This document shows, in pieces, positions 1 through 64,000 of a stretch of DNA of 64,000 nucleotides; the stretch's first letter is position 1; each line of letters begins with the position of its first letter. The notes beneath the pieces were generated by a model. The model had not been told where the DNA came from, made no database searches, and saw nothing but the letters and a program-made list of their open reading frames with translations. Origin of the DNA: Minisyncoccia bacterium. GTDB lineage: Bacteria > Patescibacteriota > Minisyncoccia > Phycocordibacterales > UBA9973. The stretch is from contig CBFHKH010000001.1 of the NCBI GenBank assembly GCA_965656375.1, positions 345,319-409,318 of the forward strand, given 5' to 3'. The position numbers and the translations under genes are program-made.

Positions 1-58
1 ATGAGATCAGCCAGTTTGTAAAAGACCTGGTAGGCTAAAAATTCTGCCAAAATCAAGA

Positions 59-88
59 AAAACGAGTGCATGTGCATTCGTTTTTTAT
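59..88. terminator. GC-poor hairpin (AAAAACGAGTGCA..TGCATTCGTTTTTT) with a T-run, probably terminating a gene left of the window
   Basis: Inverted repeat plus T-run read directly from the sequence. Confidence 0.35.
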
Positions 89-114
89 TTTGGAATATCT
101 GTTAAAATGGAGAT

Positions 115-366
115 ATGACGAGAAAACAACCCTCTAAAAGTCAGATTCATACACTTCCAACAGATGTAAAGAAAGCACTCGCCTCTGTTAAAAATGCGCA
201 GGCAGTGTGGGATGATATCACTCCCCTTGCTCGCAATGAATGGATATGTTGGATTACCTCAGGAAAAAAAGAAGAGACAAGAACTATCCGTATCAAAAAA
301 GCACTTTCAAAACTTTCTAGCGGCATGCGCCGTCCATGCTGCTGGGCTGGATGTACTCATCGATAG
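115..366 (+). CDS. YdeI/OmpD-associated family protein (PF13376-like)
   Basis: 83-aa ORF with a C-terminal ARNEWICWITSGKKEETR motif typical of the family; GGAG ribosome-binding site 4 nt upstream of the ATG. Confidence 0.55.
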   Translation: MTRKQPSKSQIHTLPTDVKKALASVKNAQAVWDDITPLARNEWICWITSGKKEETRTIRIKKALSKLSSGMRRPCCWAGCTHR

Positions 367-397
367 GCGGAAAGTATTTCGCCTGCACGCACTTTTG

Positions 398-787
398 TTA
401 GTTCTCAACGATTGTCTTGAACCCACCGGAAGCAAATCGCTTCATATCAAATAGCATAGCCATAGTTGCATACTTTTTCTTGTTTTGGGGACTGTCCATT
501 TCTTTCATAACCTTCTTATTTACTTCGTCTCTATGCTTTTTAGATTTATAGACAATCCAAGAGAAAACAACTGTTTCATCTTTCGCAAGCTTTGCAAGTT
601 TTTCAAAACCTTGTCCTCCCATTCCTTTCATTTGTAAATCATCTCCAATACATTCAAAGTATTCAAGTGCTCCGTATTTCTTCCATGTCTTTGCACCCCA
701 CTGTGCCATTTTCTTATATGCTGCAACATTTTTTTTCTTAAGAGGAATTACAAATCCATCAACATATTTTTTACTATTTGTTTTCAT
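398..787 (-). CDS. DUF1428 family protein
   Basis: 129 aa; KYVDGFVIPLKKKNVAAYKKMA and the overall pattern match DUF1428. Confidence 0.55.
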   Translation of the reverse strand: MKTNSKKYVDGFVIPLKKKNVAAYKKMAQWGAKTWKKYGALEYFECIGDDLQMKGMGGQGFEKLAKLAKDETVVFSWIVYKSKKHRDEVNKKVMKEMDSPQNKKKYATMAMLFDMKRFASGGFKTIVEN

Positions 788-887
788 ATCCTATAGTATA
801 TCAAATATCATTTACACCGCTAAACCGATAGATTAATAACAATAATTATATATTGACAATCGATAAGAGATAGATTACGATAGAGAT

Positions 888-1337
888 ATGAAAAAATCCT
901 TAGTTATATTCCTTCAAAGTATTGTTGTATTAGTCGGTATCGTAGTATTAATCTTCATGTTATGGGAACCTCATATCGAAGGGAGAAATCTCCATGCTAC
1001 CCTCTTTGAAATCTACTTCAAAGATACATTTCTCATATACGCGTATTTTGCATCTATTCCTTTTTTTGTGGGACTCTACCAAACATTTAAAATTTTAAAA
1101 TTTACTAGACAGAATAAATTATTCTCATTAAAAGTCATCAAAGCGCTACGAAATATACAGTATTGTGCAGTAGCTACTATTTGTTTTGCTATAGCAGGAG
1201 AAAATATATTTATCTTATACAACAATTCTGATGATCGTGCAGGTGGAGTTTTCATGGGCTTCCTCATTTGCTTCATTTCACTGATTGTCGGACTAACAGC
1301 AGTAGGGTTTGAAAAGAAAGTTAAGAAGTCAATGTAA
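888..1337 (+). CDS. hypothetical membrane protein with 4 predicted TM helices (DUF2975-like)
   Basis: 149-aa hydrophobic ORF. Confidence 0.35.
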   Translation: MKKSLVIFLQSIVVLVGIVVLIFMLWEPHIEGRNLHATLFEIYFKDTFLIYAYFASIPFFVGLYQTFKILKFTRQNKLFSLKVIKALRNIQYCAVATICFAIAGENIFILYNNSDDRAGGVFMGFLICFISLIVGLTAVGFEKKVKKSM

Positions 1338-1368
1338 GAACCTTAACTTAATTTGATATAATGAACGC

Positions 1369-1770
1369 ATGAATAAAAATACACATTTAGTATATGTAAT
1401 TGCAGGCTTTCTCGTAGGGATTTTAATAACAATTATATTCTTCCATTATAAGAAAGTAGACACAATAGGATCAAATCCTACGGGTATCCACCAAATGCCT
1501 GATGGAACACTGATGAATGATGATGGAATGTCCATGTCATCTATGATGGATGGAATGATGGCCGGTTTAGAAGGTAAAACTGGTGACGAATTCGATAAAG
1601 CATTTCTTTCTGAAATGATTACGCATCACCAGGGAGCCGTAGAGATGGCAAAAGCTGTACTCAAAACATCAAAGCGACCTGAACTTATAAAACTCGCAAA
1701 CGATATTATTTCTGCTCAAACAAAAGAAATAGAAATGATGAAAGGTTGGCAAAAAATCTGGTTTAAATAA
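1369..1770 (+). CDS. DUF305 domain protein (metal-resistance associated)
   Basis: N-terminal TM segment; HHQGAVEMA and AQTKEIEMMKGW motifs of DUF305. Confidence 0.65.
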   Translation: MNKNTHLVYVIAGFLVGILITIIFFHYKKVDTIGSNPTGIHQMPDGTLMNDDGMSMSSMMDGMMAGLEGKTGDEFDKAFLSEMITHHQGAVEMAKAVLKTSKRPELIKLANDIISAQTKEIEMMKGWQKIWFK

Positions 1771-1803
1771 ATCAACTCTAAACACAAGATAAAGCCCTCA
1801 GAG

Positions 1804-2205
1804 TTATACTTTCTCAGTGATGCACACTTCCCCATTCGAATAACCTTCAACTACTTTGACTTCTTTATCTTCAAAGTATTCGATAGTATTTGAAGAGATT
1901 GCTTTTTCAAATAGAGTTTTTGAATATAGAGGAGGTGCTCCTTCTTTGCGAGAAATTGTTATATGAGGATATTTATTCTTTGATTTTGTGTTCTCAACGA
2001 GGAGATCATCTCCGAATTCATCATAGGCTCTCCCGATTATCTTTATACTGTGTTCTTTTCCTATCTCTACTCCATCTAAACTACTAGGTTCAAATTCGAT
2101 AGTGGAATGATGCCCAAAAATCTTCTCGTGTTTTGGAGGGAATCTTTTTAATAAATCTTCTATATTTTTTACAAATAGTCCTGTGAATTTTATCTTCTCT
2201 TGCAT
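1804..2205 (-). CDS. small 2H-phosphoesterase-like protein (LigT-like) with two H-x-T/S motifs
   Basis: GHHSTIEF and PHITIS motifs. Start placed at the ATG at 2203-2205, which lies directly downstream of an extended -10 element (TGGTATAAT); the longer alternative-start ORF in the track was rejected. Confidence 0.4.
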   Translation of the reverse strand: MQEKIKFTGLFVKNIEDLLKRFPPKHEKIFGHHSTIEFEPSSLDGVEIGKEHSIKIIGRAYDEFGDDLLVENTKSKNKYPHITISRKEGAPPLYSKTLFEKAISSNTIEYFEDKEVKVVEGYSNGEVCITEKV

Positions 2206-2223
2206 AAAAAAATTATACCATAG

Positions 2224-2247
2224 GTTCGAACTCCTAACTTTGGCAAC
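2224..2247. repeat. intergenic repeat family, copy 1 (GGTTCGAACTCCTAACTTTGGCAAC), overlapping the extended -10 promoter of the 2H-phosphoesterase-like gene
   Basis: 14-nt identity (CATAGGTTCGAACT) with the copy at 2971. Confidence 0.6.
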
Positions 2248-2280
2248 AAAAAATTGCCTTATAAATGAAGGATGAAAATT

Positions 2281-2311
2281 TTGCTCCAGACGTGGGAGGA
2301 GGTTCAGAAGA
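2281..2311. repeat. intergenic repeat family copy (TTGCTCCAGACGTGGGAGGAGGTTCAGAAGA), about 80% identical to the copy at 2673-2704; the two bracket the small membrane-protein gene
   Basis: Aligned by eye. Confidence 0.5.
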
Positions 2312-2314
2312 TTA

Positions 2315-2647
2315 TTATTTTCGAAACACGAGTATGAAGGATGATACGACAAGTGCCGCTATGCACGTGAGGAAGAGCCATGCGTTCTCGGCGCCATTGG
2401 CCCACCATGCTCCAACAATTATTACGGTTGCCCCGGCAAGAATACCAAATACTAGCTTAGGAATCTTAGATGATTGAACAGAAGTACGTACCTGGAAGAA
2501 AGAAAAAAGAATCATCCAAATACTAAACACGTAGAGCCAAGTGTCGTTACTCTCGCTACCTTTGGTTAACCATGCCGCACCTACTATGATAAGCGCACCA
2601 ATAATTGAAAAGACAATTATTCCAGATTGATTGCGTAATGAAGTCAT
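2315..2647 (-). CDS. small integral membrane protein with 3 TM segments
   Basis: 110-aa hydrophobic ORF with its own extended -10 element; bracketed by two copies of the roughly 32-bp intergenic repeat. Confidence 0.4.
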   Translation of the reverse strand: MTSLRNQSGIIVFSIIGALIIVGAAWLTKGSESNDTWLYVFSIWMILFSFFQVRTSVQSSKIPKLVFGILAGATVIIVGAWWANGAENAWLFLTCIAALVVSSFILVFRK

Positions 2648-2672
2648 GTTTTAATTCTACCATAACTATTCT

Positions 2673-2704
2673 TGGCTCCGAACTTGGGACGAGGTTCGAA
2701 GAAC
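2673..2704. repeat. intergenic repeat family copy (TTGGCTCCGAACTTGGGACGAGGTTCGAAGAAC)
   Basis: Reverse complement GTTCTTCGAACCTCGTCCCAAGTTCGGAGCC matches the consensus GTTCnAACTTCGTCCCAGACGGAAAG. Confidence 0.5.
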
Positions 2705-2727
2705 TTTATTAGATATAAGCTAGTAAT

Positions 2728-2955
2728 TTATCTTCCAATAAATAAATCAGCCACATTCTCAATTCCTGATGTTGTTGTTTTATATAGTTCTGTATAGCCA
2801 CATTGCATACAAGAAACAGTAACAAATTTATTAGTTTGGAGATTGAAGACTTTAGTCAAGAAACCTCCTGTTGTTGAAATTTTATCTAAGATATAAGTTG
2901 TATTCCCGCATTTAACACAAATGAAAGATTTCTTCTCATTAGTAGTATTCTCCAT
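2728..2955 (-). CDS. Zn-ribbon nucleic-acid-binding protein (DUF2082-like, two CxxC pairs)
   Basis: CVKCGNT...CMQCGY. ATG at 2953-2955 follows an extended -10 element (TGTTATAGT). Confidence 0.5.
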   Translation of the reverse strand: MENTTNEKKSFICVKCGNTTYILDKISTTGGFLTKVFNLQTNKFVTVSCMQCGYTELYKTTTSGIENVADLFIGR

Positions 2956-2973
2956 ATTGTAACTATAACATAG

Positions 2974-2996
2974 GTTCGAACTTGTATAAAGGTAGC
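2974..2996. repeat. intergenic repeat family copy (GGTTCGAACTTGTATAAAGGTAGC), adjacent to the extended -10 element of the Zn-ribbon gene
   Basis: See the copy at 2224. Confidence 0.6.
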
Positions 2997-3030
2997 AAAA
3001 ATATCCATTGAAAAATATGGTTAAAAGTTT

Positions 3031-3149
3031 TGCTCCTCGGGTAGGGTATCTCGGCTTACCGCCGCTGGTACTTTCTCGATTGCAAATCAATACGAGAAAG
3101 TCTTTCGATCCCTACACGAAAGCAAAGCAGTTTGCTTTCTCCGAGGAGC
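3031..3149 (-). ncRNA. E1: structured tRNA-flanked element. The terminal 9-bp helix GCUCCUCGG/CCGAGGAGC reuses the tRNA-Asn acceptor sequence, and there are two internal perfect hairpins
   Basis: Lies 50 nt 3' of tRNA-Asn. Its last 15 nt are identical to the tRNA-Asn 3' end. Homologous to E2 with compensatory helix changes. Confidence 0.45.
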
Positions 3150-3151
3150 TC

Positions 3152-3184
3152 AAAAAATCAAAGGCCACCATTTCTGGTGACCTA
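3152..3184 (-). terminator. intrinsic terminator of tRNA-Asn (AGGUCACCA-GAAA-UGGUGGCCU followed by a U-run)
   Basis: Hairpin with a GNRA loop followed by 6 U. Confidence 0.5.
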
Positions 3185-3197
3185 AGATTTTTGCGAG

Positions 3198-3269
3198 CTC
3201 CTCGGGTAGGGATCGAACCTACGACCAATCGATTAACAGTCGATTGCTCTACCGCTGAGCTACCGAGGA
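3198..3269 (-). tRNA. tRNA-Asn (anticodon GUU)
   Basis: Cloverleaf read by hand: acceptor TCCTCGG/CCGAGGA, anticodon loop CTGTTAA, T-arm GTAGG-TTCGATC-CCTAC. Confidence 0.9.
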
Positions 3270-3404
3270 ATACTGATATGTTCCCAGGAGAGATTGAACA
3301 CATTACGGTTACCTGGAAAACGAGTACAGTCTATCAAAAAACGACTCAAAATGCAAAAGAAAACCCTCCTTTAAAAAGAAGGGTTTTCTTGGGGATATTA
3401 GAGA

Positions 3405-3965
3405 TTAGTGACTTGCAACTGTATGAACATGATGTGCAGGCTTTCGTCCAAGCATACGAGCGATAATGATAATCACAAGTATCAGTAGTATTACCAGGAG
3501 CCACTGCCAAATAGAACTTGGCATAAATGAACCTGAACCATTTACAGAAAGTGCTGTGAGTTCACTTCTATTGTTAGTTGGGTAGAGGCTACCATATACC
3601 TGATTTTGTGGGACATTGTTTGAAGTGTTTACAGTACTATTTGTATTTGTTGTATTCGCACGTGCTACGGTACGTGTAGTTGTTGTACGATTCGTTGAAA
3701 CAGTCTTTGTAGGTGTCTGTGTTTGCGCAGGTGCTACAGTCTGAGTGTTATTAGTAGTGGTAACTGTGTTTGAATTCGTAGTTGTAGGCTGGACTGGAGT
3801 AGTGTACGCAGTAGAAACTGGAGTCGAAAATGTAGGATTGCTATTTACTGGACGCGGCTGCGGATCCCACACACCTGGTACATATGCTGATGCAGTTTGA
3901 AAACTCACAAGTAGTAATACTGCTGTTCCGGCTGCTATTAGGTTTTTGATTGTTTTATTATTCAT
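3405..3965 (-). CDS. secreted Thr/Asn-rich low-complexity protein with a C-terminal hydrophobic anchor
   Basis: Signal peptide MNNKTIKNLIAAGTAVLLLVSFQTASA, followed by a T/N/Q-rich region, then WQWLLVILLILVIIIIARMLGRK. Confidence 0.45.
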   Translation of the reverse strand: MNNKTIKNLIAAGTAVLLLVSFQTASAYVPGVWDPQPRPVNSNPTFSTPVSTAYTTPVQPTTTNSNTVTTTNNTQTVAPAQTQTPTKTVSTNRTTTTRTVARANTTNTNSTVNTSNNVPQNQVYGSLYPTNNRSELTALSVNGSGSFMPSSIWQWLLVILLILVIIIIARMLGRKPAHHVHTVASH

Positions 3966-4111
3966 ATGAGTATTATAGCATATAAATATACCTTTTGTCA
4001 AGTACCTGTATTCCCTCTTTAACCCTTATAAAATAAGATATAATATGAAAGTATAAATTCTCAAGCAAAAAGAGTATAATAAAAAACATTACACATAACA
4101 CGCACAAAACT

Positions 4112-5332
4112 ATGAATAATCCATTCCAAAACGCGATGCTCCAGCTTGATCGAGCAGTAAAAGTAAAGCCATTTAATGCTGAATTCCTATCAAGATTGCA
4201 CCAGCCAAATCGCGAAATCCGCATCTCTATACCAATCACCATGGATGATGGATCATTGAAAATTTTTGAAGGGTATCGTGTGCAATACAACAACGCACGC
4301 GGCCCATATAAAGGCGGTATACGCTATCATCAGGATACAGATATAAACGAGGTCAAAGCGCTCGCATTTTGGATGGCACTCAAATGCGCAGTTGCAAACA
4401 TTCCAATGGGTGGAGGCAAAGGCGGCATCACTGTAGATCCAAAGAAGCTTTCGAAGAGCGAACTTGAAAAACTTTCTCGCGGATGGATACAACTCATGGC
4501 TCCGGTTATTGGACCAGACGTTGATGTCCCCGCTCCTGATGTAAACACAACGGGTGAAATCATGGCATGGATGGTAGATGAATACTCAAAAATTACAGGC
4601 GACAAAACAAATGCTGTGATAACCGGAAAGCCGATCGAGGTTGGCGGCTCAGAAGGCCGAGGTCCGGCTACTGGACTTGGAGGATTTTATGTATTTGACT
4701 CTATCCGCCAAAAAATAGCTCTTCCCGACTCTTGTCGAGTAGTTATTCAAGGATTTGGTAATGTGGGCGGTAATGCTGCAGAAATCCTATCAAAGAACGG
4801 ACATACAATCATCGCACTCTCTGACTCGAAAGGAGCAATTCTAAAGGAAGATGGGATCGATATTGCTGAGCTAAACGAATATAAAAAGGAGCATGGCCAA
4901 ATCGGCGGCTTTCCAGGATCTACAATGATCACAAACGAAGCACTTCTTCTCCTTGAATGCGATGTGCTCATTCCTGCAGCACTCGAGAACCAAATCACAG
5001 AAGAAAATGCAAATAATATAAAAGCAAAGCTTGTGCTTGAACTTGCAAACGGCCCTACAACTCCAGAAGCAGATGACATACTCTTCGATCGCGGCATTCC
5101 TGTTATTCCTGATATTCTTGCGAATGCCGGTGGAGTTACTGTTTCTACATTTGAATGGGAGCAAAATAGAAAAGGTGAACATTGGAGCGAAGCTGAAGTA
5201 TTTCAAAAACTAAAGAAAATAATGGATGAGGAAACTGACATGATATTCAACCGCTCTAAAGAATTGGGTACGGATATCCGAAGAGCAGCTTTTGTTGTCG
5301 CACTCGAGCGTATTGAACAAGCAACAAAATAA
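4112..5332 (+). CDS. gdhA: NAD(P)-dependent glutamate dehydrogenase (Glu/Leu/Phe/Val dehydrogenase family)
   Basis: GGIRYH...MALKCAVANIPMGGGKGG motifs; 406 aa. Confidence 0.9.
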   Translation: MNNPFQNAMLQLDRAVKVKPFNAEFLSRLHQPNREIRISIPITMDDGSLKIFEGYRVQYNNARGPYKGGIRYHQDTDINEVKALAFWMALKCAVANIPMGGGKGGITVDPKKLSKSELEKLSRGWIQLMAPVIGPDVDVPAPDVNTTGEIMAWMVDEYSKITGDKTNAVITGKPIEVGGSEGRGPATGLGGFYVFDSIRQKIALPDSCRVVIQGFGNVGGNAAEILSKNGHTIIALSDSKGAILKEDGIDIAELNEYKKEHGQIGGFPGSTMITNEALLLLECDVLIPAALENQITEENANNIKAKLVLELANGPTTPEADDILFDRGIPVIPDILANAGGVTVSTFEWEQNRKGEHWSEAEVFQKLKKIMDEETDMIFNRSKELGTDIRRAAFVVALERIEQATK

Positions 5333-5339
5333 ATATTCT

Positions 5340-7898
5340 ATGCCACGAATAACACAAAAAAAGAATATTCGGCTTGTTCCCCATGTGCGACCAGAGCGAT
5401 ATACCCTCACCATCAAGCCTGACCTCGAAGCATTTATATTTGAAGGTAAAGAAATCATATCGATAATCTTGGATAAGTCACTCCGTGCGATCACACTTCA
5501 CTCAAAAGATATCAAGATCCATACCGTAGAAATACACTCTGGTAAAGAAAGTCAGTTTGCAACAAAGATCACATATGACACTAAAAATGAAACTGCCACA
5601 TTCACTTTCAAACAACCCATCAAAAAAGGAAAAGCGAAGCTTTCACTTGTCTTTGAAGGAATCATAAGTGATACTCTTCGCGGGTTCTACCGGAGTCGAT
5701 ATACAATCGAAGGAAAAACTCGCCATTTGGCAACAACGCAATTTGAAGCAACAGATGCAAGGCGTGCATTTCCATGCTTTGATGAACCTGCGCAAAAAGC
5801 AATTTTCGACGTATCACTTATCGTTCCTGGTGATCATACTGCAATATCGAATACCCTGCCGACTCGTATACGCGAGCATGAAGGTGGATATAAGGTTATT
5901 GAATTTGCATCCACTCCTCGAATGTCCACATATCTACTCGCATTTATCATCGGCGAGTTTGAATACGTCGAAGGATATACAAAAGACAAAGTCCAGGTAC
6001 GGGTGTTCACAACGATAGGAAAGAAGCACCAGGCACAATTCGCACTCGACGTCGCAATTAAATCACTTGAATTCTATAACGAATATTTCAATATTCCCTA
6101 TCCACTTCCTGTACTCGATATGATTGCAATTCCAGACTTTGAGTCGGGAGCCATGGAGAACTGGGGCGCGATCACCTATCGAGAAACAGCTCTCTTAGTA
6201 GACAAGAATAATTCTTCCCTTTCCAACAAGCAGTGGGTAGCTGTCGTCGTTGCCCATGAGATCGCTCACCAATGGTTTGGTAACCTTGTGACTATGGAAT
6301 GGTGGACGGATCTGTGGCTCAATGAAGGATTTGCATCATATATGGAGAATCTCTGCACCGATCATATATTCCCCGAGTGGCGTATGTGGGATTTATACCT
6401 AGCCGATCGATATGCAGTAGCCCTACGCCTCGACGCACTTGCAAATTCGCATCCTATAGAAGTTACGGTACATCATCCAAATGAAATAAGTGAGATATTT
6501 GATATGGTCTCATATGCAAAAGGCTCTGCAGTGATACGCATGATTGCAGAATATGTAGGAGCGGAAAAATTCCGTGATGGATTACGTCACTATTTAAAAA
6601 AACATAGTTACAAAAATACAGTGACAACTGACCTCTGGCATTCATTTGAGAAAGCAAGCGGTAAACCTGTGAAAAAAATGATGGAATCATGGACAAAGAA
6701 AACTGGCTACCCGCTCGTTACGCTTTTACGTGGTAAAAATGGGTACAGCGCAAAGCAAGAACGGTTCTTTTCAAGCAGAATTTCTGCAAAAAAAAGTACG
6801 ACAACTACCGTATGGCAAATTCCATTCAAATATGAAAGTGATGCAGGATCCCACACTGTTCTTGCTACAGGAAAGTCTATCTCGCTCACAGGTAATTCAA
6901 TCGGAAAAATAAACCTAAACGAGGGTTCATTTATGCGAACTCGCTACGATTCAGCCACTCTTGAACATCTGAAAAGTAAGGTACTAAAAAATACTCTTGA
7001 TGTAAAAGACAGACTTGGGCTCATACGTGATTTATTCGCCCTCGCAGAAGGTGGCTATATTAAAGTAGTTGATGCCCTAGAATTCTCACGTGCATATAAA
7101 AATGAAAAGGAATATATCGTCTGGTCTGAGATCGCAAGTGGTATACAAAGAATCTACAACCTCATTTCTGACGAACCATTTACGGATACCTATAGAGCAT
7201 ACGCGCGTTCACTCTTCACACCACTTGCAGAACGTATGACCTTTGAAAAGAAAAAGGGTGAAGATCACTCAGATACATTTCTTCGTTCACTGGCACTTTC
7301 ACAAGCCGCATTCTATGGCGATGAGCGAGTAATTAAAAAAGCGCGCTCACTCTTTACAAAAATGAAGTCTCACCCAATACCTGCTGATATACGAAGCGTC
7401 GTATATACGATCGTCGCCCAAAATGGTGGAAAAAAAGAATATAATGCATTCATGAATCTATTTTTAAATGAAGAACTTCATGAAGAAAAAGATCGCTATG
7501 GTCGCGCACTCACTTCATTTAGAGATAAAACACTCCTTGCTCGAACGCTTATGTTTGCTCTCTCAAAGGATGTACGCACTCAAGATGCACCATATATGCT
7601 TGCTGCTGTATGGCAAAATACCACTGGACGAGATCTCGCATGGAAATTCATACAGCACAACTGGAAAATAATTCTTGCTCGTTATGGCGAGGGAGGATTT
7701 ATTTCGCGAATGCTTACTCCGCTCGGTAGTCATACCAAAACAAATGATGCAGTATATGCAAAGAAATTCTTTTCAAAAAATCTTGCCCCGGGAGCAGAAC
7801 GTACACTCGAACAAGCCTACGAACGAATTTTATCTAATGCGTTGTGGCTGAAAACTGACAAAACAAGTATTAAAAACTGGCTTCATAACAACTACTAA
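5340..7898 (+). CDS. pepN: aminopeptidase N (M1 family)
   Basis: GAMENWG, HEIAHQWFGN and WLNEGFASY motifs. The ATG at 5340 (MPRITQ) is preferred over the upstream TTG in the track. Confidence 0.9.
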   Translation: MPRITQKKNIRLVPHVRPERYTLTIKPDLEAFIFEGKEIISIILDKSLRAITLHSKDIKIHTVEIHSGKESQFATKITYDTKNETATFTFKQPIKKGKAKLSLVFEGIISDTLRGFYRSRYTIEGKTRHLATTQFEATDARRAFPCFDEPAQKAIFDVSLIVPGDHTAISNTLPTRIREHEGGYKVIEFASTPRMSTYLLAFIIGEFEYVEGYTKDKVQVRVFTTIGKKHQAQFALDVAIKSLEFYNEYFNIPYPLPVLDMIAIPDFESGAMENWGAITYRETALLVDKNNSSLSNKQWVAVVVAHEIAHQWFGNLVTMEWWTDLWLNEGFASYMENLCTDHIFPEWRMWDLYLADRYAVALRLDALANSHPIEVTVHHPNEISEIFDMVSYAKGSAVIRMIAEYVGAEKFRDGLRHYLKKHSYKNTVTTDLWHSFEKASGKPVKKMMESWTKKTGYPLVTLLRGKNGYSAKQERFFSSRISAKKSTTTTVWQIPFKYESDAGSHTVLATGKSISLTGNSIGKINLNEGSFMRTRYDSATLEHLKSKVLKNTLDVKDRLGLIRDLFALAEGGYIKVVDALEFSRAYKNEKEYIVWSEIASGIQRIYNLISDEPFTDTYRAYARSLFTPLAERMTFEKKKGEDHSDTFLRSLALSQAAFYGDERVIKKARSLFTKMKSHPIPADIRSVVYTIVAQNGGKKEYNAFMNLFLNEELHEEKDRYGRALTSFRDKTLLARTLMFALSKDVRTQDAPYMLAAVWQNTTGRDLAWKFIQHNWKIILARYGEGGFISRMLTPLGSHTKTNDAVYAKKFFSKNLAPGAERTLEQAYERILSNALWLKTDKTSIKNWLHNNY

Positions 7899-8503
7899 CT
7901 ATTCTTAAGAAAAGTTTTCCTATGAAGCACTGTCTCTCCGTACTTCTTGAGCGCATCATAATGCGCCTTTGTACCATATCCCATATGTTTTTCAAATCCA
8001 TATTCTCTATACTCTTCTCCATATTTTGTCATGAGCGTATCGCGAGAAACTTTTGCTATAATTGAAGCACACGAAATGACAGGATGAAGCTCATCACCTT
8101 TGATGATAGTTTCTTGAAAGATAAATTCCTGAGGTGCTTTTAATCCCCCATCTAAATAGACAAAGACTTCCGTAGGATTCGATACCACTTTTTTTAAAGA
8201 TGATTCTAGCGCTTTATTGATAGATCTGACAATCCCAACTTTATCTATCCATTCTGCAGATACAAGTGATACCGCAAAATCACAATTTCCTTTCCTTTTT
8301 TCCTCATTCAAAAATCGAAACCATGTTTCTCGTTGTTTTTTTGTAAGTTTTTTAGAGTCGCGAAGCGGAGTGTTAATAGAAATCACATCGAAAAAATCGG
8401 ACTTGCATTTAAATGAGCAGACCGCCACTGGCCCTGCAATTGGACCTCTTCCTACTTCATCGATTCCCACTCTATATGTGCCATTTTTAGCCTCTTTGTC
8501 CAT
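7895..8503 (-). CDS. rnhB: ribonuclease HII
   Basis: GIDEVGRGPIAGPVAV and DSKKL motifs. Confidence 0.9.
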   Translation of the reverse strand: MDKEAKNGTYRVGIDEVGRGPIAGPVAVCSFKCKSDFFDVISINTPLRDSKKLTKKQRETWFRFLNEEKRKGNCDFAVSLVSAEWIDKVGIVRSINKALESSLKKVVSNPTEVFVYLDGGLKAPQEFIFQETIIKGDELHPVISCASIIAKVSRDTLMTKYGEEYREYGFEKHMGYGTKAHYDALKKYGETVLHRKTFLKNS

Positions 8504-8539
8504 ATAGAGCTATAATACCTCATTTGCTATACTAGTGGA

Positions 8540-11500
8540 ATGAATTCGAAGTTTATTCATCTCCATACCCATTCGCACTATTCCCTACTCGATGGATTGT
8601 CAAAAATCGAAAAAATGGTTGAAATTGCAAAGGATGCGGGTATGCCCGCGATGGCACTTACTGATCATGGCAATATGTATGGAGCTATTGAATTCTATAA
8701 GGAATGCAAAAAAGCTGGAATTAAGCCGATATTAGGATGTGAAGTATATGTTGCTGAACGGCGTATGGAGGATAAGGAACCAGGTATAGACAACAAGCGC
8801 TACCACCTCATACTTCTTGCAAAGAATTTACAAGGATACAAAAACTTGATGCGGATAGTAACCGAAGCAAATTTGAAAGGTTACTATTACAAGCCTCGCG
8901 TGGATATGGAGCTACTCCGAGAATTTCATGAGGGCATCATTGCGCTTTCCGGATGCATGGGAGGAAAGCTCTCACGTGCAGTCCTTTCAGGTAATGAAGA
9001 AAATGTTGAAGAACTTATCCGAGAACATATCGATGTCTTCGGTAAAGAAAATTATTTCATAGAAATTCAGTCACACCCGCACATCGAACGTGATAGAGAG
9101 CTTCGAGAGAAACTCGTAACGCTTGCAAAAAAACATGACCTTACCTACGTAGCAACCCAAGACTCACACTACCCGTGCAAAGATGATCATGAAGCACACC
9201 ATACACTCCTTCAAGTAAACACTGGTGCAGATGGTAAGGATTCGAGTAAATTTGAATTCTCTGATGATGATTTTTCGCTTATAAACGAAAAGACTGCTTT
9301 AGAATACTTTAGTGACTTCCCTGAAGCCGTTACGAATGCAAAGTTTGTAAATGATCTCTGCGAAGAATATGATCTTGAGCTTGGGAAAGCATACTTCCCT
9401 GACTTTCCTATACCCGATGGAACTACCGCTGACGGAATGCTAAAAGATTTAGCGTATAAGGGATTTGCATTCCGCGCGCTTCCACAATCGCAAGAATACG
9501 TGGACCGCCTCGAATATGAGCTTGAAATAATACAGCAAAAAAAATACCCGACATACTTCCTTGTAGTGGGAGATCTGCTCAGGTACGCCCGCGAACACGG
9601 AATACTTACCAATATCAGAGGTTCAGTTGCAGGTTCGCTTACAACGTATCTTCTCGGTGTTACAAATGTCGATCCACTGGAATACAAGTTACCATTCGAG
9701 CGATTTCTCAATCCTGAGCGTCCATCACTGCCTGATATTGATATGGACTTCGCTGATAACAGACGAGATGAAATTATCGCCTATACAAAGCAAAAATATG
9801 GAGAGGATAAAGTGGCGCAAGTTGGAACATTTGGAACCATGATGGCCAAAGGCTCCATTCGCGATGTCGCTCGAGCACTCGGCTATCCGTATACAGTAGG
9901 AGATAGAATATCAAGCATGATTCCACTTGGTTCACAAGGTATGCCCATGACAATCGATCATGCATTTGAGCTTGTACCAGATTTAAAAACTGCCTATGAT
10001 AAAGAACCTGACACCAAAAGGATTATTGATCTTGCGAAAAAGATGGAAGGATGTGTTCGTCACATCTCTGTCCATGCAGCAGGTGTTGTGATCGCCCCTA
10101 AACCACTATATGAATTCTCTCCTGTACAATTTGATCCAAAAGGCGGAAATATTATTACTCAATATGACATGTATAGCATCGAGGACGCAGGACTACCGAA
10201 ATTCGACTTCCTCGGAATTCGAAACCTTGCCATCCTCGCTGACGCAGTATCACTCGTAAAAACTCTCCACGGTATAGATGTAGATCTCGACAAGATTCCG
10301 CTCAATGATCGAAAGACATTTGAAATGTTAGCCCGAGGAGAAACGATGGGCCTATTCCAGTTGAATGGTTCAGGTATGACGCACTTCCTCAAGGAACTTC
10401 GTGCGACGACGATTCACGATATCAATGCGATGGTGGCTCTCTATCGCCCAGGGCCGATGCAATTTATCCCATTGTATATTGAGCGCAAACACAACCCAAA
10501 ACTTATCAAATACATGGATCCTGCGCTCGAACCGATCCTCAAGCAGACTTATGGCGTCCTTGTATATCAGGATGATCTCCTTATGATTGCCATTCACATC
10601 GCAGGGTATAGCTGGGGTGAAGCCGATAAATTCCGTAAAGCAGTGGGAAAGAAAATTCCAAAAGAAATGGCCGAGCAGAAAGATCGCTTTATTAATGGCT
10701 GCGTAGAGCATAGTAAATGGCCACTCAAAAAAGCACAGCAGCTCTGGGATCAGATCGAACCATTCGCTGCGTATGGATTCAACAAAGCACACTCAGCAAG
10801 CTATGGCAGAGTCGCATACCAGACTGCATACATGAAAGCAAACTTCCCTGTCGAATACATGTGTGCCATTATGACTGCTGAGTCAGGAGATGTAGAAAAA
10901 GTCGCTGAAATTGTTCATGAATGTGAAAAGATGAATATACTAGTACTTCCACCGAGCATCAATGAAAGCTATGGCGGATTTACCGTCATAGCAGGTTCCG
11001 ACAAGACTACAGAACGAGCAATCAGGTTCGGACTTTATACGATTAAAAATTTGGGTACTGACATCGCAGATGCAATTATCGCTGAGCGTAAAGCAGGTCC
11101 ATATACGAGCCTTACCAATTTCTTCGAACGCATCAATCATAAAAATCTAAATAAAAAGTCAGTAGAAGCGCTTGCAAAGTCAGGAGCGATGGATGAACTC
11201 GGAGATAGAAATACCATCATTGGTAATTTGGAAATATTACTTGCGTTTAATAAGGAATCACGCGGAGTTGCAGCTCAAGATTCATTGTTTGGTGCTATCG
11301 GTGGTATTGAAGCAAAACTCGTACTTACATCACAACCTGAAGCAACGGTGAATGAAAAACTCACATGGGAGAAAGAGCTTCTCGGGCTCTATATCTCAGG
11401 TCATCCGCTTGATGCATACAGGGAAAAGATTGAAAAATTCGGCACTCCAATCAAAAAGATAAAAACAGAAACTAGAATAGGAATGCCCGTAACAGTAGCA

Positions 11501-11725
11501 GCAATTATTGATGATATTAGAGTCGTTACTACCAAGAACAATGCCCAAATGGCATTTATCAAAATCTCAGACTTTGCAGGATCAGTAGATGCTGTTATAT
11601 TCTCAAAGTTGTACACATCTACAAGAGACATACTCGTAAAAGACACAATCATCGCACTAGAAGGTAAAGTCACCGAACGCAACGGCGAACGGAGTATTAT
11701 GATCGAGAGCTTTAAGAGAATCTAA
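8540..11725 (+). CDS. dnaE: DNA polymerase III alpha subunit
   Basis: N-terminal PHP domain LHTHSHYSLLDG; 1061 aa. Confidence 0.95.
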   Translation: MNSKFIHLHTHSHYSLLDGLSKIEKMVEIAKDAGMPAMALTDHGNMYGAIEFYKECKKAGIKPILGCEVYVAERRMEDKEPGIDNKRYHLILLAKNLQGYKNLMRIVTEANLKGYYYKPRVDMELLREFHEGIIALSGCMGGKLSRAVLSGNEENVEELIREHIDVFGKENYFIEIQSHPHIERDRELREKLVTLAKKHDLTYVATQDSHYPCKDDHEAHHTLLQVNTGADGKDSSKFEFSDDDFSLINEKTALEYFSDFPEAVTNAKFVNDLCEEYDLELGKAYFPDFPIPDGTTADGMLKDLAYKGFAFRALPQSQEYVDRLEYELEIIQQKKYPTYFLVVGDLLRYAREHGILTNIRGSVAGSLTTYLLGVTNVDPLEYKLPFERFLNPERPSLPDIDMDFADNRRDEIIAYTKQKYGEDKVAQVGTFGTMMAKGSIRDVARALGYPYTVGDRISSMIPLGSQGMPMTIDHAFELVPDLKTAYDKEPDTKRIIDLAKKMEGCVRHISVHAAGVVIAPKPLYEFSPVQFDPKGGNIITQYDMYSIEDAGLPKFDFLGIRNLAILADAVSLVKTLHGIDVDLDKIPLNDRKTFEMLARGETMGLFQLNGSGMTHFLKELRATTIHDINAMVALYRPGPMQFIPLYIERKHNPKLIKYMDPALEPILKQTYGVLVYQDDLLMIAIHIAGYSWGEADKFRKAVGKKIPKEMAEQKDRFINGCVEHSKWPLKKAQQLWDQIEPFAAYGFNKAHSASYGRVAYQTAYMKANFPVEYMCAIMTAESGDVEKVAEIVHECEKMNILVLPPSINESYGGFTVIAGSDKTTERAIRFGLYTIKNLGTDIADAIIAERKAGPYTSLTNFFERINHKNLNKKSVEALAKSGAMDELGDRNTIIGNLEILLAFNKESRGVAAQDSLFGAIGGIEAKLVLTSQPEATVNEKLTWEKELLGLYISGHPLDAYREKIEKFGTPIKKIKTETRIGMPVTVAAIIDDIRVVTTKNNAQMAFIKISDFAGSVDAVIFSKLYTSTRDILVKDTIIALEGKVTERNGERSIMIESFKRI

Positions 11726-12789
11726 TGAGAGAGTAGAAAATTTCGAAGTATTTGATAATACTTTTCCATACTTGGAATATCAGCCCATTCATTGTCTCCT
11801 CCAATATCCCCACCAATTGGCCCGAATTCTATACCAGGACAATTTACTCTTGCAAAATGTCTTGCATCTGATGTTCCATTTGCTCCACGTAATGGTATTT
11901 TCTTGCCGAGCACCTCTTCGCATGTTTGTTTTAGTGATTGAATATACATGTTATCTGGAGCGGTTTGAAGAGCAGGTTCATTTTCAAGGATAGTGAGCTT
12001 AAATCCTTTTGGCATGATTTTTTTGAGGTTTTTAATAATAGAATCAGCGTTTTTTTCTACAAACCGTATGTCCAAACTAATAGTACAGTCATCTGGAACT
12101 TTATTAAGGGATGTATTACTTGTTTCTATCATACTTACATTCACTGTAGTAACCCATTCTTCTTTTTTAGGAATCGGATACTTTTTCTCTAATGAATTCA
12201 AGAATTTATTCATTGCCCAGATTGAATTTTTACCTCTCCAAGGATATGCTCCATGTGCTGATGTACCTTTTGTAGAAATACGTACAATTAAAATACCTTT
12301 TGCTTTATATACGATATCAAAATTTGTAGGCTCTCCTGCGAGCACAAAATCTGAGCGTACCCCCATATCAACTTGATACTTTGTTCCATCAAAACCTCCG
12401 ATCTCCTCATCAGTAACAAGCTGCAGACCTAAAGGGTACGAAACTGTATCTGCTACATCTTTAAATACTGTTACCAGAGCTGCAACGCTTGCTTTCATAT
12501 CCATAGACCCAACTCCGTACAATTTATTCCCTACTACTTTCGGAGTATATTGATACTCCTTACCAGCAACGACATCAATATGGCCATTTAGAATTATTTT
12601 AAATTTCTTAGGTCTTTTCTTTCTGTTGTATACCAATACACTTTTTACATTATTATGATCAAACCTTTCAATTGTAAATTTTTTTAAGTCTTGTATTGCA
12701 AGATCTAATGCCTCTTCGAGGATAAGAGGATTATCAGGTGTGGTCTTTAATTTTATAAGATTTTTAGTTAATTCAAGTATTTTCTTCAT
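11722..12789 (-). CDS. M20-family metallopeptidase (ArgE/DapE-type deacylase)
   Basis: 355 aa with the M20 dimetal-site pattern (HIDVV...GxxDMK...E). Confidence 0.7.
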   Translation of the reverse strand: MKKILELTKNLIKLKTTPDNPLILEEALDLAIQDLKKFTIERFDHNNVKSVLVYNRKKRPKKFKIILNGHIDVVAGKEYQYTPKVVGNKLYGVGSMDMKASVAALVTVFKDVADTVSYPLGLQLVTDEEIGGFDGTKYQVDMGVRSDFVLAGEPTNFDIVYKAKGILIVRISTKGTSAHGAYPWRGKNSIWAMNKFLNSLEKKYPIPKKEEWVTTVNVSMIETSNTSLNKVPDDCTISLDIRFVEKNADSIIKNLKKIMPKGFKLTILENEPALQTAPDNMYIQSLKQTCEEVLGKKIPLRGANGTSDARHFARVNCPGIEFGPIGGDIGGDNEWADIPSMEKYYQILRNFLLSH

Positions 12790-12834
12790 AAGAAATAAGC
12801 CGTATATATAAATATACAGCTTATTGTAACATAG

Positions 12835-14190
12835 TTACCGTATCTCAGCATATACAGTTTTCTCGTTCCCATGAATTCTTTTTCTTTTACCTTCTGAAGA
12901 ATCAAGTGGCATGAAGTTTCTAAATCCCCCGATGAAATCATAGTCTACGCCATCTGTAGCAAAAAATACTCTATCAATGTATGTAAACAAAGTTCCATCA
13001 AGACTACATTCAGTAGGAGTTTTTAATTCAGGCTGAATGATATATGGACCTCTCTTTTGCAAATTACTTTTTAGGTCATCTCTGAATTTCTTGTCAATCG
13101 GAAGTCCGCTGACATGACCATAACACCCATACGCATTTTTCATTGGTTTACCGCGAAGCGTAACCATGCCCGTCCTAATTTCCGTAGAGTCAACACCACA
13201 TGACAGTAAATATTCTTCGCATAAACGAGAGAAATAGATACCAGTATAGTCTTTTGCAGCATTCCCGTTCGCCAAATACTCAATAAATTCATGTGAGAAA
13301 ATATCTTTGGGCGAAGTAGCCGTATATCCCATACCCATACGTGGCATGTACTCCTTGGTGTCGTTGATCAGTGAAGAGTAACAAGCACCTGGAGTATCAA
13401 TATTAAGCGTAAGAGAATGAGTCTTTATCACGCTTCGAAGAAATGGATCCGATAATAGAGGATGGATAACCTCAAAATCAGGCTTCTTTAATTTATCAAG
13501 TGGATCTGAAGTTCGGGCATACAGTAGATATTTACACTTACCGTTGTTAGCTTTTACGTGTTCTTTGAATTCTTTTGGACCAAGCAAACAGTCAAAGCCT
13601 GAAGCTTTTTTTACTTCTTCGCTTGTTATAAGTTCATCTTTTGATTTGCCAAATTCAGATAATTTAATTTCTTCATACTTTTGATCAGTTACAGCAAGTA
13701 ATGCAATAGGCATATTGTAGATATACTGTATCTTATGAAGATGAGCCCGGAAAGCTTGTTTAAACAAACTTTCTTCTTCGCTTCCCGGAAACAAATTTTG
13801 CAGAAACTGATACACCGCAAGTGAATTTTCTATCTCAAATATTTTGTTGCGTACCATTTCTACGACATGATCAACTGAGAGCATACTCGCAGTATCTAGA
13901 AACTGTTGTGTGAGACCACACATATCTATTTGCACGAAACAATTAGCCTGTTTTAGTCCTGTTCTGCAATATTGATAGTCAGTTGTAAATTCTCTGTTTG
14001 CTTCCACTAGGGGTATGAACGCTTGATTGTACTCTTTGTACAGCCTTTTAAGTGCGTTTATAACTACATCCGGGTATACAACAGTATATTCCGAAAAAAT
14101 GAGAGGGTTACCGTTACAATATGTAACTCCTCTTTGTGTTACAGGGCTACCGAGCACCTGGTTCGTCATACGTAGGTTGTTGTTGTTCAT
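12835..14190 (-). CDS. conserved-looking hypothetical protein of 451 aa with no recognisable family
   Basis: Long ORF with GGAGGG ribosome-binding site 8 nt upstream of the ATG; a 36-bp palindrome lies in its leader. Confidence 0.5.
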   Translation of the reverse strand: MNNNNLRMTNQVLGSPVTQRGVTYCNGNPLIFSEYTVVYPDVVINALKRLYKEYNQAFIPLVEANREFTTDYQYCRTGLKQANCFVQIDMCGLTQQFLDTASMLSVDHVVEMVRNKIFEIENSLAVYQFLQNLFPGSEEESLFKQAFRAHLHKIQYIYNMPIALLAVTDQKYEEIKLSEFGKSKDELITSEEVKKASGFDCLLGPKEFKEHVKANNGKCKYLLYARTSDPLDKLKKPDFEVIHPLLSDPFLRSVIKTHSLTLNIDTPGACYSSLINDTKEYMPRMGMGYTATSPKDIFSHEFIEYLANGNAAKDYTGIYFSRLCEEYLLSCGVDSTEIRTGMVTLRGKPMKNAYGCYGHVSGLPIDKKFRDDLKSNLQKRGPYIIQPELKTPTECSLDGTLFTYIDRVFFATDGVDYDFIGGFRNFMPLDSSEGKRKRIHGNEKTVYAEIR

Positions 14191-14254
14191 CTGTAAGTCC
14201 CTCCATGGACTTTGTTTTGGTTTTTTAAATTTTAAAAGATCTGCTGCTTTCTAC

Positions 14255-14290
14255 AGCACGTTGGTGGGGTGGCCACTCCACCAACGTGCT
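14255..14290. promoter_or_regulatory. near-perfect 36-bp palindrome (AGCACGTTGGTGGGGTGG|CCACTCCACCAACGTGCT, one central mismatch) about 65 nt upstream of the 451-aa gene
   Basis: Read directly from the sequence; candidate operator or RNA hairpin. Confidence 0.5.
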
Positions 14291-14309
14291 AGAGATAGCA
14301 TGTAACCTA

Positions 14310-14340
14310 AAACACCAGCCTTAGAAAGCTGGTGTTTGTT
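14310..14340 (-). terminator. hairpin AAACACCAGC/GCTGGTGTTT with a flanking U-run
   Basis: 10-bp stem plus T-run. Confidence 0.4.
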
Positions 14341-14503
14341 TTGTTGGGAGAGGAGTCTAACAACGCAAAAATCAACTTTCTAAGGGGAATAGAAAGTGCC
14401 AAAAATATGCAACTGTTGCGATTTCATATTTCTTTTTTTGTGGCGCAGTAGTAACCATACTTAATTTGTAACATACAGTGAAAAATTATGCAATGGTAAT
14501 AGA

Positions 14504-14527
14504 AAATCCCCCATGCGGGGGATTTTC
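14504..14527 (-). terminator. intrinsic terminator of the glucosaminidase-like gene (AAAATCCCCC-ATGC-GGGGGATTTT)
   Basis: Perfect 10-bp stem immediately 3' of the stop codon. Confidence 0.55.
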
Positions 14528-14534
14528 TTGGTAT

Positions 14535-15107
14535 TTAAACTATTTCTTCGGTATCGTCGATCATTTTCATGATTCGGATTACTTTGCTTGTATAGGTAGG
14601 AATGACTGAATTATATTTTCCTAAGATTTGCTTGGTATTTTTCCCTTCATAGTGATGGGCAGTACTATCCAAGTTCCCCCCGAGACTTGCTGAGACTCTT
14701 TCTATGGATTCATCAACTGATTTGAAGTTGATTTTACATGAACCATATCCAAGGAAGCTATTTGTAGCCTTTTTACAGGCATGGCGTCCGAAAGTGGATT
14801 CTACTCCTGCGATTGCTGGAAGCAAGCGCCAGTCGATATTATTTTTATCTGCCTCGAGAACGAACTTCATACCATACCCTTCAAGCGGTGAGTTGTACGA
14901 TGCAAGCAATGCATCTACCTTCTCTGCACGTTCTTTGCGATCGAGAGCTTCTGGTGTTGTTATCACCGTTGCTTCATTCACTGCATTTTGGTCAAGAACT
15001 ACAGCAGGACTTGGAATAGGACTTACTCCTACAAGTGGTGTAGCTACTGCAAGCATTGGAATAGCTACTACTGACTGTACGAACTTTATAATTTTGTGTT
15101 TATTCAT
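14535..15107 (-). CDS. secreted glucosaminidase-domain protein (GH73 / FlgJ-like)
   Basis: Signal peptide; AIAGVESTFGRHA...NSFLGYGS resembles the ESGWG...NNLFG motifs of the family; ATG at 15105-15107. Confidence 0.45.
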   Translation of the reverse strand: MNKHKIIKFVQSVVAIPMLAVATPLVGVSPIPSPAVVLDQNAVNEATVITTPEALDRKERAEKVDALLASYNSPLEGYGMKFVLEADKNNIDWRLLPAIAGVESTFGRHACKKATNSFLGYGSCKINFKSVDESIERVSASLGGNLDSTAHHYEGKNTKQILGKYNSVIPTYTSKVIRIMKMIDDTEEIV

Positions 15108-15299
15108 AGTTGGTGGTCTACGGTCCACCGTAACGCTCCCTCTCGAGGAGAGAGTTTATCTCAAGAAGGTATCTAAAGATATCTGCTCAAAATAAAAAGC
15201 CCATATATATCATCAACGTGACAACATACTTGGACGTACTAGAATAGTATCACAAACTGGGAATAAAGTCAATAGTTATACAATGGTTTTTTGTATCGT

Positions 15300-15342
15300 C
15301 AAACATAAAATACCCTTATTTTATAAGGGTATTTTATGTTTG
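15300..15342. terminator. 19-bp perfect palindrome (CAAACATAAAATACCCTTA-TTT-TAAGGGTATTTTATGTTTG), likely the bidirectional terminator after secA
   Basis: Inverted repeat about 125 nt 3' of the secA stop codon. Confidence 0.5.
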
Positions 15343-15465
15343 AGTGCTTGACAAATTCATTTAAAAATTGTCCAATTAACCTTTAAAACAAGGTTTTTAG
15401 AGAAATTTTGACAAGAGTGAGACTTTATCTTTTAAAAAACCTTATTTTATAAAGATTTTAACCCA

Positions 15466-17946
15466 TTATTCTTTTCCATGGCAGTTCTTATACTTCTTGC
15501 CAGATCCACAGTAACAAGGATCGTTGCGGCCGATCTTTTGTTCATTTTTTACCGTTTGAGGGGCGGTTGTAGGAGTATTCCCTGTGTCGCTTGGAGATTG
15601 GAGGATGAGCGTAGGCTCAGCTTCCCTTATAGTTGAAGCACTATTCCCTGCCTGATCAGTCATAGTCTTTATAAGAGATACTACTTGTTCACGGAACAAG
15701 GCCTCCATCTCTTTAAATAATCGTAATCCTTCCTTTTTATACTCAATTAGTGGTTCTCGCTGACCGTAGGCACGCAGGTTCACAGATGAACGTGTATATT
15801 CCATAGTCTCAAGATGCTCCACCCACAGTGTATCTGTGGTATAGAGGGCTATACGGCGGACCGTTTCATAGAAATTGCTATCTCCAACTGAGGCACGCTT
15901 CTCGACGATACTCTCAGGAAGTTCCGTGTATTCACTGGATAGATCATCCAAGAAAGTCTGTATGGCATCGATATCGCCAGTAAGCATCTGACGTCTTCGA
16001 TCATAGATGACCTTACGCTGATGATTCATAACATTGTCGTATTCGAGGGTATGCTTACGAGCATCAAAGTGGAAACCTTCGATCTTTGCCTGTGCATTCT
16101 CAAGAGTTTTTGAAATAAACCGATTTTCAATAGGTTGATCTTCTGGAATGCCAAAGCGACCCATCATGGTCTTGATGCGGTCAGATCCGAAGATTCGCAT
16201 AAGATCATCTTCGAGAGATACATAGAATGCAGTCTCACCTGGGTCGCCCTGACGGCCTGAACGACCTCGAAGCTGATTGTCGATACGTCGAGCTTCATGA
16301 CGCTCAGTTCCAATAACAAAAAGACCTCCGAGAGCTTTTACTTCTTGGTAATGAGTGTCGTCATATGGTACACCTCCGAGCTTGATATCAACTCCACGTC
16401 CTGCCATATTTGTAGCTACAGTCACTGCACCTTTTCTTCCTGCATTCGCAATAATCTCACCCTCACGTTCATGGTTCTTTGCGTTTAATACGGTATGAGG
16501 AACACCTGCTTGAGTCAAATATGCAGAGAGCAGCTCATTTTTTTCAATTGATACAGTACCAAGGAGTACTGGTTGACCACGATCATGTAATTCTTTGACC
16601 TTTTTAGCAACTGCCTCGAATTTACCTTTTTCAGTCTGGTAGATAAGATCTGTATGGTCCTTTCTATTGATAGGACGATGAGTAGGAACGACGACAACAT
16701 CGAGGTTATAGACCTTTAAAAATTCCTCTTTCGAAGTTTCTGCAGTACCAGTCATACCGGCAAGCTTGTCATAAAATCTAAAGTAATTTTGGAATGTAAT
16801 GGATGCGACAGCTCGAGTTTCTTTTTCGATCTTTACCCCTTCTTTCGCTTCGATCGCCTGGTGCAAACCTTCGCTCCATCGTCTTCCTGGCTGCAACCGT
16901 CCGGTAAATGAATCAACAATGATCACCTCACCATCTTTAACGACATAATCCTTATTATTCTCATACAGCGCACGCGCTTTAACGGCAGTCTCGAGATGAT
17001 GAACGTACTTGATGCCTTTTTCTGTATATATATCTGTAATACCAAGCAAACTTTCTGCTTTCGTTATACCCCCGTCAGTCAAAGATATCGCTCGTAATTT
17101 CTCGTCGACTGTATAGTCTTCTTCTTTTCTCAATTGTCCGGAAATCTTTGCAAATGTATAGTAGAGATCCTCAGAATCTTCTGTCGCAGAGGAGATAATG
17201 AGCGGCGTACGAGATTCATCGATCAAAATTGAGTCCACTTCATCGACAATAGCAAAATGATGCGATCGTTGAGTGATCTCCCCTACACTACGGGCAAGGT
17301 TATCACGCAAGAAATCAAAGCCGAACTCGTTATTCGTACCATATGTAATATCACATGCGTATGCTTCGGTACGTGAGCACGGACGAAGAAACTCGTATTG
17401 AACTTTAAACGCAGTCATGTCCTCGGACTCGAGAGTATCCTGATGGGAAGAATCATAGATGTAAGATGTATTTTGAGAATTTACTACTCCTACAGTCATA
17501 CCGAGCAAAGAAAAGATCGGGCCCATCCATACTGCATCACGACGACTCAAATAATCATTCACGGTAACAATATGCACACCCTTTCCTGGAAGAGCATTCA
17601 GGTATGCGGGGGATGTCGCAACGAGAGTTTTACCTTCACCTGTTCGCATCTCTGCAATATTTCTATTATGAAGTGCAATGCCTCCGATAAGCTGCACATC
17701 ATAGTGACGTTCATTTCGAACTCGAAATGATGCCTCACGCACGAGCGCGAATGCTTCAGGAAGAAGATCGTCCAGAGTTTCACCATTCTCTAAACGGGTT
17801 CTAAATTCAGTTGTCTTCTCGGCAAAATCTGCATCTCTAAGCTCTTTAAATGTCGATTCGAGGGCATTTATCTTAGCCACAAGAGGGTTCCATTTCTTTA
17901 TTTGCCGGTCATTGGTATTTCCGAATATACTTTGTAATATAGCCAT
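15466..17946 (-). CDS. secA: preprotein translocase ATPase SecA
   Basis: 826 aa; DEAD-like motor motifs; C-terminal CYCGSGKKYKNCHG zinc site. Confidence 0.95.
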   Translation of the reverse strand: MAILQSIFGNTNDRQIKKWNPLVAKINALESTFKELRDADFAEKTTEFRTRLENGETLDDLLPEAFALVREASFRVRNERHYDVQLIGGIALHNRNIAEMRTGEGKTLVATSPAYLNALPGKGVHIVTVNDYLSRRDAVWMGPIFSLLGMTVGVVNSQNTSYIYDSSHQDTLESEDMTAFKVQYEFLRPCSRTEAYACDITYGTNNEFGFDFLRDNLARSVGEITQRSHHFAIVDEVDSILIDESRTPLIISSATEDSEDLYYTFAKISGQLRKEEDYTVDEKLRAISLTDGGITKAESLLGITDIYTEKGIKYVHHLETAVKARALYENNKDYVVKDGEVIIVDSFTGRLQPGRRWSEGLHQAIEAKEGVKIEKETRAVASITFQNYFRFYDKLAGMTGTAETSKEEFLKVYNLDVVVVPTHRPINRKDHTDLIYQTEKGKFEAVAKKVKELHDRGQPVLLGTVSIEKNELLSAYLTQAGVPHTVLNAKNHEREGEIIANAGRKGAVTVATNMAGRGVDIKLGGVPYDDTHYQEVKALGGLFVIGTERHEARRIDNQLRGRSGRQGDPGETAFYVSLEDDLMRIFGSDRIKTMMGRFGIPEDQPIENRFISKTLENAQAKIEGFHFDARKHTLEYDNVMNHQRKVIYDRRRQMLTGDIDAIQTFLDDLSSEYTELPESIVEKRASVGDSNFYETVRRIALYTTDTLWVEHLETMEYTRSSVNLRAYGQREPLIEYKKEGLRLFKEMEALFREQVVSLIKTMTDQAGNSASTIREAEPTLILQSPSDTGNTPTTAPQTVKNEQKIGRNDPCYCGSGKKYKNCHGKE

Positions 17947-17967
17947 AATCTCCGTATTTTAGCACAA

Positions 17968-17997
17968 AAAGAAAATCCCCGATAGAGAGGGGATTTT
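17968..17997 (-). terminator. hairpin GAAAATCCCC-GATAGAGA-GGGGATTTTC 3' of the small Lys/Ala-rich ORF
   Basis: 10-bp stem. Confidence 0.45.
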
Positions 17998-18021
17998 CTT
18001 AAGCTATTGAAAGAAAAGAGA

Positions 18022-18117
18022 TTAGATCTTCTTTTTCTTTGCTGCTGTCTTTTTCTTAGCTGCTTTCTTTACAGTTTTCTTAGCTGTCTTTTTAGCTGCC
18101 TTCTTTTTTGCTGCCAT
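18022..18117 (-). CDS. putative 31-aa Lys/Ala-rich basic peptide (MAAKKKAAKKTAKKTVKKAAKKKTAAKKKKI), resembling a histone-H1 tail
   Basis: Translated codon by codon from the sequence; too short to appear in the ORF track; no Shine-Dalgarno sequence. Confidence 0.3.
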   Translation of the reverse strand: MAAKKKAAKKTAKKTVKKAAKKKTAAKKKKI

Positions 18118-18299
18118 ATATTTTAAAAAATTATTTTTAAAAGATGTGTGATTTCACGACCTTACAAAATAAAAAAATTTTGTAAAAAAATTAATCACAC
18201 TCACACATACATTATCTTATATATAAAATGCAACTGCAATACTTTTTACAAGAAAAGTGTGGATAACTTTTTATTTTTATAAATCGTTACAAAAAATTT

Positions 18300-20381
18300 T
18301 TAACTCTGTGAACAAGAATTATTTATTTGTGCACGAGTGAGCGGACCAACTACTCCATCTTGAGAGAGACCAAAATATTTTTGCATTACCTTTATCGCTT
18401 GATCAGTTCCACGACCAAATATTCCATCGAGAGCACCTACTTGGAATCCAAGTCTCGTCGCATGAGTTTGCAAGCGCTTCACTTGAGTCACAATTCCCTT
18501 TGTAAAAGCATTATATTTACCGTCTCTTGATCCGATCTTGAGATTTTGTGATAGACGCATGGATTCCCCGCATTCTATAGCTGTAGGAGCAGTAACTGTA
18601 ATAAGTGTAGGAGTTACTGTAGGATTTGGAGCAATTGTTGTTTCACTTTTAGTGCGACAAAATGTAGTTATCGTATCAGTACAGTAGATCACACTTGGAG
18701 AGGAAGCTTTTTGATCATTATCAACAATCGAGACTGTTACGGTACTTGTAAGATTATTGTAGTTTGGATCTGAACTTGAATCAGTAATAGAGAGCGTATC
18801 GGAGTGACCACTTTCATAGTTACTATCATCAATAGCGGTCACTGTCACAACCTGCGGAATATTCCAGTTGAGTGAAGTGAACGTAAGACTCGTCGGACTT
18901 GGAGTGATCTGCGAGCCTGAAAGAGAAACAGTAACAGTACTTGTTGGTTTGGATTTGAGAGAAATACTAAACGTATCTGTTGCTCCACCTTCAAATACAG
19001 TGAGAGAAGTTTTGGTAATTCTATTGCCAAGCACTGGTTGCATAAAATGAAGAAATACGCGTCCATGCTGATTACCGACAGGTATCGTAGCAGAATCAGT
19101 ACTTGCTCCGACACCAATATCTATCGCGCCATCATTATTAAGATCACCAAGCGAAAAGACCGTATTCCCATATCGAGCACCTGAAGGACCTGCGGTAAGA
19201 TCAGTCGGGCCATTCGGTGTTGCGCTATTTATTCGGACAGTAGATTTGAGAGAACCATCGCGGTTCATGAAGTGAATGTAGAATGCGCCAAGATTTAAAC
19301 CTGAGCTATCATCAAAAAATGATCCTACTCCTATATCTGGTATGGCATCCCCATCAATATCGGCAAGATTTGCAATTGTTACCCCATAAAAATCGCTATT
19401 GCTGAGCGTTGGTCCATTTGCAGTTGTTCCATCTATTTTTTTTGTGGATTTAATAGTGCCATCACGATTCATGAAATGAATATAGACAGCACCGCGATCG
19501 GTACCAACACTATGATCACTGATAGCTCCGACACCAATATCTTGAATGCCATCCCCATCAATATCTCCAACAACTCCTACTCCGGAACCATACGAATCAG
19601 AATCAGCGAGTGTTGCGCCGTTTGCCGTTGCTCCAGTTAATTTAACTGTGGACTTTATGGAACCATCCCGATTCATGAAATGAATGTAGGCAGCGCCGCG
19701 ATTTGTACCTCCGGTATCGTCACCATCTGCTCCGATCAAAATATCTGGTATCCCGTCTCCATCCAAATCTCCAATTCCAGAAACGGAATATGCATATACA
19801 TCAGAATCAGCGAGTGTTGCGCCGTTTGCCGTTGCTCCAGTTAATTTAACTGTGGACTTTATGGAACCATCCCGATTCATGAAATGAATGTAGGCAGCGC
19901 CGCGGTCTATACCGCCTGTATCATCCTGCTTTGCTCCTACGAGAATATCAGGTATTCCATCATTGTCGAGGTCGCCTATACCAGAAGAAGCGTATCCATA
20001 AAAATCATTTGCTAGTAGTGTCGGACCATTGGCAGTACCGTTAGCAATTTTAACTGAGGATTTCAATGTCCCATCAGAATTTAAATACGTAATGTGCACT
20101 GCTCCTGCTCTGTTTGCCCCCGTATCATCTCCATATGCACCGATAAGGATATCAGAAACTCCGTCAGCATCAAGATCACCGATTACGTTTCCACTTGCCC
20201 CATAGAAATCATTAGGTAATAAGGTCGGGCCACCTGTCATACCATTTGCGATAGGCGAAGTCGATTTAACACCTCCCAGTGTCTCAGCGAAAGCGATAGA
20301 ATTAAAAGAAGTAATTAAAATAATAGCTATGATAATAGTTTTACTCAAATAAAATTTTTTAGATGTATATGTGCTCTTCAT
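18300..20381 (-). CDS. secreted FG-GAP/VCBS-repeat protein with a C-terminal peptidoglycan-binding (PG_binding_1-like) domain
   Basis: Signal peptide; repeated GDLDGDGIPDIL..DDTGG..RGAAYIHFMNRDGSIKSTVKL units; C-terminal GALDGIFGRGTDQAIKVMQKYFGLSQDGVVGPLT. Confidence 0.7.
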   Translation of the reverse strand: MKSTYTSKKFYLSKTIIIAIILITSFNSIAFAETLGGVKSTSPIANGMTGGPTLLPNDFYGASGNVIGDLDADGVSDILIGAYGDDTGANRAGAVHITYLNSDGTLKSSVKIANGTANGPTLLANDFYGYASSGIGDLDNDGIPDILVGAKQDDTGGIDRGAAYIHFMNRDGSIKSTVKLTGATANGATLADSDVYAYSVSGIGDLDGDGIPDILIGADGDDTGGTNRGAAYIHFMNRDGSIKSTVKLTGATANGATLADSDSYGSGVGVVGDIDGDGIQDIGVGAISDHSVGTDRGAVYIHFMNRDGTIKSTKKIDGTTANGPTLSNSDFYGVTIANLADIDGDAIPDIGVGSFFDDSSGLNLGAFYIHFMNRDGSLKSTVRINSATPNGPTDLTAGPSGARYGNTVFSLGDLNNDGAIDIGVGASTDSATIPVGNQHGRVFLHFMQPVLGNRITKTSLTVFEGGATDTFSISLKSKPTSTVTVSLSGSQITPSPTSLTFTSLNWNIPQVVTVTAIDDSNYESGHSDTLSITDSSSDPNYNNLTSTVTVSIVDNDQKASSPSVIYCTDTITTFCRTKSETTIAPNPTVTPTLITVTAPTAIECGESMRLSQNLKIGSRDGKYNAFTKGIVTQVKRLQTHATRLGFQVGALDGIFGRGTDQAIKVMQKYFGLSQDGVVGPLTRAQINNSCSQS
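19598..19904. repeat. 103-nt perfect direct repeat (19598-19700 and 19802-19904; period 204 nt, 68 codons) inside the FG-GAP gene
   Basis: Identical strings read directly from the sequence. Confidence 0.85.
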
Positions 20382-20465
20382 ACTATATATGATATCAAAT
20401 GCATATTTTGTTCACAACATAAAATGAAAAACACCCTGCTTTGGACAAGGCGTCTTTCATATAAT

Positions 20466-20870
20466 GATTTGTACCTATAAGCCGAATTCTGTACTCCGAC
20501 GCAAGGTCGGAGCGATAGATATTTATCTAGGCTTCTCGTTACCAAGAGGCTCAAGCGACTCTCCCCGACTATAACGTCGGGGCACGGTCTTGCACACACG
20601 TAAGGATTTAGCTCCGACGCCCTTTCGGGGTCGGAGAGCCGACAGAATCGTCGGCTCCGTTTCACCTAAAGAGTTACCTCAATAGCTTATCCCATGGGGA
20701 TATCCTACCCTTTCGGGATTAGACGTCTCTGCTCGCACCTCTACCGTTGCCGGCGACGGGCGTTACCCGCTACGGACCCACTGACCATGCCTGCGCAGGC
20801 AGGTTGCTCAGTGATATGTGTTCGGACTTTCCTCACTCAAGTTACCTCGAGCGCATCTATCCAATACAAA
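20466..20870 (-). ncRNA. rnpB: RNase P RNA, bacterial type A
   Basis: GAGGAAAGUCCGAAC (P4), GGUAACGCC, UAGGUGAAACGG, UUGAGCC...GCCUAGAUAAAU and ACAGAAUUCGGCUUAUAGGUAC blocks are colinear with E. coli M1 RNA; own promoter TTGTCA-17-TATACT. Confidence 0.85.
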
Positions 20871-20877
20871 CCGAACT

Positions 20878-20929
20878 GAGTATATCAGACAATGTTCTTC
20901 TTGACAATTGCATTTTATTTTGCTATACT
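20878..20929. promoter_or_regulatory. back-to-back divergent sigma70-like promoters with overlapping -35 elements. Minus strand: TTGTCA-17-TATACT for rnpB. Plus strand: TTGACA(20901)-17-TATACT(20924) for a short transcript
   Basis: Consensus hexamers read directly from the sequence. Confidence 0.5.
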
Positions 20930-20935
20930 CTTTAT

Positions 20936-21021
20936 GTGAGTAACGAATTCCAGTAATAAAATATTATTTATTACACAATTGCCTATCAAAACCCCCGAGC
21001 AATCGGGGGTTTTGTGTTTTT
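20936..21021 (+). ncRNA. candidate small RNA of about 85 nt, from the consensus plus-strand promoter to the intrinsic terminator AAAACCCCCG-AGCAATC-GGGGGUUUU plus a U-run
   Basis: Consensus promoter plus terminator with no ORF between them; contains an AT-rich hairpin GUAAUAAA/UUUAUUAC. Confidence 0.35.
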
Positions 21022-21133
21022 CGAGATGTAGTATATACTTATTCCATAGCAGTCGTTGTGTGTTCCAGTCAGCGGCTGCACTCACATAGGCAATTGTGTT
21101 GGAGTTTAGCACCCGCTGACTTGAGCACATAAG

Positions 21134-21162
21134 TAAAAATCCTTGAATAATTCAAGGATTTT
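21134..21162 (-). terminator. hairpin AAAATCCTTGAA-TAA-TTCAAGGATTTT 3' of the 202-aa gene
   Basis: Perfect 12-bp stem. Confidence 0.5.
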
Positions 21163-21167
21163 TATAA

Positions 21168-21776
21168 TTACTTTTTGAAGCGAATTGCTGGCTCATTGTA
21201 ATAAAACAATCGGGATAAATAATTCCACTCAATTGAAACTTCCTTTTTATAATCTAAAGATAGATATGCAACCATTAAATCGTCAGAACATTTTTTTACT
21301 GATTTCCATAAATACACACGATTATCAGTACCAAATGCATTGGCAAAGAATTTTCCACCTTTAAATTGAATAGCTACTCCATCGGATAAACCCATACATA
21401 GTTTAATTTCCCCTGTATCAACCAGATGTGTATAAATATCCTTTCCTAGAACTGTGAGCCTAGGTTTCTGATCTTCGTGACGCCAAAGTTCTGTTTCACC
21501 GAGATCATACTCCACTGGACCATTTTCAAACTCTAGTTCAGGATTAAACCTCTTATCTATACCCTTTGGAACATCTTTTAGGTTAATAGTAAAATCAAAA
21601 AGCCCTATTACTTTTTGAAAACCCCAACGATTTACATTCTCTAAATCTGCATCCAGCAAATCAGAAAATAGACCTGTGGTAAAAAGAAGATTGAATTTTT
21701 CCAGACTAGTTTTTTTCTGGTTAATTAAATTTAGCAACTGTAGTGCCTGGCCTAATGACGGTTTAGTATTGCTCAT
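21168..21776 (-). CDS. hypothetical protein of 202 aa
   Basis: ORF with an ATG start; no family recognised. Confidence 0.45.
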   Translation of the reverse strand: MSNTKPSLGQALQLLNLINQKKTSLEKFNLLFTTGLFSDLLDADLENVNRWGFQKVIGLFDFTINLKDVPKGIDKRFNPELEFENGPVEYDLGETELWRHEDQKPRLTVLGKDIYTHLVDTGEIKLCMGLSDGVAIQFKGGKFFANAFGTDNRVYLWKSVKKCSDDLMVAYLSLDYKKEVSIEWNYLSRLFYYNEPAIRFKK

Positions 21777-21845
21777 AATCTTAAATTATTAAGCGCTATT
21801 CCTTGCGGATAGCATACTGCTTTCTCCTCTCTTCAAAATGAAGTG

Positions 21846-21901
21846 GTTTGCCACAGTTTTCAATTCTCAATCTAGTCAAAGACCTGAAAACTGTGGCAAA
21901 C
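21846..21901. promoter_or_regulatory. 16-bp perfect inverted repeat (GTTTGCCACAGTTTTC ... GAAAACTGTGGCAAAC) with a 24-nt loop, in the leader or promoter region of the 202-aa gene
   Basis: Read directly from the sequence. Confidence 0.4.
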
Positions 21902-21957
21902 TTCTACAGATAAGGAATTTAAATTGAGATTACCACAAAAAATATGTTATGTCAAAA

Positions 21958-21988
21958 AACAAAAACACCCTTTCGGGTGTTTTTTGTC
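21958..21988 (-). terminator. intrinsic terminator of the 16S transcription unit (AAAAACACCC-UUUC-GGGUGUUUUUUG)
   Basis: Stem plus U-run about 200 nt 3' of the 16S gene. Confidence 0.5.
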
Positions 21989-22182
21989 TTGTAATAAAAT
22001 AGGTTGCAATATAATGAAGAGTTAAAATAAAATATCTTTTCTTTTGTTCCGTTCTAGGGGTCTTTCCCTCCTTGTCAGATTTCTTTTAGGACAAAAATCA
22101 TTGTCCATTGTGTAGTCAATTGAGCTACACAATATCGACGCCGTAAATTTTATATTTCCGAAGAAGATATAAAACTGATTCA

Positions 22183-23717
<1,535 letters not shown>

Positions 23718-23954
23718 CTAAAAAATAGAACGGAACAAAAGAAAAAACATTTATTCCTTGCCTGCATTTTTACATGCAGACTAACTGGTGCCTCACAGTT
23801 GCACCTGGAGGACTTTCTTCACCAAACCGATTGTGATTAGCATTGGTTTGGCTAGCCTGTTTCTATAGATACTATAGTCACAGGACTTACTATGATTGCA
23901 TACCTATTCTCTTATCAAAGAAATACAGCCCAATAAGTTACCGGACTGTGGGTT

Positions 23955-23984
23955 CTATTATATACATATCCGAAAAGAAGTCAA
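23955..23984 (-). promoter_or_regulatory. 16S promoter TTGACT-18-TATAAT, about 230 nt upstream of the mature 5' end
   Basis: Consensus hexamers on the minus strand. Confidence 0.5.
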
Positions 23985-24097
23985 GCTTTGGTAGCCTTTA
24001 GCTCTTAGCCCATAGCGCCTAGCAAAATAAGGCTGTTTTGCCATTTACAAAAGGCATAATATTTGCAATAATGACAGGGTTCAAAAGTCCACTGTTT

Positions 24098-24170
24098 GCC
24101 CTGTTAGCTCAGCTGGTAGAGCAGCTCCCTCTTAAGGAGATGGTCGGGGGTTCGATTCCCTCACGGGGCA
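24098..24170 (+). tRNA. tRNA-Lys (anticodon CUU), followed by a terminator hairpin
   Basis: Acceptor GCCCTGT/ACGGGGC, anticodon loop CTCTTAA, T-loop TTCGATT. Confidence 0.85.
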
Positions 24171-24200
24171 CAATAAAAAAATCCTCAATTGAGGATTTTT

Positions 24201-25172
24201 TTATTTCTTTTTCAATAACTTCGACAAACTTTTCATAAACGCCTTGATCGAAGCATCATCATAAAGTGATAGCGTAAGTACTGGCTTACCAAGCTTTTCG
24301 AATTCTTTTATTTTTTTATCTATAGTCTTTTGATCAGTCACATCAGTCTTCGTGAGAACAATTACTTCTTTCTTTTCTAGCATTGATTTGTCATACGCAC
24401 CGAGCTCTTTACGGATTTGTTTATAGACTTTCATCATGTCTTTGTCATTCTCAAATGACACGAGATGTGCGAGCATTTCTGTACGCTTTGTGTGTTTTAA
24501 AAATTTGATACCGAGACCCTTTCCTTCTGATGCTCCTTCGATGAGACCTGGAATATCTGCAATAATCTTGCCATAAAAATCTCCAAGATTCGGATCAAGA
24601 GTCGTGAATTGATATGATCCAATCTTTGCTTGAGCATTGGTCACCGCATTCAAAAGTGAAGACTTCCCTGCATTTGGGAGGCCGATAAGTCCGATATCAG
24701 CAAAAAGTTCGAGCTCAATTTTAAAGTGACCTTGCTCGCCAGGCTTTCCTTTTGTAGCCTTGGTTGGAGTCGTATTAATAGAAGTTTTAAACTGCTCATT
24801 TCCCCAACCACCCAAACCACCTTTGAGAAGCAATTCTTTTTGCCCTGGTGTATCAAGCGAGACTGAAGCATCATTTTCTATATTTGTAATTATAGAACCG
24901 ACTGGAAGCTGTATGATAAGATCTTTACCATCTTTACCATGCTTACTGCCTCCCATTCCAGGCTCACCAGGTGATGATTTGAATTCCTTCTGATGTTTGT
25001 ATTTTGAAAGTAAGTTAATATCAGAGACTGCAACTGCAAAAATACTGCCACCTCGGCCGCCATCGCCACCGTTCGGACCACCTTTGTCTATGAATTTCTC
25101 ACGGCGCCAACGAACAACCCCGTCTCCCCCGCGGCCAGCCTGTGCATGAATTGTAATTTCATCTATAAACAT
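24201..25172 (-). CDS. obg: GTPase Obg/CgtA
   Basis: MFIDEITIHAQAGRGGDGVVRWRREKF, Gly-rich N-terminal domain and G1-G4 motifs; start taken at the internal MFIDE methionine. Confidence 0.9.
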   Translation of the reverse strand: MFIDEITIHAQAGRGGDGVVRWRREKFIDKGGPNGGDGGRGGSIFAVAVSDINLLSKYKHQKEFKSSPGEPGMGGSKHGKDGKDLIIQLPVGSIITNIENDASVSLDTPGQKELLLKGGLGGWGNEQFKTSINTTPTKATKGKPGEQGHFKIELELFADIGLIGLPNAGKSSLLNAVTNAQAKIGSYQFTTLDPNLGDFYGKIIADIPGLIEGASEGKGLGIKFLKHTKRTEMLAHLVSFENDKDMMKVYKQIRKELGAYDKSMLEKKEVIVLTKTDVTDQKTIDKKIKEFEKLGKPVLTLSLYDDASIKAFMKSLSKLLKKK

Positions 25173-25188
25173 TGGGTAGCAATTAGCT

Positions 25189-25551
25189 TTAGCCATTAGC
25201 TTCTAGCTTTTTAATAAAAGAATTTAACATCTTCATTACTTCGTTAAGTTCACTTATAAGTTCTTTATAGCGTATTTCATTTAAATAACCTAATCGAAAA
25301 GATATTTCAAGATGAGTCTCAAGTTCTCCACCAGATGCAAAAGCAATGAGAAGAAAGCGTCTAAACTCAATATCTCCTCCTCTCAATTTACCTTCTGCGA
25401 TGTTCGCTGGCAAAGATACTACTGCACTTCTTATTTGAGAAGTGAGACCGTAGATTTCATCTTGTGGAAATGTTTTTGTTGCATTGTAGATATGAGTAAC
25501 TAGCTCGATTGATTTCTCCCATATTTGTAATTTTCTATAGTCACCAATCAT
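25189..25551 (-). CDS. four-helix-bundle protein (the family usually encoded in 23S rRNA intervening sequences, TIGR02436-like)
   Basis: 120 aa; IWEKSIELV...NIAEG...ETHLEIS pattern. Confidence 0.55.
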   Translation of the reverse strand: MIGDYRKLQIWEKSIELVTHIYNATKTFPQDEIYGLTSQIRSAVVSLPANIAEGKLRGGDIEFRRFLLIAFASGGELETHLEISFRLGYLNEIRYKELISELNEVMKMLNSFIKKLEANG

Positions 25552-25566
25552 GCTAGTTGCTAATAG

Positions 25567-26454
25567 CTAACTGCTAAGGGCTATGTTCGCAAGAGCGATT
25601 GCTCCTTCTTTTGATTTCGCAACTGCGAGGAATCGTCCATTGTGACAAAATGTCGCATCGGGTACTCCACTTGCATGGGCCATTGCTTCACCTGAAAGTC
25701 CTGCCCAGGCGACTGGAAGTGATTTTCTATTCTCAAATGAATTCTTTTCTTTGCGCACACATCCTAGACGCCACAATCCTGCTCTCTCCCATACTACATA
25801 GAGCGGCTCAGGATAGCTCATGAGGATATCATCCCATGGATAATTACCTTCGATGATGACAAGCCTTTTGTCTTTTGCTTGTTCGTAATCTTTTCGTACA
25901 AATGCTTCTGCTTCGAGCGACGCTTTACTCTTCTCTATCTTTCTCATCAAAAATTTCTTTGCGAATCGAACAACCTCCATAAATGGTGTGTCATACTCTT
26001 CTTCCTCATTCCAACTCGGACGAAATGCGCCAAACACGCTCTCAATAAGATACGGCCCCACTGGGCCTTCAACTTTAAATGTAGAGATGCCGTTATCATG
26101 TGAATCGATAGCTTGAACCAAATGCTCATCAATCCGCTCTGCTACTTCTTTTGAGCCGCATAATTTTTCTCCATATGTCTTCCATACTAATCCGAATGCT
26201 GCATATGGGACGCCATTTGGTCGCACGCCTGCACCGCCTTTTTGATGATGGTCAAATCTATTGAGAGCAGGGTCATATATTCCCCCGACATCATACACGT
26301 AATCTCCTTTCTTAAACATCTCTTCATCTCGAGTGCGAACGACTTTGATATTACCATCAAGTAATATGGAAAGAGTTGCCGTCGCAAAGATATCGTCGGC
26401 ATGAAACGTCGCATTATGAGTAACAAGTAATTTCTTTTTTTTGAATAGTGACAT
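25567..26454 (-). CDS. MYG1-family metal-dependent hydrolase (UPF0160)
   Basis: VTHNATFHADD...DHHQ motifs. Confidence 0.7.
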   Translation of the reverse strand: MSLFKKKKLLVTHNATFHADDIFATATLSILLDGNIKVVRTRDEEMFKKGDYVYDVGGIYDPALNRFDHHQKGGAGVRPNGVPYAAFGLVWKTYGEKLCGSKEVAERIDEHLVQAIDSHDNGISTFKVEGPVGPYLIESVFGAFRPSWNEEEEYDTPFMEVVRFAKKFLMRKIEKSKASLEAEAFVRKDYEQAKDKRLVIIEGNYPWDDILMSYPEPLYVVWERAGLWRLGCVRKEKNSFENRKSLPVAWAGLSGEAMAHASGVPDATFCHNGRFLAVAKSKEGAIALANIALSS

Positions 26455-26455
26455 A

Positions 26456-27070
26456 TTATTTCTCTGATTCTTCTGCTTTAATATTCTGCCATAGTTCAAT
26501 TATAAACGCTATTATTTTCTCAAGGATAAAGAATCCAATGAAAAAGATGAGGAGAATGCCTAAAAACTTGCGAACATCACGACTAATTGACAGCGCTGCA
26601 AAACTAAAAAAGTACCCTACTGAAAGCATGATGACTGACCACACAAGGAGTGAGAGCGCTTCAGCTCGGGCGAATGTCCGAATCTTGATCTTCTGATATC
26701 CGGTATAAATAAGCCCAAACCAATGTATTCCAAGTATCAGAAACCGTGAAAGGAAGATAGACCAAAATGGGCGTTTATGAAAATTTGGTAAAAAATAACT
26801 CACTCTATGTTGTGCCTGATGGACAAGTTTTTTGTTTGAGTGTTTATTCTGAAGGTAGTACCCAAAACTATACCCGAGTACTGACTTCAGGCTTCCTCCG
26901 AAGATCGTCGCCACAAACGCATAAAAAATATTGATCGATCCAAGATGCGCAAAGATACCAGCAATAACTACAACGATCTCTCCTTCTAAGATCACGCCGA
27001 TGATAATAAGAGCGTAGGCGATCTCGGCATGAAGTTCGGCAAAATGCCGTATGTAGTTAAGGGTGAGCAT
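26456..27070 (-). CDS. DedA/VTT-family membrane protein (probable)
   Basis: 204 aa, multi-TM, GVILEGEIVVVIAG motif. Confidence 0.4.
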   Translation of the reverse strand: MLTLNYIRHFAELHAEIAYALIIIGVILEGEIVVVIAGIFAHLGSINIFYAFVATIFGGSLKSVLGYSFGYYLQNKHSNKKLVHQAQHRVSYFLPNFHKRPFWSIFLSRFLILGIHWFGLIYTGYQKIKIRTFARAEALSLLVWSVIMLSVGYFFSFAALSISRDVRKFLGILLIFFIGFFILEKIIAFIIELWQNIKAEESEK

Positions 27071-27072
27071 AG

Positions 27073-27417
27073 TTAACGATCAAAGTGGAAAATCTTTGAG
27101 ATGATCCAATTTAGCACTGATACAAGTAACGCACCGATGAATGCCGCAGTAAATGTCGTAACAGAAAATCCTCGAATGATCGTACCGAGATACCAGAATA
27201 GTAGACCATTAATTATGAGAGAGAATATTCCGAGTGTAAGAATGTTAAGTGGGAGTGTGAGGATGTTGATCACAGGCTTCAAAAACATATTAAAAAGAGT
27301 GAGGCACGCTCCGATGATAAGTGCAACCCACACAGGATCCACCGTCACACCAGAAACAATCTGTGTTGTGAGCCACACTGCACCAGAGAGTATAATCCAA
27401 TGTAAAATAATTCTCAT
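27073..27417 (-). CDS. phage-holin-family 4-TM membrane protein (DUF360 / Phage_holin_4_2)
   Basis: LTLPLNILTLGIFSLIINGLLFWYLG pattern. Confidence 0.5.
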   Translation of the reverse strand: MRIILHWIILSGAVWLTTQIVSGVTVDPVWVALIIGACLTLFNMFLKPVINILTLPLNILTLGIFSLIINGLLFWYLGTIIRGFSVTTFTAAFIGALLVSVLNWIISKIFHFDR

Positions 27418-27427
27418 AAAATTTAAA

Positions 27428-27880
27428 TTAAAATAATGAATCAACAACTTCTTTGACGACCATACCATCTGCTTTGCCTTTCAAGTCTTTCATAAGAGCG
27501 GACATGAGCATGCCTTTCTTTGATGGATCAGTAATGCCAAGCTCGCTTTGCTTTGCTTTCGCAATAATCTCAACTTCACTTTTATCCATAAGCTTCGGCA
27601 AGTATGCTTCAAGCACAGCAAGCTGTGGTGCCTCTTCCGCTACGAGATCCATACGCCCACCTTTTGTAAACTGCTCTATAGAATCTTTGCGCTGTTTTGC
27701 ACTTCGAGTTATGACAGCAAGTGCTTGCTCATCAGAGAGAAAATCTTGTGGTGTTTTACCAGTAGCGACGAGTTCATTTGTAAATGCTGTAACAAGTCCA
27801 CGCATAACTTCAAGTCGTACAGTGTCTTTTGCCATCATTGCCTTTTTTATTTCCCCTTTTATTTCTTCGTGTAATGACAT
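27428..27880 (-). CDS. GatB/YqeY domain protein
   Basis: 150 aa; typical N- and C-terminal helices (MSLHEEIKGEIKKAMMAKD...). Confidence 0.75.
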   Translation of the reverse strand: MSLHEEIKGEIKKAMMAKDTVRLEVMRGLVTAFTNELVATGKTPQDFLSDEQALAVITRSAKQRKDSIEQFTKGGRMDLVAEEAPQLAVLEAYLPKLMDKSEVEIIAKAKQSELGITDPSKKGMLMSALMKDLKGKADGMVVKEVVDSLF

Positions 27881-27942
27881 ATCTTATATTCTATCAAATC
27901 TCAATCTAGATGTAAAAAGACTAATTCTTGCTATCAAAATAA

Positions 27943-28062
27943 CTTCTCTCAAAAAGCACATATAATTCCGTGCTCGGAATTTGCTCTTCTCGTCGCTCAA
28001 GGAAATAATAGTCTGAGTACATACTTTATTTCCTAAGCTCCTGCGAAAGACTTTTTGAGAGA
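27943..28062 (+). promoter_or_regulatory. E4: nested-hairpin structured element 5' of the exonuclease gene (outer 14-bp stem CTTCTCTCAAAAAG/CTTTTTGAGAGAAG, inner AATTCCG-TGCT-CGGAATT and GGAAATAA/TTATTTCC)
   Basis: Inverted repeats read directly; shares the 12-nt word CGAAAGACTTTT with E1 and E2. Confidence 0.3.
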
Positions 28063-28100
28063 AGCTATTTTGAACGCAGTATATATGTTAAAATAACTTT

Positions 28101-28826
28101 ATGAAAAAAATTATCTTCCTCGATACTGAAACCACAGGAACAGAATCTACCGACGTACTTTGTCAGCTTGCATATAAAAGTGGAAACGAACTATTTTGCG
28201 AGTTATTCAAGCCAAATAAAAAGATCTCTATCGAGGCGAGCTCTGTCACCCATATCTCGAATAAAATGGTCGCAGATAAACCAAGCTTCAAAGAAAGCCC
28301 TGACTACACAAAAATAAAAGCTATGCTTGAGGATGAAAATTCCATTATGGTTGCTCACAATGCCAAGTTTGATCTTGGTATGCTCGAACACGAAGATGTA
28401 GTACCATTCAATCACATTTGTACTCTTCGAGTTGCTCGATATTTAGATAAAGAGCACAAGATTCCACAGCACAAGCTTCAGTATCTCCGATATTATCTCG
28501 AGATTGAAATAGAAGCACAAGCGCACGATGCCCTCGGTGATGTATTAGTACTTGAGAAACTCTTTGAACGAATGCTTGCAGCGATTAAAAAAGAGAATGA
28601 TGATTGTACTGATGAAGAAGCGTTCGCAATTATGATAGATATATCGAGTAAACCTTCACTTATGTATTCGTTCTCGTTCGGTAAATATAAAGACAAGACA
28701 ATCCAAGAAGTCCTCACTCTTGATCGTGGATACCTCGAATGGTTCCTCAGCACCAAAGAAAAAGACAATCCCTTAGATGAAGACTGGATTTATACCCTTA
28801 AATATTATTTAGGAAAAATAAAATAA
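28101..28826 (+). CDS. DEDDh 3'-5' exonuclease (DnaQ/ExoX-like) with an ExoX-type C-terminal domain
   Basis: FLDTETTG...HNAKFD...HDALGD motifs; terminator hairpin at 28828-28860. Confidence 0.65.
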   Translation: MKKIIFLDTETTGTESTDVLCQLAYKSGNELFCELFKPNKKISIEASSVTHISNKMVADKPSFKESPDYTKIKAMLEDENSIMVAHNAKFDLGMLEHEDVVPFNHICTLRVARYLDKEHKIPQHKLQYLRYYLEIEIEAQAHDALGDVLVLEKLFERMLAAIKKENDDCTDEEAFAIMIDISSKPSLMYSFSFGKYKDKTIQEVLTLDRGYLEWFLSTKEKDNPLDEDWIYTLKYYLGKIK

Positions 28827-29155
28827 AAAACATTCTTACAGAGAATGTTTTTTGGTTTTAAAATTTAATTTTACAGTTAGTCTTTCAGTTTGAGAGCAAT
28901 AAGTGCAGAAATCGTCGCCCCAGCAAACAATGAAGAAGCGGGATAACTTTTAGTAAGATTAAAAACAGCAGCGCCAACGCAAAGACCTGCTAGGATTATA
29001 GAATACGCCCTTTTGTTTGACATACAATAATTTTTATTCAGCTTTTCTCAAAGCCTACATTAACAATTTAAAGTCCATTTATTATTTTTAAATTATCACA
29101 TAAGCTAAATTTTGTCAATAAGAAGAAATTAGTATGAACCTGCTAAAATAGCTAT

Positions 29156-30208
29156 ATGAATATCCTTATAATTATTTTCTTTATAATTCTAATTGCGCTT
29201 ATACTCTTTTCAATGCGTAAAAAACCAGTAGTTAATAATGACACTGCTGTGCAATTACTTCTTTCTCAGATCAATGAACTCTCACGCACCATTGATCACA
29301 AGCTCGGCGAATCACAGAAAGAAATGAGTCAGACAATGCGGTACCAATCAAGCGAGACATCACGCATTGTGGCTGACATCACCGAAAAGATTACTCGCCT
29401 TGATGAGACGAACAAGCAAGTCGTTTCATTCGCTGACCAGCTCAAGAATTTACAAGATATATTGAAAAATCCTAAGCAGCGTGGAATCCTTGGCGAATAC
29501 TATCTTGAAACACTCCTTAAGAACGTCATGCCACCTGGCTCGTACAAGATGCAGCATCCATTCCCTGATGGAACGATTGTCGATGCGGCAGTATATATAA
29601 AAGACAAGATCATCCCTATCGATTCAAAATTCTCACTCGAGAACTACAACCGTATATCAGAAACAAATGACAAGGCAGAAAAAGAACGGCTCGAAAAAAT
29701 TTTCCTGAATGATTTGAAAAATAGAATAATTGAAACCTCAAAATACATTCAGCCCGAGGAAAACACAATGGATTTTGCTTTTATGTTCATTCCTCACGAA
29801 GCAATCTATTATGATCTTCTTGTAAATAAAATTGGCCTGTCTGCGCAGGCAGGTGGAGACGATTTTGATAACAATTTAATTCAGCGTGCAGCATCAAAAT
29901 ACAAAGTTATCATCGTCTCCCCTACCTCGTTCCTCGCATATTTGCAGACAGTACTTCAAGGATTAAAAGCGCTCCAGATCGAAGAAAGTGCGAAAGACAT
30001 CATCAAACGTGTCGGCGAACTCGGGACTCATTTGCGAGTCTACGAAGAAGCACATCAGAAACTTGGGAACGCCCTCGCAACTACCGTGAACCACTTCAAC
30101 AAATCAAATAATGAATTTAAAAAGATAGATAAGGATGTAATGCGTATTACCGGTGATGCGATCAGTATCGAGACACTGACCCTCGACAAACCACAAATGG
30201 AAGAATAA
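29156..30208 (+). CDS. rmuC: DNA recombination protein RmuC
   Basis: N-terminal TM segment, coiled coil and the RmuC domain (FMFIPHEAIYYDL). Confidence 0.8.
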   Translation: MNILIIIFFIILIALILFSMRKKPVVNNDTAVQLLLSQINELSRTIDHKLGESQKEMSQTMRYQSSETSRIVADITEKITRLDETNKQVVSFADQLKNLQDILKNPKQRGILGEYYLETLLKNVMPPGSYKMQHPFPDGTIVDAAVYIKDKIIPIDSKFSLENYNRISETNDKAEKERLEKIFLNDLKNRIIETSKYIQPEENTMDFAFMFIPHEAIYYDLLVNKIGLSAQAGGDDFDNNLIQRAASKYKVIIVSPTSFLAYLQTVLQGLKALQIEESAKDIIKRVGELGTHLRVYEEAHQKLGNALATTVNHFNKSNNEFKKIDKDVMRITGDAISIETLTLDKPQMEE

Positions 30209-30249
30209 CAAAAAGCACTCCGATCGGAGTGCTTTTTGTTAGAGAACCA

Positions 30250-30738
30250 TTAGCATGAACGAGTCATGCATACTGGCTGACTGTATGTCATCGGATTGTA
30301 GTAGTTGCTAGAGTAATTCTGACCCTGATACCATCCTTGTGATGGAGATACTACACCGTATCCGTACCCACTGTTGTATGAACTACATGGGTTGTATCCA
30401 CATGTGCTATATACAGGATAAACATCATAGTACTGGTTACAGCCATAGTCACAGTAGTCATCATAACCACCGTATCCATATCCGTAATCATTGTAACCAT
30501 AGTTACTATAGCCACAATCATTGTAATACTGACAATCATCGTATCCATACCCATAATCGTCGTAACCGCCATACTCATCGTAGCCATATCCATTGTTATA
30601 GCCACCATTACCAAAACCAAGGCCTAAGCTTATTGAGAAATTATCCCAAAATGAAGCTTCTGACTTTGTAGGCATGACGAAAAGTCCGAGAACAAACATA
30701 CTGATAATAATTGAAAATGTTGCGATTCCTTTTTTCAT
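30250..30738 (-). CDS. secreted Tyr/Gly/Asp-rich low-complexity protein with 8 Cys
   Basis: Signal peptide MKKGIATFSIIISMFVLGLFVMPTKSEA followed by (Y/G/D/N)-rich repeats; the antisense His-rich ORFs are artefacts. Confidence 0.5.
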   Translation of the reverse strand: MKKGIATFSIIISMFVLGLFVMPTKSEASFWDNFSISLGLGFGNGGYNNGYGYDEYGGYDDYGYGYDDCQYYNDCGYSNYGYNDYGYGYGGYDDYCDYGCNQYYDVYPVYSTCGYNPCSSYNSGYGYGVVSPSQGWYQGQNYSSNYYNPMTYSQPVCMTRSC

Positions 30739-30759
30739 AATAGGCGTATTATACACCTT

Positions 30760-31029
30760 CTATGAATTTTTGTCAATACCCCTCCTACCCCACTGCCATT
30801 TTGGCTTTTCACCCGTTTTATAGCAGATACAAATGAGAATTACTGTCAAAAACAGTACAGAAGCAACGAAACCTACAGGTGCCGTGCTTGTTCTATTTAA
30901 ATCTACATCAAAGATATATGAGATCTTTATAAGTGCCCCGATATAGAGAGCCATAATAAGCCACCCTTGCCATGTTGATGGATACCATCCCCATCCATAT
31001 AATTTTCTTTTAAACCAAATTTTTTTCAT
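30760..31029 (-). CDS. small membrane protein of 89 aa, Trp-rich
   Basis: ORF with 2 TM segments. Confidence 0.35.
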   Translation of the reverse strand: MKKIWFKRKLYGWGWYPSTWQGWLIMALYIGALIKISYIFDVDLNRTSTAPVGFVASVLFLTVILICICYKTGEKPKWQWGRRGIDKNS

Positions 31030-31031
31030 AT

Positions 31032-31496
31032 TTATTTATACTGCTTACCAATAAAATTCATAGAGAGTTTTACTTTAAATTCAGGAAATGCATCGAGGAC
31101 CCATTGAACGAAGGTATTACTATTCGGCCCTGTTAGCACATACGAGTACCGATACGGATATGTATCTTTTGATTGTTCGATAAAGTGAATGATACGGTTT
31201 ACGAGCGAGCCTTCTTCCCCTTCTATATACCCGAGAACCATACTCTTCCAAAAATATTTTTTTACAAACGGCAAGATACTCACACCTTGGAATGGAGGAA
31301 GTATATCTTTGTGAAGATGTCCCCAGCTCGTTTCATCATCTTTTGCTGTGAAAAGAACTTCCCAGCGTTCAAGCGTACCTTTCTTGTTGATAACGATCCA
31401 AGAATGCATCGCAAGACTAAACGGAATATGCGCATGCGAACCGCAGATGAATATTTGGTATTTCGTATTGTCTAAAATTTCCGAAATATCTTCCAT
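31032..31496 (-). CDS. hypothetical protein (possibly DUF3750-like)
   Basis: 154-aa ORF. Confidence 0.35.
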   Translation of the reverse strand: MEDISEILDNTKYQIFICGSHAHIPFSLAMHSWIVINKKGTLERWEVLFTAKDDETSWGHLHKDILPPFQGVSILPFVKKYFWKSMVLGYIEGEEGSLVNRIIHFIEQSKDTYPYRYSYVLTGPNSNTFVQWVLDAFPEFKVKLSMNFIGKQYK

Positions 31497-31563
31497 ATCT
31501 ATATGGTACCAGATTATCTCTCCATTGTCTTTTACTATTTTTTAGTGTATTTTAAAGATACAT

Positions 31564-31637
31564 TTGGGGATCGTCTAATGGTAGGACAGCGGCCTTTGAA
31601 GCCGTTAATTGGGGTTCGAATCCCTGTCCCCAAGCCA
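31564..31637 (+). tRNA. tRNA-Gln (anticodon UUG), with CCA encoded
   Basis: Acceptor TTGGGGA/TCCCCAA, 3-bp D-stem, anticodon loop CTTTGAA, T-arm TGGGG-TTCGAAT-CCCTG. Confidence 0.85.
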
Positions 31638-31660
31638 AAAAATCACGCAGTAATTTTTGC

Positions 31661-31837
31661 TTGGGGAAGCAACTAAACTGCTTTAGTTGCGTCAGGGATT
31701 CGAAAGACTTTTCTGTCATTTGGTTACAAATGCAGAAAAGTACCTGGCTACGTGGTAGCCGAAAAGCGTACTCGCGGTCCTTGTTCTTAAAAGGTGTACT
31801 GATCCTGTAAGGATCGAAATTCCCTGTCCCCAAGCCA
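31661..31837 (+). ncRNA. E2: structured tRNA-flanked element. Begins TTGGGGA (the tRNA-Gln 5' acceptor strand) and ends CCCTGTCCCCAAGCCA (an exact copy of the tRNA-Gln 3' end); contains the hairpins GCAACUAAA-CUGC-UUUAGUUGC and CUUUUCUG...CAGAAAAG
   Basis: Lies 24 nt 3' of tRNA-Gln; colinear with E1, with compensatory changes in both helices; conserved GGGAUUCGAAAGAC linker. Confidence 0.45.
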
Positions 31838-31848
31838 ATAAAAAAACC

Positions 31849-32421
31849 TTACTCTTTCAAGTAAGGTTCATTGCGAAGAACTTCGAGAACTGGAATTTGA
31901 GGAATAATATTATTATCTTTCTTAAATAAAACATTGAATGCATTTACCATTATTTTGACATCAAATGCAACTCCAAAATATTGATCTGGTTTGTAGGCAT
32001 TAGGAGGATGTTGCAATGAAGTGTAATCAAGCACTGCCCCTTTGTATGTCATAAATGTATGATTTCCAATAAAATATTTTTTATCTGTTGGAACATCATC
32101 ATCAATTGCCTTCATACCATAAAATCCTGAAACAAATGAAAAATCACAAAGAACTTCAGGTTGCATTTCAGCCAGTACGGCTCCATATAAGATATTATTA
32201 GAGTGACACTGATACGCTTGTATTCGATGAGGACGCAATACTCCCTCTGGAGGCATTTCAAGTATTTTTGTGAAATATCTTCCAGCTTCACAAAGAAATT
32301 TAAAAATTGCTTTAGGTTCCATTTGAGTTTGATGAGCATCCTCAACCCATTCTTTAAGGGAAATCTTTGCGGGAAGTTCTTCTCCAAGAAGCATTCCATT
32401 AGCTTTATAAAGTTTTGCCAT
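31849..32421 (-). CDS. hypothetical protein of 190 aa
   Basis: ORF with a TTGACT/TGnTAGTGT-like promoter and the upstream intergenic repeat. Confidence 0.45.
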   Translation of the reverse strand: MAKLYKANGMLLGEELPAKISLKEWVEDAHQTQMEPKAIFKFLCEAGRYFTKILEMPPEGVLRPHRIQAYQCHSNNILYGAVLAEMQPEVLCDFSFVSGFYGMKAIDDDVPTDKKYFIGNHTFMTYKGAVLDYTSLQHPPNAYKPDQYFGVAFDVKIMVNAFNVLFKKDNNIIPQIPVLEVLRNEPYLKE

Positions 32422-32474
32422 AAAATAATTTTTCTTTTACACTACCATTTCCGCAGTATTAGTCAACAAAATAG

Positions 32475-32507
32475 TTCTAACTTCATCTCAGACGGAAAGC
32501 TCGTAAA
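32475..32507. repeat. intergenic repeat family copy GTTCTAACTTCATCTCAGACGGAAAGCTCGTAA, just upstream of the -35 element of the 190-aa gene
   Basis: Three near-identical copies in consecutive intergenic regions. Confidence 0.65.
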
Positions 32508-32556
32508 AAATAAAGAACCTGCGTATGTATTAGCAGGTTCTCTTTATCATTTTTCT

Positions 32557-33363
32557 TTAAGAAAGAATTATTTTCTTTTCCATAAGAATCTCATTTACTT
32601 TCTCTTTAATTCCTTCACGGGCTGGATATGTTTCCATAGAGCCAAGGTTCCTCCTAAAATGGACAACAAGGAGAAGAATTGCCATTTCTGTACCAATCAA
32701 ATTACTGGCGGAGTTCACTCCTTCTAATCCATTTTCTTCAATAAGCTGTGCAGCACGATGATACTGCTCAAGTTTAATACTGGAAGTTTCTTTTGTATAC
32801 CATTCTCCGTCAATTTCATAAGCAATTGTTTTTTCATACAATTCTTGTATTGTAATCTTCAAACTTTCAGCAACAGCTTTTCTACTACCATTGTGTTCTT
32901 TCAATTGCCTAATTATTTCTGTTTTTTCTGATACCAATGTTCCTCTAACTTCCATAAGAAGATATCCGAGGTGGTTTTTACCAACTCCTTGGCATGTCCC
33001 CCAAAATGTATCCTCCCAGGTATTTCCTTCTTCAAGATAACAATCCCCTGTTGCAATCAACGATCTTGTGAGGAATGGTTCTTTGCCGCCAAATTTAATT
33101 AAAAGTAACTTTTCCATAACTCTTAATTTTTTTGGAATTGTCCAGTCATGGTCAGGTTTCAGATTATGATCATCAAGGTAACTTTTCGCTTTACCAGGTG
33201 TTTGGCAATTCTGTATCATTTTTTTGACATGAGGACTCTCTACTTTTGATGCAGCATATGCATGTTCGAGAGTTGGATAAAGTAGGCCTTCATATACTAT
33301 ATGAGATGGCCAAAAATTTGAGAGGAATCGATATCCTCCTTGAAAAGAACTAATCTTGCTCAT
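32557..33363 (-). CDS. NADAR-domain protein (YbiA-like, ADP-ribose processing) with a C-terminal extension of about 110 aa of unknown function
   Basis: GGYRFLSNFWPS...YPTLEHAYAASK motifs of NADAR; ATG at 33363 preferred over the upstream GTG. Confidence 0.6.
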   Translation of the reverse strand: MSKISSFQGGYRFLSNFWPSHIVYEGLLYPTLEHAYAASKVESPHVKKMIQNCQTPGKAKSYLDDHNLKPDHDWTIPKKLRVMEKLLLIKFGGKEPFLTRSLIATGDCYLEEGNTWEDTFWGTCQGVGKNHLGYLLMEVRGTLVSEKTEIIRQLKEHNGSRKAVAESLKITIQELYEKTIAYEIDGEWYTKETSSIKLEQYHRAAQLIEENGLEGVNSASNLIGTEMAILLLVVHFRRNLGSMETYPAREGIKEKVNEILMEKKIILS

Positions 33364-33502
33364 AACTCTAATTTTTAGAACATCTTCTGTTGATAAGGGA
33401 AGAAGATTTACCCTGTTACCATTTCTAGTCACCTATTGCGATAAATAGGAATTATTTATTACCTTCATAGTACATATATTATCAGAACTTGTCAATAATA
33501 AG

Positions 33503-33535
33503 GTTCCAACTTCGTCCCAGACGGAAAGCTCGTAA
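33503..33535. repeat. intergenic repeat family copy GTTCCAACTTCGTCCCAGACGGAAAGCTCGTAA, just upstream of the TTGACA-17-TACTAT promoter of the NADAR gene
   Basis: As above. Confidence 0.65.
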
Positions 33536-33604
33536 GTTTTTATATTTTAAAAGTAAAAACCCACCAGTGAGCGTGAGCTTCTACTAGTGGGTCGTTGAAT
33601 GTTT

Positions 33605-34231
33605 TTAATTATTGAAAAATTGTAATTTCGTAGCATCAGCTACCATGGTTCCATGAGAACCATCTTTATCCTCACAACCAACGTACGGACCACCATCCAG
33701 GTACACTGCATTTAAGCAATTTTCCTGAACAAATAAATTTGCAAATTCGTAAAAGGTTACGGGCGTCAGAGAAATAATTGCAACAAGAGTGCCGTCTTTT
33801 TTGTATCCAATACCTGACCTTGCAAACTTAGATTGCGATGTTCCTCTTACATTAACACCGCCTTTTACTAATACCGGGCCATTTTGAAATGCCCATTTCA
33901 TAATTGGTAAAGAATCTTTTAAAGAAAACGGTACCATGTAGAACCTACCATCAGTGCCGAATCCGAAGATCGTGTTATCAACGGCGAAATTTCCTACTCC
34001 ATACGCTGGATCCATCCAATTCTTCATCATAACTGTGTTATCAATGTATCCACCAACTGGTGAACCATCTGTTAACACAAGTGGACCGTTTACAACGAAA
34101 TCCAAAAATTGGTTTGATTTCGTAACTTTTCCAAAACCTATGTTTGGATTGCTGGTACGGTGGTAAATAACTTGTGCAGATAAACTGCTGAAAAGAATAA
34201 GAGTTGCGATGCTTAAAATTAACTTTTTCAT
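33605..34231 (-). CDS. secreted phosphodiester-glycosidase-like protein (DUF2233 / NAGPA-like)
   Basis: Signal peptide; YLDGG motif. Confidence 0.4.
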   Translation of the reverse strand: MKKLILSIATLILFSSLSAQVIYHRTSNPNIGFGKVTKSNQFLDFVVNGPLVLTDGSPVGGYIDNTVMMKNWMDPAYGVGNFAVDNTIFGFGTDGRFYMVPFSLKDSLPIMKWAFQNGPVLVKGGVNVRGTSQSKFARSGIGYKKDGTLVAIISLTPVTFYEFANLFVQENCLNAVYLDGGPYVGCEDKDGSHGTMVADATKLQFFNN

Positions 34232-34414
34232 TTTATAATTGATTTAGTTTTGCGTGATTGCTCCAGAGAAATCAATGACTGACATCCGTAGAGCAATACA
34301 CAAAACTATCAATTCGATATCAAGGAGCTACTATAGCTATATATAATAGCATAAAATAGTTAAAAAGTCAATAGAAGTATTCCCTATGAAAAATCTGTAT
34401 GCAAACATAAAATC

Positions 34415-34444
34415 GTTCCAATTTCGTCCCAGACGGAAGGAAAG
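34415..34444. repeat. intergenic repeat family copy GTTCCAATTTCGTCCCAGACGGAAGGAAAG, upstream of the phosphodiester-glycosidase-like gene
   Basis: As above. Confidence 0.6.
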
Positions 34445-34561
34445 TTTGACAGTCGTACATTCTAATGTTATTGTTCAAGCAATCACGGTTTTTTAAATAT
34501 GTTTTAAATGTTACCAGAGTAGGTTGTTTACCTTTTTTGGTAACATTTAAAACAAAATATC

Positions 34562-35071
34562 ATGAGAACAATACCTTTGCTCACTTTTAGTGATCTTGAG
34601 AATACAAGATTCACAGGATTTTTTAAATTTATTATTTTAACCATTAATCAATTTGAAAATTCCAGGAAATTTATATTATTGGGACCATGCGCAGAACATG
34701 TATATCATCGCCAGATAATATTAAGTTTCTTAGAAGAAAAGAAGCTTACAAATTCAAATGTTAGAGTAACCATATTTGGAGGCGGTTTATTTTTCCTATG
34801 TAATCCAATTATAATAGCTGGGATGGACTTGAATAAAGTCATCGATAGGGCTTTCGACCGAGAAAGACCAATAATGATTTTTTCCGGGAAATCAATGATG
34901 TTTGGGCCTACGTCCAAAGACCATATAGTAGAATGCTTACAGGATGGAGGGTTACTACAAACTAATTTTTTACCTGTAATGTCTTTAGATAATGGAATAC
35001 TTCTAACCAGAGAGAAAGATATAAAGAAAAAAACGTATTCAGTCAAAGCACTGAGAGAAATTGAAGATTAG
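34562..35071 (+). CDS. hypothetical protein of 169 aa
   Basis: ORF only. Confidence 0.4.
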   Translation: MRTIPLLTFSDLENTRFTGFFKFIILTINQFENSRKFILLGPCAEHVYHRQIILSFLEEKKLTNSNVRVTIFGGGLFFLCNPIIIAGMDLNKVIDRAFDRERPIMIFSGKSMMFGPTSKDHIVECLQDGGLLQTNFLPVMSLDNGILLTREKDIKKKTYSVKALREIED

Positions 35072-35144
35072 GAAATGCGTTTCTTAATAGAGAAAACAGA
35101 TGAATCATTTGATCCATCTGTTTTTTATATTTACAGCATGTATT

Positions 35145-35486
35145 CTATGCTGCTTTACTATATATTTGCTTTTTCTTCTTTTCAGAAGTATTGATTTTAC
35201 TTTTTTGCCGGCTTATGTTTTTTACAACTGATTCCAAGGCGCTCTGGAATGATTGTTCAAAACATTTTGACGAATGGCTGATAAAAATCTTTTTACATTT
35301 GGGAATATGCACTTCGATGCCTACCACTTTATCCTTAATCTTCCGGGTCAGGTTGTCCAGCTTTAGAAATACGTTTACCCTCATAATGGAATCATTGAAG
35401 GTTTTCAACTTAAGGATTTTCGAATTTACAAAATTTAATAACTTTTTGTCCACTTCAAAGCGAACAGTTTGAATGTTTACCGTCAT
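35145..35486 (-). CDS. hpf: ribosome hibernation factor (HPF/RaiA family, probable)
   Basis: 113 aa; beta-alpha-beta-beta-beta-alpha pattern (NIQTVRFEVDKKLLNFVNSKILKLKTF...VVGIEVHIP). Confidence 0.5.
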   Translation of the reverse strand: MTVNIQTVRFEVDKKLLNFVNSKILKLKTFNDSIMRVNVFLKLDNLTRKIKDKVVGIEVHIPKCKKIFISHSSKCFEQSFQSALESVVKNISRQKSKINTSEKKKKQIYSKAA

Positions 35487-35729
35487 AACAATCGTTTTTT
35501 GGTTTGGTTAAGAAAATATTTGTTTTCAAATTTGCTTGTTTTTAGGCGTTATTGCCTTCATAAAGCGATGGTATGTTCTAACTATACAAAACAGTAGAAC
35601 TGCAAGTAAGCTTGGCTTGATAAATAGCATAGGCGGTAATTTTTTGGTTTATAAAAATGGTACTACATGGCCTACAATCAGTCAACTCTCTATCCCCTCA
35701 TATCTATAGATATGATATACTCTACTCAT

Positions 35730-36746
35730 ATGAAAACAGCTATGATTGAAAAATATTTCTTGTTCATCTTACTTGCCGCCACTATCATTTTTACGCTCGC
35801 GATATTCTATCCGTTTTTGACTGTAGTTATCTTGGCTGCAGCATTCGCTGTTGTCCTTCACCCGCTCTATCTATGGATCAAGAAGCGCATAACAAAAGGT
35901 GTGCGGTGGATTGCTTCACTGCTCACAGTCATCATATTTATAATCGCTCTTTGCGGGCCGCTCTTCCTTATCGGCAAAGCTGTATTCAATCAAACTCAGA
36001 CAGCGTATAGCTCGATCGCAAAAACTGAAAGTACAAGCAGTATCCTTACAAAAATCGATACCTCGATAAACAAAATCATGCCTTCTGGCTTTCGGTTTGA
36101 TACTCATGAGAAGGTCACTGAGATAGCTACCTATCTAACGAATAATGTCACAAGGTTCTTTGCTTCGACCTTCCAAACCATCATCTTATTTATCCTTATG
36201 ATTCTCACGCTCTTTTATCTCTTGAAAGATGGGGATCACTGGAAGAAGAATTTCTTGCTCCTCTGCCCTCTCTCAGAAGAAAATGCAAAAGAAATCTTGG
36301 ACAAGCTCGGTGCGGCTATCAATCGAATACTCAAAGGATCATTTTTGATAGCAATCGTTCAGGGAATTCTCGTCAGTATCGGACTTGCTATTTTTGGTGT
36401 CCCCAATGCTGCGATCTGGGGAGTAGTTGCAGGCATTGCTTCTTTTATACCTACGCTTGGTACTTCGATCGTCTCTATCCCGGCGATATTGTTCCTCTTC
36501 TTTACTGGTATGGAGATTCAGGCTCTCGGATTTCTGATCTGGTCAGCAGTTCTCGTCGGCCTTGTAGACAACGCATTGACACCATATGTCATCTCAAAAA
36601 ATACTGAAATACCTTCACTGTTTATACTTTTCTCGATCTTGGGAGGGATATCACTCTTGGGTCCGGTAGGAATATTGATAGGTCCACTTGCACTTTCACT
36701 CCTCTATAGCCTTATCGCTATTTATAGAAAAGAAGTACATATCTAA
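35730..36746 (+). CDS. AI-2E family transporter (UPF0118)
   Basis: 8-TM topology; length and motifs typical; start uncertain between 35667 and 35730. Confidence 0.7.
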   Translation: MKTAMIEKYFLFILLAATIIFTLAIFYPFLTVVILAAAFAVVLHPLYLWIKKRITKGVRWIASLLTVIIFIIALCGPLFLIGKAVFNQTQTAYSSIAKTESTSSILTKIDTSINKIMPSGFRFDTHEKVTEIATYLTNNVTRFFASTFQTIILFILMILTLFYLLKDGDHWKKNFLLLCPLSEENAKEILDKLGAAINRILKGSFLIAIVQGILVSIGLAIFGVPNAAIWGVVAGIASFIPTLGTSIVSIPAILFLFFTGMEIQALGFLIWSAVLVGLVDNALTPYVISKNTEIPSLFILFSILGGISLLGPVGILIGPLALSLLYSLIAIYRKEVHI

Positions 36747-36750
36747 AATT

Positions 36751-37995
36751 CTATACTTCCTCTCCTGCAATGGTTCCTGATGTCCAGCAAATCTGAAGGC
36801 CGTAGCCACCAGAAGGCCTGTTTATGTTGAGTAGATCACCTGTGATAAATAGATTGTCGAATAATTTCGAACGCATTGTTTTCGTATCAACTTCAGAGAG
36901 AAGCACTCCTCCATCAGCAACGACTGCTCTGTCATACCCCATGAGGTTCGTGATCGTGATTGGAAGTGCCTTGAGTGTATCTACGATTTTTTTACGATCT
37001 TCTTTCGTGATGCTATGAACCTTGGTTTCAAAATTAATCATTGGCAAGATTTGCTCGATAGCTTTTGCGGTACCATCTGGAGCGATGTCTTTGAATACGG
37101 TTCTGAGCATTTTATTTTTGTTTGCATCAAAAATTTTCACAATTCGGGCTGATAGATCACCATGATTCGTATCAGGAAATGCATCGATCGCTGCTGTCAC
37201 GACGCCAGAATAGAGAAGATCACTCACCATACTTGCACTATTTAATATAAGCGGACCAGAGAGGCCGAAATGAGTAAACAAGATTTTACCAGTTTTTGAA
37301 AATGATTTCTTCCCCTCAAGGAAAAATGTAATTTTCATGAATGAAAGTGATACACCCGCAAGCATTTTTACCCATGCATCAGCCACTTCAAGTGGCACAA
37401 TAGATGGAGTTGGCTCTTTGATACTATGACCGATATTTTTTAAAAATCTGAATCCATCTCCCGTCGATCCCGTCTCAGGATGTGACATTCCTCCGGTTGC
37501 AAGGATATATGACTTTCCGATAAATGTACCTTGATCTGTGTCTATAGATATAATTGATTTTTCTTTCTTATTGATCTTCTGTACACTGCAATTGGTTTTG
37601 ATAGTAGCGTTATATTTTATGAGCTGGTTGTAGAGTACTTTGTATACATCTGGCGCCTTTTCAGTATGTGGAAATGCACGCTTCCGCGCCTGAATTACAA
37701 GCGGGAGGCCGAGACTTTCGAAATAACGAAATGTATCCTTCATCCCAAACCGCATAAAAGGTGAATAGAGAAATTGCTCTGCTTTACCATAATTTTTAAG
37801 GAATATGCGTATATCTTCTTCGGCATTTGTAATGTTGCATCTTCCTCCGCCGGTGATCTTGAGTTTTTGCCCAAGAGTCCTGTTCTTCTCAAGTATGAGC
37901 ACAGATTTACCACGATGAGAAGCAACAGCACCTGCCATCATACCGGATGCGCCGCCGCCGATGATTATGACATCCCAGATAGTACTATTTTTCAT
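36751..37995 (-). CDS. HI0933/BaiN-family FAD-dependent oxidoreductase
   Basis: N-terminal dinucleotide-binding motif VIIIGGGASGMMAG. Confidence 0.75.
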   Translation of the reverse strand: MKNSTIWDVIIIGGGASGMMAGAVASHRGKSVLILEKNRTLGQKLKITGGGRCNITNAEEDIRIFLKNYGKAEQFLYSPFMRFGMKDTFRYFESLGLPLVIQARKRAFPHTEKAPDVYKVLYNQLIKYNATIKTNCSVQKINKKEKSIISIDTDQGTFIGKSYILATGGMSHPETGSTGDGFRFLKNIGHSIKEPTPSIVPLEVADAWVKMLAGVSLSFMKITFFLEGKKSFSKTGKILFTHFGLSGPLILNSASMVSDLLYSGVVTAAIDAFPDTNHGDLSARIVKIFDANKNKMLRTVFKDIAPDGTAKAIEQILPMINFETKVHSITKEDRKKIVDTLKALPITITNLMGYDRAVVADGGVLLSEVDTKTMRSKLFDNLFITGDLLNINRPSGGYGLQICWTSGTIAGEEV

Positions 37996-39031
37996 CTTGA
38001 TCGAGAATTTTGATGAGTGCAAGCTGAAGCGGGAGCTCACGTATCACGGACGTACGAAGTGACTGATACGAATCAAGGAGAATTGAAAGTGCTCGTGATG
38101 ATATATGCTCTGGTTTTGAAGCGATCAGTTTTTCAAGATATTCAAAATTCTTTTCAGTGAGGGACTCTCGGATGGATTTTTTCGAACCTGGAGCATACCG
38201 AAGCATCAATGCATAGCGAAATTTTGAAAGAATCATTTTCAAATAAACATGCATTTCGATGTTTTGCTTCCCTGCTTTCTCGATCGCATCAAAACCTTTA
38301 CCAATATCAGGATCAACAAGTGCTTGCAAGAATTCATCTACTAAGGCCTCGTTTGGCGCACCTGTGATTTGTTCAATTTCGGCCAGGCGGATTGTCTTTC
38401 CAGTGGTAAATGATATTACTTTTTGCAACGTACCGAGCGCATCACGAAACGCTCCATCTGAAAGAAGCGCTATGAGTTCTGCTGCCCCTTCCTCGAGCGT
38501 GTAGCCTTCTTTTTTTGCTGTAGCAGTAATAACTGAAGAAAGCACTGCATCTGTTGGTTTATTTAGAGAAAATGTCTGACAGCGAGACACAATAGTGTCA
38601 GGAACTTTATCGAGTTCCGTTGTTGCTAATATAAATATCACATGTGCTGGAGGCTCTTCAATAGTTTTCAAAAGAGCATTCCATGCATCCTTGGTGAACA
38701 TATGCACTTCATCAAGAATATAAATTTTGTATTTTGAATCAAATGGCATTGTATTCACACTCTCACGAATTTCGCGAATATCATCAATACCACGATTAGA
38801 AGCGGCATCCATTTCATATACATCATTGGGAGATGTTCCAAGTTCACGGGCAATGATACGAGCAATTGTAGTTTTACCTGTACCACGAGGGCCACATAGA
38901 AGATACGCATGGGCCACTTTGCCCGCATCGAGAGCTCCAGAAATAGCGCGGACAATATGATCCTGCCCAATTACATCGGCGAATTTCTCCGGTCGGTATT
39001 TCCTATATAATGCAATATTAGAATCTTTCAT
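37985..39031 (-). CDS. dnaX: DNA polymerase III gamma/tau subunit, short form
   Basis: YRKYRP..F.DVIGQ, GPRGTGKTT, DEVHM and SRCQ motifs; 348 aa. Confidence 0.75.
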   Translation of the reverse strand: MKDSNIALYRKYRPEKFADVIGQDHIVRAISGALDAGKVAHAYLLCGPRGTGKTTIARIIARELGTSPNDVYEMDAASNRGIDDIREIRESVNTMPFDSKYKIYILDEVHMFTKDAWNALLKTIEEPPAHVIFILATTELDKVPDTIVSRCQTFSLNKPTDAVLSSVITATAKKEGYTLEEGAAELIALLSDGAFRDALGTLQKVISFTTGKTIRLAEIEQITGAPNEALVDEFLQALVDPDIGKGFDAIEKAGKQNIEMHVYLKMILSKFRYALMLRYAPGSKKSIRESLTEKNFEYLEKLIASKPEHISSRALSILLDSYQSLRTSVIRELPLQLALIKILDQDEK

Positions 39032-39054
39032 GAATGTAGTATAGCAAAAATAAC

Positions 39055-40011
39055 CTAATCCAAGAATTCGCGAACAAGGATTTCGACTTCTCGAGCATTT
39101 TCAGCTTCCATAAGCTTTATGCGAAGTTCTTTAGCCCCATCAAAGCCGTTTACATATGCTTTGTAATGCTTTTTCATAATGGAAAAGTTCTTGAATTTTC
39201 CAAGAAGCTCCTCGAAAAGCTTCGTATGCTCTATCATGACTTCGAGCTTTTCTTCTCTCGTAGGTGTATATCCGCTAAAGAGCCAAGGATTACCAAAAAT
39301 CGCTCTACCGAGCATCACACCATCGCAGCCGGTTTCTTTTACTAATTCTCGCGCATGAGCAATATCACGTGCATCACCATTACCGAGAATCTTTGTCGCA
39401 CATCCCATCTTGTTCCTGATCTCTACTACTTCTCGTACATGCTCCCAACGAGCAGGTACAAGAGACATTTCTTTACGAGTACGCGCATGGATAGTAAGCG
39501 CTGCGATATCTTGTGCGAGCAGAAATGGAATCCATTCATCAATCTGTATCTTATTATATCCGACACGAGTTTTTACAGAGACAGGGATTTCTTTCCCAGC
39601 ATCTTTAATCCCGTCTTTGGCTGCCTGGATCACTAACGCAGCAGATTTTGGATTCTTTATCATTGCAGCTCCTGCACCTTGCTTTTCAATAGATTTGTCC
39701 GGACATCCCATGTTTATATCAATACCGTCAAAACCCAGCTCCGCACAGAGTTTGGCTGCTTCACGCATTTTCTCGGGATGTGAAGTAAAAAGTTGGGCAA
39801 CGATGGGTCGTTCTGCTTCTGTGTACATCAAATCCAATTTCAATACTTCCCGTCCAGGACTTGCCAAGCCATCGGCTGAAACGAATTCCGTCCACGTAAC
39901 ATCTGGCTTGCCGTACGTTGCGATAATACGCCTGAAAGCTCTATCAGTGACATCAGCCATCGGTGCAAGGACAAAAAATGGTGTATTAAGTTTTTCCCAA
40001 AAGTTAGACAT
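39055..40011 (-). CDS. dus: tRNA-dihydrouridine synthase
   Basis: FVLAPMADVTDRAFR motif; TIM-barrel flavoenzyme. Confidence 0.85.
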   Translation of the reverse strand: MSNFWEKLNTPFFVLAPMADVTDRAFRRIIATYGKPDVTWTEFVSADGLASPGREVLKLDLMYTEAERPIVAQLFTSHPEKMREAAKLCAELGFDGIDINMGCPDKSIEKQGAGAAMIKNPKSAALVIQAAKDGIKDAGKEIPVSVKTRVGYNKIQIDEWIPFLLAQDIAALTIHARTRKEMSLVPARWEHVREVVEIRNKMGCATKILGNGDARDIAHARELVKETGCDGVMLGRAIFGNPWLFSGYTPTREEKLEVMIEHTKLFEELLGKFKNFSIMKKHYKAYVNGFDGAKELRIKLMEAENAREVEILVREFLD

Positions 40012-40167
40012 ACTATATTGACTACATATTAAGCATTAAAATAGCTCCTCTCACAGGACACGCGTAAAATCCTGCTGGATTTTCTGCTCCGCTCGGCTCC
40101 AGTCGAGCCTGCGCGAGTTCCTGCTCAAGGACTATTTTAATACCAAATATATAAAGCGCAGAAAACA

Positions 40168-41037
40168 TTACTGAAACTTATAGACAACTTTGTTATTGAA
40201 CCGCAAGTCTATATACAAGAGTGTACTATACTTGGATTTGATTTCATTGGCAAATTCCTGCTTCGCCATTGATGCTCGCAAATTATCGAGCATTGAGAGT
40301 ACCGTATCAGTATTCTTGAATATTATTTTTGGAGAGGTCGCCATATCTGCATGATCGAGATAGAGTGTCCCTGTATCTTCCCCATCTACCACTACATATG
40401 TGGGATCAAGTCCAAGCATAGACACACCGTCAATAAATTGCGCGAGCATATAGAATCGCTCTTTTGCTATCATTTGCTTACCAAGTGGATTCGAAGATTC
40501 ATCTTCAGGAATCTTCATATAATATTTAAAATACACATTACCAGAAAAATACGGCGCTTTATCAAATACGTACCCATCGCTATTTATAAAATAACAATTT
40601 TCCCCGATCTCAGAAACAAGCTCAGGAACAGCCGCTCCACAATACAAGTATGAACCAGAACGCTCAGTGACCGCAACATGAAGCGTTGTAAGATTATCTC
40701 TATAGATAGAGAGGTTCTCGATTCGCGTGTACTCACGAGACAGAGTATCGTAAATTCGTTTACGTGGATAAATAAGGCTATTTGATTTTTTAAAGAGATA
40801 GGCGTATTTACCGGTAAGGTTTTCTCGAACAGTGTCTTCTAAATCTTCAGGATTGATGATGCGTGTACCGCTCACTACTACTGTAGAAATGGTAACGCGA
40901 GGGTGCGCAGAAAAATACGCGAGTGCTCCAACAAATACGACAAAGAGAATCGCAAGAAGTATCAGCATACGTCTTCGGCGTGCGCGACGTTTGCGCTTCA
41001 TGTCTTCTAGGCGAGGTGATGTGAGAGTATCTCGCAT
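40168..41037 (-). CDS. ftsQ: cell-division protein FtsQ/DivIB-like (TM segment plus POTRA domain)
   Basis: Basic N-terminus, a single TM segment, POTRA-like VVVSGTRIINPEDL. Confidence 0.5.
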   Translation of the reverse strand: MRDTLTSPRLEDMKRKRRARRRRMLILLAILFVVFVGALAYFSAHPRVTISTVVVSGTRIINPEDLEDTVRENLTGKYAYLFKKSNSLIYPRKRIYDTLSREYTRIENLSIYRDNLTTLHVAVTERSGSYLYCGAAVPELVSEIGENCYFINSDGYVFDKAPYFSGNVYFKYYMKIPEDESSNPLGKQMIAKERFYMLAQFIDGVSMLGLDPTYVVVDGEDTGTLYLDHADMATSPKIIFKNTDTVLSMLDNLRASMAKQEFANEIKSKYSTLLYIDLRFNNKVVYKFQ

Positions 41038-41045
41038 AGCATATA

Positions 41046-42308
41046 TTAGGAAATAGTGTCCTTACCGAAGTATTTCTGAAGCACCTCTGGAATTTTAATA
41101 CTCCCGTCTGCTTGTTGGAAATTCTCTACGAGAGATACAAGTATGCGCGGAGTGGGAATCGCTGTTGCGTTTAGGGAATGAGTATATCGTATTTTTCCGA
41201 GCTCGTCCTTATATCTGATACCAAGTCTCCGTGTTTGAAAATCGTGGAAATACGAGGCTGAAGATATTTCACGATACGTCTCCTCTTTTGGAACCCACAG
41301 ATTCGTATCATTCATCCGAACTTTTGCAAACCCCATGTCTCCAGTGCATGCATCTACAACTTGATATGGAATACCAAGTGATTGAATAAAGTCTTCAGTA
41401 TTCTTCTGTATTTCTTTATGTTGTTTAACCGATTCATCGTGGCTGCCTTCACAGAGAATCACTTGTTCAAACTTATAGAATTCATGAACCCGAATAAGGC
41501 CTTTTACATCTTTTGCATGACTTCCCGCTTCAAGACGGTAGCACGGAGAGAATCCAAGCATCTTTACAGGGAGCTTTGATTTATCGAGTACTTCATCCAT
41601 ATACATACCCATCAAAGGAACTTCTGATGTACCAACAAAATAAGATCCATCTTGCGCTTTATAGATATCCGCTTCTCCCTGAGGGATAAACGCACAACCG
41701 AGAAGTGATTCACGCTTTGTATTGATTGGAGGAATAATTGGATTGAATCCACGAGTGGTCCAAAAATCAAGCGCATAATTCCATATCGCAAAACAAAGCT
41801 TTACCCCCTCACCCATAAGAAAGTATCCGCGGAAACCATGAACTTTCGTACCACGTTCAAGATCAAGCATACCGAGCTTGGTCATTATCTCTATATGGTC
41901 CTTTGGTTCAAAATCAAATACGGGTTTATCACCCCAGGTAGTGACTACTACATTTTCTTCTTCAGATTCCCCAAGCGGAGCTGTCGGCTCTGGAACATTC
42001 GGGACTTGGAGCATCAAAGACTGCCACTCAGTCATAAGCGAAACAAGTTCCTCCTCTTCTTTTTTGAAATCTTCTTTGACTAATCGCATCTCTTCGATCA
42101 TCTGCATTCTCCTAGTCTCGTCTTTTTCCATAGCGATAGAAGAGTTCATTTTGTTTTGCTCAGCACGAAGATCTTCTGTCTTTTTCATGCTTTCCAGACG
42201 CCTATCGTCAAGCGTAAGTAACCGATCAATATTAACATCTACATGCTTTTTCTTAGCACCTTCTATGACAATGTCTTTATTTTCGCGGATGAATTTAATA
42301 TCTAACAT
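41046..42308 (-). CDS. serS: seryl-tRNA synthetase
   Basis: N-terminal coiled coil and class II motifs; 420 aa. Confidence 0.95.
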   Translation of the reverse strand: MLDIKFIRENKDIVIEGAKKKHVDVNIDRLLTLDDRRLESMKKTEDLRAEQNKMNSSIAMEKDETRRMQMIEEMRLVKEDFKKEEEELVSLMTEWQSLMLQVPNVPEPTAPLGESEEENVVVTTWGDKPVFDFEPKDHIEIMTKLGMLDLERGTKVHGFRGYFLMGEGVKLCFAIWNYALDFWTTRGFNPIIPPINTKRESLLGCAFIPQGEADIYKAQDGSYFVGTSEVPLMGMYMDEVLDKSKLPVKMLGFSPCYRLEAGSHAKDVKGLIRVHEFYKFEQVILCEGSHDESVKQHKEIQKNTEDFIQSLGIPYQVVDACTGDMGFAKVRMNDTNLWVPKEETYREISSASYFHDFQTRRLGIRYKDELGKIRYTHSLNATAIPTPRILVSLVENFQQADGSIKIPEVLQKYFGKDTIS

Positions 42309-42412
42309 ATAGTCTCAGTATATAGAAATTTGGTCTAATTAACAAATTATATATTTCGCTTTGAGTATTCGGTTTAGAAGTTCATTAACGAGATACATAT
42401 AGAGTAAATAGA

Positions 42413-43276
42413 ATGCATGATATCATAAAATTAAAATACAAACAGTTTCCCAAAGCATTGCTTGAAATACCTCAACCACCCACGGAGCTCTATATGCAAG
42501 GAGTGTTGCCTCCCGAAGAGTACATTCATTTGGCTGTCGTTGGTTCGCGTAAACATACTTCGTACGGGAGAGATGTATGCGAAAAATTGATTAAGGGATT
42601 AAAAGGATACCCTATCGTTATCGTTTCGGGGCTTGCACTTGGAATTGATTCGATCGCCCATCGTACGGCACTCTCAGTAGGCCTTATCACACTTGCTATG
42701 CCTGGTTCTGGGCTCGACAGAAGGGCACTCTATCCAAAGACAAACGTACGACTTGCGGACGAAATAATAGAAAGTGGTGGATGTATACTCTCTGAATTCC
42801 CGCCACTTTTAAAAGCCGAACTCTATACATTCCCCAAGCGCAATAGATTGATGGCTGGAATATCAAAAGCAACGCTGGTCATCGAGGCAGCGGAGAAATC
42901 AGGAACACTGATCACTGCTCGAATGGCACTTGATTACAATCGTGATGTATTAGTCGTACCTGGGTCAATATTTTCTTCTACATCAAGTGGTACGAATAAA
43001 CTGATCCATCAAGGAGCAACCCCCATAACTACCAGTGAAGATATACTAGAAGCACTTGGGTTTGAAATAGAGCGCCCAAAACAAACTGACAAAGAAAAGT
43101 ATGCGGATTGTTCACCAGAAGAAATGAAACTCATTGGGCTTCTCAGTGAACCAATAGAACGTGATCTACTTATCCGAGAATCCGGCATGGACACTCCCAC
43201 CGCCAATGCCCTCCTTTCTATAATGGAAATAAAAGAATTGATCAAAGAAGAATTCGGTGAAATACGAAAACTATAA
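42413..43276 (+). CDS. dprA: DNA-processing protein DprA/Smf
   Basis: AVVGSRKHTSYG...SGLALGIDSIAH motifs. Confidence 0.85.
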   Translation: MHDIIKLKYKQFPKALLEIPQPPTELYMQGVLPPEEYIHLAVVGSRKHTSYGRDVCEKLIKGLKGYPIVIVSGLALGIDSIAHRTALSVGLITLAMPGSGLDRRALYPKTNVRLADEIIESGGCILSEFPPLLKAELYTFPKRNRLMAGISKATLVIEAAEKSGTLITARMALDYNRDVLVVPGSIFSSTSSGTNKLIHQGATPITTSEDILEALGFEIERPKQTDKEKYADCSPEEMKLIGLLSEPIERDLLIRESGMDTPTANALLSIMEIKELIKEEFGEIRKL

Positions 43277-43281
43277 CTGTT

Positions 43282-44073
43282 TTAGATTTCAATCTCACCT
43301 ATAAATACAGTTTCTGCAGGACCACGCATTATAACTTCACCATTTTCACTTGAAGACATGTAAAGAGATCCTCCGGGTAAATGGATGGTAGCTTCGTCCT
43401 TAATCATTCCTTTTTTTCGTGCAAGTGAATAAACCCCGACTGCACCTGTCCCGCAGGCAAGAGTCGCACCGGAACCTCGCTCCCAAACCCGCATCATAAG
43501 CTCACTATCTGATAGTTTTTCAACAAAGTGAACATTTATCTTGTGAGGAAAATGTGTATCAGATTCTACACGCGGACCAACAGAAGAGAGATCCACACTA
43601 TCGATAGTATCCATAAAAGTAATCGCGTGAGGATTCCCCACTGAAACACACTCGAAAGTAAAACCATCAATATCGACTGGTTCATGTGGAAAATCTGAAT
43701 GTATAAATAAAGGCACTCCCATAGCGACCGAATATGTCGTATCGTCGTGACAGAGGACTTCCTTTATTCCAGATCTCGTATCGATTTGAAGTAAAGTCTT
43801 CTCACTTGAAATATTCTCTCTGAAAAATTGTGCGGTGCATCGTATTCCATTGCCACACATTTCAGCAAAGCTACCGTCGGCATTTATATAATTCATAAAA
43901 CAATCGGCTCCTTCACTACCCTCTACAAGGATTACACCATCAGCGCCGATGCCAGTGTATCTGCTGCACATCAATCGCACATCACTCTCTTGTAGGGTTA
44001 TATCGCCATTCATATTGTTTATCATGATGAAATCATTACCGAGCCCGTGCATTTTTATAAATTCAATACGCAT
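43282..44073 (-). CDS. dapF: diaminopimelate epimerase
   Basis: MHGLGNDF, with Cys in the GNGIRC motif. Confidence 0.9.
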   Translation of the reverse strand: MRIEFIKMHGLGNDFIMINNMNGDITLQESDVRLMCSRYTGIGADGVILVEGSEGADCFMNYINADGSFAEMCGNGIRCTAQFFRENISSEKTLLQIDTRSGIKEVLCHDDTTYSVAMGVPLFIHSDFPHEPVDIDGFTFECVSVGNPHAITFMDTIDSVDLSSVGPRVESDTHFPHKINVHFVEKLSDSELMMRVWERGSGATLACGTGAVGVYSLARKKGMIKDEATIHLPGGSLYMSSSENGEVIMRGPAETVFIGEIEI

Positions 44074-44161
44074 ACAGAGAGTATAACAGAAATAAATCGA
44101 GAGAAATATGAACCCTACAGTTGAAAGATATTTGCCAAAAAATTAACTTTCGTGTAATACT

Positions 44162-46414
44162 ATGGCACATATGAAACTTTTGATCGTCGAGTCGCCATCG
44201 AAAGCAAAGACTATCGAGAAATATCTTGATGGTGCTTTTACCGTACGCGCATCTGTTGGCCATATTCGTGATTTACCAAAATCAAACAAGGCAGCGATCG
44301 ATATTCCAGCTGGATTCGTACCTCACTATGAAATATCCAAGGGTAAAGAAAAGGTTGTCCATGAACTTGCCACTCTCGCAAGAAGCGCTAGTGAGGTGAT
44401 GCTCGCAACTGACCCGGATCGTGAAGGTGAAGCGATTGCATGGCATATAGAGGAACTGCTTCACGCAGACAAAAAAGTAAAAGCTCCTATCAAACGAGTT
44501 ACATTTCATGAAATTACCAAAGAGGCGGTAGAGGAAGCCCTCAAGGCTCCACGTGATATCGATACAAACCTCCGCAAAGCACAAGAGGCCCGTCGCGTGC
44601 TTGATCGACTCGTCGGGTATGATCTCTCTGGTATCATCTGGAAAAAAGTCCGCTACGGTCTCTCTGCAGGACGTGTCCAATCCCCTGCGCTTCGTATCAT
44701 CATGGAGCGTGAACGTGAAATCCGAGCATTCATTCCCGAGCAGTATTGGGTACTCGAAGGATTATTTGAAACTCACAAAAAAGAAAAGATCACTCTTTCA
44801 TGTACCGATGAACCTCGTGATCGAGCCATCGTAGACACAATCCTCACACTTGGAGAGAAAGAAAAATGGTATGTTAAAGATCTAAAGACTTCTGAACAGA
44901 AGCGTAGTCCGCGTGCTCCGTTTACTACTTCCACGCTTCAGCAGACAGCAAGTACTCGACTAGGTTTTTCTCCTTCACGCACTATGCAGGTTGCTCAGAA
45001 GCTCTATGAACAAGGATTTATCACCTATATGCGTACCGATAGTACAAACCTCGCAGCAACTGCACAAGAACAGATCAAAAAAGTTATTGAGAAGAAATAC
45101 GGCATAGATCAAGCAGAGCCTCGCGTATACAAAACCAAATCAAAAAATGCCCAAGAAGCCCACGAAGCTATTCGTCCAACCCACATTGATTCAATGAACG
45201 AAGGATCAAATGATGAACAAAAACGATTGTATCGCCTTATCTGGGAGCGAACGGTATCATCACAGATGGTGGATGCGAAACTTATGAAGACGAAGATCGT
45301 AGCAAATATAAAAGAAGGCACCCTGCCTGCGCAGGCAGATATTCCCGACTTTACTGCTAATGGCTCACGAGTACTCTCACCGGGATGGCTTGCAGTCGAT
45401 ACTGAAGCTCGTGGTGAAGATGTAGAACTTCCACTTGTAGAAATCGGCGAGGAATTAAAACTACTTGAACTCAAAGATATAGAGAAATTCACCGAGCCAC
45501 CAAATCGCTATACAGAAGCTGGTCTTGTCAAAGAACTCGAAGCCCGCGGCATTGGACGCCCAAGTACCTACGCATCGATCATGCGTACTATAGAAGAGCG
45601 CGGATATGTCACAAAAGAAGGACGAACACTTTTCCCGACTGATACCGGCGATGTCGTCTCAAGTTTCCTTGAGAACAACTTTAAAGAATATATCAGTGAT
45701 ACTTTTACAGCAGAATTGGAAGATGAGCTTGATGATATCTCAAACGGTGTGCGCGAATATGAAAAAACATTAAAGGATTTCTATATCCCATTTCAGAAAG
45801 ATTTGAAGGAAAAAGACAAGCTCGCCAAAGCTACAAATATGGGCGAAGCTCCAGCCGATATGAAATGCCCAAAATGCGGTGGAGATATGATCATCAAACT
45901 TGCTCGAAACGGTAAATTCTACTCTTGTGCGAAATATCCAGAATGCGATGGCGCGCGTACAATAGAAGGACTCGAGCTCGAAGGTCCAAAAGAGACTGGT
46001 GAGATGTGTCCACTCTGTGGAGAGAAGAAAGGTAAATCAGGCGGAGGAAAGCTTGTTGTCAGACAGGGTAAATTCGGAGCATTTATCTCCTGTTCACGAT
46101 ATCCTAAATGTAAATTCATAAAAGAAGACGAGGAAGAAAAGAAAAAGAAAATGACCGATGTAGACTGCCCAGTGTGCAAGAAAGGTAAGATGATGGAGCG
46201 ACGCGGTCGATTCGGAATTTTCTACTCATGTTCGAACTACCCAGATTGTAAGAACGCAATAAAAGCAAAGCCGACTGGTCGCATCTGTGACCTCTGCGGC
46301 TCACTCATGATGGAAGGGACGAAGACTATCCCGGAACGCTGTAGTAACAAGATGTGTCAAATGCATAACCCTCATAAGATCGGTGAAGATATAAAAAAGA
46401 CAAAGAAAAAATAA
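44162..46414 (+). CDS. topA: DNA topoisomerase I with C-terminal C4 zinc ribbons
   Basis: TOPRIM domain LLIVESPSKAKTI; three CxxC...CxxC ribbons. Confidence 0.95.
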   Translation: MAHMKLLIVESPSKAKTIEKYLDGAFTVRASVGHIRDLPKSNKAAIDIPAGFVPHYEISKGKEKVVHELATLARSASEVMLATDPDREGEAIAWHIEELLHADKKVKAPIKRVTFHEITKEAVEEALKAPRDIDTNLRKAQEARRVLDRLVGYDLSGIIWKKVRYGLSAGRVQSPALRIIMEREREIRAFIPEQYWVLEGLFETHKKEKITLSCTDEPRDRAIVDTILTLGEKEKWYVKDLKTSEQKRSPRAPFTTSTLQQTASTRLGFSPSRTMQVAQKLYEQGFITYMRTDSTNLAATAQEQIKKVIEKKYGIDQAEPRVYKTKSKNAQEAHEAIRPTHIDSMNEGSNDEQKRLYRLIWERTVSSQMVDAKLMKTKIVANIKEGTLPAQADIPDFTANGSRVLSPGWLAVDTEARGEDVELPLVEIGEELKLLELKDIEKFTEPPNRYTEAGLVKELEARGIGRPSTYASIMRTIEERGYVTKEGRTLFPTDTGDVVSSFLENNFKEYISDTFTAELEDELDDISNGVREYEKTLKDFYIPFQKDLKEKDKLAKATNMGEAPADMKCPKCGGDMIIKLARNGKFYSCAKYPECDGARTIEGLELEGPKETGEMCPLCGEKKGKSGGGKLVVRQGKFGAFISCSRYPKCKFIKEDEEEKKKKMTDVDCPVCKKGKMMERRGRFGIFYSCSNYPDCKNAIKAKPTGRICDLCGSLMMEGTKTIPERCSNKMCQMHNPHKIGEDIKKTKKK

Positions 46415-46426
46415 AACTTTCGTAAA

Positions 46427-47932
46427 TTGAAGGCGTACGCTATACTCAAGTATATGCCTCATAGTAAAGACATTACATCCCTTCTCCACGGATTAAACAC
46501 TGAAGATACAAAGCTCATAGAAAAAGCTTATGTGTTCGCTGAAAAAGCGCATCAGGGGCAAAAGCGTAACAGCGGTGAACCGTATTTCAATCACGTTTTT
46601 GAGACTGCAAAGATTCTTGCAGAATTCGGAATGGATACAAAAACAATCGTCGCAGGCCTTCTCCACGATGTACTCGAGGATACTCCGACTGAAGAAAAAA
46701 CATTAGAGGATGAATTCGGTGAAGAGATCGTTCTTTTAGTTAATGGAGTGACAAAACTCGGTAAAATGAAGTACACAGGAACGGAACGCCATGTTGAATC
46801 TCTGCGTAAGTTTTTCATGGCAATGGCAAATGACTTACGGATTCTCATTATCAAACTTGCAGACCGATTGCACAATGTGCGCACCTTACAGTATGTAAAG
46901 CCGGAGAAGCAAAAGCGCATCGCACTTGAAACGATTGAGATTCATGCTCGCCTTGCTGATCGCATCGGCATGCACAAACTAAAAGGAGAGCTCGAAGATG
47001 CGGCATTCCCGTATGTGTACCCAAAGGAATACAAAGATATAGAAAAATTGCTCGAACTCAATTCAAAGAGTAATCAGAAAGAGCTCGACCGAGTAAGCAA
47101 TGAACTCAAAGAAACGTTAGCCGAACAGAATGTAAAAGTCATAGAAATAAGTGCTCGTGCCAAGCATAAATACAGCCTCTGGATGAAAGTAAAGCGATAC
47201 GGAATGGACATCGAAAAAATCTATGACATTGTCGCACTACGAGTTATCGTGGATGACATAGAAAATTGCTACCGAGTGCTTGGTATCATCCATGGCCTTT
47301 TCCAACCTGTCCCAGGCCGCATTAAGGATTATATCGCTACTCCAAAGAGAAATGGCTATCGATCGCTCCATACGACAATATTTACGGGTAATGGTGGCGT
47401 AGTAGAAATCCAAATTCGAACTCCACAAATGCACGCTGAAGCTGCGTACGGTATTGCTGCGCACTTTATCTATAAAGAAATGGGCAAAGGAGCACATAGT
47501 GCAAATAGTGAGAATATAAACAAGAAGCTCGAATGGATTGATCAATTGAAAGAACTTCACAAGATCGTGGACAAGCCAGCTCAATTCCTCGAACATTTGA
47601 AAATGGATCTCTTCCAGGATAGGATTTTCGTATTCACACCAAAAGGAGATGTTGTGGATTTGCCATTTGATTCGAGCCCTATTGATTTTGCATATGCAAT
47701 CCACTCAGATATTGGTAACCATGCTCAAAGTGCAAATATAAACAACAAGATGGCACCACTTCATACCAAACTAAAAAACAATGATATCGTAGAGATCATT
47801 GTGAACAAGAAAGCAAATCCTTCGAGCAAATGGCTTGATTATACAAAGACGACCATGGCAAAAAAGCATATCAATACATACCTCAAAGACCATAGTCTCC
47901 TATCAAGATTCCTCTCATTCGGCAAGAATTAG
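46427..47932 (+). CDS. rel: (p)ppGpp synthetase/hydrolase of the RelA/SpoT family, short form (HD + synthetase + TGS domains, no ACT domain)
   Basis: HD motif LLHDVLEDT, synthetase core RSLHTTI, TGS domain; 501 aa. Confidence 0.85.
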   Translation: MKAYAILKYMPHSKDITSLLHGLNTEDTKLIEKAYVFAEKAHQGQKRNSGEPYFNHVFETAKILAEFGMDTKTIVAGLLHDVLEDTPTEEKTLEDEFGEEIVLLVNGVTKLGKMKYTGTERHVESLRKFFMAMANDLRILIIKLADRLHNVRTLQYVKPEKQKRIALETIEIHARLADRIGMHKLKGELEDAAFPYVYPKEYKDIEKLLELNSKSNQKELDRVSNELKETLAEQNVKVIEISARAKHKYSLWMKVKRYGMDIEKIYDIVALRVIVDDIENCYRVLGIIHGLFQPVPGRIKDYIATPKRNGYRSLHTTIFTGNGGVVEIQIRTPQMHAEAAYGIAAHFIYKEMGKGAHSANSENINKKLEWIDQLKELHKIVDKPAQFLEHLKMDLFQDRIFVFTPKGDVVDLPFDSSPIDFAYAIHSDIGNHAQSANINNKMAPLHTKLKNNDIVEIIVNKKANPSSKWLDYTKTTMAKKHINTYLKDHSLLSRFLSFGKN

Positions 47933-48936
47933 ACTGAGAAATTCTTGATATTGTAGAGATCAGTTTCTTCTTCAGCTTCTTTGATCTCATCAATACTTCT
48001 GTCATCAAGAAGCTTCCCTTCATCTTCACGAGCAACTTCTGGTACTGCTTCGGTAAATTCTGGAGTTTGCGTAGCGATAAACTTCTCGAGCATTTCATTC
48101 GGATTTTTTTCCTGATTTGATTTCAAGAGATCTAGAATTGTACGGAGATCTTCATTTGAGAAAAAGTCGATCATGATCTGCCCACCATTTTCTCTGCGGT
48201 CAATATGCACTCGAGTACCAAGAGTTTCTTGTAATTTATCTTCAAGATCTGCAAGTTCTGGATCTGGTAAGTACTGCTTTTTGCGGATGCGATCTACTGC
48301 AATTCTACGTGCAATCTTTTCGGCATCGCGAACGGTCATCTTTTTAAACATGATTTCTTTGAAAAGAACCATTTGCTCTTCAGGCCGGTCAGCAAGCATA
48401 AGTATCGGCCGAGTATGACCTTCAGTAATTTTTTGCTCTGAAAGTGCGTCGAGAATTTCTTGTGGGAGAGAAAGAAGGCGCATAGTATTAGACACATGTT
48501 CACGACTCTTCCCTACCTTTGCACCGATCTGATTGTGAGTAAATTTGAATTCTTCAGCCAAACGGAAAAATGCTCGAGCACGCTCTACAGGATTAAGATC
48601 TTCACGCTGCAAGTTCTCGATAATAGCGAGCTCAAGCTTTGCCATGTTATCATCGCCAACGCGGATAATTACTGGAACCTGATCAAGTCCTGCAAGCTTT
48701 GACGCACGCAAACGACGTTCACCAGCGATGAGCTCGTATTCAACTACAATACCGCCATCTTCTGTAACAACTTCACTACGTGACACGGTAAGCGGTTGAA
48801 GAACCCCATATTGGCGAATAGAGTCAGAAAGATCGCGAAGTCGCGCTTCATCGAACTCACGACGAGGCTGAAATGGATTTGGTTTTACTTTATCGACATC
48901 AACCCAGAAGATTGAATTGCTATATAACTGTGACAT
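47929..48936 (-). CDS. parB: chromosome partitioning protein ParB/Spo0J
   Basis: GERRLRA motif, HTH and an acidic C-terminus; no parA in the window. Confidence 0.85.
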   Translation of the reverse strand: MSQLYSNSIFWVDVDKVKPNPFQPRREFDEARLRDLSDSIRQYGVLQPLTVSRSEVVTEDGGIVVEYELIAGERRLRASKLAGLDQVPVIIRVGDDNMAKLELAIIENLQREDLNPVERARAFFRLAEEFKFTHNQIGAKVGKSREHVSNTMRLLSLPQEILDALSEQKITEGHTRPILMLADRPEEQMVLFKEIMFKKMTVRDAEKIARRIAVDRIRKKQYLPDPELADLEDKLQETLGTRVHIDRRENGGQIMIDFFSNEDLRTILDLLKSNQEKNPNEMLEKFIATQTPEFTEAVPEVAREDEGKLLDDRSIDEIKEAEEETDLYNIKNFSV

Positions 48937-49015
48937 AGGTCCTATTTTAGCATGTTTTTACTCTGTTGAAAAATGAAAAAACTCATCATATATGATGAGT
49001 TTTTTCATTTTTTTG

Positions 49016-49098
49016 TGCGCCGGGGAGGATTCGAACCTCCGTAGGCCGAAGCCGACAGATTTACAGTCTGTTGTAATTGACCACTCTACCACCGACGC
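49016..49098 (-). tRNA. tRNA-Tyr (anticodon GUA), class II with a long variable arm
   Basis: Acceptor GCGTCGG/CCGGCGC, anticodon loop CTGTAAA, variable arm GGCTTCGGCC, T-loop TTCGAAT. Confidence 0.85.
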
Positions 49099-49141
49099 AT
49101 AGAGGAGAGTATACAGCATCTAACTCAATTTTTCAACATAA

Positions 49142-49166
49142 AAGCCTCCTAAAAAAGGAGGCTTTT
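49142..49166 (-). terminator. clpB terminator AAAGCCTCC-TAAAAAA-GGAGGCTTT
   Basis: 9-bp stem immediately 3' of the stop codon. Confidence 0.5.
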
Positions 49167-49167
49167 A

Positions 49168-51864
49168 TTATTTATTATATGGACTTGGTTTTGCCACTTT
49201 GAAGTTAGATTTGATCTTTTTCTTGTTCATCTCAACAACAATCTCGTTATCCTTGAGAGTAACGTTTACAATATCCCCTTTCTTTACCCCCTTACCAATG
49301 ATGACTGACGCTACAGGATTGAGGATCTTATTCTGAATCAAGCGTCCAAGTGGTCTCGCACCGTAGTGCGGATTGTATCCCTCGCGTGCAAGATACGCGA
49401 GCGCATCTGGCGAGATATGGAGCTCGATATCTTTTGAGCGCAATCGCTCACGGATGACTTGAATCTTGAGATCTACAATATGGCGGATCACATCTTCAGG
49501 AAGAATATCAAAGACAATAATATCATCGAGTCGATTTAAGAATTCTGGACGGAAGTGATCTTTGAGACTCGCCAAGACTTTTTCCTTGGTGGCAGTGTAT
49601 TCGTCTTTCTTGGAATTATTGCTAAATCCAAGCGACTCCATCTTCTCTATCAAGTGCGAACCTATGTTTGAAGTAAGGATGATGATGGTATTTTTGAAGT
49701 TTACTACGCGGCCTTTTGCATCGGTAAGCCTCCCATCATCAAGAACCTGAAGAAGCACATTGAAAACTTCTGGATGAGCTTTTTCTATCTCATCGAAAAG
49801 AATGACTGAGTATGGGCGGTGACGAACAGATTCAGTGAGATTGCCTGATTCTTCATGTCCGACATAGCCCGGTGGTGAACCGATGAGTTTTGAAACACTA
49901 TGACGCTCCATGTATTCACTCATATCCACTCGTATCAATGATTTTTCATCGTTGAACATAAACTGTGCGAGCGTCTTGGTAAGCTCAGTCTTACCGACAC
50001 CAGTTGGGCCAAGGAAAATGAATGAGCCGATTGGTTTATTCGGATCAGAAATGCCTGCACGCGAACGTCGCACCACATCGGCGATTTTTGTAATCGCTTC
50101 GTCCTGTCCAACAACACGCTTTCGAAGCTCTCGTTCCATATTTGCAAGCTTCTCACGCTCTTCTTCAAGCATCTTTACAAGAGGGATACCGGTCCATCGC
50201 GAGACAACCTCAGCAATATCTTCACCAGTGATATCTTCTTTGAGTATTCTTCGTGATTTCTGGAGCTTCTTGAGTCGAGAAAGCTTTGTCTCGAGTTTGT
50301 TCTGTAGATCTGGAATCTGACCATAACGAATCTCAGCAGCTCGAGCAAGATCTGCACGCATCTCTGCGTTTTCACCTTCGAGGCGAAGCACTTCGAGCTC
50401 CTTCTTTATGGCACGTATACCGACAACCGTCTCTTTTTCATTTTTCCATTTGAGTTCAAGCTCGCGAGTTTTTTCCTTGAGGTTTGCGATTTCAGTGTCG
50501 ATATCTCTTACACGTGCTTTTGTATCCTTACTCTCTGGAGATTTGTTTGAAACGCGAGATATTTCCTTCATCAAAGCTTCTTTTTCTATCTCAAAACGCA
50601 TAATTTTTCTATGAGCATCTTCAAGGACTTGAGGCTTATTCTCAAGTGCAAGACGGAGCGCAGATGATGCTTCATCAATGAGGTCGACTGCTTTGTCTGG
50701 AAGGTATCGATTTGTAATATACCGAGTACTCAAGTTTACTGCTGCAAGGATTGCATCATCAGTGATGCGAACACCATGGAAAAGCTCATACTTTTCTTTA
50801 AGCCCTCGAAGGATCGCAATAGCATCTTCTGGACTTGGTTCATCGACAAAAATCGGCTGGAAACGACGAGCAAGTGCAGGATCTTTCTCAATATGCTTTT
50901 GATATTCTTTGAGTGTTGTCGCGCCGATAGCACGAAGCTCACCTCGTGCAAGAGCTGGTTTTAACATATTCGAAGCATCAAGCGATCCTTCTGCTGAACC
51001 CGCACCAACGATAGTATGAATCTCATCGATAAATAGTATTACTCGGCCTTCAGTCTTTTCTATTTCTTTCATGATACCGCGAAGGCGTTCTTCAAATTCA
51101 CCTCTGTATTTTGTACCAGACAAAAGGAGTCCAAGATCAAGCGCGACTACTTCTTTATCACGAAGGCTTTCCGGTACGTCATTTTTTGCAATACGAGTAG
51201 CAAGCGCTTCAGCAACTGCAGTTTTACCTGTTCCTGCTTCACCGATGAGTATTGGATTATTCTTTGTACGACGAGAAAGGATCTGCATCATACGCATGAT
51301 CTCCGTATCGCGTCCAATAACAGGATCGAGCTTATCAGCACGAGCAAGGTCGGTAAGATTACGGGTAAATTTCGCTAGAAGTTTTGGCTTCTTCGAAGTG
51401 CCAGTCTCCGTGATATTCTCATTACGAAAGAGCTCAAGGACCGAAAGAACCTGATCCTTTTCGATTTTGAATCGTGCGAGGAATTCTTTCGCTTCACCAA
51501 CAGTCTCAAGAAGTGAGACAAACAGGTGTTCGGTGGATACGAATTCATCTTTGAGTGCTGTCGCTACTTTGCTTGAATTCTCAATTGCCTGAGCAAGATC
51601 CGGAGTAAGATAGAGCTGGTATGATGGAGAGATTGTATTTCTACTTTCTGGCGCTTCTATCATTTCGATCAAATTATCGGTCATAAGCATTGTATCAACA
51701 TCCATCTTATCGAGTATTGATATGACAAGGGAATCTTCCTGTATAAGGAGGGATGTGAGAAGATGGAGACCGCTTACATGATTCTGTCCACGCTCAATAG
51801 CAAGCTCATGAGCTTTACGGATTGCTTCTTTTGCTTTGGTTGTAAAATGATTAAATGGTGGCAT
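49168..51864 (-). CDS. clpB: ATP-dependent chaperone ClpB
   Basis: Clp N domain, two AAA+ modules and a middle coiled coil; 898 aa. Confidence 0.95.
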
Positions 51865-51903
51865 ATATATGTATTACGAATTACTAAACTTTTTGGTGCA
51901 CAT

Positions 51904-52482
51904 TTACTGTGTCCCTCCCGTAGATGGTGTAGCAGCTGATGCACCTTGAGTACTACTATCGGTTTTCGGATCTGCAGCTTTTTTCTGAGAGATCTTGAGT
52001 ATTGCAAATCCGTTTCCGAATTTCTTGAGGACTGTTGCATCAAAGTCCACATCACCGAGTACAACTTTGTAAACTTCTTTGTCTGTAAGTATTCCTGAAT
52101 CAACTAGCACGAGCCCCATATCAGAAATGATGATCCCTTGCCCAAGTGCTTTTGGTGCATCTCCTGTAGGAGACGAACCAGGACCTGGATTTATGACAGG
52201 CGTATCTGCTGGATAAATTGAGATCATCGCATTACCATCACCGAATGTCGATTTAGTCCCTGTGTCGGTATTTGTAGGAGTCTTAGTTTCGACGGTCGGA
52301 GCAGGAGTTGTAGAGACCTTCTCGATCGTACGCTGGATAACGTTATTTATCGTTGTTGGAACACTTTTTGGAGCTTGCTGCATAAGAGAAACCGTAATGA
52401 TACCTGTGGCAATAGAGACCACAAAAGTGATCAAAAGGGTCAGTAAAATAAGCTGCTTTTTGTTGAGTTCTTTTATATCCAT
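51904..52482 (-). CDS. membrane-anchored hypothetical protein with a T/P-rich linker
   Basis: N-terminal TM segment plus low-complexity region. Confidence 0.4.
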   Translation of the reverse strand: MDIKELNKKQLILLTLLITFVVSIATGIITVSLMQQAPKSVPTTINNVIQRTIEKVSTTPAPTVETKTPTNTDTGTKSTFGDGNAMISIYPADTPVINPGPGSSPTGDAPKALGQGIIISDMGLVLVDSGILTDKEVYKVVLGDVDFDATVLKKFGNGFAILKISQKKAADPKTDSSTQGASAATPSTGGTQ

Positions 52483-52509
52483 ATATTGAGTATAGCACAG
52501 CCGTCAAGC

Positions 52510-53739
52510 CTATTTCCAGGTACTATATTTCTTTAAAATATCAGTCAGAACTCGTACAAGAGTATCGATATCGCTCTTTGTTGTCTCACGACCAAGAGAA
52601 ATACGGATAGAGCCGTCGGTAGTAGTATGCCGAGCGCCCTCTGCTTCCCGCAACGCAGTGATGACATATGATTCATCGGGCTCATCGCTTTTGCATGCGC
52701 TCTTTGCAGATACTTCTATTCCCTTCGCATCAAGCTCAAGTACAAGGAGTTCGCTTGAAATACCTAGAATAGAAATGTTGATATTGTTCGGTAATCGATC
52801 GATCTTATCGCCGTTCAAACTAATTTCATATCCCGAAGTTTCTGAGAGTTTTAGCAATTTTTCAATTCCGTAATCACGGATGCTGATCAGGCGAGTAGAT
52901 TCTTTTTCTTTTATCTTGTTTGCCTCTTCTAGTGCAGCGGCAATACCTACGATGCTTGATACATTCTCTGTACCTGAACGTAAATCTGATTCTTGCCCAC
53001 CGCCTTTATACAAAGGCTCGAGCGCTATTCCACGCTTTTTGTACAACACTGAAGCACCTTTTGGTCCGTATATTTTTGAACTATTGAAAGCAAGTAGGTC
53101 TACGCCAAGCTTCTCGATATTCTCTGTAAATAAATAGTTCATCGCCTGACAAGCGTCAGTATGGAAAACAGGGAAAGGAAATTTATTTTCCAGTTTCTTT
53201 CTCTTCCGAAAATGCCGTATCACTTTCGCAATCTCCATGATCGGTTGGATCGTGCCGATCTCATTATTCGCATACATAACTGATACCAGAATAGTATTTT
53301 CTTTCAGTGCGTCTCGTATATCCTTCGGATCAACGATCCCTTTTGCGTTCACATTCACATATGTAACTTCTGCTTCACCTCGACTCTCGAGCAGTTTGCA
53401 ATTCTCAAGTACTGCTGAGTGTTCGATTCGCGTAGTGATGATATGCGGCATATCAATTCCGCAGCCACGTACCACACCAAGTATCGCAAGTGCATCACTT
53501 TCTGTTCCGCTTCCGGTAAAGAAAATCTCATCAGGGTGCGCAAAAAGTGCGGCTGCGATTTTTTTTCGAGCACCTTCTATGAGCGCGCGCGCATGGAGAC
53601 CTCCTGTATGAATGGAACTTCCATTTGCAAAAACACGAGACACATCTGCTAGCACCTTACGGACGCTTTGATCGATAGGCGTACCGGAAGCATAATCAAG
53701 ATATATCGTTTTCTTTGGATTCCGAGAGAATATTTTCAT
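52510..53739 (-). CDS. cysteine desulfurase (class V aminotransferase, NifS/IscS-like)
   Basis: PLP-lysine region SSKIYGPKG and a C-terminal catalytic Cys region. Confidence 0.85.
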   Translation of the reverse strand: MKIFSRNPKKTIYLDYASGTPIDQSVRKVLADVSRVFANGSSIHTGGLHARALIEGARKKIAAALFAHPDEIFFTGSGTESDALAILGVVRGCGIDMPHIITTRIEHSAVLENCKLLESRGEAEVTYVNVNAKGIVDPKDIRDALKENTILVSVMYANNEIGTIQPIMEIAKVIRHFRKRKKLENKFPFPVFHTDACQAMNYLFTENIEKLGVDLLAFNSSKIYGPKGASVLYKKRGIALEPLYKGGGQESDLRSGTENVSSIVGIAAALEEANKIKEKESTRLISIRDYGIEKLLKLSETSGYEISLNGDKIDRLPNNINISILGISSELLVLELDAKGIEVSAKSACKSDEPDESYVITALREAEGARHTTTDGSIRISLGRETTKSDIDTLVRVLTDILKKYSTWK

Positions 53740-53809
53740 AATCTATATATGAACCACTATATCACGATATTGTAAAAAAGGCTTTATTAGTATATACTCT
53801 TTCACAGAT

Positions 53810-54253
53810 ATGACTACATCTATCCTACTTTATATACTCTCGGGCGTCATTGTTATCCTTCTTGTATGGATAGGTCTTCTTGAACATAGATTGAAGAAAT
53901 TCTTCGCTGGCACAAAAGCAAAAAACCTCGAGGAAGTGATGCTTGCTCTTGGTGCACAAGTGAACGCTCTCAAGGAAAGAGAAAGTAGTATCGATGCACA
54001 TTTGTCTACGATCGATGGACGCCTCGATACATCTATCCGAAAAATCCAAACTATCCGATTCAATCCATTTCTTGATGCAGGCAGCAATCAGAGTTTTGCC
54101 ATATCGCTTCTCAATGATAAAGGCGATGGAGTAATACTTTCGAGTTTGTATGCGCGCGATCGAATGAGCATTTTTGCAAAGCCAATACAAAATGGGAAGT
54201 CAGAGTTTGAGCTTTCAACCGAAGAGAAACAAGTTCTCAAGAAATCAATCTAA
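53810..54253 (+). CDS. DUF4446-like small membrane-anchored protein
   Basis: N-terminal TM segment; RFNPFLDAGSNQSFAISLLND motif. Confidence 0.4.
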   Translation: MTTSILLYILSGVIVILLVWIGLLEHRLKKFFAGTKAKNLEEVMLALGAQVNALKERESSIDAHLSTIDGRLDTSIRKIQTIRFNPFLDAGSNQSFAISLLNDKGDGVILSSLYARDRMSIFAKPIQNGKSEFELSTEEKQVLKKSI

Positions 54254-54259
54254 ATAATT

Positions 54260-55774
54260 ATGAAAGATACCGATACACAAAAAAATACAGTGGCACGCCC
54301 TCCCGTTGTTGTAGTAATGGGTCATGTTGATCATGGCAAATCGACGCTTCTCGATTATATCCGCAAATCAAACGTTGTGGCAGGAGAATCAGGAGGTATC
54401 ACACAGCATATAAGCGCCTATGAAGTCACACACAAAGGCGATACTGGTGAGAACAGACAGATAACATTTCTCGATACTCCGGGCCACGAAGCATTTTCGA
54501 AAATGCGTGCACGTGGCGCACTCACCGCAGATATTGCGATACTCGTAGTATCAGCAGAAGACGGAATCAAAGCGCAGACACTTGAAGCCTACAACACTAT
54601 ACTCGAGAGCAAGATCCCTTACATTGTAGCGATCAACAAAATAGACAAACCAAATGCAAATGTCGAGCGAGTCAAGATGGAGCTCGTCGAGAAAGGTATT
54701 TATCTCGAAGGTTTGGGTGGTGATATCCCGTTCGTACCCATATCTTCAAAGGAAGGTACGGGTATTCCAGAACTCCTCGACATAATACTCCTCGTCGCTG
54801 ATTTGCATGCGTTTATGGGCGATGCGAACCTCACCGCAAGCGGCGTTGTGATCGAAGCAAATCGCGAACCAAAGCGTGGGATATCTGCTACCTGTGTAAT
54901 CAAGAACGGAACACTCCGATCCGGTATGTTCGTTGTAGCGGGATCTGCACTCGTAACCACACGTATTATGGAAAACTTTTTAGGCAAACCAGTCAAAGAT
55001 GCTACATTCTCCTCTCCTATCCGTCTTGTCGGCTTTGAATCAATGCCAGAGGTCGGAAGTGTATTTGAATCATTCAAAACAAAAAAAGAAGCAGAAGAGT
55101 ACATCCGAATGGTGAAAGATGGATCTCTACAAGAGAATAAAGAAAGTTCATCTTTGCAATCGCAGCCAGGCAAGCGCATACCACTCGTCATAAAGACTGA
55201 TGTATCAGGCACCATAGAAGCACTTGAAAAAGAAATCGAAAAACTTGGTAATGATGAAATTTCTTTTAAGATAATTCAAAAAGGTGTCGGCGCTATAAAT
55301 GAATCAGATGTAAAGATGGCACGTGACAACAAAGAGACGATCATCGTAGGATTCAATGTAAAGATGGACACTGGTGCACGCGACCTGAATGAACAGCTCA
55401 AAGTGACGATAGAGACTTTTGATATTATTTATAAACTTACTGATTGGCTCAAAGAAGTGATCGAAACACGCCGCCCACGTCAAGAAGTTATGGAAGTCAC
55501 TGGTACGCTTAAAGTGCTAAAAACATTTGGAGCAACAAAAGAAAGACAAGTTGTCGGCGGCAAAGTTACAACTGGCCGTATTACTGATGGTGGGATCGTA
55601 CGGATCATTCGTCGTGACTTTGAAATTGGACGCGGAAAAATCGTAGGACTCCAGCTCGCAAAGATTAAAACAAAAGAAGTACTTGAAGGTACAGACTGTG
55701 GGGTGATGGTTGAATCAAAGATCGATATCGCCCCGAGTGATATGCTCGAAGCATTTATCACTGTCATAAAATAA
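54260..55774 (+). CDS. infB: translation initiation factor IF-2, N-terminally truncated form typical of CPR
   Basis: [13 protein letters not shown]-domain plus C-terminal beta-barrels; 504 aa. Confidence 0.9.
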
Positions 55775-55781
55775 ATACATC

Positions 55782-56108
55782 ATGTCACAATTTCGAGGAG
55801 AAAAGATATCAAATCATATACGAGAACTTGCAGCTACATTCATAGAGCGCGAAGCTGGTCCTACATCACTCATTACTGTCACTCGAGTACTACTTTCACC
55901 CGATAGTAAACGCGCTGTAATTATGATCACGGTACTACCACGTGAGAAAGAAACTGCCGCATATGGATTCATAAAGCGCAACTTGGGTGAACTACGAAAA
56001 TTCGTAACAAAGAATTTGAAGGTAAATCCAATTCCCTTTCTCAATGTAGAGATAGATGAGGGTGAGAAAAACCGTCAGAAAATTGACGAATTACTGCTAA
56101 ACAGTTAG
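55782..56108 (+). CDS. rbfA: ribosome-binding factor A
   Basis: 108 aa; placement after infB and KH-like fold motifs. Confidence 0.85.
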   Translation: MSQFRGEKISNHIRELAATFIEREAGPTSLITVTRVLLSPDSKRAVIMITVLPREKETAAYGFIKRNLGELRKFVTKNLKVNPIPFLNVEIDEGEKNRQKIDELLLNS

Positions 56109-56140
56109 GATATAAAGTATTGTTTCTCTAAGAAACACAC

Positions 56141-56212
56141 GGCCTAGTCGCCAAGTGGTAAGGCAAGAGTCTGCAAAACCCTTATACGGCGGTTCGATTC
56201 CGCCCTAGGCCT
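56141..56212 (+). tRNA. tRNA-Cys (anticodon GCA), with an A-C mismatch in the anticodon stem and CCA encoded
   Basis: Acceptor GGCCTAG/CTAGGCC, anticodon loop CTGCAAA, T-loop TTCGATT. Confidence 0.7.
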
Positions 56213-56246
56213 CCACAAGGAATGTTCTTGTGATACAAACAAATAT

Positions 56247-56328
56247 GCCCGGGTGGCGGAATTGGTATACGCGCTAGTCTTAGGAACTAGTGGAGCAATC
56301 CTTGGAGGTTCAAGTCCTCTCCCGGGCA
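56247..56328 (+). tRNA. tRNA-Leu (anticodon UAG), class II
   Basis: Acceptor GCCCGGG/CCCGGGC, anticodon loop CTTAGGA, long variable arm, T-loop TTCAAGT. Confidence 0.85.
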
Positions 56329-56387
56329 CAACATAGGACAAGTCCTAATAATAGCCTACAAGCAATAGATATTGTAGACTGTTCCTT

Positions 56388-57110
56388 ATGGGTAAGTGTT
56401 ATTTATGTAATTTAGAAAAGCCATTAATCGAGGCCCATATTATTCCTAAATGGGCTTATAAATATCTATACCCTGAGGATGGAAACAAAAAATCTCTTAT
56501 TTTAGTTTCAAAAACTGCTAAGCCTATTAAAAGACCTATTGGTTCATATGATCCAAAAATTCTTTGTGCAGATTGTGATAATTTTATCGGGGTCTATGAC
56601 GGATATGCAAAAATCATATTAATAGATTCTCCTTTAGAGCAAAAAGATAAATACTCTGTAATAAAGAATGTTAACCGTATTAAATTTACTCTTTTTGTTC
56701 TATCTGTAATATGGAGGGCTTCAATTTCAAAATTGCCTGAAAATAATCGTATAAAGTTGGGCCCCTATGAAGAAAAATTGAGAGATATTTTATTATCTGC
56801 TAAAAATGGTTCTAGTAATCCTATGATAATTAATTTTCCTTTCGTGGTTACAAAATTTGCTGTAGGAAAACTTCCATCAGATGTAGTAAATAAAAACATC
56901 CAAACTCCGCATACTGAACGACTAGATGGATTAAACATGGCTGTTTTCTATATGCCAAATGGGTACAAAATATTTACCAAAACAGACAAACGACCTTTCA
57001 ATTCTGTCCTTCAAAAAATGAGTGGACATTGGCAAGAAGGATTGTTTGTATTAAATTTTATAGATTACGAGACATCGAAGGAATATAGAGATTTACTAAA
57101 AATTGTTTAG
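56388..57110 (+). CDS. HNH-nuclease-like N-terminal domain (CxxC...HIIP...CxxC) fused to an uncharacterised C-terminal domain of about 180 aa
   Basis: CYLCNLEKPLIEAHIIPK ... CADCDNFIG motifs. Confidence 0.45.
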   Translation: MGKCYLCNLEKPLIEAHIIPKWAYKYLYPEDGNKKSLILVSKTAKPIKRPIGSYDPKILCADCDNFIGVYDGYAKIILIDSPLEQKDKYSVIKNVNRIKFTLFVLSVIWRASISKLPENNRIKLGPYEEKLRDILLSAKNGSSNPMIINFPFVVTKFAVGKLPSDVVNKNIQTPHTERLDGLNMAVFYMPNGYKIFTKTDKRPFNSVLQKMSGHWQEGLFVLNFIDYETSKEYRDLLKIV

Positions 57111-57116
57111 CTTAGA

Positions 57117-57281
57117 TTATTCATGTTTTGGATAAATAACATTCCCCTCACGATCAATCAACATTCCATCTTTGATAACATACCCTTCAGCAATAAGTCG
57201 GTTATGTATCTTCTGTAAAATCTTCGCTAAACCAATGAGCCCTTGAATTGTCTCAGGTGGTAACCTTTTTTGTTTTTTCAT
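57117..57281 (-). CDS. putative 54-aa protein (MKKQKRLPPETIQGLIGLAKILQKIHNRLIAEGYVIKDGMLIDREGNVIYPKHE) immediately 3' of the XRE gene
   Basis: Translated by hand from the sequence; below the ORF-track length cut-off. Confidence 0.25.
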   Translation of the reverse strand: MKKQKRLPPETIQGLIGLAKILQKIHNRLIAEGYVIKDGMLIDREGNVIYPKHE

Positions 57282-57332
57282 ACTATTCTTTGTATTAGTA
57301 ATAACAAAGAGTGTATGAGCTATATGTAACGA

Positions 57333-57548
57333 TTACAACTCTGGATATATCTCTTCAGATTTAACCTTAAAGAGCTGAGAGAGCTTGATGAGATTAACTG
57401 CACTTGGCATAGCCTGTCCTCGTTCCCATCTACTAATCCTCTCTTCCCCTGTGAAGCCCATATGTAGAGAGACATCAGTTTGTTTGAGGTTGTGTATAGT
57501 GCGTAATTCTTTTAATTTATTTGGATACTTAAATTGAATGTTTTTCAT
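57333..57548 (-). CDS. XRE-family helix-turn-helix transcriptional regulator
   Basis: LKELRTIHNLKQTDVSLHMGFTGEERISRWERGQAMPSAVNLIKLSQLF matches a Cro/C1-type HTH. Confidence 0.7.
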   Translation of the reverse strand: MKNIQFKYPNKLKELRTIHNLKQTDVSLHMGFTGEERISRWERGQAMPSAVNLIKLSQLFKVKSEEIYPEL

Positions 57549-57696
57549 ATTAATATAGTAGCTAGGTTATAAATAAAAAATAAGAGAGGGTAAAATTCCC
57601 TATGTTGGAGGCTTGTTAGAATAATTTTTTAATTCTTCAATGCTATAAATTATTTTCTCTTGATGAGAGGGCAGTTCGTAAATCCATTCCTTTAGC

Positions 57697-57746
57697 GCAC
57701 ACATACAAAAAATGCACTCATTGAAGTGCATTTTTTGTATGTGTGC
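57697..57746. repeat. 21-bp perfect inverted repeat (GCACACATACAAAAAATGCAC-TCATTGAA-GTGCATTTTTTGTATGTGTGC) directly abutting E3
   Basis: Read directly from the sequence. Confidence 0.8.
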
Positions 57747-57870
57747 CCGGAGTTCCGACTCTACAGTCGGAACGTGAGAGAACTTGAAAACCCTGAGTAT
57801 ATCGCACGTAGTGAAACGAGTACGATACGAAGGGTGTACAGATCCTGTAAGAATCAAGATTCCTCGACCA
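57747..57870 (+). ncRNA. E3: partial third member of the E family. The 3' half GUGUAC-GAUCCUGUAAG-AUC-A-AUUCC is homologous to E2, and its termini resemble the tRNA-Leu acceptor and T-arm
   Basis: Block alignment to E2 nt 31790-31826; own hairpin GTTCCGACT-CTAC-AGTCGGAAC. Confidence 0.3.
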
Positions 57871-57945
57871 ATTTCCTTTCATTGACTTACACATTCTACA
57901 GTGGTATTGTTTTAGAAACAATCACTAAACCTAAAACAAAATATC

Positions 57946-58419
57946 ATGGCAACCAAGACAACTCCACCAACAGAAGAAGTAATTCCAATGAAAAAAACAG
58001 TTACTTCATTATTCCTATTCTGGAATGATAAGATGTTATTTATTCCATCGAAAGCAAATCACAGGCTTGTTGGACAAATAGATCCCCCATGTTGTTCTGA
58101 CTGCTTCACTTCAGAATCTGAGAGATTAGATTATGTAGTGAATAATTTCCTCCCTGAAAAATTATGCGGGAAAAACTTTCACAGTAATTTTTTATTAGGT
58201 GATACTCCAATAAAGTTTAATTATGATGATGAGTTGGGACACAAGTTATTTACAGGATATACTGCCTGGGTTAAACATGAAAAACGGAGGGAAATTCAAG
58301 CGGTAGAATTTCTTGTTGACCCCTCAGAAATGTGGGTAGACACAGTGGAAGTTAGAATGAACCCTGGTATTGTTGTAAGTCCTATGTTTAAAAAAGCCCT
58401 TGAACTACTATTCCCTTAG
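57946..58419 (+). CDS. hypothetical protein of 157 aa
   Basis: ORF with a TTGACT...TATTGT promoter-like sequence upstream. Confidence 0.4.
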   Translation: MATKTTPPTEEVIPMKKTVTSLFLFWNDKMLFIPSKANHRLVGQIDPPCCSDCFTSESERLDYVVNNFLPEKLCGKNFHSNFLLGDTPIKFNYDDELGHKLFTGYTAWVKHEKRREIQAVEFLVDPSEMWVDTVEVRMNPGIVVSPMFKKALELLFP

Positions 58420-58519
58420 TGTAGAATTAAAGTTTTTAATAATACCCTTGCTGCGTAATATATTACGAAGTAAGGGTATTTTATTTGCATTCCTCCCCCC
58501 AATATAGTAGTATATCCAT

Positions 58520-58753
58520 ATGACGATTATTGCTACTATATTACCGTATATACAGATTATACTGTCTATTATTTTGGTTGTTGCGATCCTATTCCAGCAA
58601 TCAAGCGCAGGTGTCGGAGGCGCACTCGGAGGAGGAGATGGAGGTGGTCTTTACCACACTCGAAGAGGGTTCGAAAAGTTCCTCTTTGTCACGACTATTG
58701 TCGTTGGCATCCTATTTGCTGTTTCAGCATTTGTTGCAATACTCGTTAAGTAA
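58520..58753 (+). CDS. secG: preprotein translocase subunit SecG (probable)
   Basis: 77 aa, two TM segments with a Gly-rich loop AGVGGALGGGDGGG. Confidence 0.55.
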   Translation: MTIIATILPYIQIILSIILVVAILFQQSSAGVGGALGGGDGGGLYHTRRGFEKFLFVTTIVVGILFAVSAFVAILVK

Positions 58754-58810
58754 AGGTTTTTACTGTTACTCTTAACTTGAGATATACTCTCAAACATTAC
58801 ATGCAATAGT

Positions 58811-60610
58811 ATGCATACATTTCTCACATTCATAAAAGAATTTCGTATTCCAAAAAAAAGAGAACTTCGAGGTGCGCTCGCATCATTCACCCGTAAAAAG
58901 TTTTCCCTCTTTATAGCAGCACTCCTTGTAGCACTTGTTTCTATGATTGTGCTCCTTGAGAAGGTAAACACATCATTTATGGTTACTATCCCAGCTGATG
59001 GTGGCACTCTTGTCGAGGGAATCGTAGGCACTCCTACACTTGTAAACCCTGTACTTGCGCTTTCGGATGCAGATAAAGACATCGTATCACTTGTGTACTC
59101 TGGACTTATGAGAAAAACTCCGGATGGAACGTTTATTCCAGATCTTGCAGAGTCATACACGATATCACCTGATGGAATGACTTATACATTCGTAATGAAG
59201 AAGAATGTGAAATTCCATGACGGAACTCCTGTTACAGCAGACGACGTACTCTTTACCATCGCAAAAATTAAGGATCCGCTCATTAAAAGCCCACGCAGGG
59301 TTGGATGGGAGGGTGTAACCGTTGAGAAGACAGATGCAAACACTGTAGTGTTTACTCTCAAGCAGCCATTTATATCATTTATGGACAATACTACGATCGG
59401 CATATTACCGACTCATATCTGGAAGAACGTCACTGAAGCGGAATTCTCTCTTTCACCTCTTAACATCAAAGCAATTGGATCAGGACCCTACATGATAGAT
59501 GAAGTTATTAAAAATGATGACACTATTCCTGAAGGTTACAACTTGAAGCGCAATACGAATTTCGTACTCGGTACACCACACATCAAGAACATCAATATCG
59601 TCTCATATGCAAACGAAAAAGATCTAGTAAAGGATTTGGAAAACCATTACATCGATCAAGCAAGCGGGCTTTCTCCTCTCAATGCAGCAAATATAAAAAA
59701 AGCAGGATACACCATCCACACTGCAACCCTACCACGAATATTTGGTATGTTTTGGAACAGTGCAAACAATAAAGTACTTTTAGATCCGAACGTCATACAT
59801 GCGTTTGATGTAGCGCTCGATAGAAGTAGTATTGTAAATGAAGTTCTTGATGGATATGGAACAACAATTCATAGCCCAGTACCTGAGACTATTATAAAAG
59901 ATGCATCCGATACGATTAGAAGTACATCAGCGCTTGATGAGGCACGTGAAATCCTTGAAAAGGGCGGTTGGACAGTCGGCGCTGATGGGATCAGAACTCA
60001 TGGTGGAACAAAGACTGTCACGCAAACAAAAAAAGTTGGGAAGAAAACAGTAACGCAAAAAGTAACCGTAAATACTGGACCAGTGACAAAACTTGCATTT
60101 TCACTTTCTACCGGTAACACTCCTGAGTTACAGAAAGCAAGCGCCCTTATAAAAGAACAGCTCGAGGCGATCGGCGCACAAGTTGAGATAAAAGTGTATG
60201 AAACCGGTCCTCTCAATCAGCTTATACGAGAGCGTTCGTACGAGGCATTATTCTTTGGACAGATCATCAATCATGAATCAGACCTCTTCTCTTTTTGGCA
60301 TTCTTCCCAACGAGCAGATCCAGGGCTCAATATTGCTCTCTATAGCAACAAGGCAGTAGATGATATTCTCCTTTCAGTACAAAAGATATCAGACCAAAAC
60401 GCTCGCCTCGCAAAATACAAGGAATTCATAAAGCAGTTTGATACAAACATGCCTGCGCTCCTTATATATTCACCAAAATACTTATACGCAACATCATCAA
60501 AGCTTAATAACATAACCTTAGATACACTCACAATCCCGTCAGATCGTTTTGTATCAGTTCACACGTGGTATGCAAATGAAGAACACGTATGGAAAATATT
60601 TACTAAATAA
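58811..60610 (+). CDS. ABC transporter substrate-binding lipoprotein, family 5 (oligopeptide/dipeptide type), orphan: no permease or ATPase genes adjacent
   Basis: 599 aa; N-terminal anchor and SBP_bac_5-like core. Confidence 0.8.
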   Translation: MHTFLTFIKEFRIPKKRELRGALASFTRKKFSLFIAALLVALVSMIVLLEKVNTSFMVTIPADGGTLVEGIVGTPTLVNPVLALSDADKDIVSLVYSGLMRKTPDGTFIPDLAESYTISPDGMTYTFVMKKNVKFHDGTPVTADDVLFTIAKIKDPLIKSPRRVGWEGVTVEKTDANTVVFTLKQPFISFMDNTTIGILPTHIWKNVTEAEFSLSPLNIKAIGSGPYMIDEVIKNDDTIPEGYNLKRNTNFVLGTPHIKNINIVSYANEKDLVKDLENHYIDQASGLSPLNAANIKKAGYTIHTATLPRIFGMFWNSANNKVLLDPNVIHAFDVALDRSSIVNEVLDGYGTTIHSPVPETIIKDASDTIRSTSALDEAREILEKGGWTVGADGIRTHGGTKTVTQTKKVGKKTVTQKVTVNTGPVTKLAFSLSTGNTPELQKASALIKEQLEAIGAQVEIKVYETGPLNQLIRERSYEALFFGQIINHESDLFSFWHSSQRADPGLNIALYSNKAVDDILLSVQKISDQNARLAKYKEFIKQFDTNMPALLIYSPKYLYATSSKLNNITLDTLTIPSDRFVSVHTWYANEEHVWKIFTK

Positions 60611-60629
60611 TTAATACCACATAGACCCT

Positions 60630-62621
60630 ATGAATGAATCAACTCAGCACGGCCCTGGCAGTCAAAATCGAAGACCACGAAGCAGTCAGAATAATCGCTT
60701 TCATGCCCGGAAAGCAAATCCTGTGCGCGTATTGCATAAGAACAATACTCCTCACCACACAGGCACACCATCCAAAGGAGGACATGCGCCGCATGCAAGA
60801 ACGCCTCATCCTAAGACAGCAAGCAAATCAAGCTACCAATATGGGAGTGCTAAAGGCGGCAGACGCCCTCGAGCGGCTGCACCTGCCATAAACGAAAAGC
60901 CTGCTCTTCAAAAAAAGAAGACTAATCTAATTCCCCCACCAGCGCCAGGAGTCATTCGGATTATTCCGCTCGGCGGAGTCGAAGAGATTGGTAAGAACAT
61001 GACTGCGATTGAAATCGGTAATGATATTATCGTTATAGACGCAGGAATGCAATTTAAAACAGAAGATACGCCCGGTATCGATTACATTATCCCGAACACT
61101 ACCTATCTTGAAGAGCGTAAGGACAAAATCCGCGGCATGTTTGTCACGCACGGACACCTCGATCACATTGGGGGTATTCCTCTCGTTATGAGCCGCATCG
61201 GCAATCCACCACTGTATTCGCGCAACTTATCCATTCTTCTCATGAAGAAACGTCAAGAAGAATTCCCCCACCTTCCAGCACTCAATTGCCAGATCGTGGA
61301 GAAAGACTCAGTGATCTATGCAGGAGAAATGCGAATCAGATTCTTTGGAGTGACTCATACAGTCCCTGATTCTATGGGCATCATCATAGAGACTCCCTAT
61401 GGATCTATTGTTACTCCTGGTGACTACAAGCTCGACCAGATCGACGGCAAAGTCTCTGATGAAGAAGAAAAAGAATATAAATTCTTTGATAAGGAAAATG
61501 TTCTCCTCCTTTTGACTGACTCTACCAATATAGAGAATGAAGGCTTTTCATTACCAGAATCGAAGGTGAATGAAGGTTTGGGAAGATTGATCCGCTCATG
61601 TAGCGGGCGCATTATTATTGCGGCATTCGCTTCTCATATCACCCGCCTTGTAAAGATCGTCGAGACTGCAGAAGAGCTCGGTAAAAAAGTTGTACTTGAC
61701 GGGCGATCACTCAAAACCAATATGGAAGTTTGCGAGCAGGCTGGTCTCTTCAAACCCAAAAAAGGTACAATCATCCCTGTAGAAGACGCCGATAATTATC
61801 CGCCAAACAAAGTCATCGTGCTGATGACTGGAGCTCAGGGTGAAGAATTTGCTTCGCTCAATCGAGCAGCTAATAAGACCCATAAGAAATTTACCATTAG
61901 AAAAGGAGACACCATTATCCTTTCTGCTTCGATCGTCCCAGGCAATGAAATTTCTGTTCAACACCTCAAAGATAATCTTGCCCGCCACGGAGTAAAGATC
62001 ATAAGCTACAGAACTTCAGAAGAAACAATTCACGCCACTGGTCACGGAAATCAGGAAGACGTAAAATGGCTTCACCGGAAAACACACCCAAAGTTCTTCA
62101 TTCCTATTCACGGCTGGCATTCAATGCTCGTCAAGCATAAGGAAATAGCAATGTCTATCGGCATGAGTGAAGAGAACATTGTAGTTCCAGACAACGGATC
62201 TATTATCGAAATCACCAACGAAGGTACCAAAATCGGTGTCCGAAAAGAAAAGGCACCATCAGGACCGATGATGGTTGATGGATTCTCAGTAGGTGATGAG
62301 CAGGAAGTTGTCATCCGTGATCGAGTGATGCTCGCCCAAGATGGTATGTTCGTCCTTATTGCAACGATTGACTCTACAACTGGCAAGCTTCGCAAATCTC
62401 CAGATATCATCTCACGTGGATTCATCTATCTCAAGGAAAATCAAGAATTACTTCACCAGGTGCGACTCATTATCAAGAAGAGTATTGAGGATGGAACCCG
62501 TGGGATGAATCCTATCAACTTCGACAACATCAAAACTACTCTTGGGGATAATATATCGAAATTCCTTTTCCAAAAAACAGCTAAGCGTCCGCTTGTTATA
62601 CCAGTACTCTTAAGTGTTTAA
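60630..62621 (+). CDS. rnj: ribonuclease J (metallo-beta-lactamase plus beta-CASP) with a basic low-complexity N-terminal extension of about 105 aa
   Basis: VTHGHLDHIGG motif and beta-CASP motifs; N-terminal region rich in R/K/P/H/T. Confidence 0.9.
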   Translation: MNESTQHGPGSQNRRPRSSQNNRFHARKANPVRVLHKNNTPHHTGTPSKGGHAPHARTPHPKTASKSSYQYGSAKGGRRPRAAAPAINEKPALQKKKTNLIPPPAPGVIRIIPLGGVEEIGKNMTAIEIGNDIIVIDAGMQFKTEDTPGIDYIIPNTTYLEERKDKIRGMFVTHGHLDHIGGIPLVMSRIGNPPLYSRNLSILLMKKRQEEFPHLPALNCQIVEKDSVIYAGEMRIRFFGVTHTVPDSMGIIIETPYGSIVTPGDYKLDQIDGKVSDEEEKEYKFFDKENVLLLLTDSTNIENEGFSLPESKVNEGLGRLIRSCSGRIIIAAFASHITRLVKIVETAEELGKKVVLDGRSLKTNMEVCEQAGLFKPKKGTIIPVEDADNYPPNKVIVLMTGAQGEEFASLNRAANKTHKKFTIRKGDTIILSASIVPGNEISVQHLKDNLARHGVKIISYRTSEETIHATGHGNQEDVKWLHRKTHPKFFIPIHGWHSMLVKHKEIAMSIGMSEENIVVPDNGSIIEITNEGTKIGVRKEKAPSGPMMVDGFSVGDEQEVVIRDRVMLAQDGMFVLIATIDSTTGKLRKSPDIISRGFIYLKENQELLHQVRLIIKKSIEDGTRGMNPINFDNIKTTLGDNISKFLFQKTAKRPLVIPVLLSV

Positions 62622-62627
62622 CATCGT

Positions 62628-63803
62628 ATGAGACTGACTAAGCTCAACCGCATGTATCTTCTCTCGTTCCTCTTTACACTTCATATATCGCTCTCAGCGT
62701 ATGTAAATTCAACATTCCTTGCGGATGTTATCTCACCCGGATATGTGGGCATCATTTATACGATCGCATCACTTGTAACACTATTCTTGCTCTCTGAGAG
62801 TGCTGATATCTTGAAGTATTTTGGCAATCGGAAACTTGCTATAGCGCTCCTTTTGATCAATATGGCCGCCCTCACTGGACTTATTGCCTCAAATGATCCA
62901 TACATAATCGGACTTTCCTTTATCGCATTTTCAGTTACAAATACACTGGTATTTTTCTGTATCGATATCTTTATCGAGCATTTCGGTGATCCCGCTACAA
63001 TCGGCAAAACCCGAGGACTCTATCTCACGATTGGAAGTATCGCATGGATGATCTCCCCCCTTATCACTTCCCTTCTTATCGGGAGCGGTGGAAGTAGTTA
63101 TAGAGTTATCTACTTGATCTCATTCATCGCATGTGCGATTACTGCCCTTGGCCTAGTATTTTCGATTAGGAAATTCACTGATAGCGTATACAAGAAGACT
63201 CCTTTCCTTGCAACCTATCGATATTTAAAGGCGAATCATCACATGCTTGCAATCACAATCATAAACTTTATTCTTCAATTCTTTTATGCATGGATGGTGG
63301 TATACACACCGATATATCTCTTTGAACATCTTGGATTCGGATGGGACCAAATTGGAGTTATGTTTACTATTATGCTTGCTCCATTTGTGATTTTTGACTT
63401 ACCGATCGGTATCTTGATCGACAAATATCACGTAAGCAAACGAAAACTTCTGTACATCGGTATCGGCATTATGAGTATAGCTACGTTCTCTATCGCTTTT
63501 ATTGGAGTAGAAAGTATCGCGCTGTGGGCTCTGGTTCTCTTTTTAACCCGAACCGGAGCTGCAATCGTCGAAACGACATCAGAGATCTATTTCTTCACGC
63601 ATATCACTGAGAGTGATGCGTACCTCCTCGGAGTCTTTCGTGATATGTCTTCTGTCGCATATATCATTGCACCACTTATCGCCACTCTCCTTTTCTTATT
63701 CTTGCCATTCAAATACTTGTTCATTATCCTTTCTTGTATTATCTTAGCTGGACTTTACTACATTCCATATCTAAAATATTCCCATGAACCAAGCAAAAAT
63801 TAG
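62628..63803 (+). CDS. MFS transporter
   Basis: 12-TM topology; 391 aa. Confidence 0.7.
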   Translation: MRLTKLNRMYLLSFLFTLHISLSAYVNSTFLADVISPGYVGIIYTIASLVTLFLLSESADILKYFGNRKLAIALLLINMAALTGLIASNDPYIIGLSFIAFSVTNTLVFFCIDIFIEHFGDPATIGKTRGLYLTIGSIAWMISPLITSLLIGSGGSSYRVIYLISFIACAITALGLVFSIRKFTDSVYKKTPFLATYRYLKANHHMLAITIINFILQFFYAWMVVYTPIYLFEHLGFGWDQIGVMFTIMLAPFVIFDLPIGILIDKYHVSKRKLLYIGIGIMSIATFSIAFIGVESIALWALVLFLTRTGAAIVETTSEIYFFTHITESDAYLLGVFRDMSSVAYIIAPLIATLLFLFLPFKYLFIILSCIILAGLYYIPYLKYSHEPSKN

Positions 63804-64000
63804 CACCTATCCAATCAGAATTAATAGATATCTCGCCCTTCACAACTATGCTACCCGCACCGGCGCGGATGATCTTATAAAAAAGGGTTTTGTGACTATC
63901 AATGGTAAACGCGCAATCCTCGGTGATCAAGTAGAAAAAGGAGATGTTGTGGAGGTTAGTACCAAAGCCCCAAAGAAGAACTATGTATATTATGCATACA
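63784..64000 (+). CDS. pseudouridine synthase of the RsuA/RluB type, 5' part only (S4 RNA-binding domain), runs off the window
   Basis: IRINRYLALHNYATRTGADDLIKKGFVTINGKRA matches an S4 domain. Confidence 0.6.
   Translation, partial: MNQAKISTYPIRINRYLALHNYATRTGADDLIKKGFVTINGKRAILGDQVEKGDVVEVSTKAPKKNYVYYAY

Follow-up and report, generated by a model that had tools for sequence, protein, structure and literature searches.

A putative non-autonomous cassette between a tRNA-Leu gene and its terminator in a CPR (Paceibacteria) chromosome

Within the 64-kb stretch of CPR chromosome analyzed here (the window), a low-GC segment of 1,371 bp separates a tRNA-Leu(UAG) gene from a palindrome with 22-bp arms. 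Where did this islet come from, by what route did it enter, and does it form a unit with E3, the tRNA-like element of the E family that lies just beyond the palindrome? The first-pass annotation had offered two readings, either a later insertion between tRNA-Leu and E3 or an islet of which E3 is the attachment-side remnant, and the features that it listed for the locus all proved to be real, lying where it had placed them or within a few bases.

The tRNA-Leu locus and the limits of the islet

The gene order infB-rbfA-tRNA-Cys-tRNA-Leu is kept in relatives, and in the window ARAGORN and Rfam both recover tRNA-Cys (56141-56215) and tRNA-Leu, with anticodon UAG, on the forward strand at 56247-56329. 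The GC content of the islet (56331-57695) is 0.319 versus 0.403 for the whole window, and a dip to 0.30-0.36 extends across 56400-58500. Farther to the right, the 157-aa gene p157 (57946-58419, forward strand), near which a promoter scan placed a promoter-like site at 57882-57910, is a lineage-restricted host gene with only ten representative homologues. Its homologue in the closest relative, L001, is 40% identical and stands immediately upstream of secG. Because p157, secG and the next gene retain their synteny in L001, p157 was rejected as a member of the islet.

The islet was seen in one genome only, on a single 840-kb contig in which both of its flanks are syntenic CPR sequence. When the tRNA-Cys/tRNA-Leu locus was compared across relatives, the 1.4-kb segment proved to be missing from all 80 related loci, as were its three genes, p240, p54 and XRE. 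One of these relatives, L002, presents an empty site, in which the palindromic terminator follows tRNA-Leu directly. The same tRNA-Leu core in L001 is occupied by a different element, 6.4 kb in length, that encodes a large serine recombinase (LSR). The LSR gene of this element abuts tRNA-Leu at the same junction, TGTGCCC/GGGAGAGG, and a palindrome sits at the far end of the element, just upstream of the p157 homologue. The C-terminus of the integrated L001 recombinase reads ...STCA-RERT, as opposed to ...STCA-LILHFARTFFERLTD in an intact copy. The absence from 80 loci, the empty site, the differently filled site, the low GC content and the att-like junctions described below all uphold the first of the two earlier readings, in which the DNA that separates E3 from tRNA-Leu was inserted later.

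Both islet junctions carry a common core, G(G/C)GCACA. The left copy (attL, GGGCACA, 56324-56330) was placed by comparing the junction with L086, and the right copy (attR, GCGCACA, 57695-57701) by the end of homology to the 3′ end of the LSR gene of that contig. Crossover is likely to have taken place within GCACA (56326-56330). The core TGTGCC is common to both junctions and to the LSR genes of L086, L087 and L001. Taken alone, the core repeat (6 of 7 bases) is not significant, and the case rests on the junction comparisons, which reveal at each junction a host-type arm on one side and an element-type arm on the other. At the left junction, the last bases of tRNA-Leu and its trailer constitute the B′ half of the attachment site and meet a cassette-side arm, P_S (56331-56348), that contains the 14-bp palindrome TAGGACAAGTCCTA at 56334-56347. 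At the right junction, the P′ arm (57600-57701, reverse strand) consists of the 3′-terminal ~33-37 codons of an LSR gene, recognized by collinear nucleotide alignment and by tblastn, with 73% identity to residues 553-589 of the L086 LSR, and the host palindrome starts at 57697, where this homology ceases. The 64-kb window contains no LSR gene beyond this 37-codon C-terminal fragment; as the islet does not encode a recombinase itself, we class it as non-autonomous. A weak direct repeat, D1 (56117 and 57904), was also considered as a pair of att sites and was rejected because both copies lie outside the homology breakpoints.

The palindrome itself (57697-57746) had been described as a perfect 21-bp inverted repeat. 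It is indeed perfect, but its arms measure 22 nt (57697-57718 and 57725-57746) and enclose a 6-nt loop; its fold z-score is -10, and Rfam returned only chance-level matches to miRNA hairpins. It is the terminator-type hairpin of the host tRNA-Leu gene, displaced 1.37 kb downstream, and it serves as the B half of the attachment site. A function as the operator of the XRE regulator was rejected, since L002 has an equivalent palindrome behind tRNA-Leu and L001 has one beside an element of another kind.

Related cassettes and the genes of the islet

The nearest relatives of the module are found in contigs labeled as Bacteroidota, the taxonomic labels of L086-L089 being those of the MAG annotation. 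From 57701 to 57152, the window is collinear with positions 4662-5212 of L086, with 83.7% nucleotide identity over 552 bp, and the L086 module, which comprises an LSR 3′ fragment, an XRE gene and a p54-like ORF, occupies the core in the 3′-terminal part of an LSR gene. Farther along the same contig, at 6285-6383 (site b), the reversed left end of the window (L086 6285-6309 against window 56348-56324, which includes the P_S arm; 24 of 25 bases, or 96%) is followed by the reversed right end (78% over 86 bp), which continues as window 57705-57621. The two ends of the islet, in other words, occur joined as an attP-like site in an unrelated contig. The P′ arm of site b is 94% identical to the LSR 3′ ends of L087 and L088, a match that identifies L086 as an L087-like LSR gene carrying a 1.64-kb XRE-p49-p266 cassette at its core; the LSR site that is filled in L086 is uninterrupted in L087. 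A tandem arrangement is present in L090, where two cassettes follow the LSR gene as repeats of core, LSR fragment, XRE and cargo. An XRE gene heads each of them, and the first 100 nt of the repeats are 91% identical. The site at 1918-1960 of L090 shows the same arm-core-arm layout, with the palindrome TTGCTACATGTAGCAA just ahead of the core. In 1.4 Mb, the P_S-type motif of palindrome plus core has three genuine occurrences, in the window, L086 and L090, and the cassette architecture is known from three loci only. Viral contigs contained no exact match to the P_S arm and metagenome contigs none to the P′ arm, and a scan for the LSR protein across viral contigs was likewise negative. For the L086 cassette, homologous recombination across the ~45 bp of conserved LSR 3′ sequence is in principle a possible way in, a route that cannot account for the tRNA-Leu junction.

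From these comparisons, we consider it quite probable that the 1,371 bp at about 56331-57696 represent a non-autonomous integrative cassette, mobilized by an LSR acting in trans, that lies between the 3′ end of tRNA-Leu(UAG) and its terminator. The original target would have read ...CTCCCGGGCACA/CATACAAAAAATGC..., and the site on the cassette would have been composed of the P_S arm, the TGTGCC core and a P′ arm that copies the last ~35 LSR codons. A recombinase supplied in trans would have inserted the cassette, loaded with the XRE regulator, p54 and the single cargo gene p240, between the tRNA-Leu 3′ end and the palindromic terminator. The parent elements are of Bacteroidota type. In them, cassettes of this kind would enter the same core in the LSR gene 3′ end, thereby replacing the C-terminus of the recombinase, and they can stack there in tandem.

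A different history, which we judge unlikely, is that the islet is the decayed form of a full-length LSR element similar to that of L001, from which the recombinase gene and most of the cargo were lost by internal deletion. The survival of a 37-codon fragment alone fits this proposal, as does the full element found at this very site in L001, and a full element would likewise leave an LSR 3′ fragment, XRE and p54 on the terminator side. However, such an element places the body of the recombinase against tRNA-Leu, as is seen in L001, whereas the window has an 18-nt palindromic arm at this position. That arm agrees with L086 site b at 24 of 25 bases and has an analogous counterpart in L090, and a random deletion scar would not be expected to be conserved in three unrelated loci.

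Extending the trans-mobilized cassette reading further is more doubtful. It is possible that the islet is one cassette of an undescribed, integron-like LSR system, in which small XRE-led cassettes with toxin, defense or other cargo would each carry a spare recombinase C-terminus as half of an attachment site, would insert in tandem in the LSR 3′ ends of conjugative or mobilizable Bacteroidota elements, and could also jump to a tRNA-Leu 3′ end, in this case that of a CPR (Paceibacteria) chromosome. If true, this would imply a recent exchange between phyla and perhaps a physical association of the two organisms. A literature search for serine-recombinase cassette arrays found no description of them and returned only papers on classical integrons.

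The cassette regulator, XRE (57333-57548, reverse strand), is a helix-turn-helix protein of 71 aa (HTH_3, E = 2e-10) with 87% identity to the XRE protein of L086. Its neighbor p54 (57117-57281, reverse strand), an ORF of 54 aa, is 73% identical to P0036, which adjoins XRE in L086, and 50% identical to the ORFs of 83-86 aa that precede the LSR genes of L086, L087 and L089. Both genes exist as first annotated, although they do not form a convergent pair: they are co-directional, with XRE upstream, and it is the pair that converges on p240. The suggestion that they constitute a toxin-antitoxin system is not favored, given that p54 is a paralogue of the small ORF that overlaps LSR gene starts. In addition, p54 falls in no recognized toxin family (searches of Pfam, PADLOC, PHROG and NCBIfam gave no match), its pairing with XRE is present in two loci only, and its paralogues upstream of LSR genes occur without XRE. 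The predicted model of p54, consisting of one helix and three strands, has no match in the PDB. Probably, p54 acts as a recombination accessory or directionality factor. Pairs of XRE with a toxin do exist in sister cassettes, as exemplified by XRE and PemK in L090, where the cargo includes a toxin.

The cargo gene p240 (56388-57110, forward strand) encodes a 240-aa member of an uncharacterized family with an N-terminal 4-Cys/His motif, C4-x2-C7, H17-I-I-P20 and C60-x2-C63, on the strength of which the protein had been called an HNH-like nuclease. The conserved histidine and cysteine pairs are present: H17, P20, C60 and C63 are invariant among 29 homologues, and C4 is nearly so. The other part of the claim fares less well, as no HNH profile matches above its curated threshold; HNH_5 matches in 13 of the 29 family members score 9-14 bits against a cut-off of 27.5 and span only model positions 1-22 of 56. 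Moreover, the 42 residues between H17 and the second cysteine pair exceed the spacing typical of HNH motifs. No match to p240 was found in Pfam (none at E ≤ 1), NCBIfam or PADLOC, and the protein matches phrog_19960 (2e-18), a PHROG family that has no assigned function. Although the AlphaFold2 model has a pLDDT of 90.8, neither a sequence profile search of the PDB nor Foldseek assigned a fold or matched a PDB entry, and the single match to the model in BFVD is an uncharacterized phage protein. The neighborhoods of the 29 homologues are varied and of accessory or defense type. The conserved residues hint faintly at an HNH nuclease, and a nuclease or defense-type role for p240 is possible. The gene is co-directional with the tRNA operon, whose terminator is missing at this point, and p240 has been placed where read-through from that operon would be predicted to transcribe it.

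E3 and the E family

E3 (57745-57870, forward strand) is a Leu-type member of the E family that aligns with E2 and with elements of L016 and L031, the match to the element of L016, another genome, having an nhmmer E value of 9.6e-8. The alignment with the 3′ module of E2 that was first proposed holds, and the 5′ module aligns as well. E3 retains the 5′ acceptor-like strand GCCCGGA, the first hairpin (57752-57773) and an antisense T-arm segment, GAGAGAACTTGAA, that is the reverse complement of tRNA-Leu TTCAAGTCCTCTC with one mismatch, but the 3′ acceptor strand is absent, the element reading ...ATTCCTC/GACCA where ...CCTCTCCCGGGCA is expected. The fold z-score of E3 is -3.5, compared with about -6 for both E1 and E2. 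We conclude that E3 is a 3′-truncated and probably decayed host E element that is separate from the islet. Subtraction of the cassette leaves the order tRNA-Leu, palindrome, E3, which matches that of other E loci; tRNA, terminator hairpin and E element is the normal order in this lineage.

Across Paceibacteria, E elements are found after at least seven tRNA species. They end in a direct repeat that consists of the last 18-19 nt of the adjoining tRNA and 1-12 nt of its trailer, and among 22 reference elements the exact repeat of the tRNA 3′ end is at least 12 nt long in 19 and 15-19 nt long in 16. The 5′ strand of the element pairs with the 3′ block via G:U wobbles and bulges, which points to constraint at the RNA level. 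The interiors of eight E elements do not align (MAFFT and RNAalifold), and structural statements on the family rest on single-sequence folds and direct inspection. Rfam matched neither E2 nor E3 at gathering or relaxed thresholds, and a literature search found no description of the family. The E family emerges as a widespread type of structured element, apparently undescribed, in which the 3′ ends of tRNAs are copied.

The second of the earlier readings makes E3 an att-side remnant of the islet, and a broader version takes E elements as a whole for scars or attachment sites left by integrative elements that target tRNAs; in either form, islet and E3 would be one unit. The tRNA repeat at the end of E elements does resemble the identity block of T-loop-type integrase sites, and E3 directly adjoins the palindrome, which is one half of the target. 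Nonetheless, we find this very improbable. On its right side, the insert ends at the junction (57695-57701) to the left of the palindrome, which leaves E3 outside, and E3 shares nothing with L086, L087 or L090; in relatives, 22 E elements follow tRNA terminators with no islet between; and the wobbles and bulges in the pairing of E strands speak for a constraint on RNA. Nor does the locus tie the E family to integration, as had been proposed, since the target is the junction between tRNA 3′ end and terminator, and this target serves in L001 as well, a locus that has no E element. Least credible of all is that relatives have lost a segment of ancestral host DNA, or that an assembly chimera has joined Bacteroidota sequence into a CPR contig. 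The nearest relatives of the segment are in Bacteroidota-labeled contigs and one genome carries it, but to either side the 840-kb contig consists of syntenic CPR sequence, and the breakpoints coincide exactly with the recombinase core, with tRNA and terminator intact. An ancestral origin also fits poorly with the GC content and with the lack of the segment at 80 loci.

What had been an islet beside a tRNA gene can now be described as a defined recombination event with junctions at the level of single bases. Its separation from E3 means that the E family merits study apart from integration. The occurrence of a module with 84% identity in both Bacteroidota-type elements and a CPR chromosome offers a concrete clue to gene flow, and possibly to host association, which is of value because the partners of CPR organisms are mostly unknown.

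Comparison with known systems

The closest analogue of E3 and its family is the rtT RNA of the Escherichia coli tyrT operon, where the region past a tRNA gene carries a further copy of the tRNA 3′ end. Unlike rtT, E elements add a 5′ strand that is antisense to the tRNA 3′ end together with conserved internal hairpins, and E2 and E3 matched no Rfam family, rtT included.

For the cassette, parallels exist with several mobile systems. Mycobacteriophages that use integration-dependent truncation encode a tyrosine integrase and carry attP within the repressor gene or within the gene for a degradation-tagged integrase. As in these phages, the attachment site described here lies in a coding region, and integration alters a protein C-terminus, that of the LSR in L001. 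In our case, however, the enzyme is an LSR and its own gene is altered. Tycheposons and their satellites in Prochlorococcus target tRNA genes by means of tyrosine or large serine recombinases, and their cargo-only derivatives form variable islands beside tRNA genes. The islet resembles them in its tRNA-targeted integration and in being a cargo-only derivative beside a tRNA gene, but it belongs to a host of another phylum, has a core of 5-7 bp rather than a direct repeat of part of the tRNA, and shares 84% nucleotide identity with elements of a different phylum from its host.

Staphylococcal pseudo-SCC elements and SCC composite islands, as well as the cis-mobilizable elements (CIMEs) of streptococci, are flanked by att sites, lack a recombinase and are moved in trans, and the SCC recombinase Ccr is itself a large serine recombinase. 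The likeness extends to the specific chromosomal site, the recombinase in trans and tandem build-up, with mobility being a prediction in the present case. Unlike in those elements, the donor-side site lies in the 3′ coding end of the recombinase gene, the cassette brings a replacement C-terminus, insertion is directed to the boundary of tRNA 3′ end and terminator, and an XRE gene heads each cassette. Integrons, for their part, combine the tyrosine recombinase IntI with attC hairpins and a common promoter for their cassettes. Here, too, a recombinase gene is followed by small, mostly single-cargo cassettes in tandem at one adjoining site. By contrast with integrons, the enzyme is a serine recombinase, attC hairpins are lacking, the insertion site is within the recombinase gene, and each cassette bears its own regulator. 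If the 3′ coding end of an LSR gene does serve as a docking and stacking site for recombinase-less cassettes, it would represent a platform for gene capture distinct from that of integrons.

Insertion site beside tRNA-Leu

Every feature that the first-pass annotation listed for the islet exists, namely the tRNAs, the open reading frames of 240 and 54 amino acids (p240 and p54), the XRE regulator, which is a clear HTH_3 protein, the palindrome and the E-family element E3. The palindrome is perfect as described, with arms of 22 rather than 21 nt (57697-57718 and 57725-57746), and its fold energy lies ten standard deviations below that of shuffled controls. The XRE and p54 genes, described as a convergent pair, are both real but occupy the same strand, with p54 3′ of XRE, and converge together on the p240 gene.

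The window encodes a bacterial 16S rRNA, a class A RNase P RNA and six tRNAs, and its IF-2 is nearest to proteins from Paceibacteria (Patescibacteria) MAGs (77%, 74% and 66% identity in the near relatives L001, L002 and L003, respectively). The order infB, rbfA, tRNA-Cys, tRNA-Leu is widely kept in this group. After tRNA-Leu, the GC content falls from about 0.42 to 0.30-0.36, and that of 56331-57695 is 0.319 versus 0.403 for the whole window. A comparison of the locus across relatives, proposed from the outset, revealed no match to p240, p54 or the XRE protein when 80 related loci were searched with the islet proteins by tblastn. These proteins are all singletons at 90% identity, their source being a single contig of 840,184 bp. 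The same loci include one, in L001, that contains in the same order the 157-aa protein p157 (40% identity), SecG (93.5%) and the next binding protein (65.5%). Because this order is shared, p157 is a fast-evolving host gene outside the islet; in a set of 1.8 billion proteins, no more than 10 represent its family. Between p157 and secG lies an inverted repeat (58441-58480; 20-nt arms, 90%, no loop spacer) that is probably the p157 terminator. Similar copies of a 22-nt motif, GTATTGTTT..AGAAACA, occur immediately 5′ of tRNA-Cys (56117-56138) and immediately 5′ of p157 (57904-57925, overlapping a -10-like TATTGT); the motif has its own small inverted repeat and possibly serves both genes as a promoter or operator element.

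p54 has a single homologue (P0036, 73% identity), which resides in contig L086. There, a gene for a 589-aa large serine recombinase (LSR) comes first, followed by those for a 71-aa XRE protein, p49 and a 266-aa protein and then by a Shedu-type SduA_C gene; ArdC is close by. Over 552 bp, the reverse strand of the window from 57701 to 57152 is 83.7% identical to L086 4662-5212, spanning the last LSR codons, the XRE gene and p49, and window 57603-57713 encodes a 37-residue match (73% identity) to LSR residues 553-589. A second L086 site occupies 6285-6383. Its left 25 bases agree at 24/25 positions with window 56348-56324, read as the reverse complement, which comes immediately 3′ of tRNA-Leu; the 86 bases on its right match window 57705-57621, likewise reverse-complemented. 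We compared three junction sequences in the window's reverse-complement orientation: L086 site b, TTAGGACATGTCCTATGT-TGTGCCC-TAAAGCAATGGATTTATGAAC; the left junction of the window, on the tRNA-Leu side, TTAGGACTTGTCCTATGT-TGTGCCC-GGGAGAGGACTTGAACC; and its right junction, GCATTTTTTGTATG-TGTGCGC-TAAAGGAATGGATTTACGAAC. Judged by sequence, these conform to the pattern expected of attP, attL and attR, respectively. Because the right core differs by one base (TGTGCGC versus TGTGCCC), the crossover can be placed within TGTGC, corresponding to forward-strand GCACA at 56326-56330 and 57697-57701. The insert measures 1,371 bp.

Relatives show this target both empty and occupied. In L002, tRNA-Leu runs straight into a palindromic terminator-type hairpin four bases after its end. 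In L001, tRNA-Leu is followed by a different insert of 6.4 kb, which encodes a 552-aa LSR (Resolvase, Recombinase and Zn_ribbon_recom domains), an XRE protein and a 1117-aa protein, and has at its far end, just 5′ of the p157 promoter, a palindrome of the same design as that of the window. From the empty site in L002 and the far-end palindrome in L001, it follows that the ancestral order was tRNA-Leu, palindrome, p157, and that two distinct elements entered between tRNA-Leu and the palindrome. The L001 LSR joins tRNA-Leu at the identical point, GCCGATGTTTCTACC-TGTGCCC-GGGAGAGG; thus, a complete element of a sister genome also uses this target. The earlier proposal of a later insertion between tRNA-Leu and an E element is thereby upheld, now at base resolution, by the core junctions and the relatives' loci. 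The L001 element (12007-18436) also contains odd inverted duplications, in which about 120 bp of the LSR 3′ end (12030-12150) recur inverted at 13560-13680, joined to a block of about 300 bp (13680-13973) that is the inverse of 18134-18436. Possible causes are inversion driven by the recombinase, a second, nested insertion event or an artefact of MAG assembly.

E3 and the E family

Members of the E family occur in the window at 3035-3150 (-), 31661-31838 (+) and 57745-57870 (+), and in relatives at L005, L007-L009, L011, L015, L016, L018, L024, L027-L029, L031, L036, L038 and L041. They are 100-190 nt long, strongly folded (z about -6) and located 3′ of a terminator-like hairpin after tRNA-Asn, Gln, Leu, Cys, Tyr, Lys or Trp. 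A script that sought recurrence of each tRNA's last 12 nt within 700 nt returned 24 cases, all downstream and none upstream. Besides E1 and E2, these are 22 cases from relatives, located 3′ of tRNA-Cys, Tyr, Leu, Lys or Trp. The exact repeat, at the 3′ end of the element, usually covers 15-19 nt from the T-loop on, plus 1-12 nt of trailer. The folds recur in the order tRNA, terminator-like palindromic hairpin, then an element closed by a 12-19-bp helix. In this helix the 5′ strand, which may or may not be interrupted by a hairpin, is complementary in antisense to the 3′ end of the tRNA. Its G:U wobbles and bulges point to RNA-level constraint on the tRNA strand, as in L015, where the 5′ strand of the helix does not copy that of the tRNA. 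Several interior motifs are common across genera: GAAAG after the antisense T-loop, GUGACC, and GUAC-hairpin-UGUAA. Searches of Rfam and of the literature yielded neither a match nor a description, and the family, which is widespread in Paceibacteria, has the look of a structured RNA or miniature element not described before. A tie to tRNA-targeted integration, as first envisaged, was not borne out. E elements can stand in tandem: in L005 (9745-9942, -), the repeat runs on for 30 nt into a second element. In L007, L009 and L027 the sequence 3′ of the E element resembles the terminator hairpin after the tRNA. The repeated unit is thus the 3′ end of the tRNA together with the terminator, suggesting that duplication at the DNA level or gene conversion took place.

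E3 (57745-57870, +) had been aligned with the 3′ half of E2; that alignment holds for the E2 3′ module, and E3 additionally aligns with both E1 and E2 at the 5′ module. Its interior is Leu-type, with a core (GAGUAUAUCG...ACGAUACGAAG) common to L016 (nhmmer E-value 9.6e-8) and, less closely, to L031; in L031 and L036 an E element directly follows tRNA-Leu(tag). E3 keeps the 5′ strand and the antisense T segment and lacks the 3′ acceptor strand, which prevents formation of the closing helix; E3 folds with a z-score of -3.5, versus -6 for E1 and E2. In L001 the stretch from the palindrome to the p157 promoter contains no E element. E3 is thus a host element, probably decaying, moved 1.37 kb from its tRNA by the cassette. 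It lies outside the cassette and is no scar of its attachment; the suggestion that E3 is an att-side remnant is not supported. Another apparently decaying copy, like E3, is a degenerate E-like element between tRNA-Cys and tRNA-Leu in L003 (2035-2260), in which the 5′ strand GGACTAGGAG and the module GGTGTACTGCATCTGTAAGATGTCGAAAG are present and the 3′ end has diverged.

Genes of the islet

The XRE protein is the regulator of the cassette. p54 is 50% identical to the C-terminal part of an ORF of 83-86 aa that overlaps the LSR start codon in Bacteroidota-type elements (L086 2783-3034, L087 9775-10026, L089 7117-7377). This ORF has no Pfam match, and its C-terminal 50 residues constitute the p54 family. 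Overlap with the start of a recombinase gene is a position typical of recombination accessory or directionality factors, for which this ORF is a candidate; by analogy, p54 may serve in the same capacity. The p54 model (pLDDT 89.6) comprises a single long helix and a three-stranded sheet.

p240 has 29 unannotated homologues of similar length, among which H17, P20, G52, C60, C63, F103, W109, R110, S114 and G125 are invariant. The HNH motif first ascribed to it survives as a resemblance of the first 20 residues to HNH_5, on which the idea would depend: the hits are sub-threshold, occur in 13 of the 29 family members and are confined to model positions 1-22. Structure searches had also been proposed for both proteins; the p240 model is confident (pLDDT 90.8), and neither model has a match in the PDB, the only match to p240 being one uncharacterised myovirus protein. 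Neighbours of p240 homologues include BrnT/BrnA, methylase, NmeDI-type and Fic genes, and sister LSR loci have Shedu and Gabija-like genes downstream, making a role in defence or addiction plausible. p240 now lies 60 nt 3′ of the tRNA operon, in the same direction, and this operon has lost its terminator through the insertion.

Related units and the nature of the islet

In L087 and L088, contigs labelled Ferruginibacter, the LSR shares 93% identity with its L086 counterpart, and its gene continues unbroken through P_M, TGTGCCC and P′, the arm at the LSR gene 3′ end. Over 85 bp, this P′ is a 94% match to L086 site b. The unbroken gene and the P′ match show that L086 amounts to an L087-like LSR gene into which a 1.64-kb XRE-p49-p266 unit has gone precisely at the core, the unit providing a substitute in-frame LSR C-terminus. 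A soil metagenome contig, L090, has an LSR 3′ end and, directly after it, two units in succession. Both open with the core GTGCCC plus about 100 nt of sequence from the LSR 3′ end (91% identical between the two); an XRE gene comes next, and cargo after that. In the first unit the cargo is a PemK/MazF toxin, and a palindromic arm (TTGCTACATGTAGCAA) closes the unit immediately ahead of the following core. The second has as cargo a tail-collar-domain protein and a 189-aa protein without a family match; the far end of this unit was not located. A third XRE gene with the same operator-like repeat lies at 3924-4274.

Within 1.4 Mb of sequence scanned, the arm-plus-core motif was found only in the window, L086 and L090. 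Since the islet has the same ends and XRE-led layout as the units of L086 and L090, with different cargo, we read it as a discrete cassette, presumably dependent on a recombinase supplied in trans; no LSR occurs in the 64-kb window. On the same grounds we prefer a cassette to a deletion remnant. The genes directly 3′ of related LSRs differ (L087 11792-13594, L089 9462-12135 and L086 6641-7843), encoding OLD/AAA (Gabija GajA-like), UvrD-like helicase and Shedu SduA_C proteins. With such different defence-type genes beside it, the LSR 3′ end behaves as a cargo hotspot.

The nearest relatives of the L086 LSR are annotated, by MAG labels, as Ferruginibacter, Chitinophagaceae, Hanamia, Mucilaginibacter and other Bacteroidota; one such locus, L089, also has TraG/TrwB-like and DUF5018 genes. 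These labels, the GC content of the Bacteroidota-type loci (0.33-0.35, matching the islet) and the presence of an 84%-identical 552-bp module in a CPR chromosome suggest transfer between phyla.

In kind, the islet appears to be an att-flanked cassette without a recombinase, comparable with pseudo-SCC elements, CIMEs or tycheposon satellites. Its unusual traits are docking in the recombinase gene's own 3′ end, tandem arrays and an apparent Bacteroidota-to-CPR distribution. The L090 array (1-4307) has an integron-like layout, yet is built on a serine recombinase.
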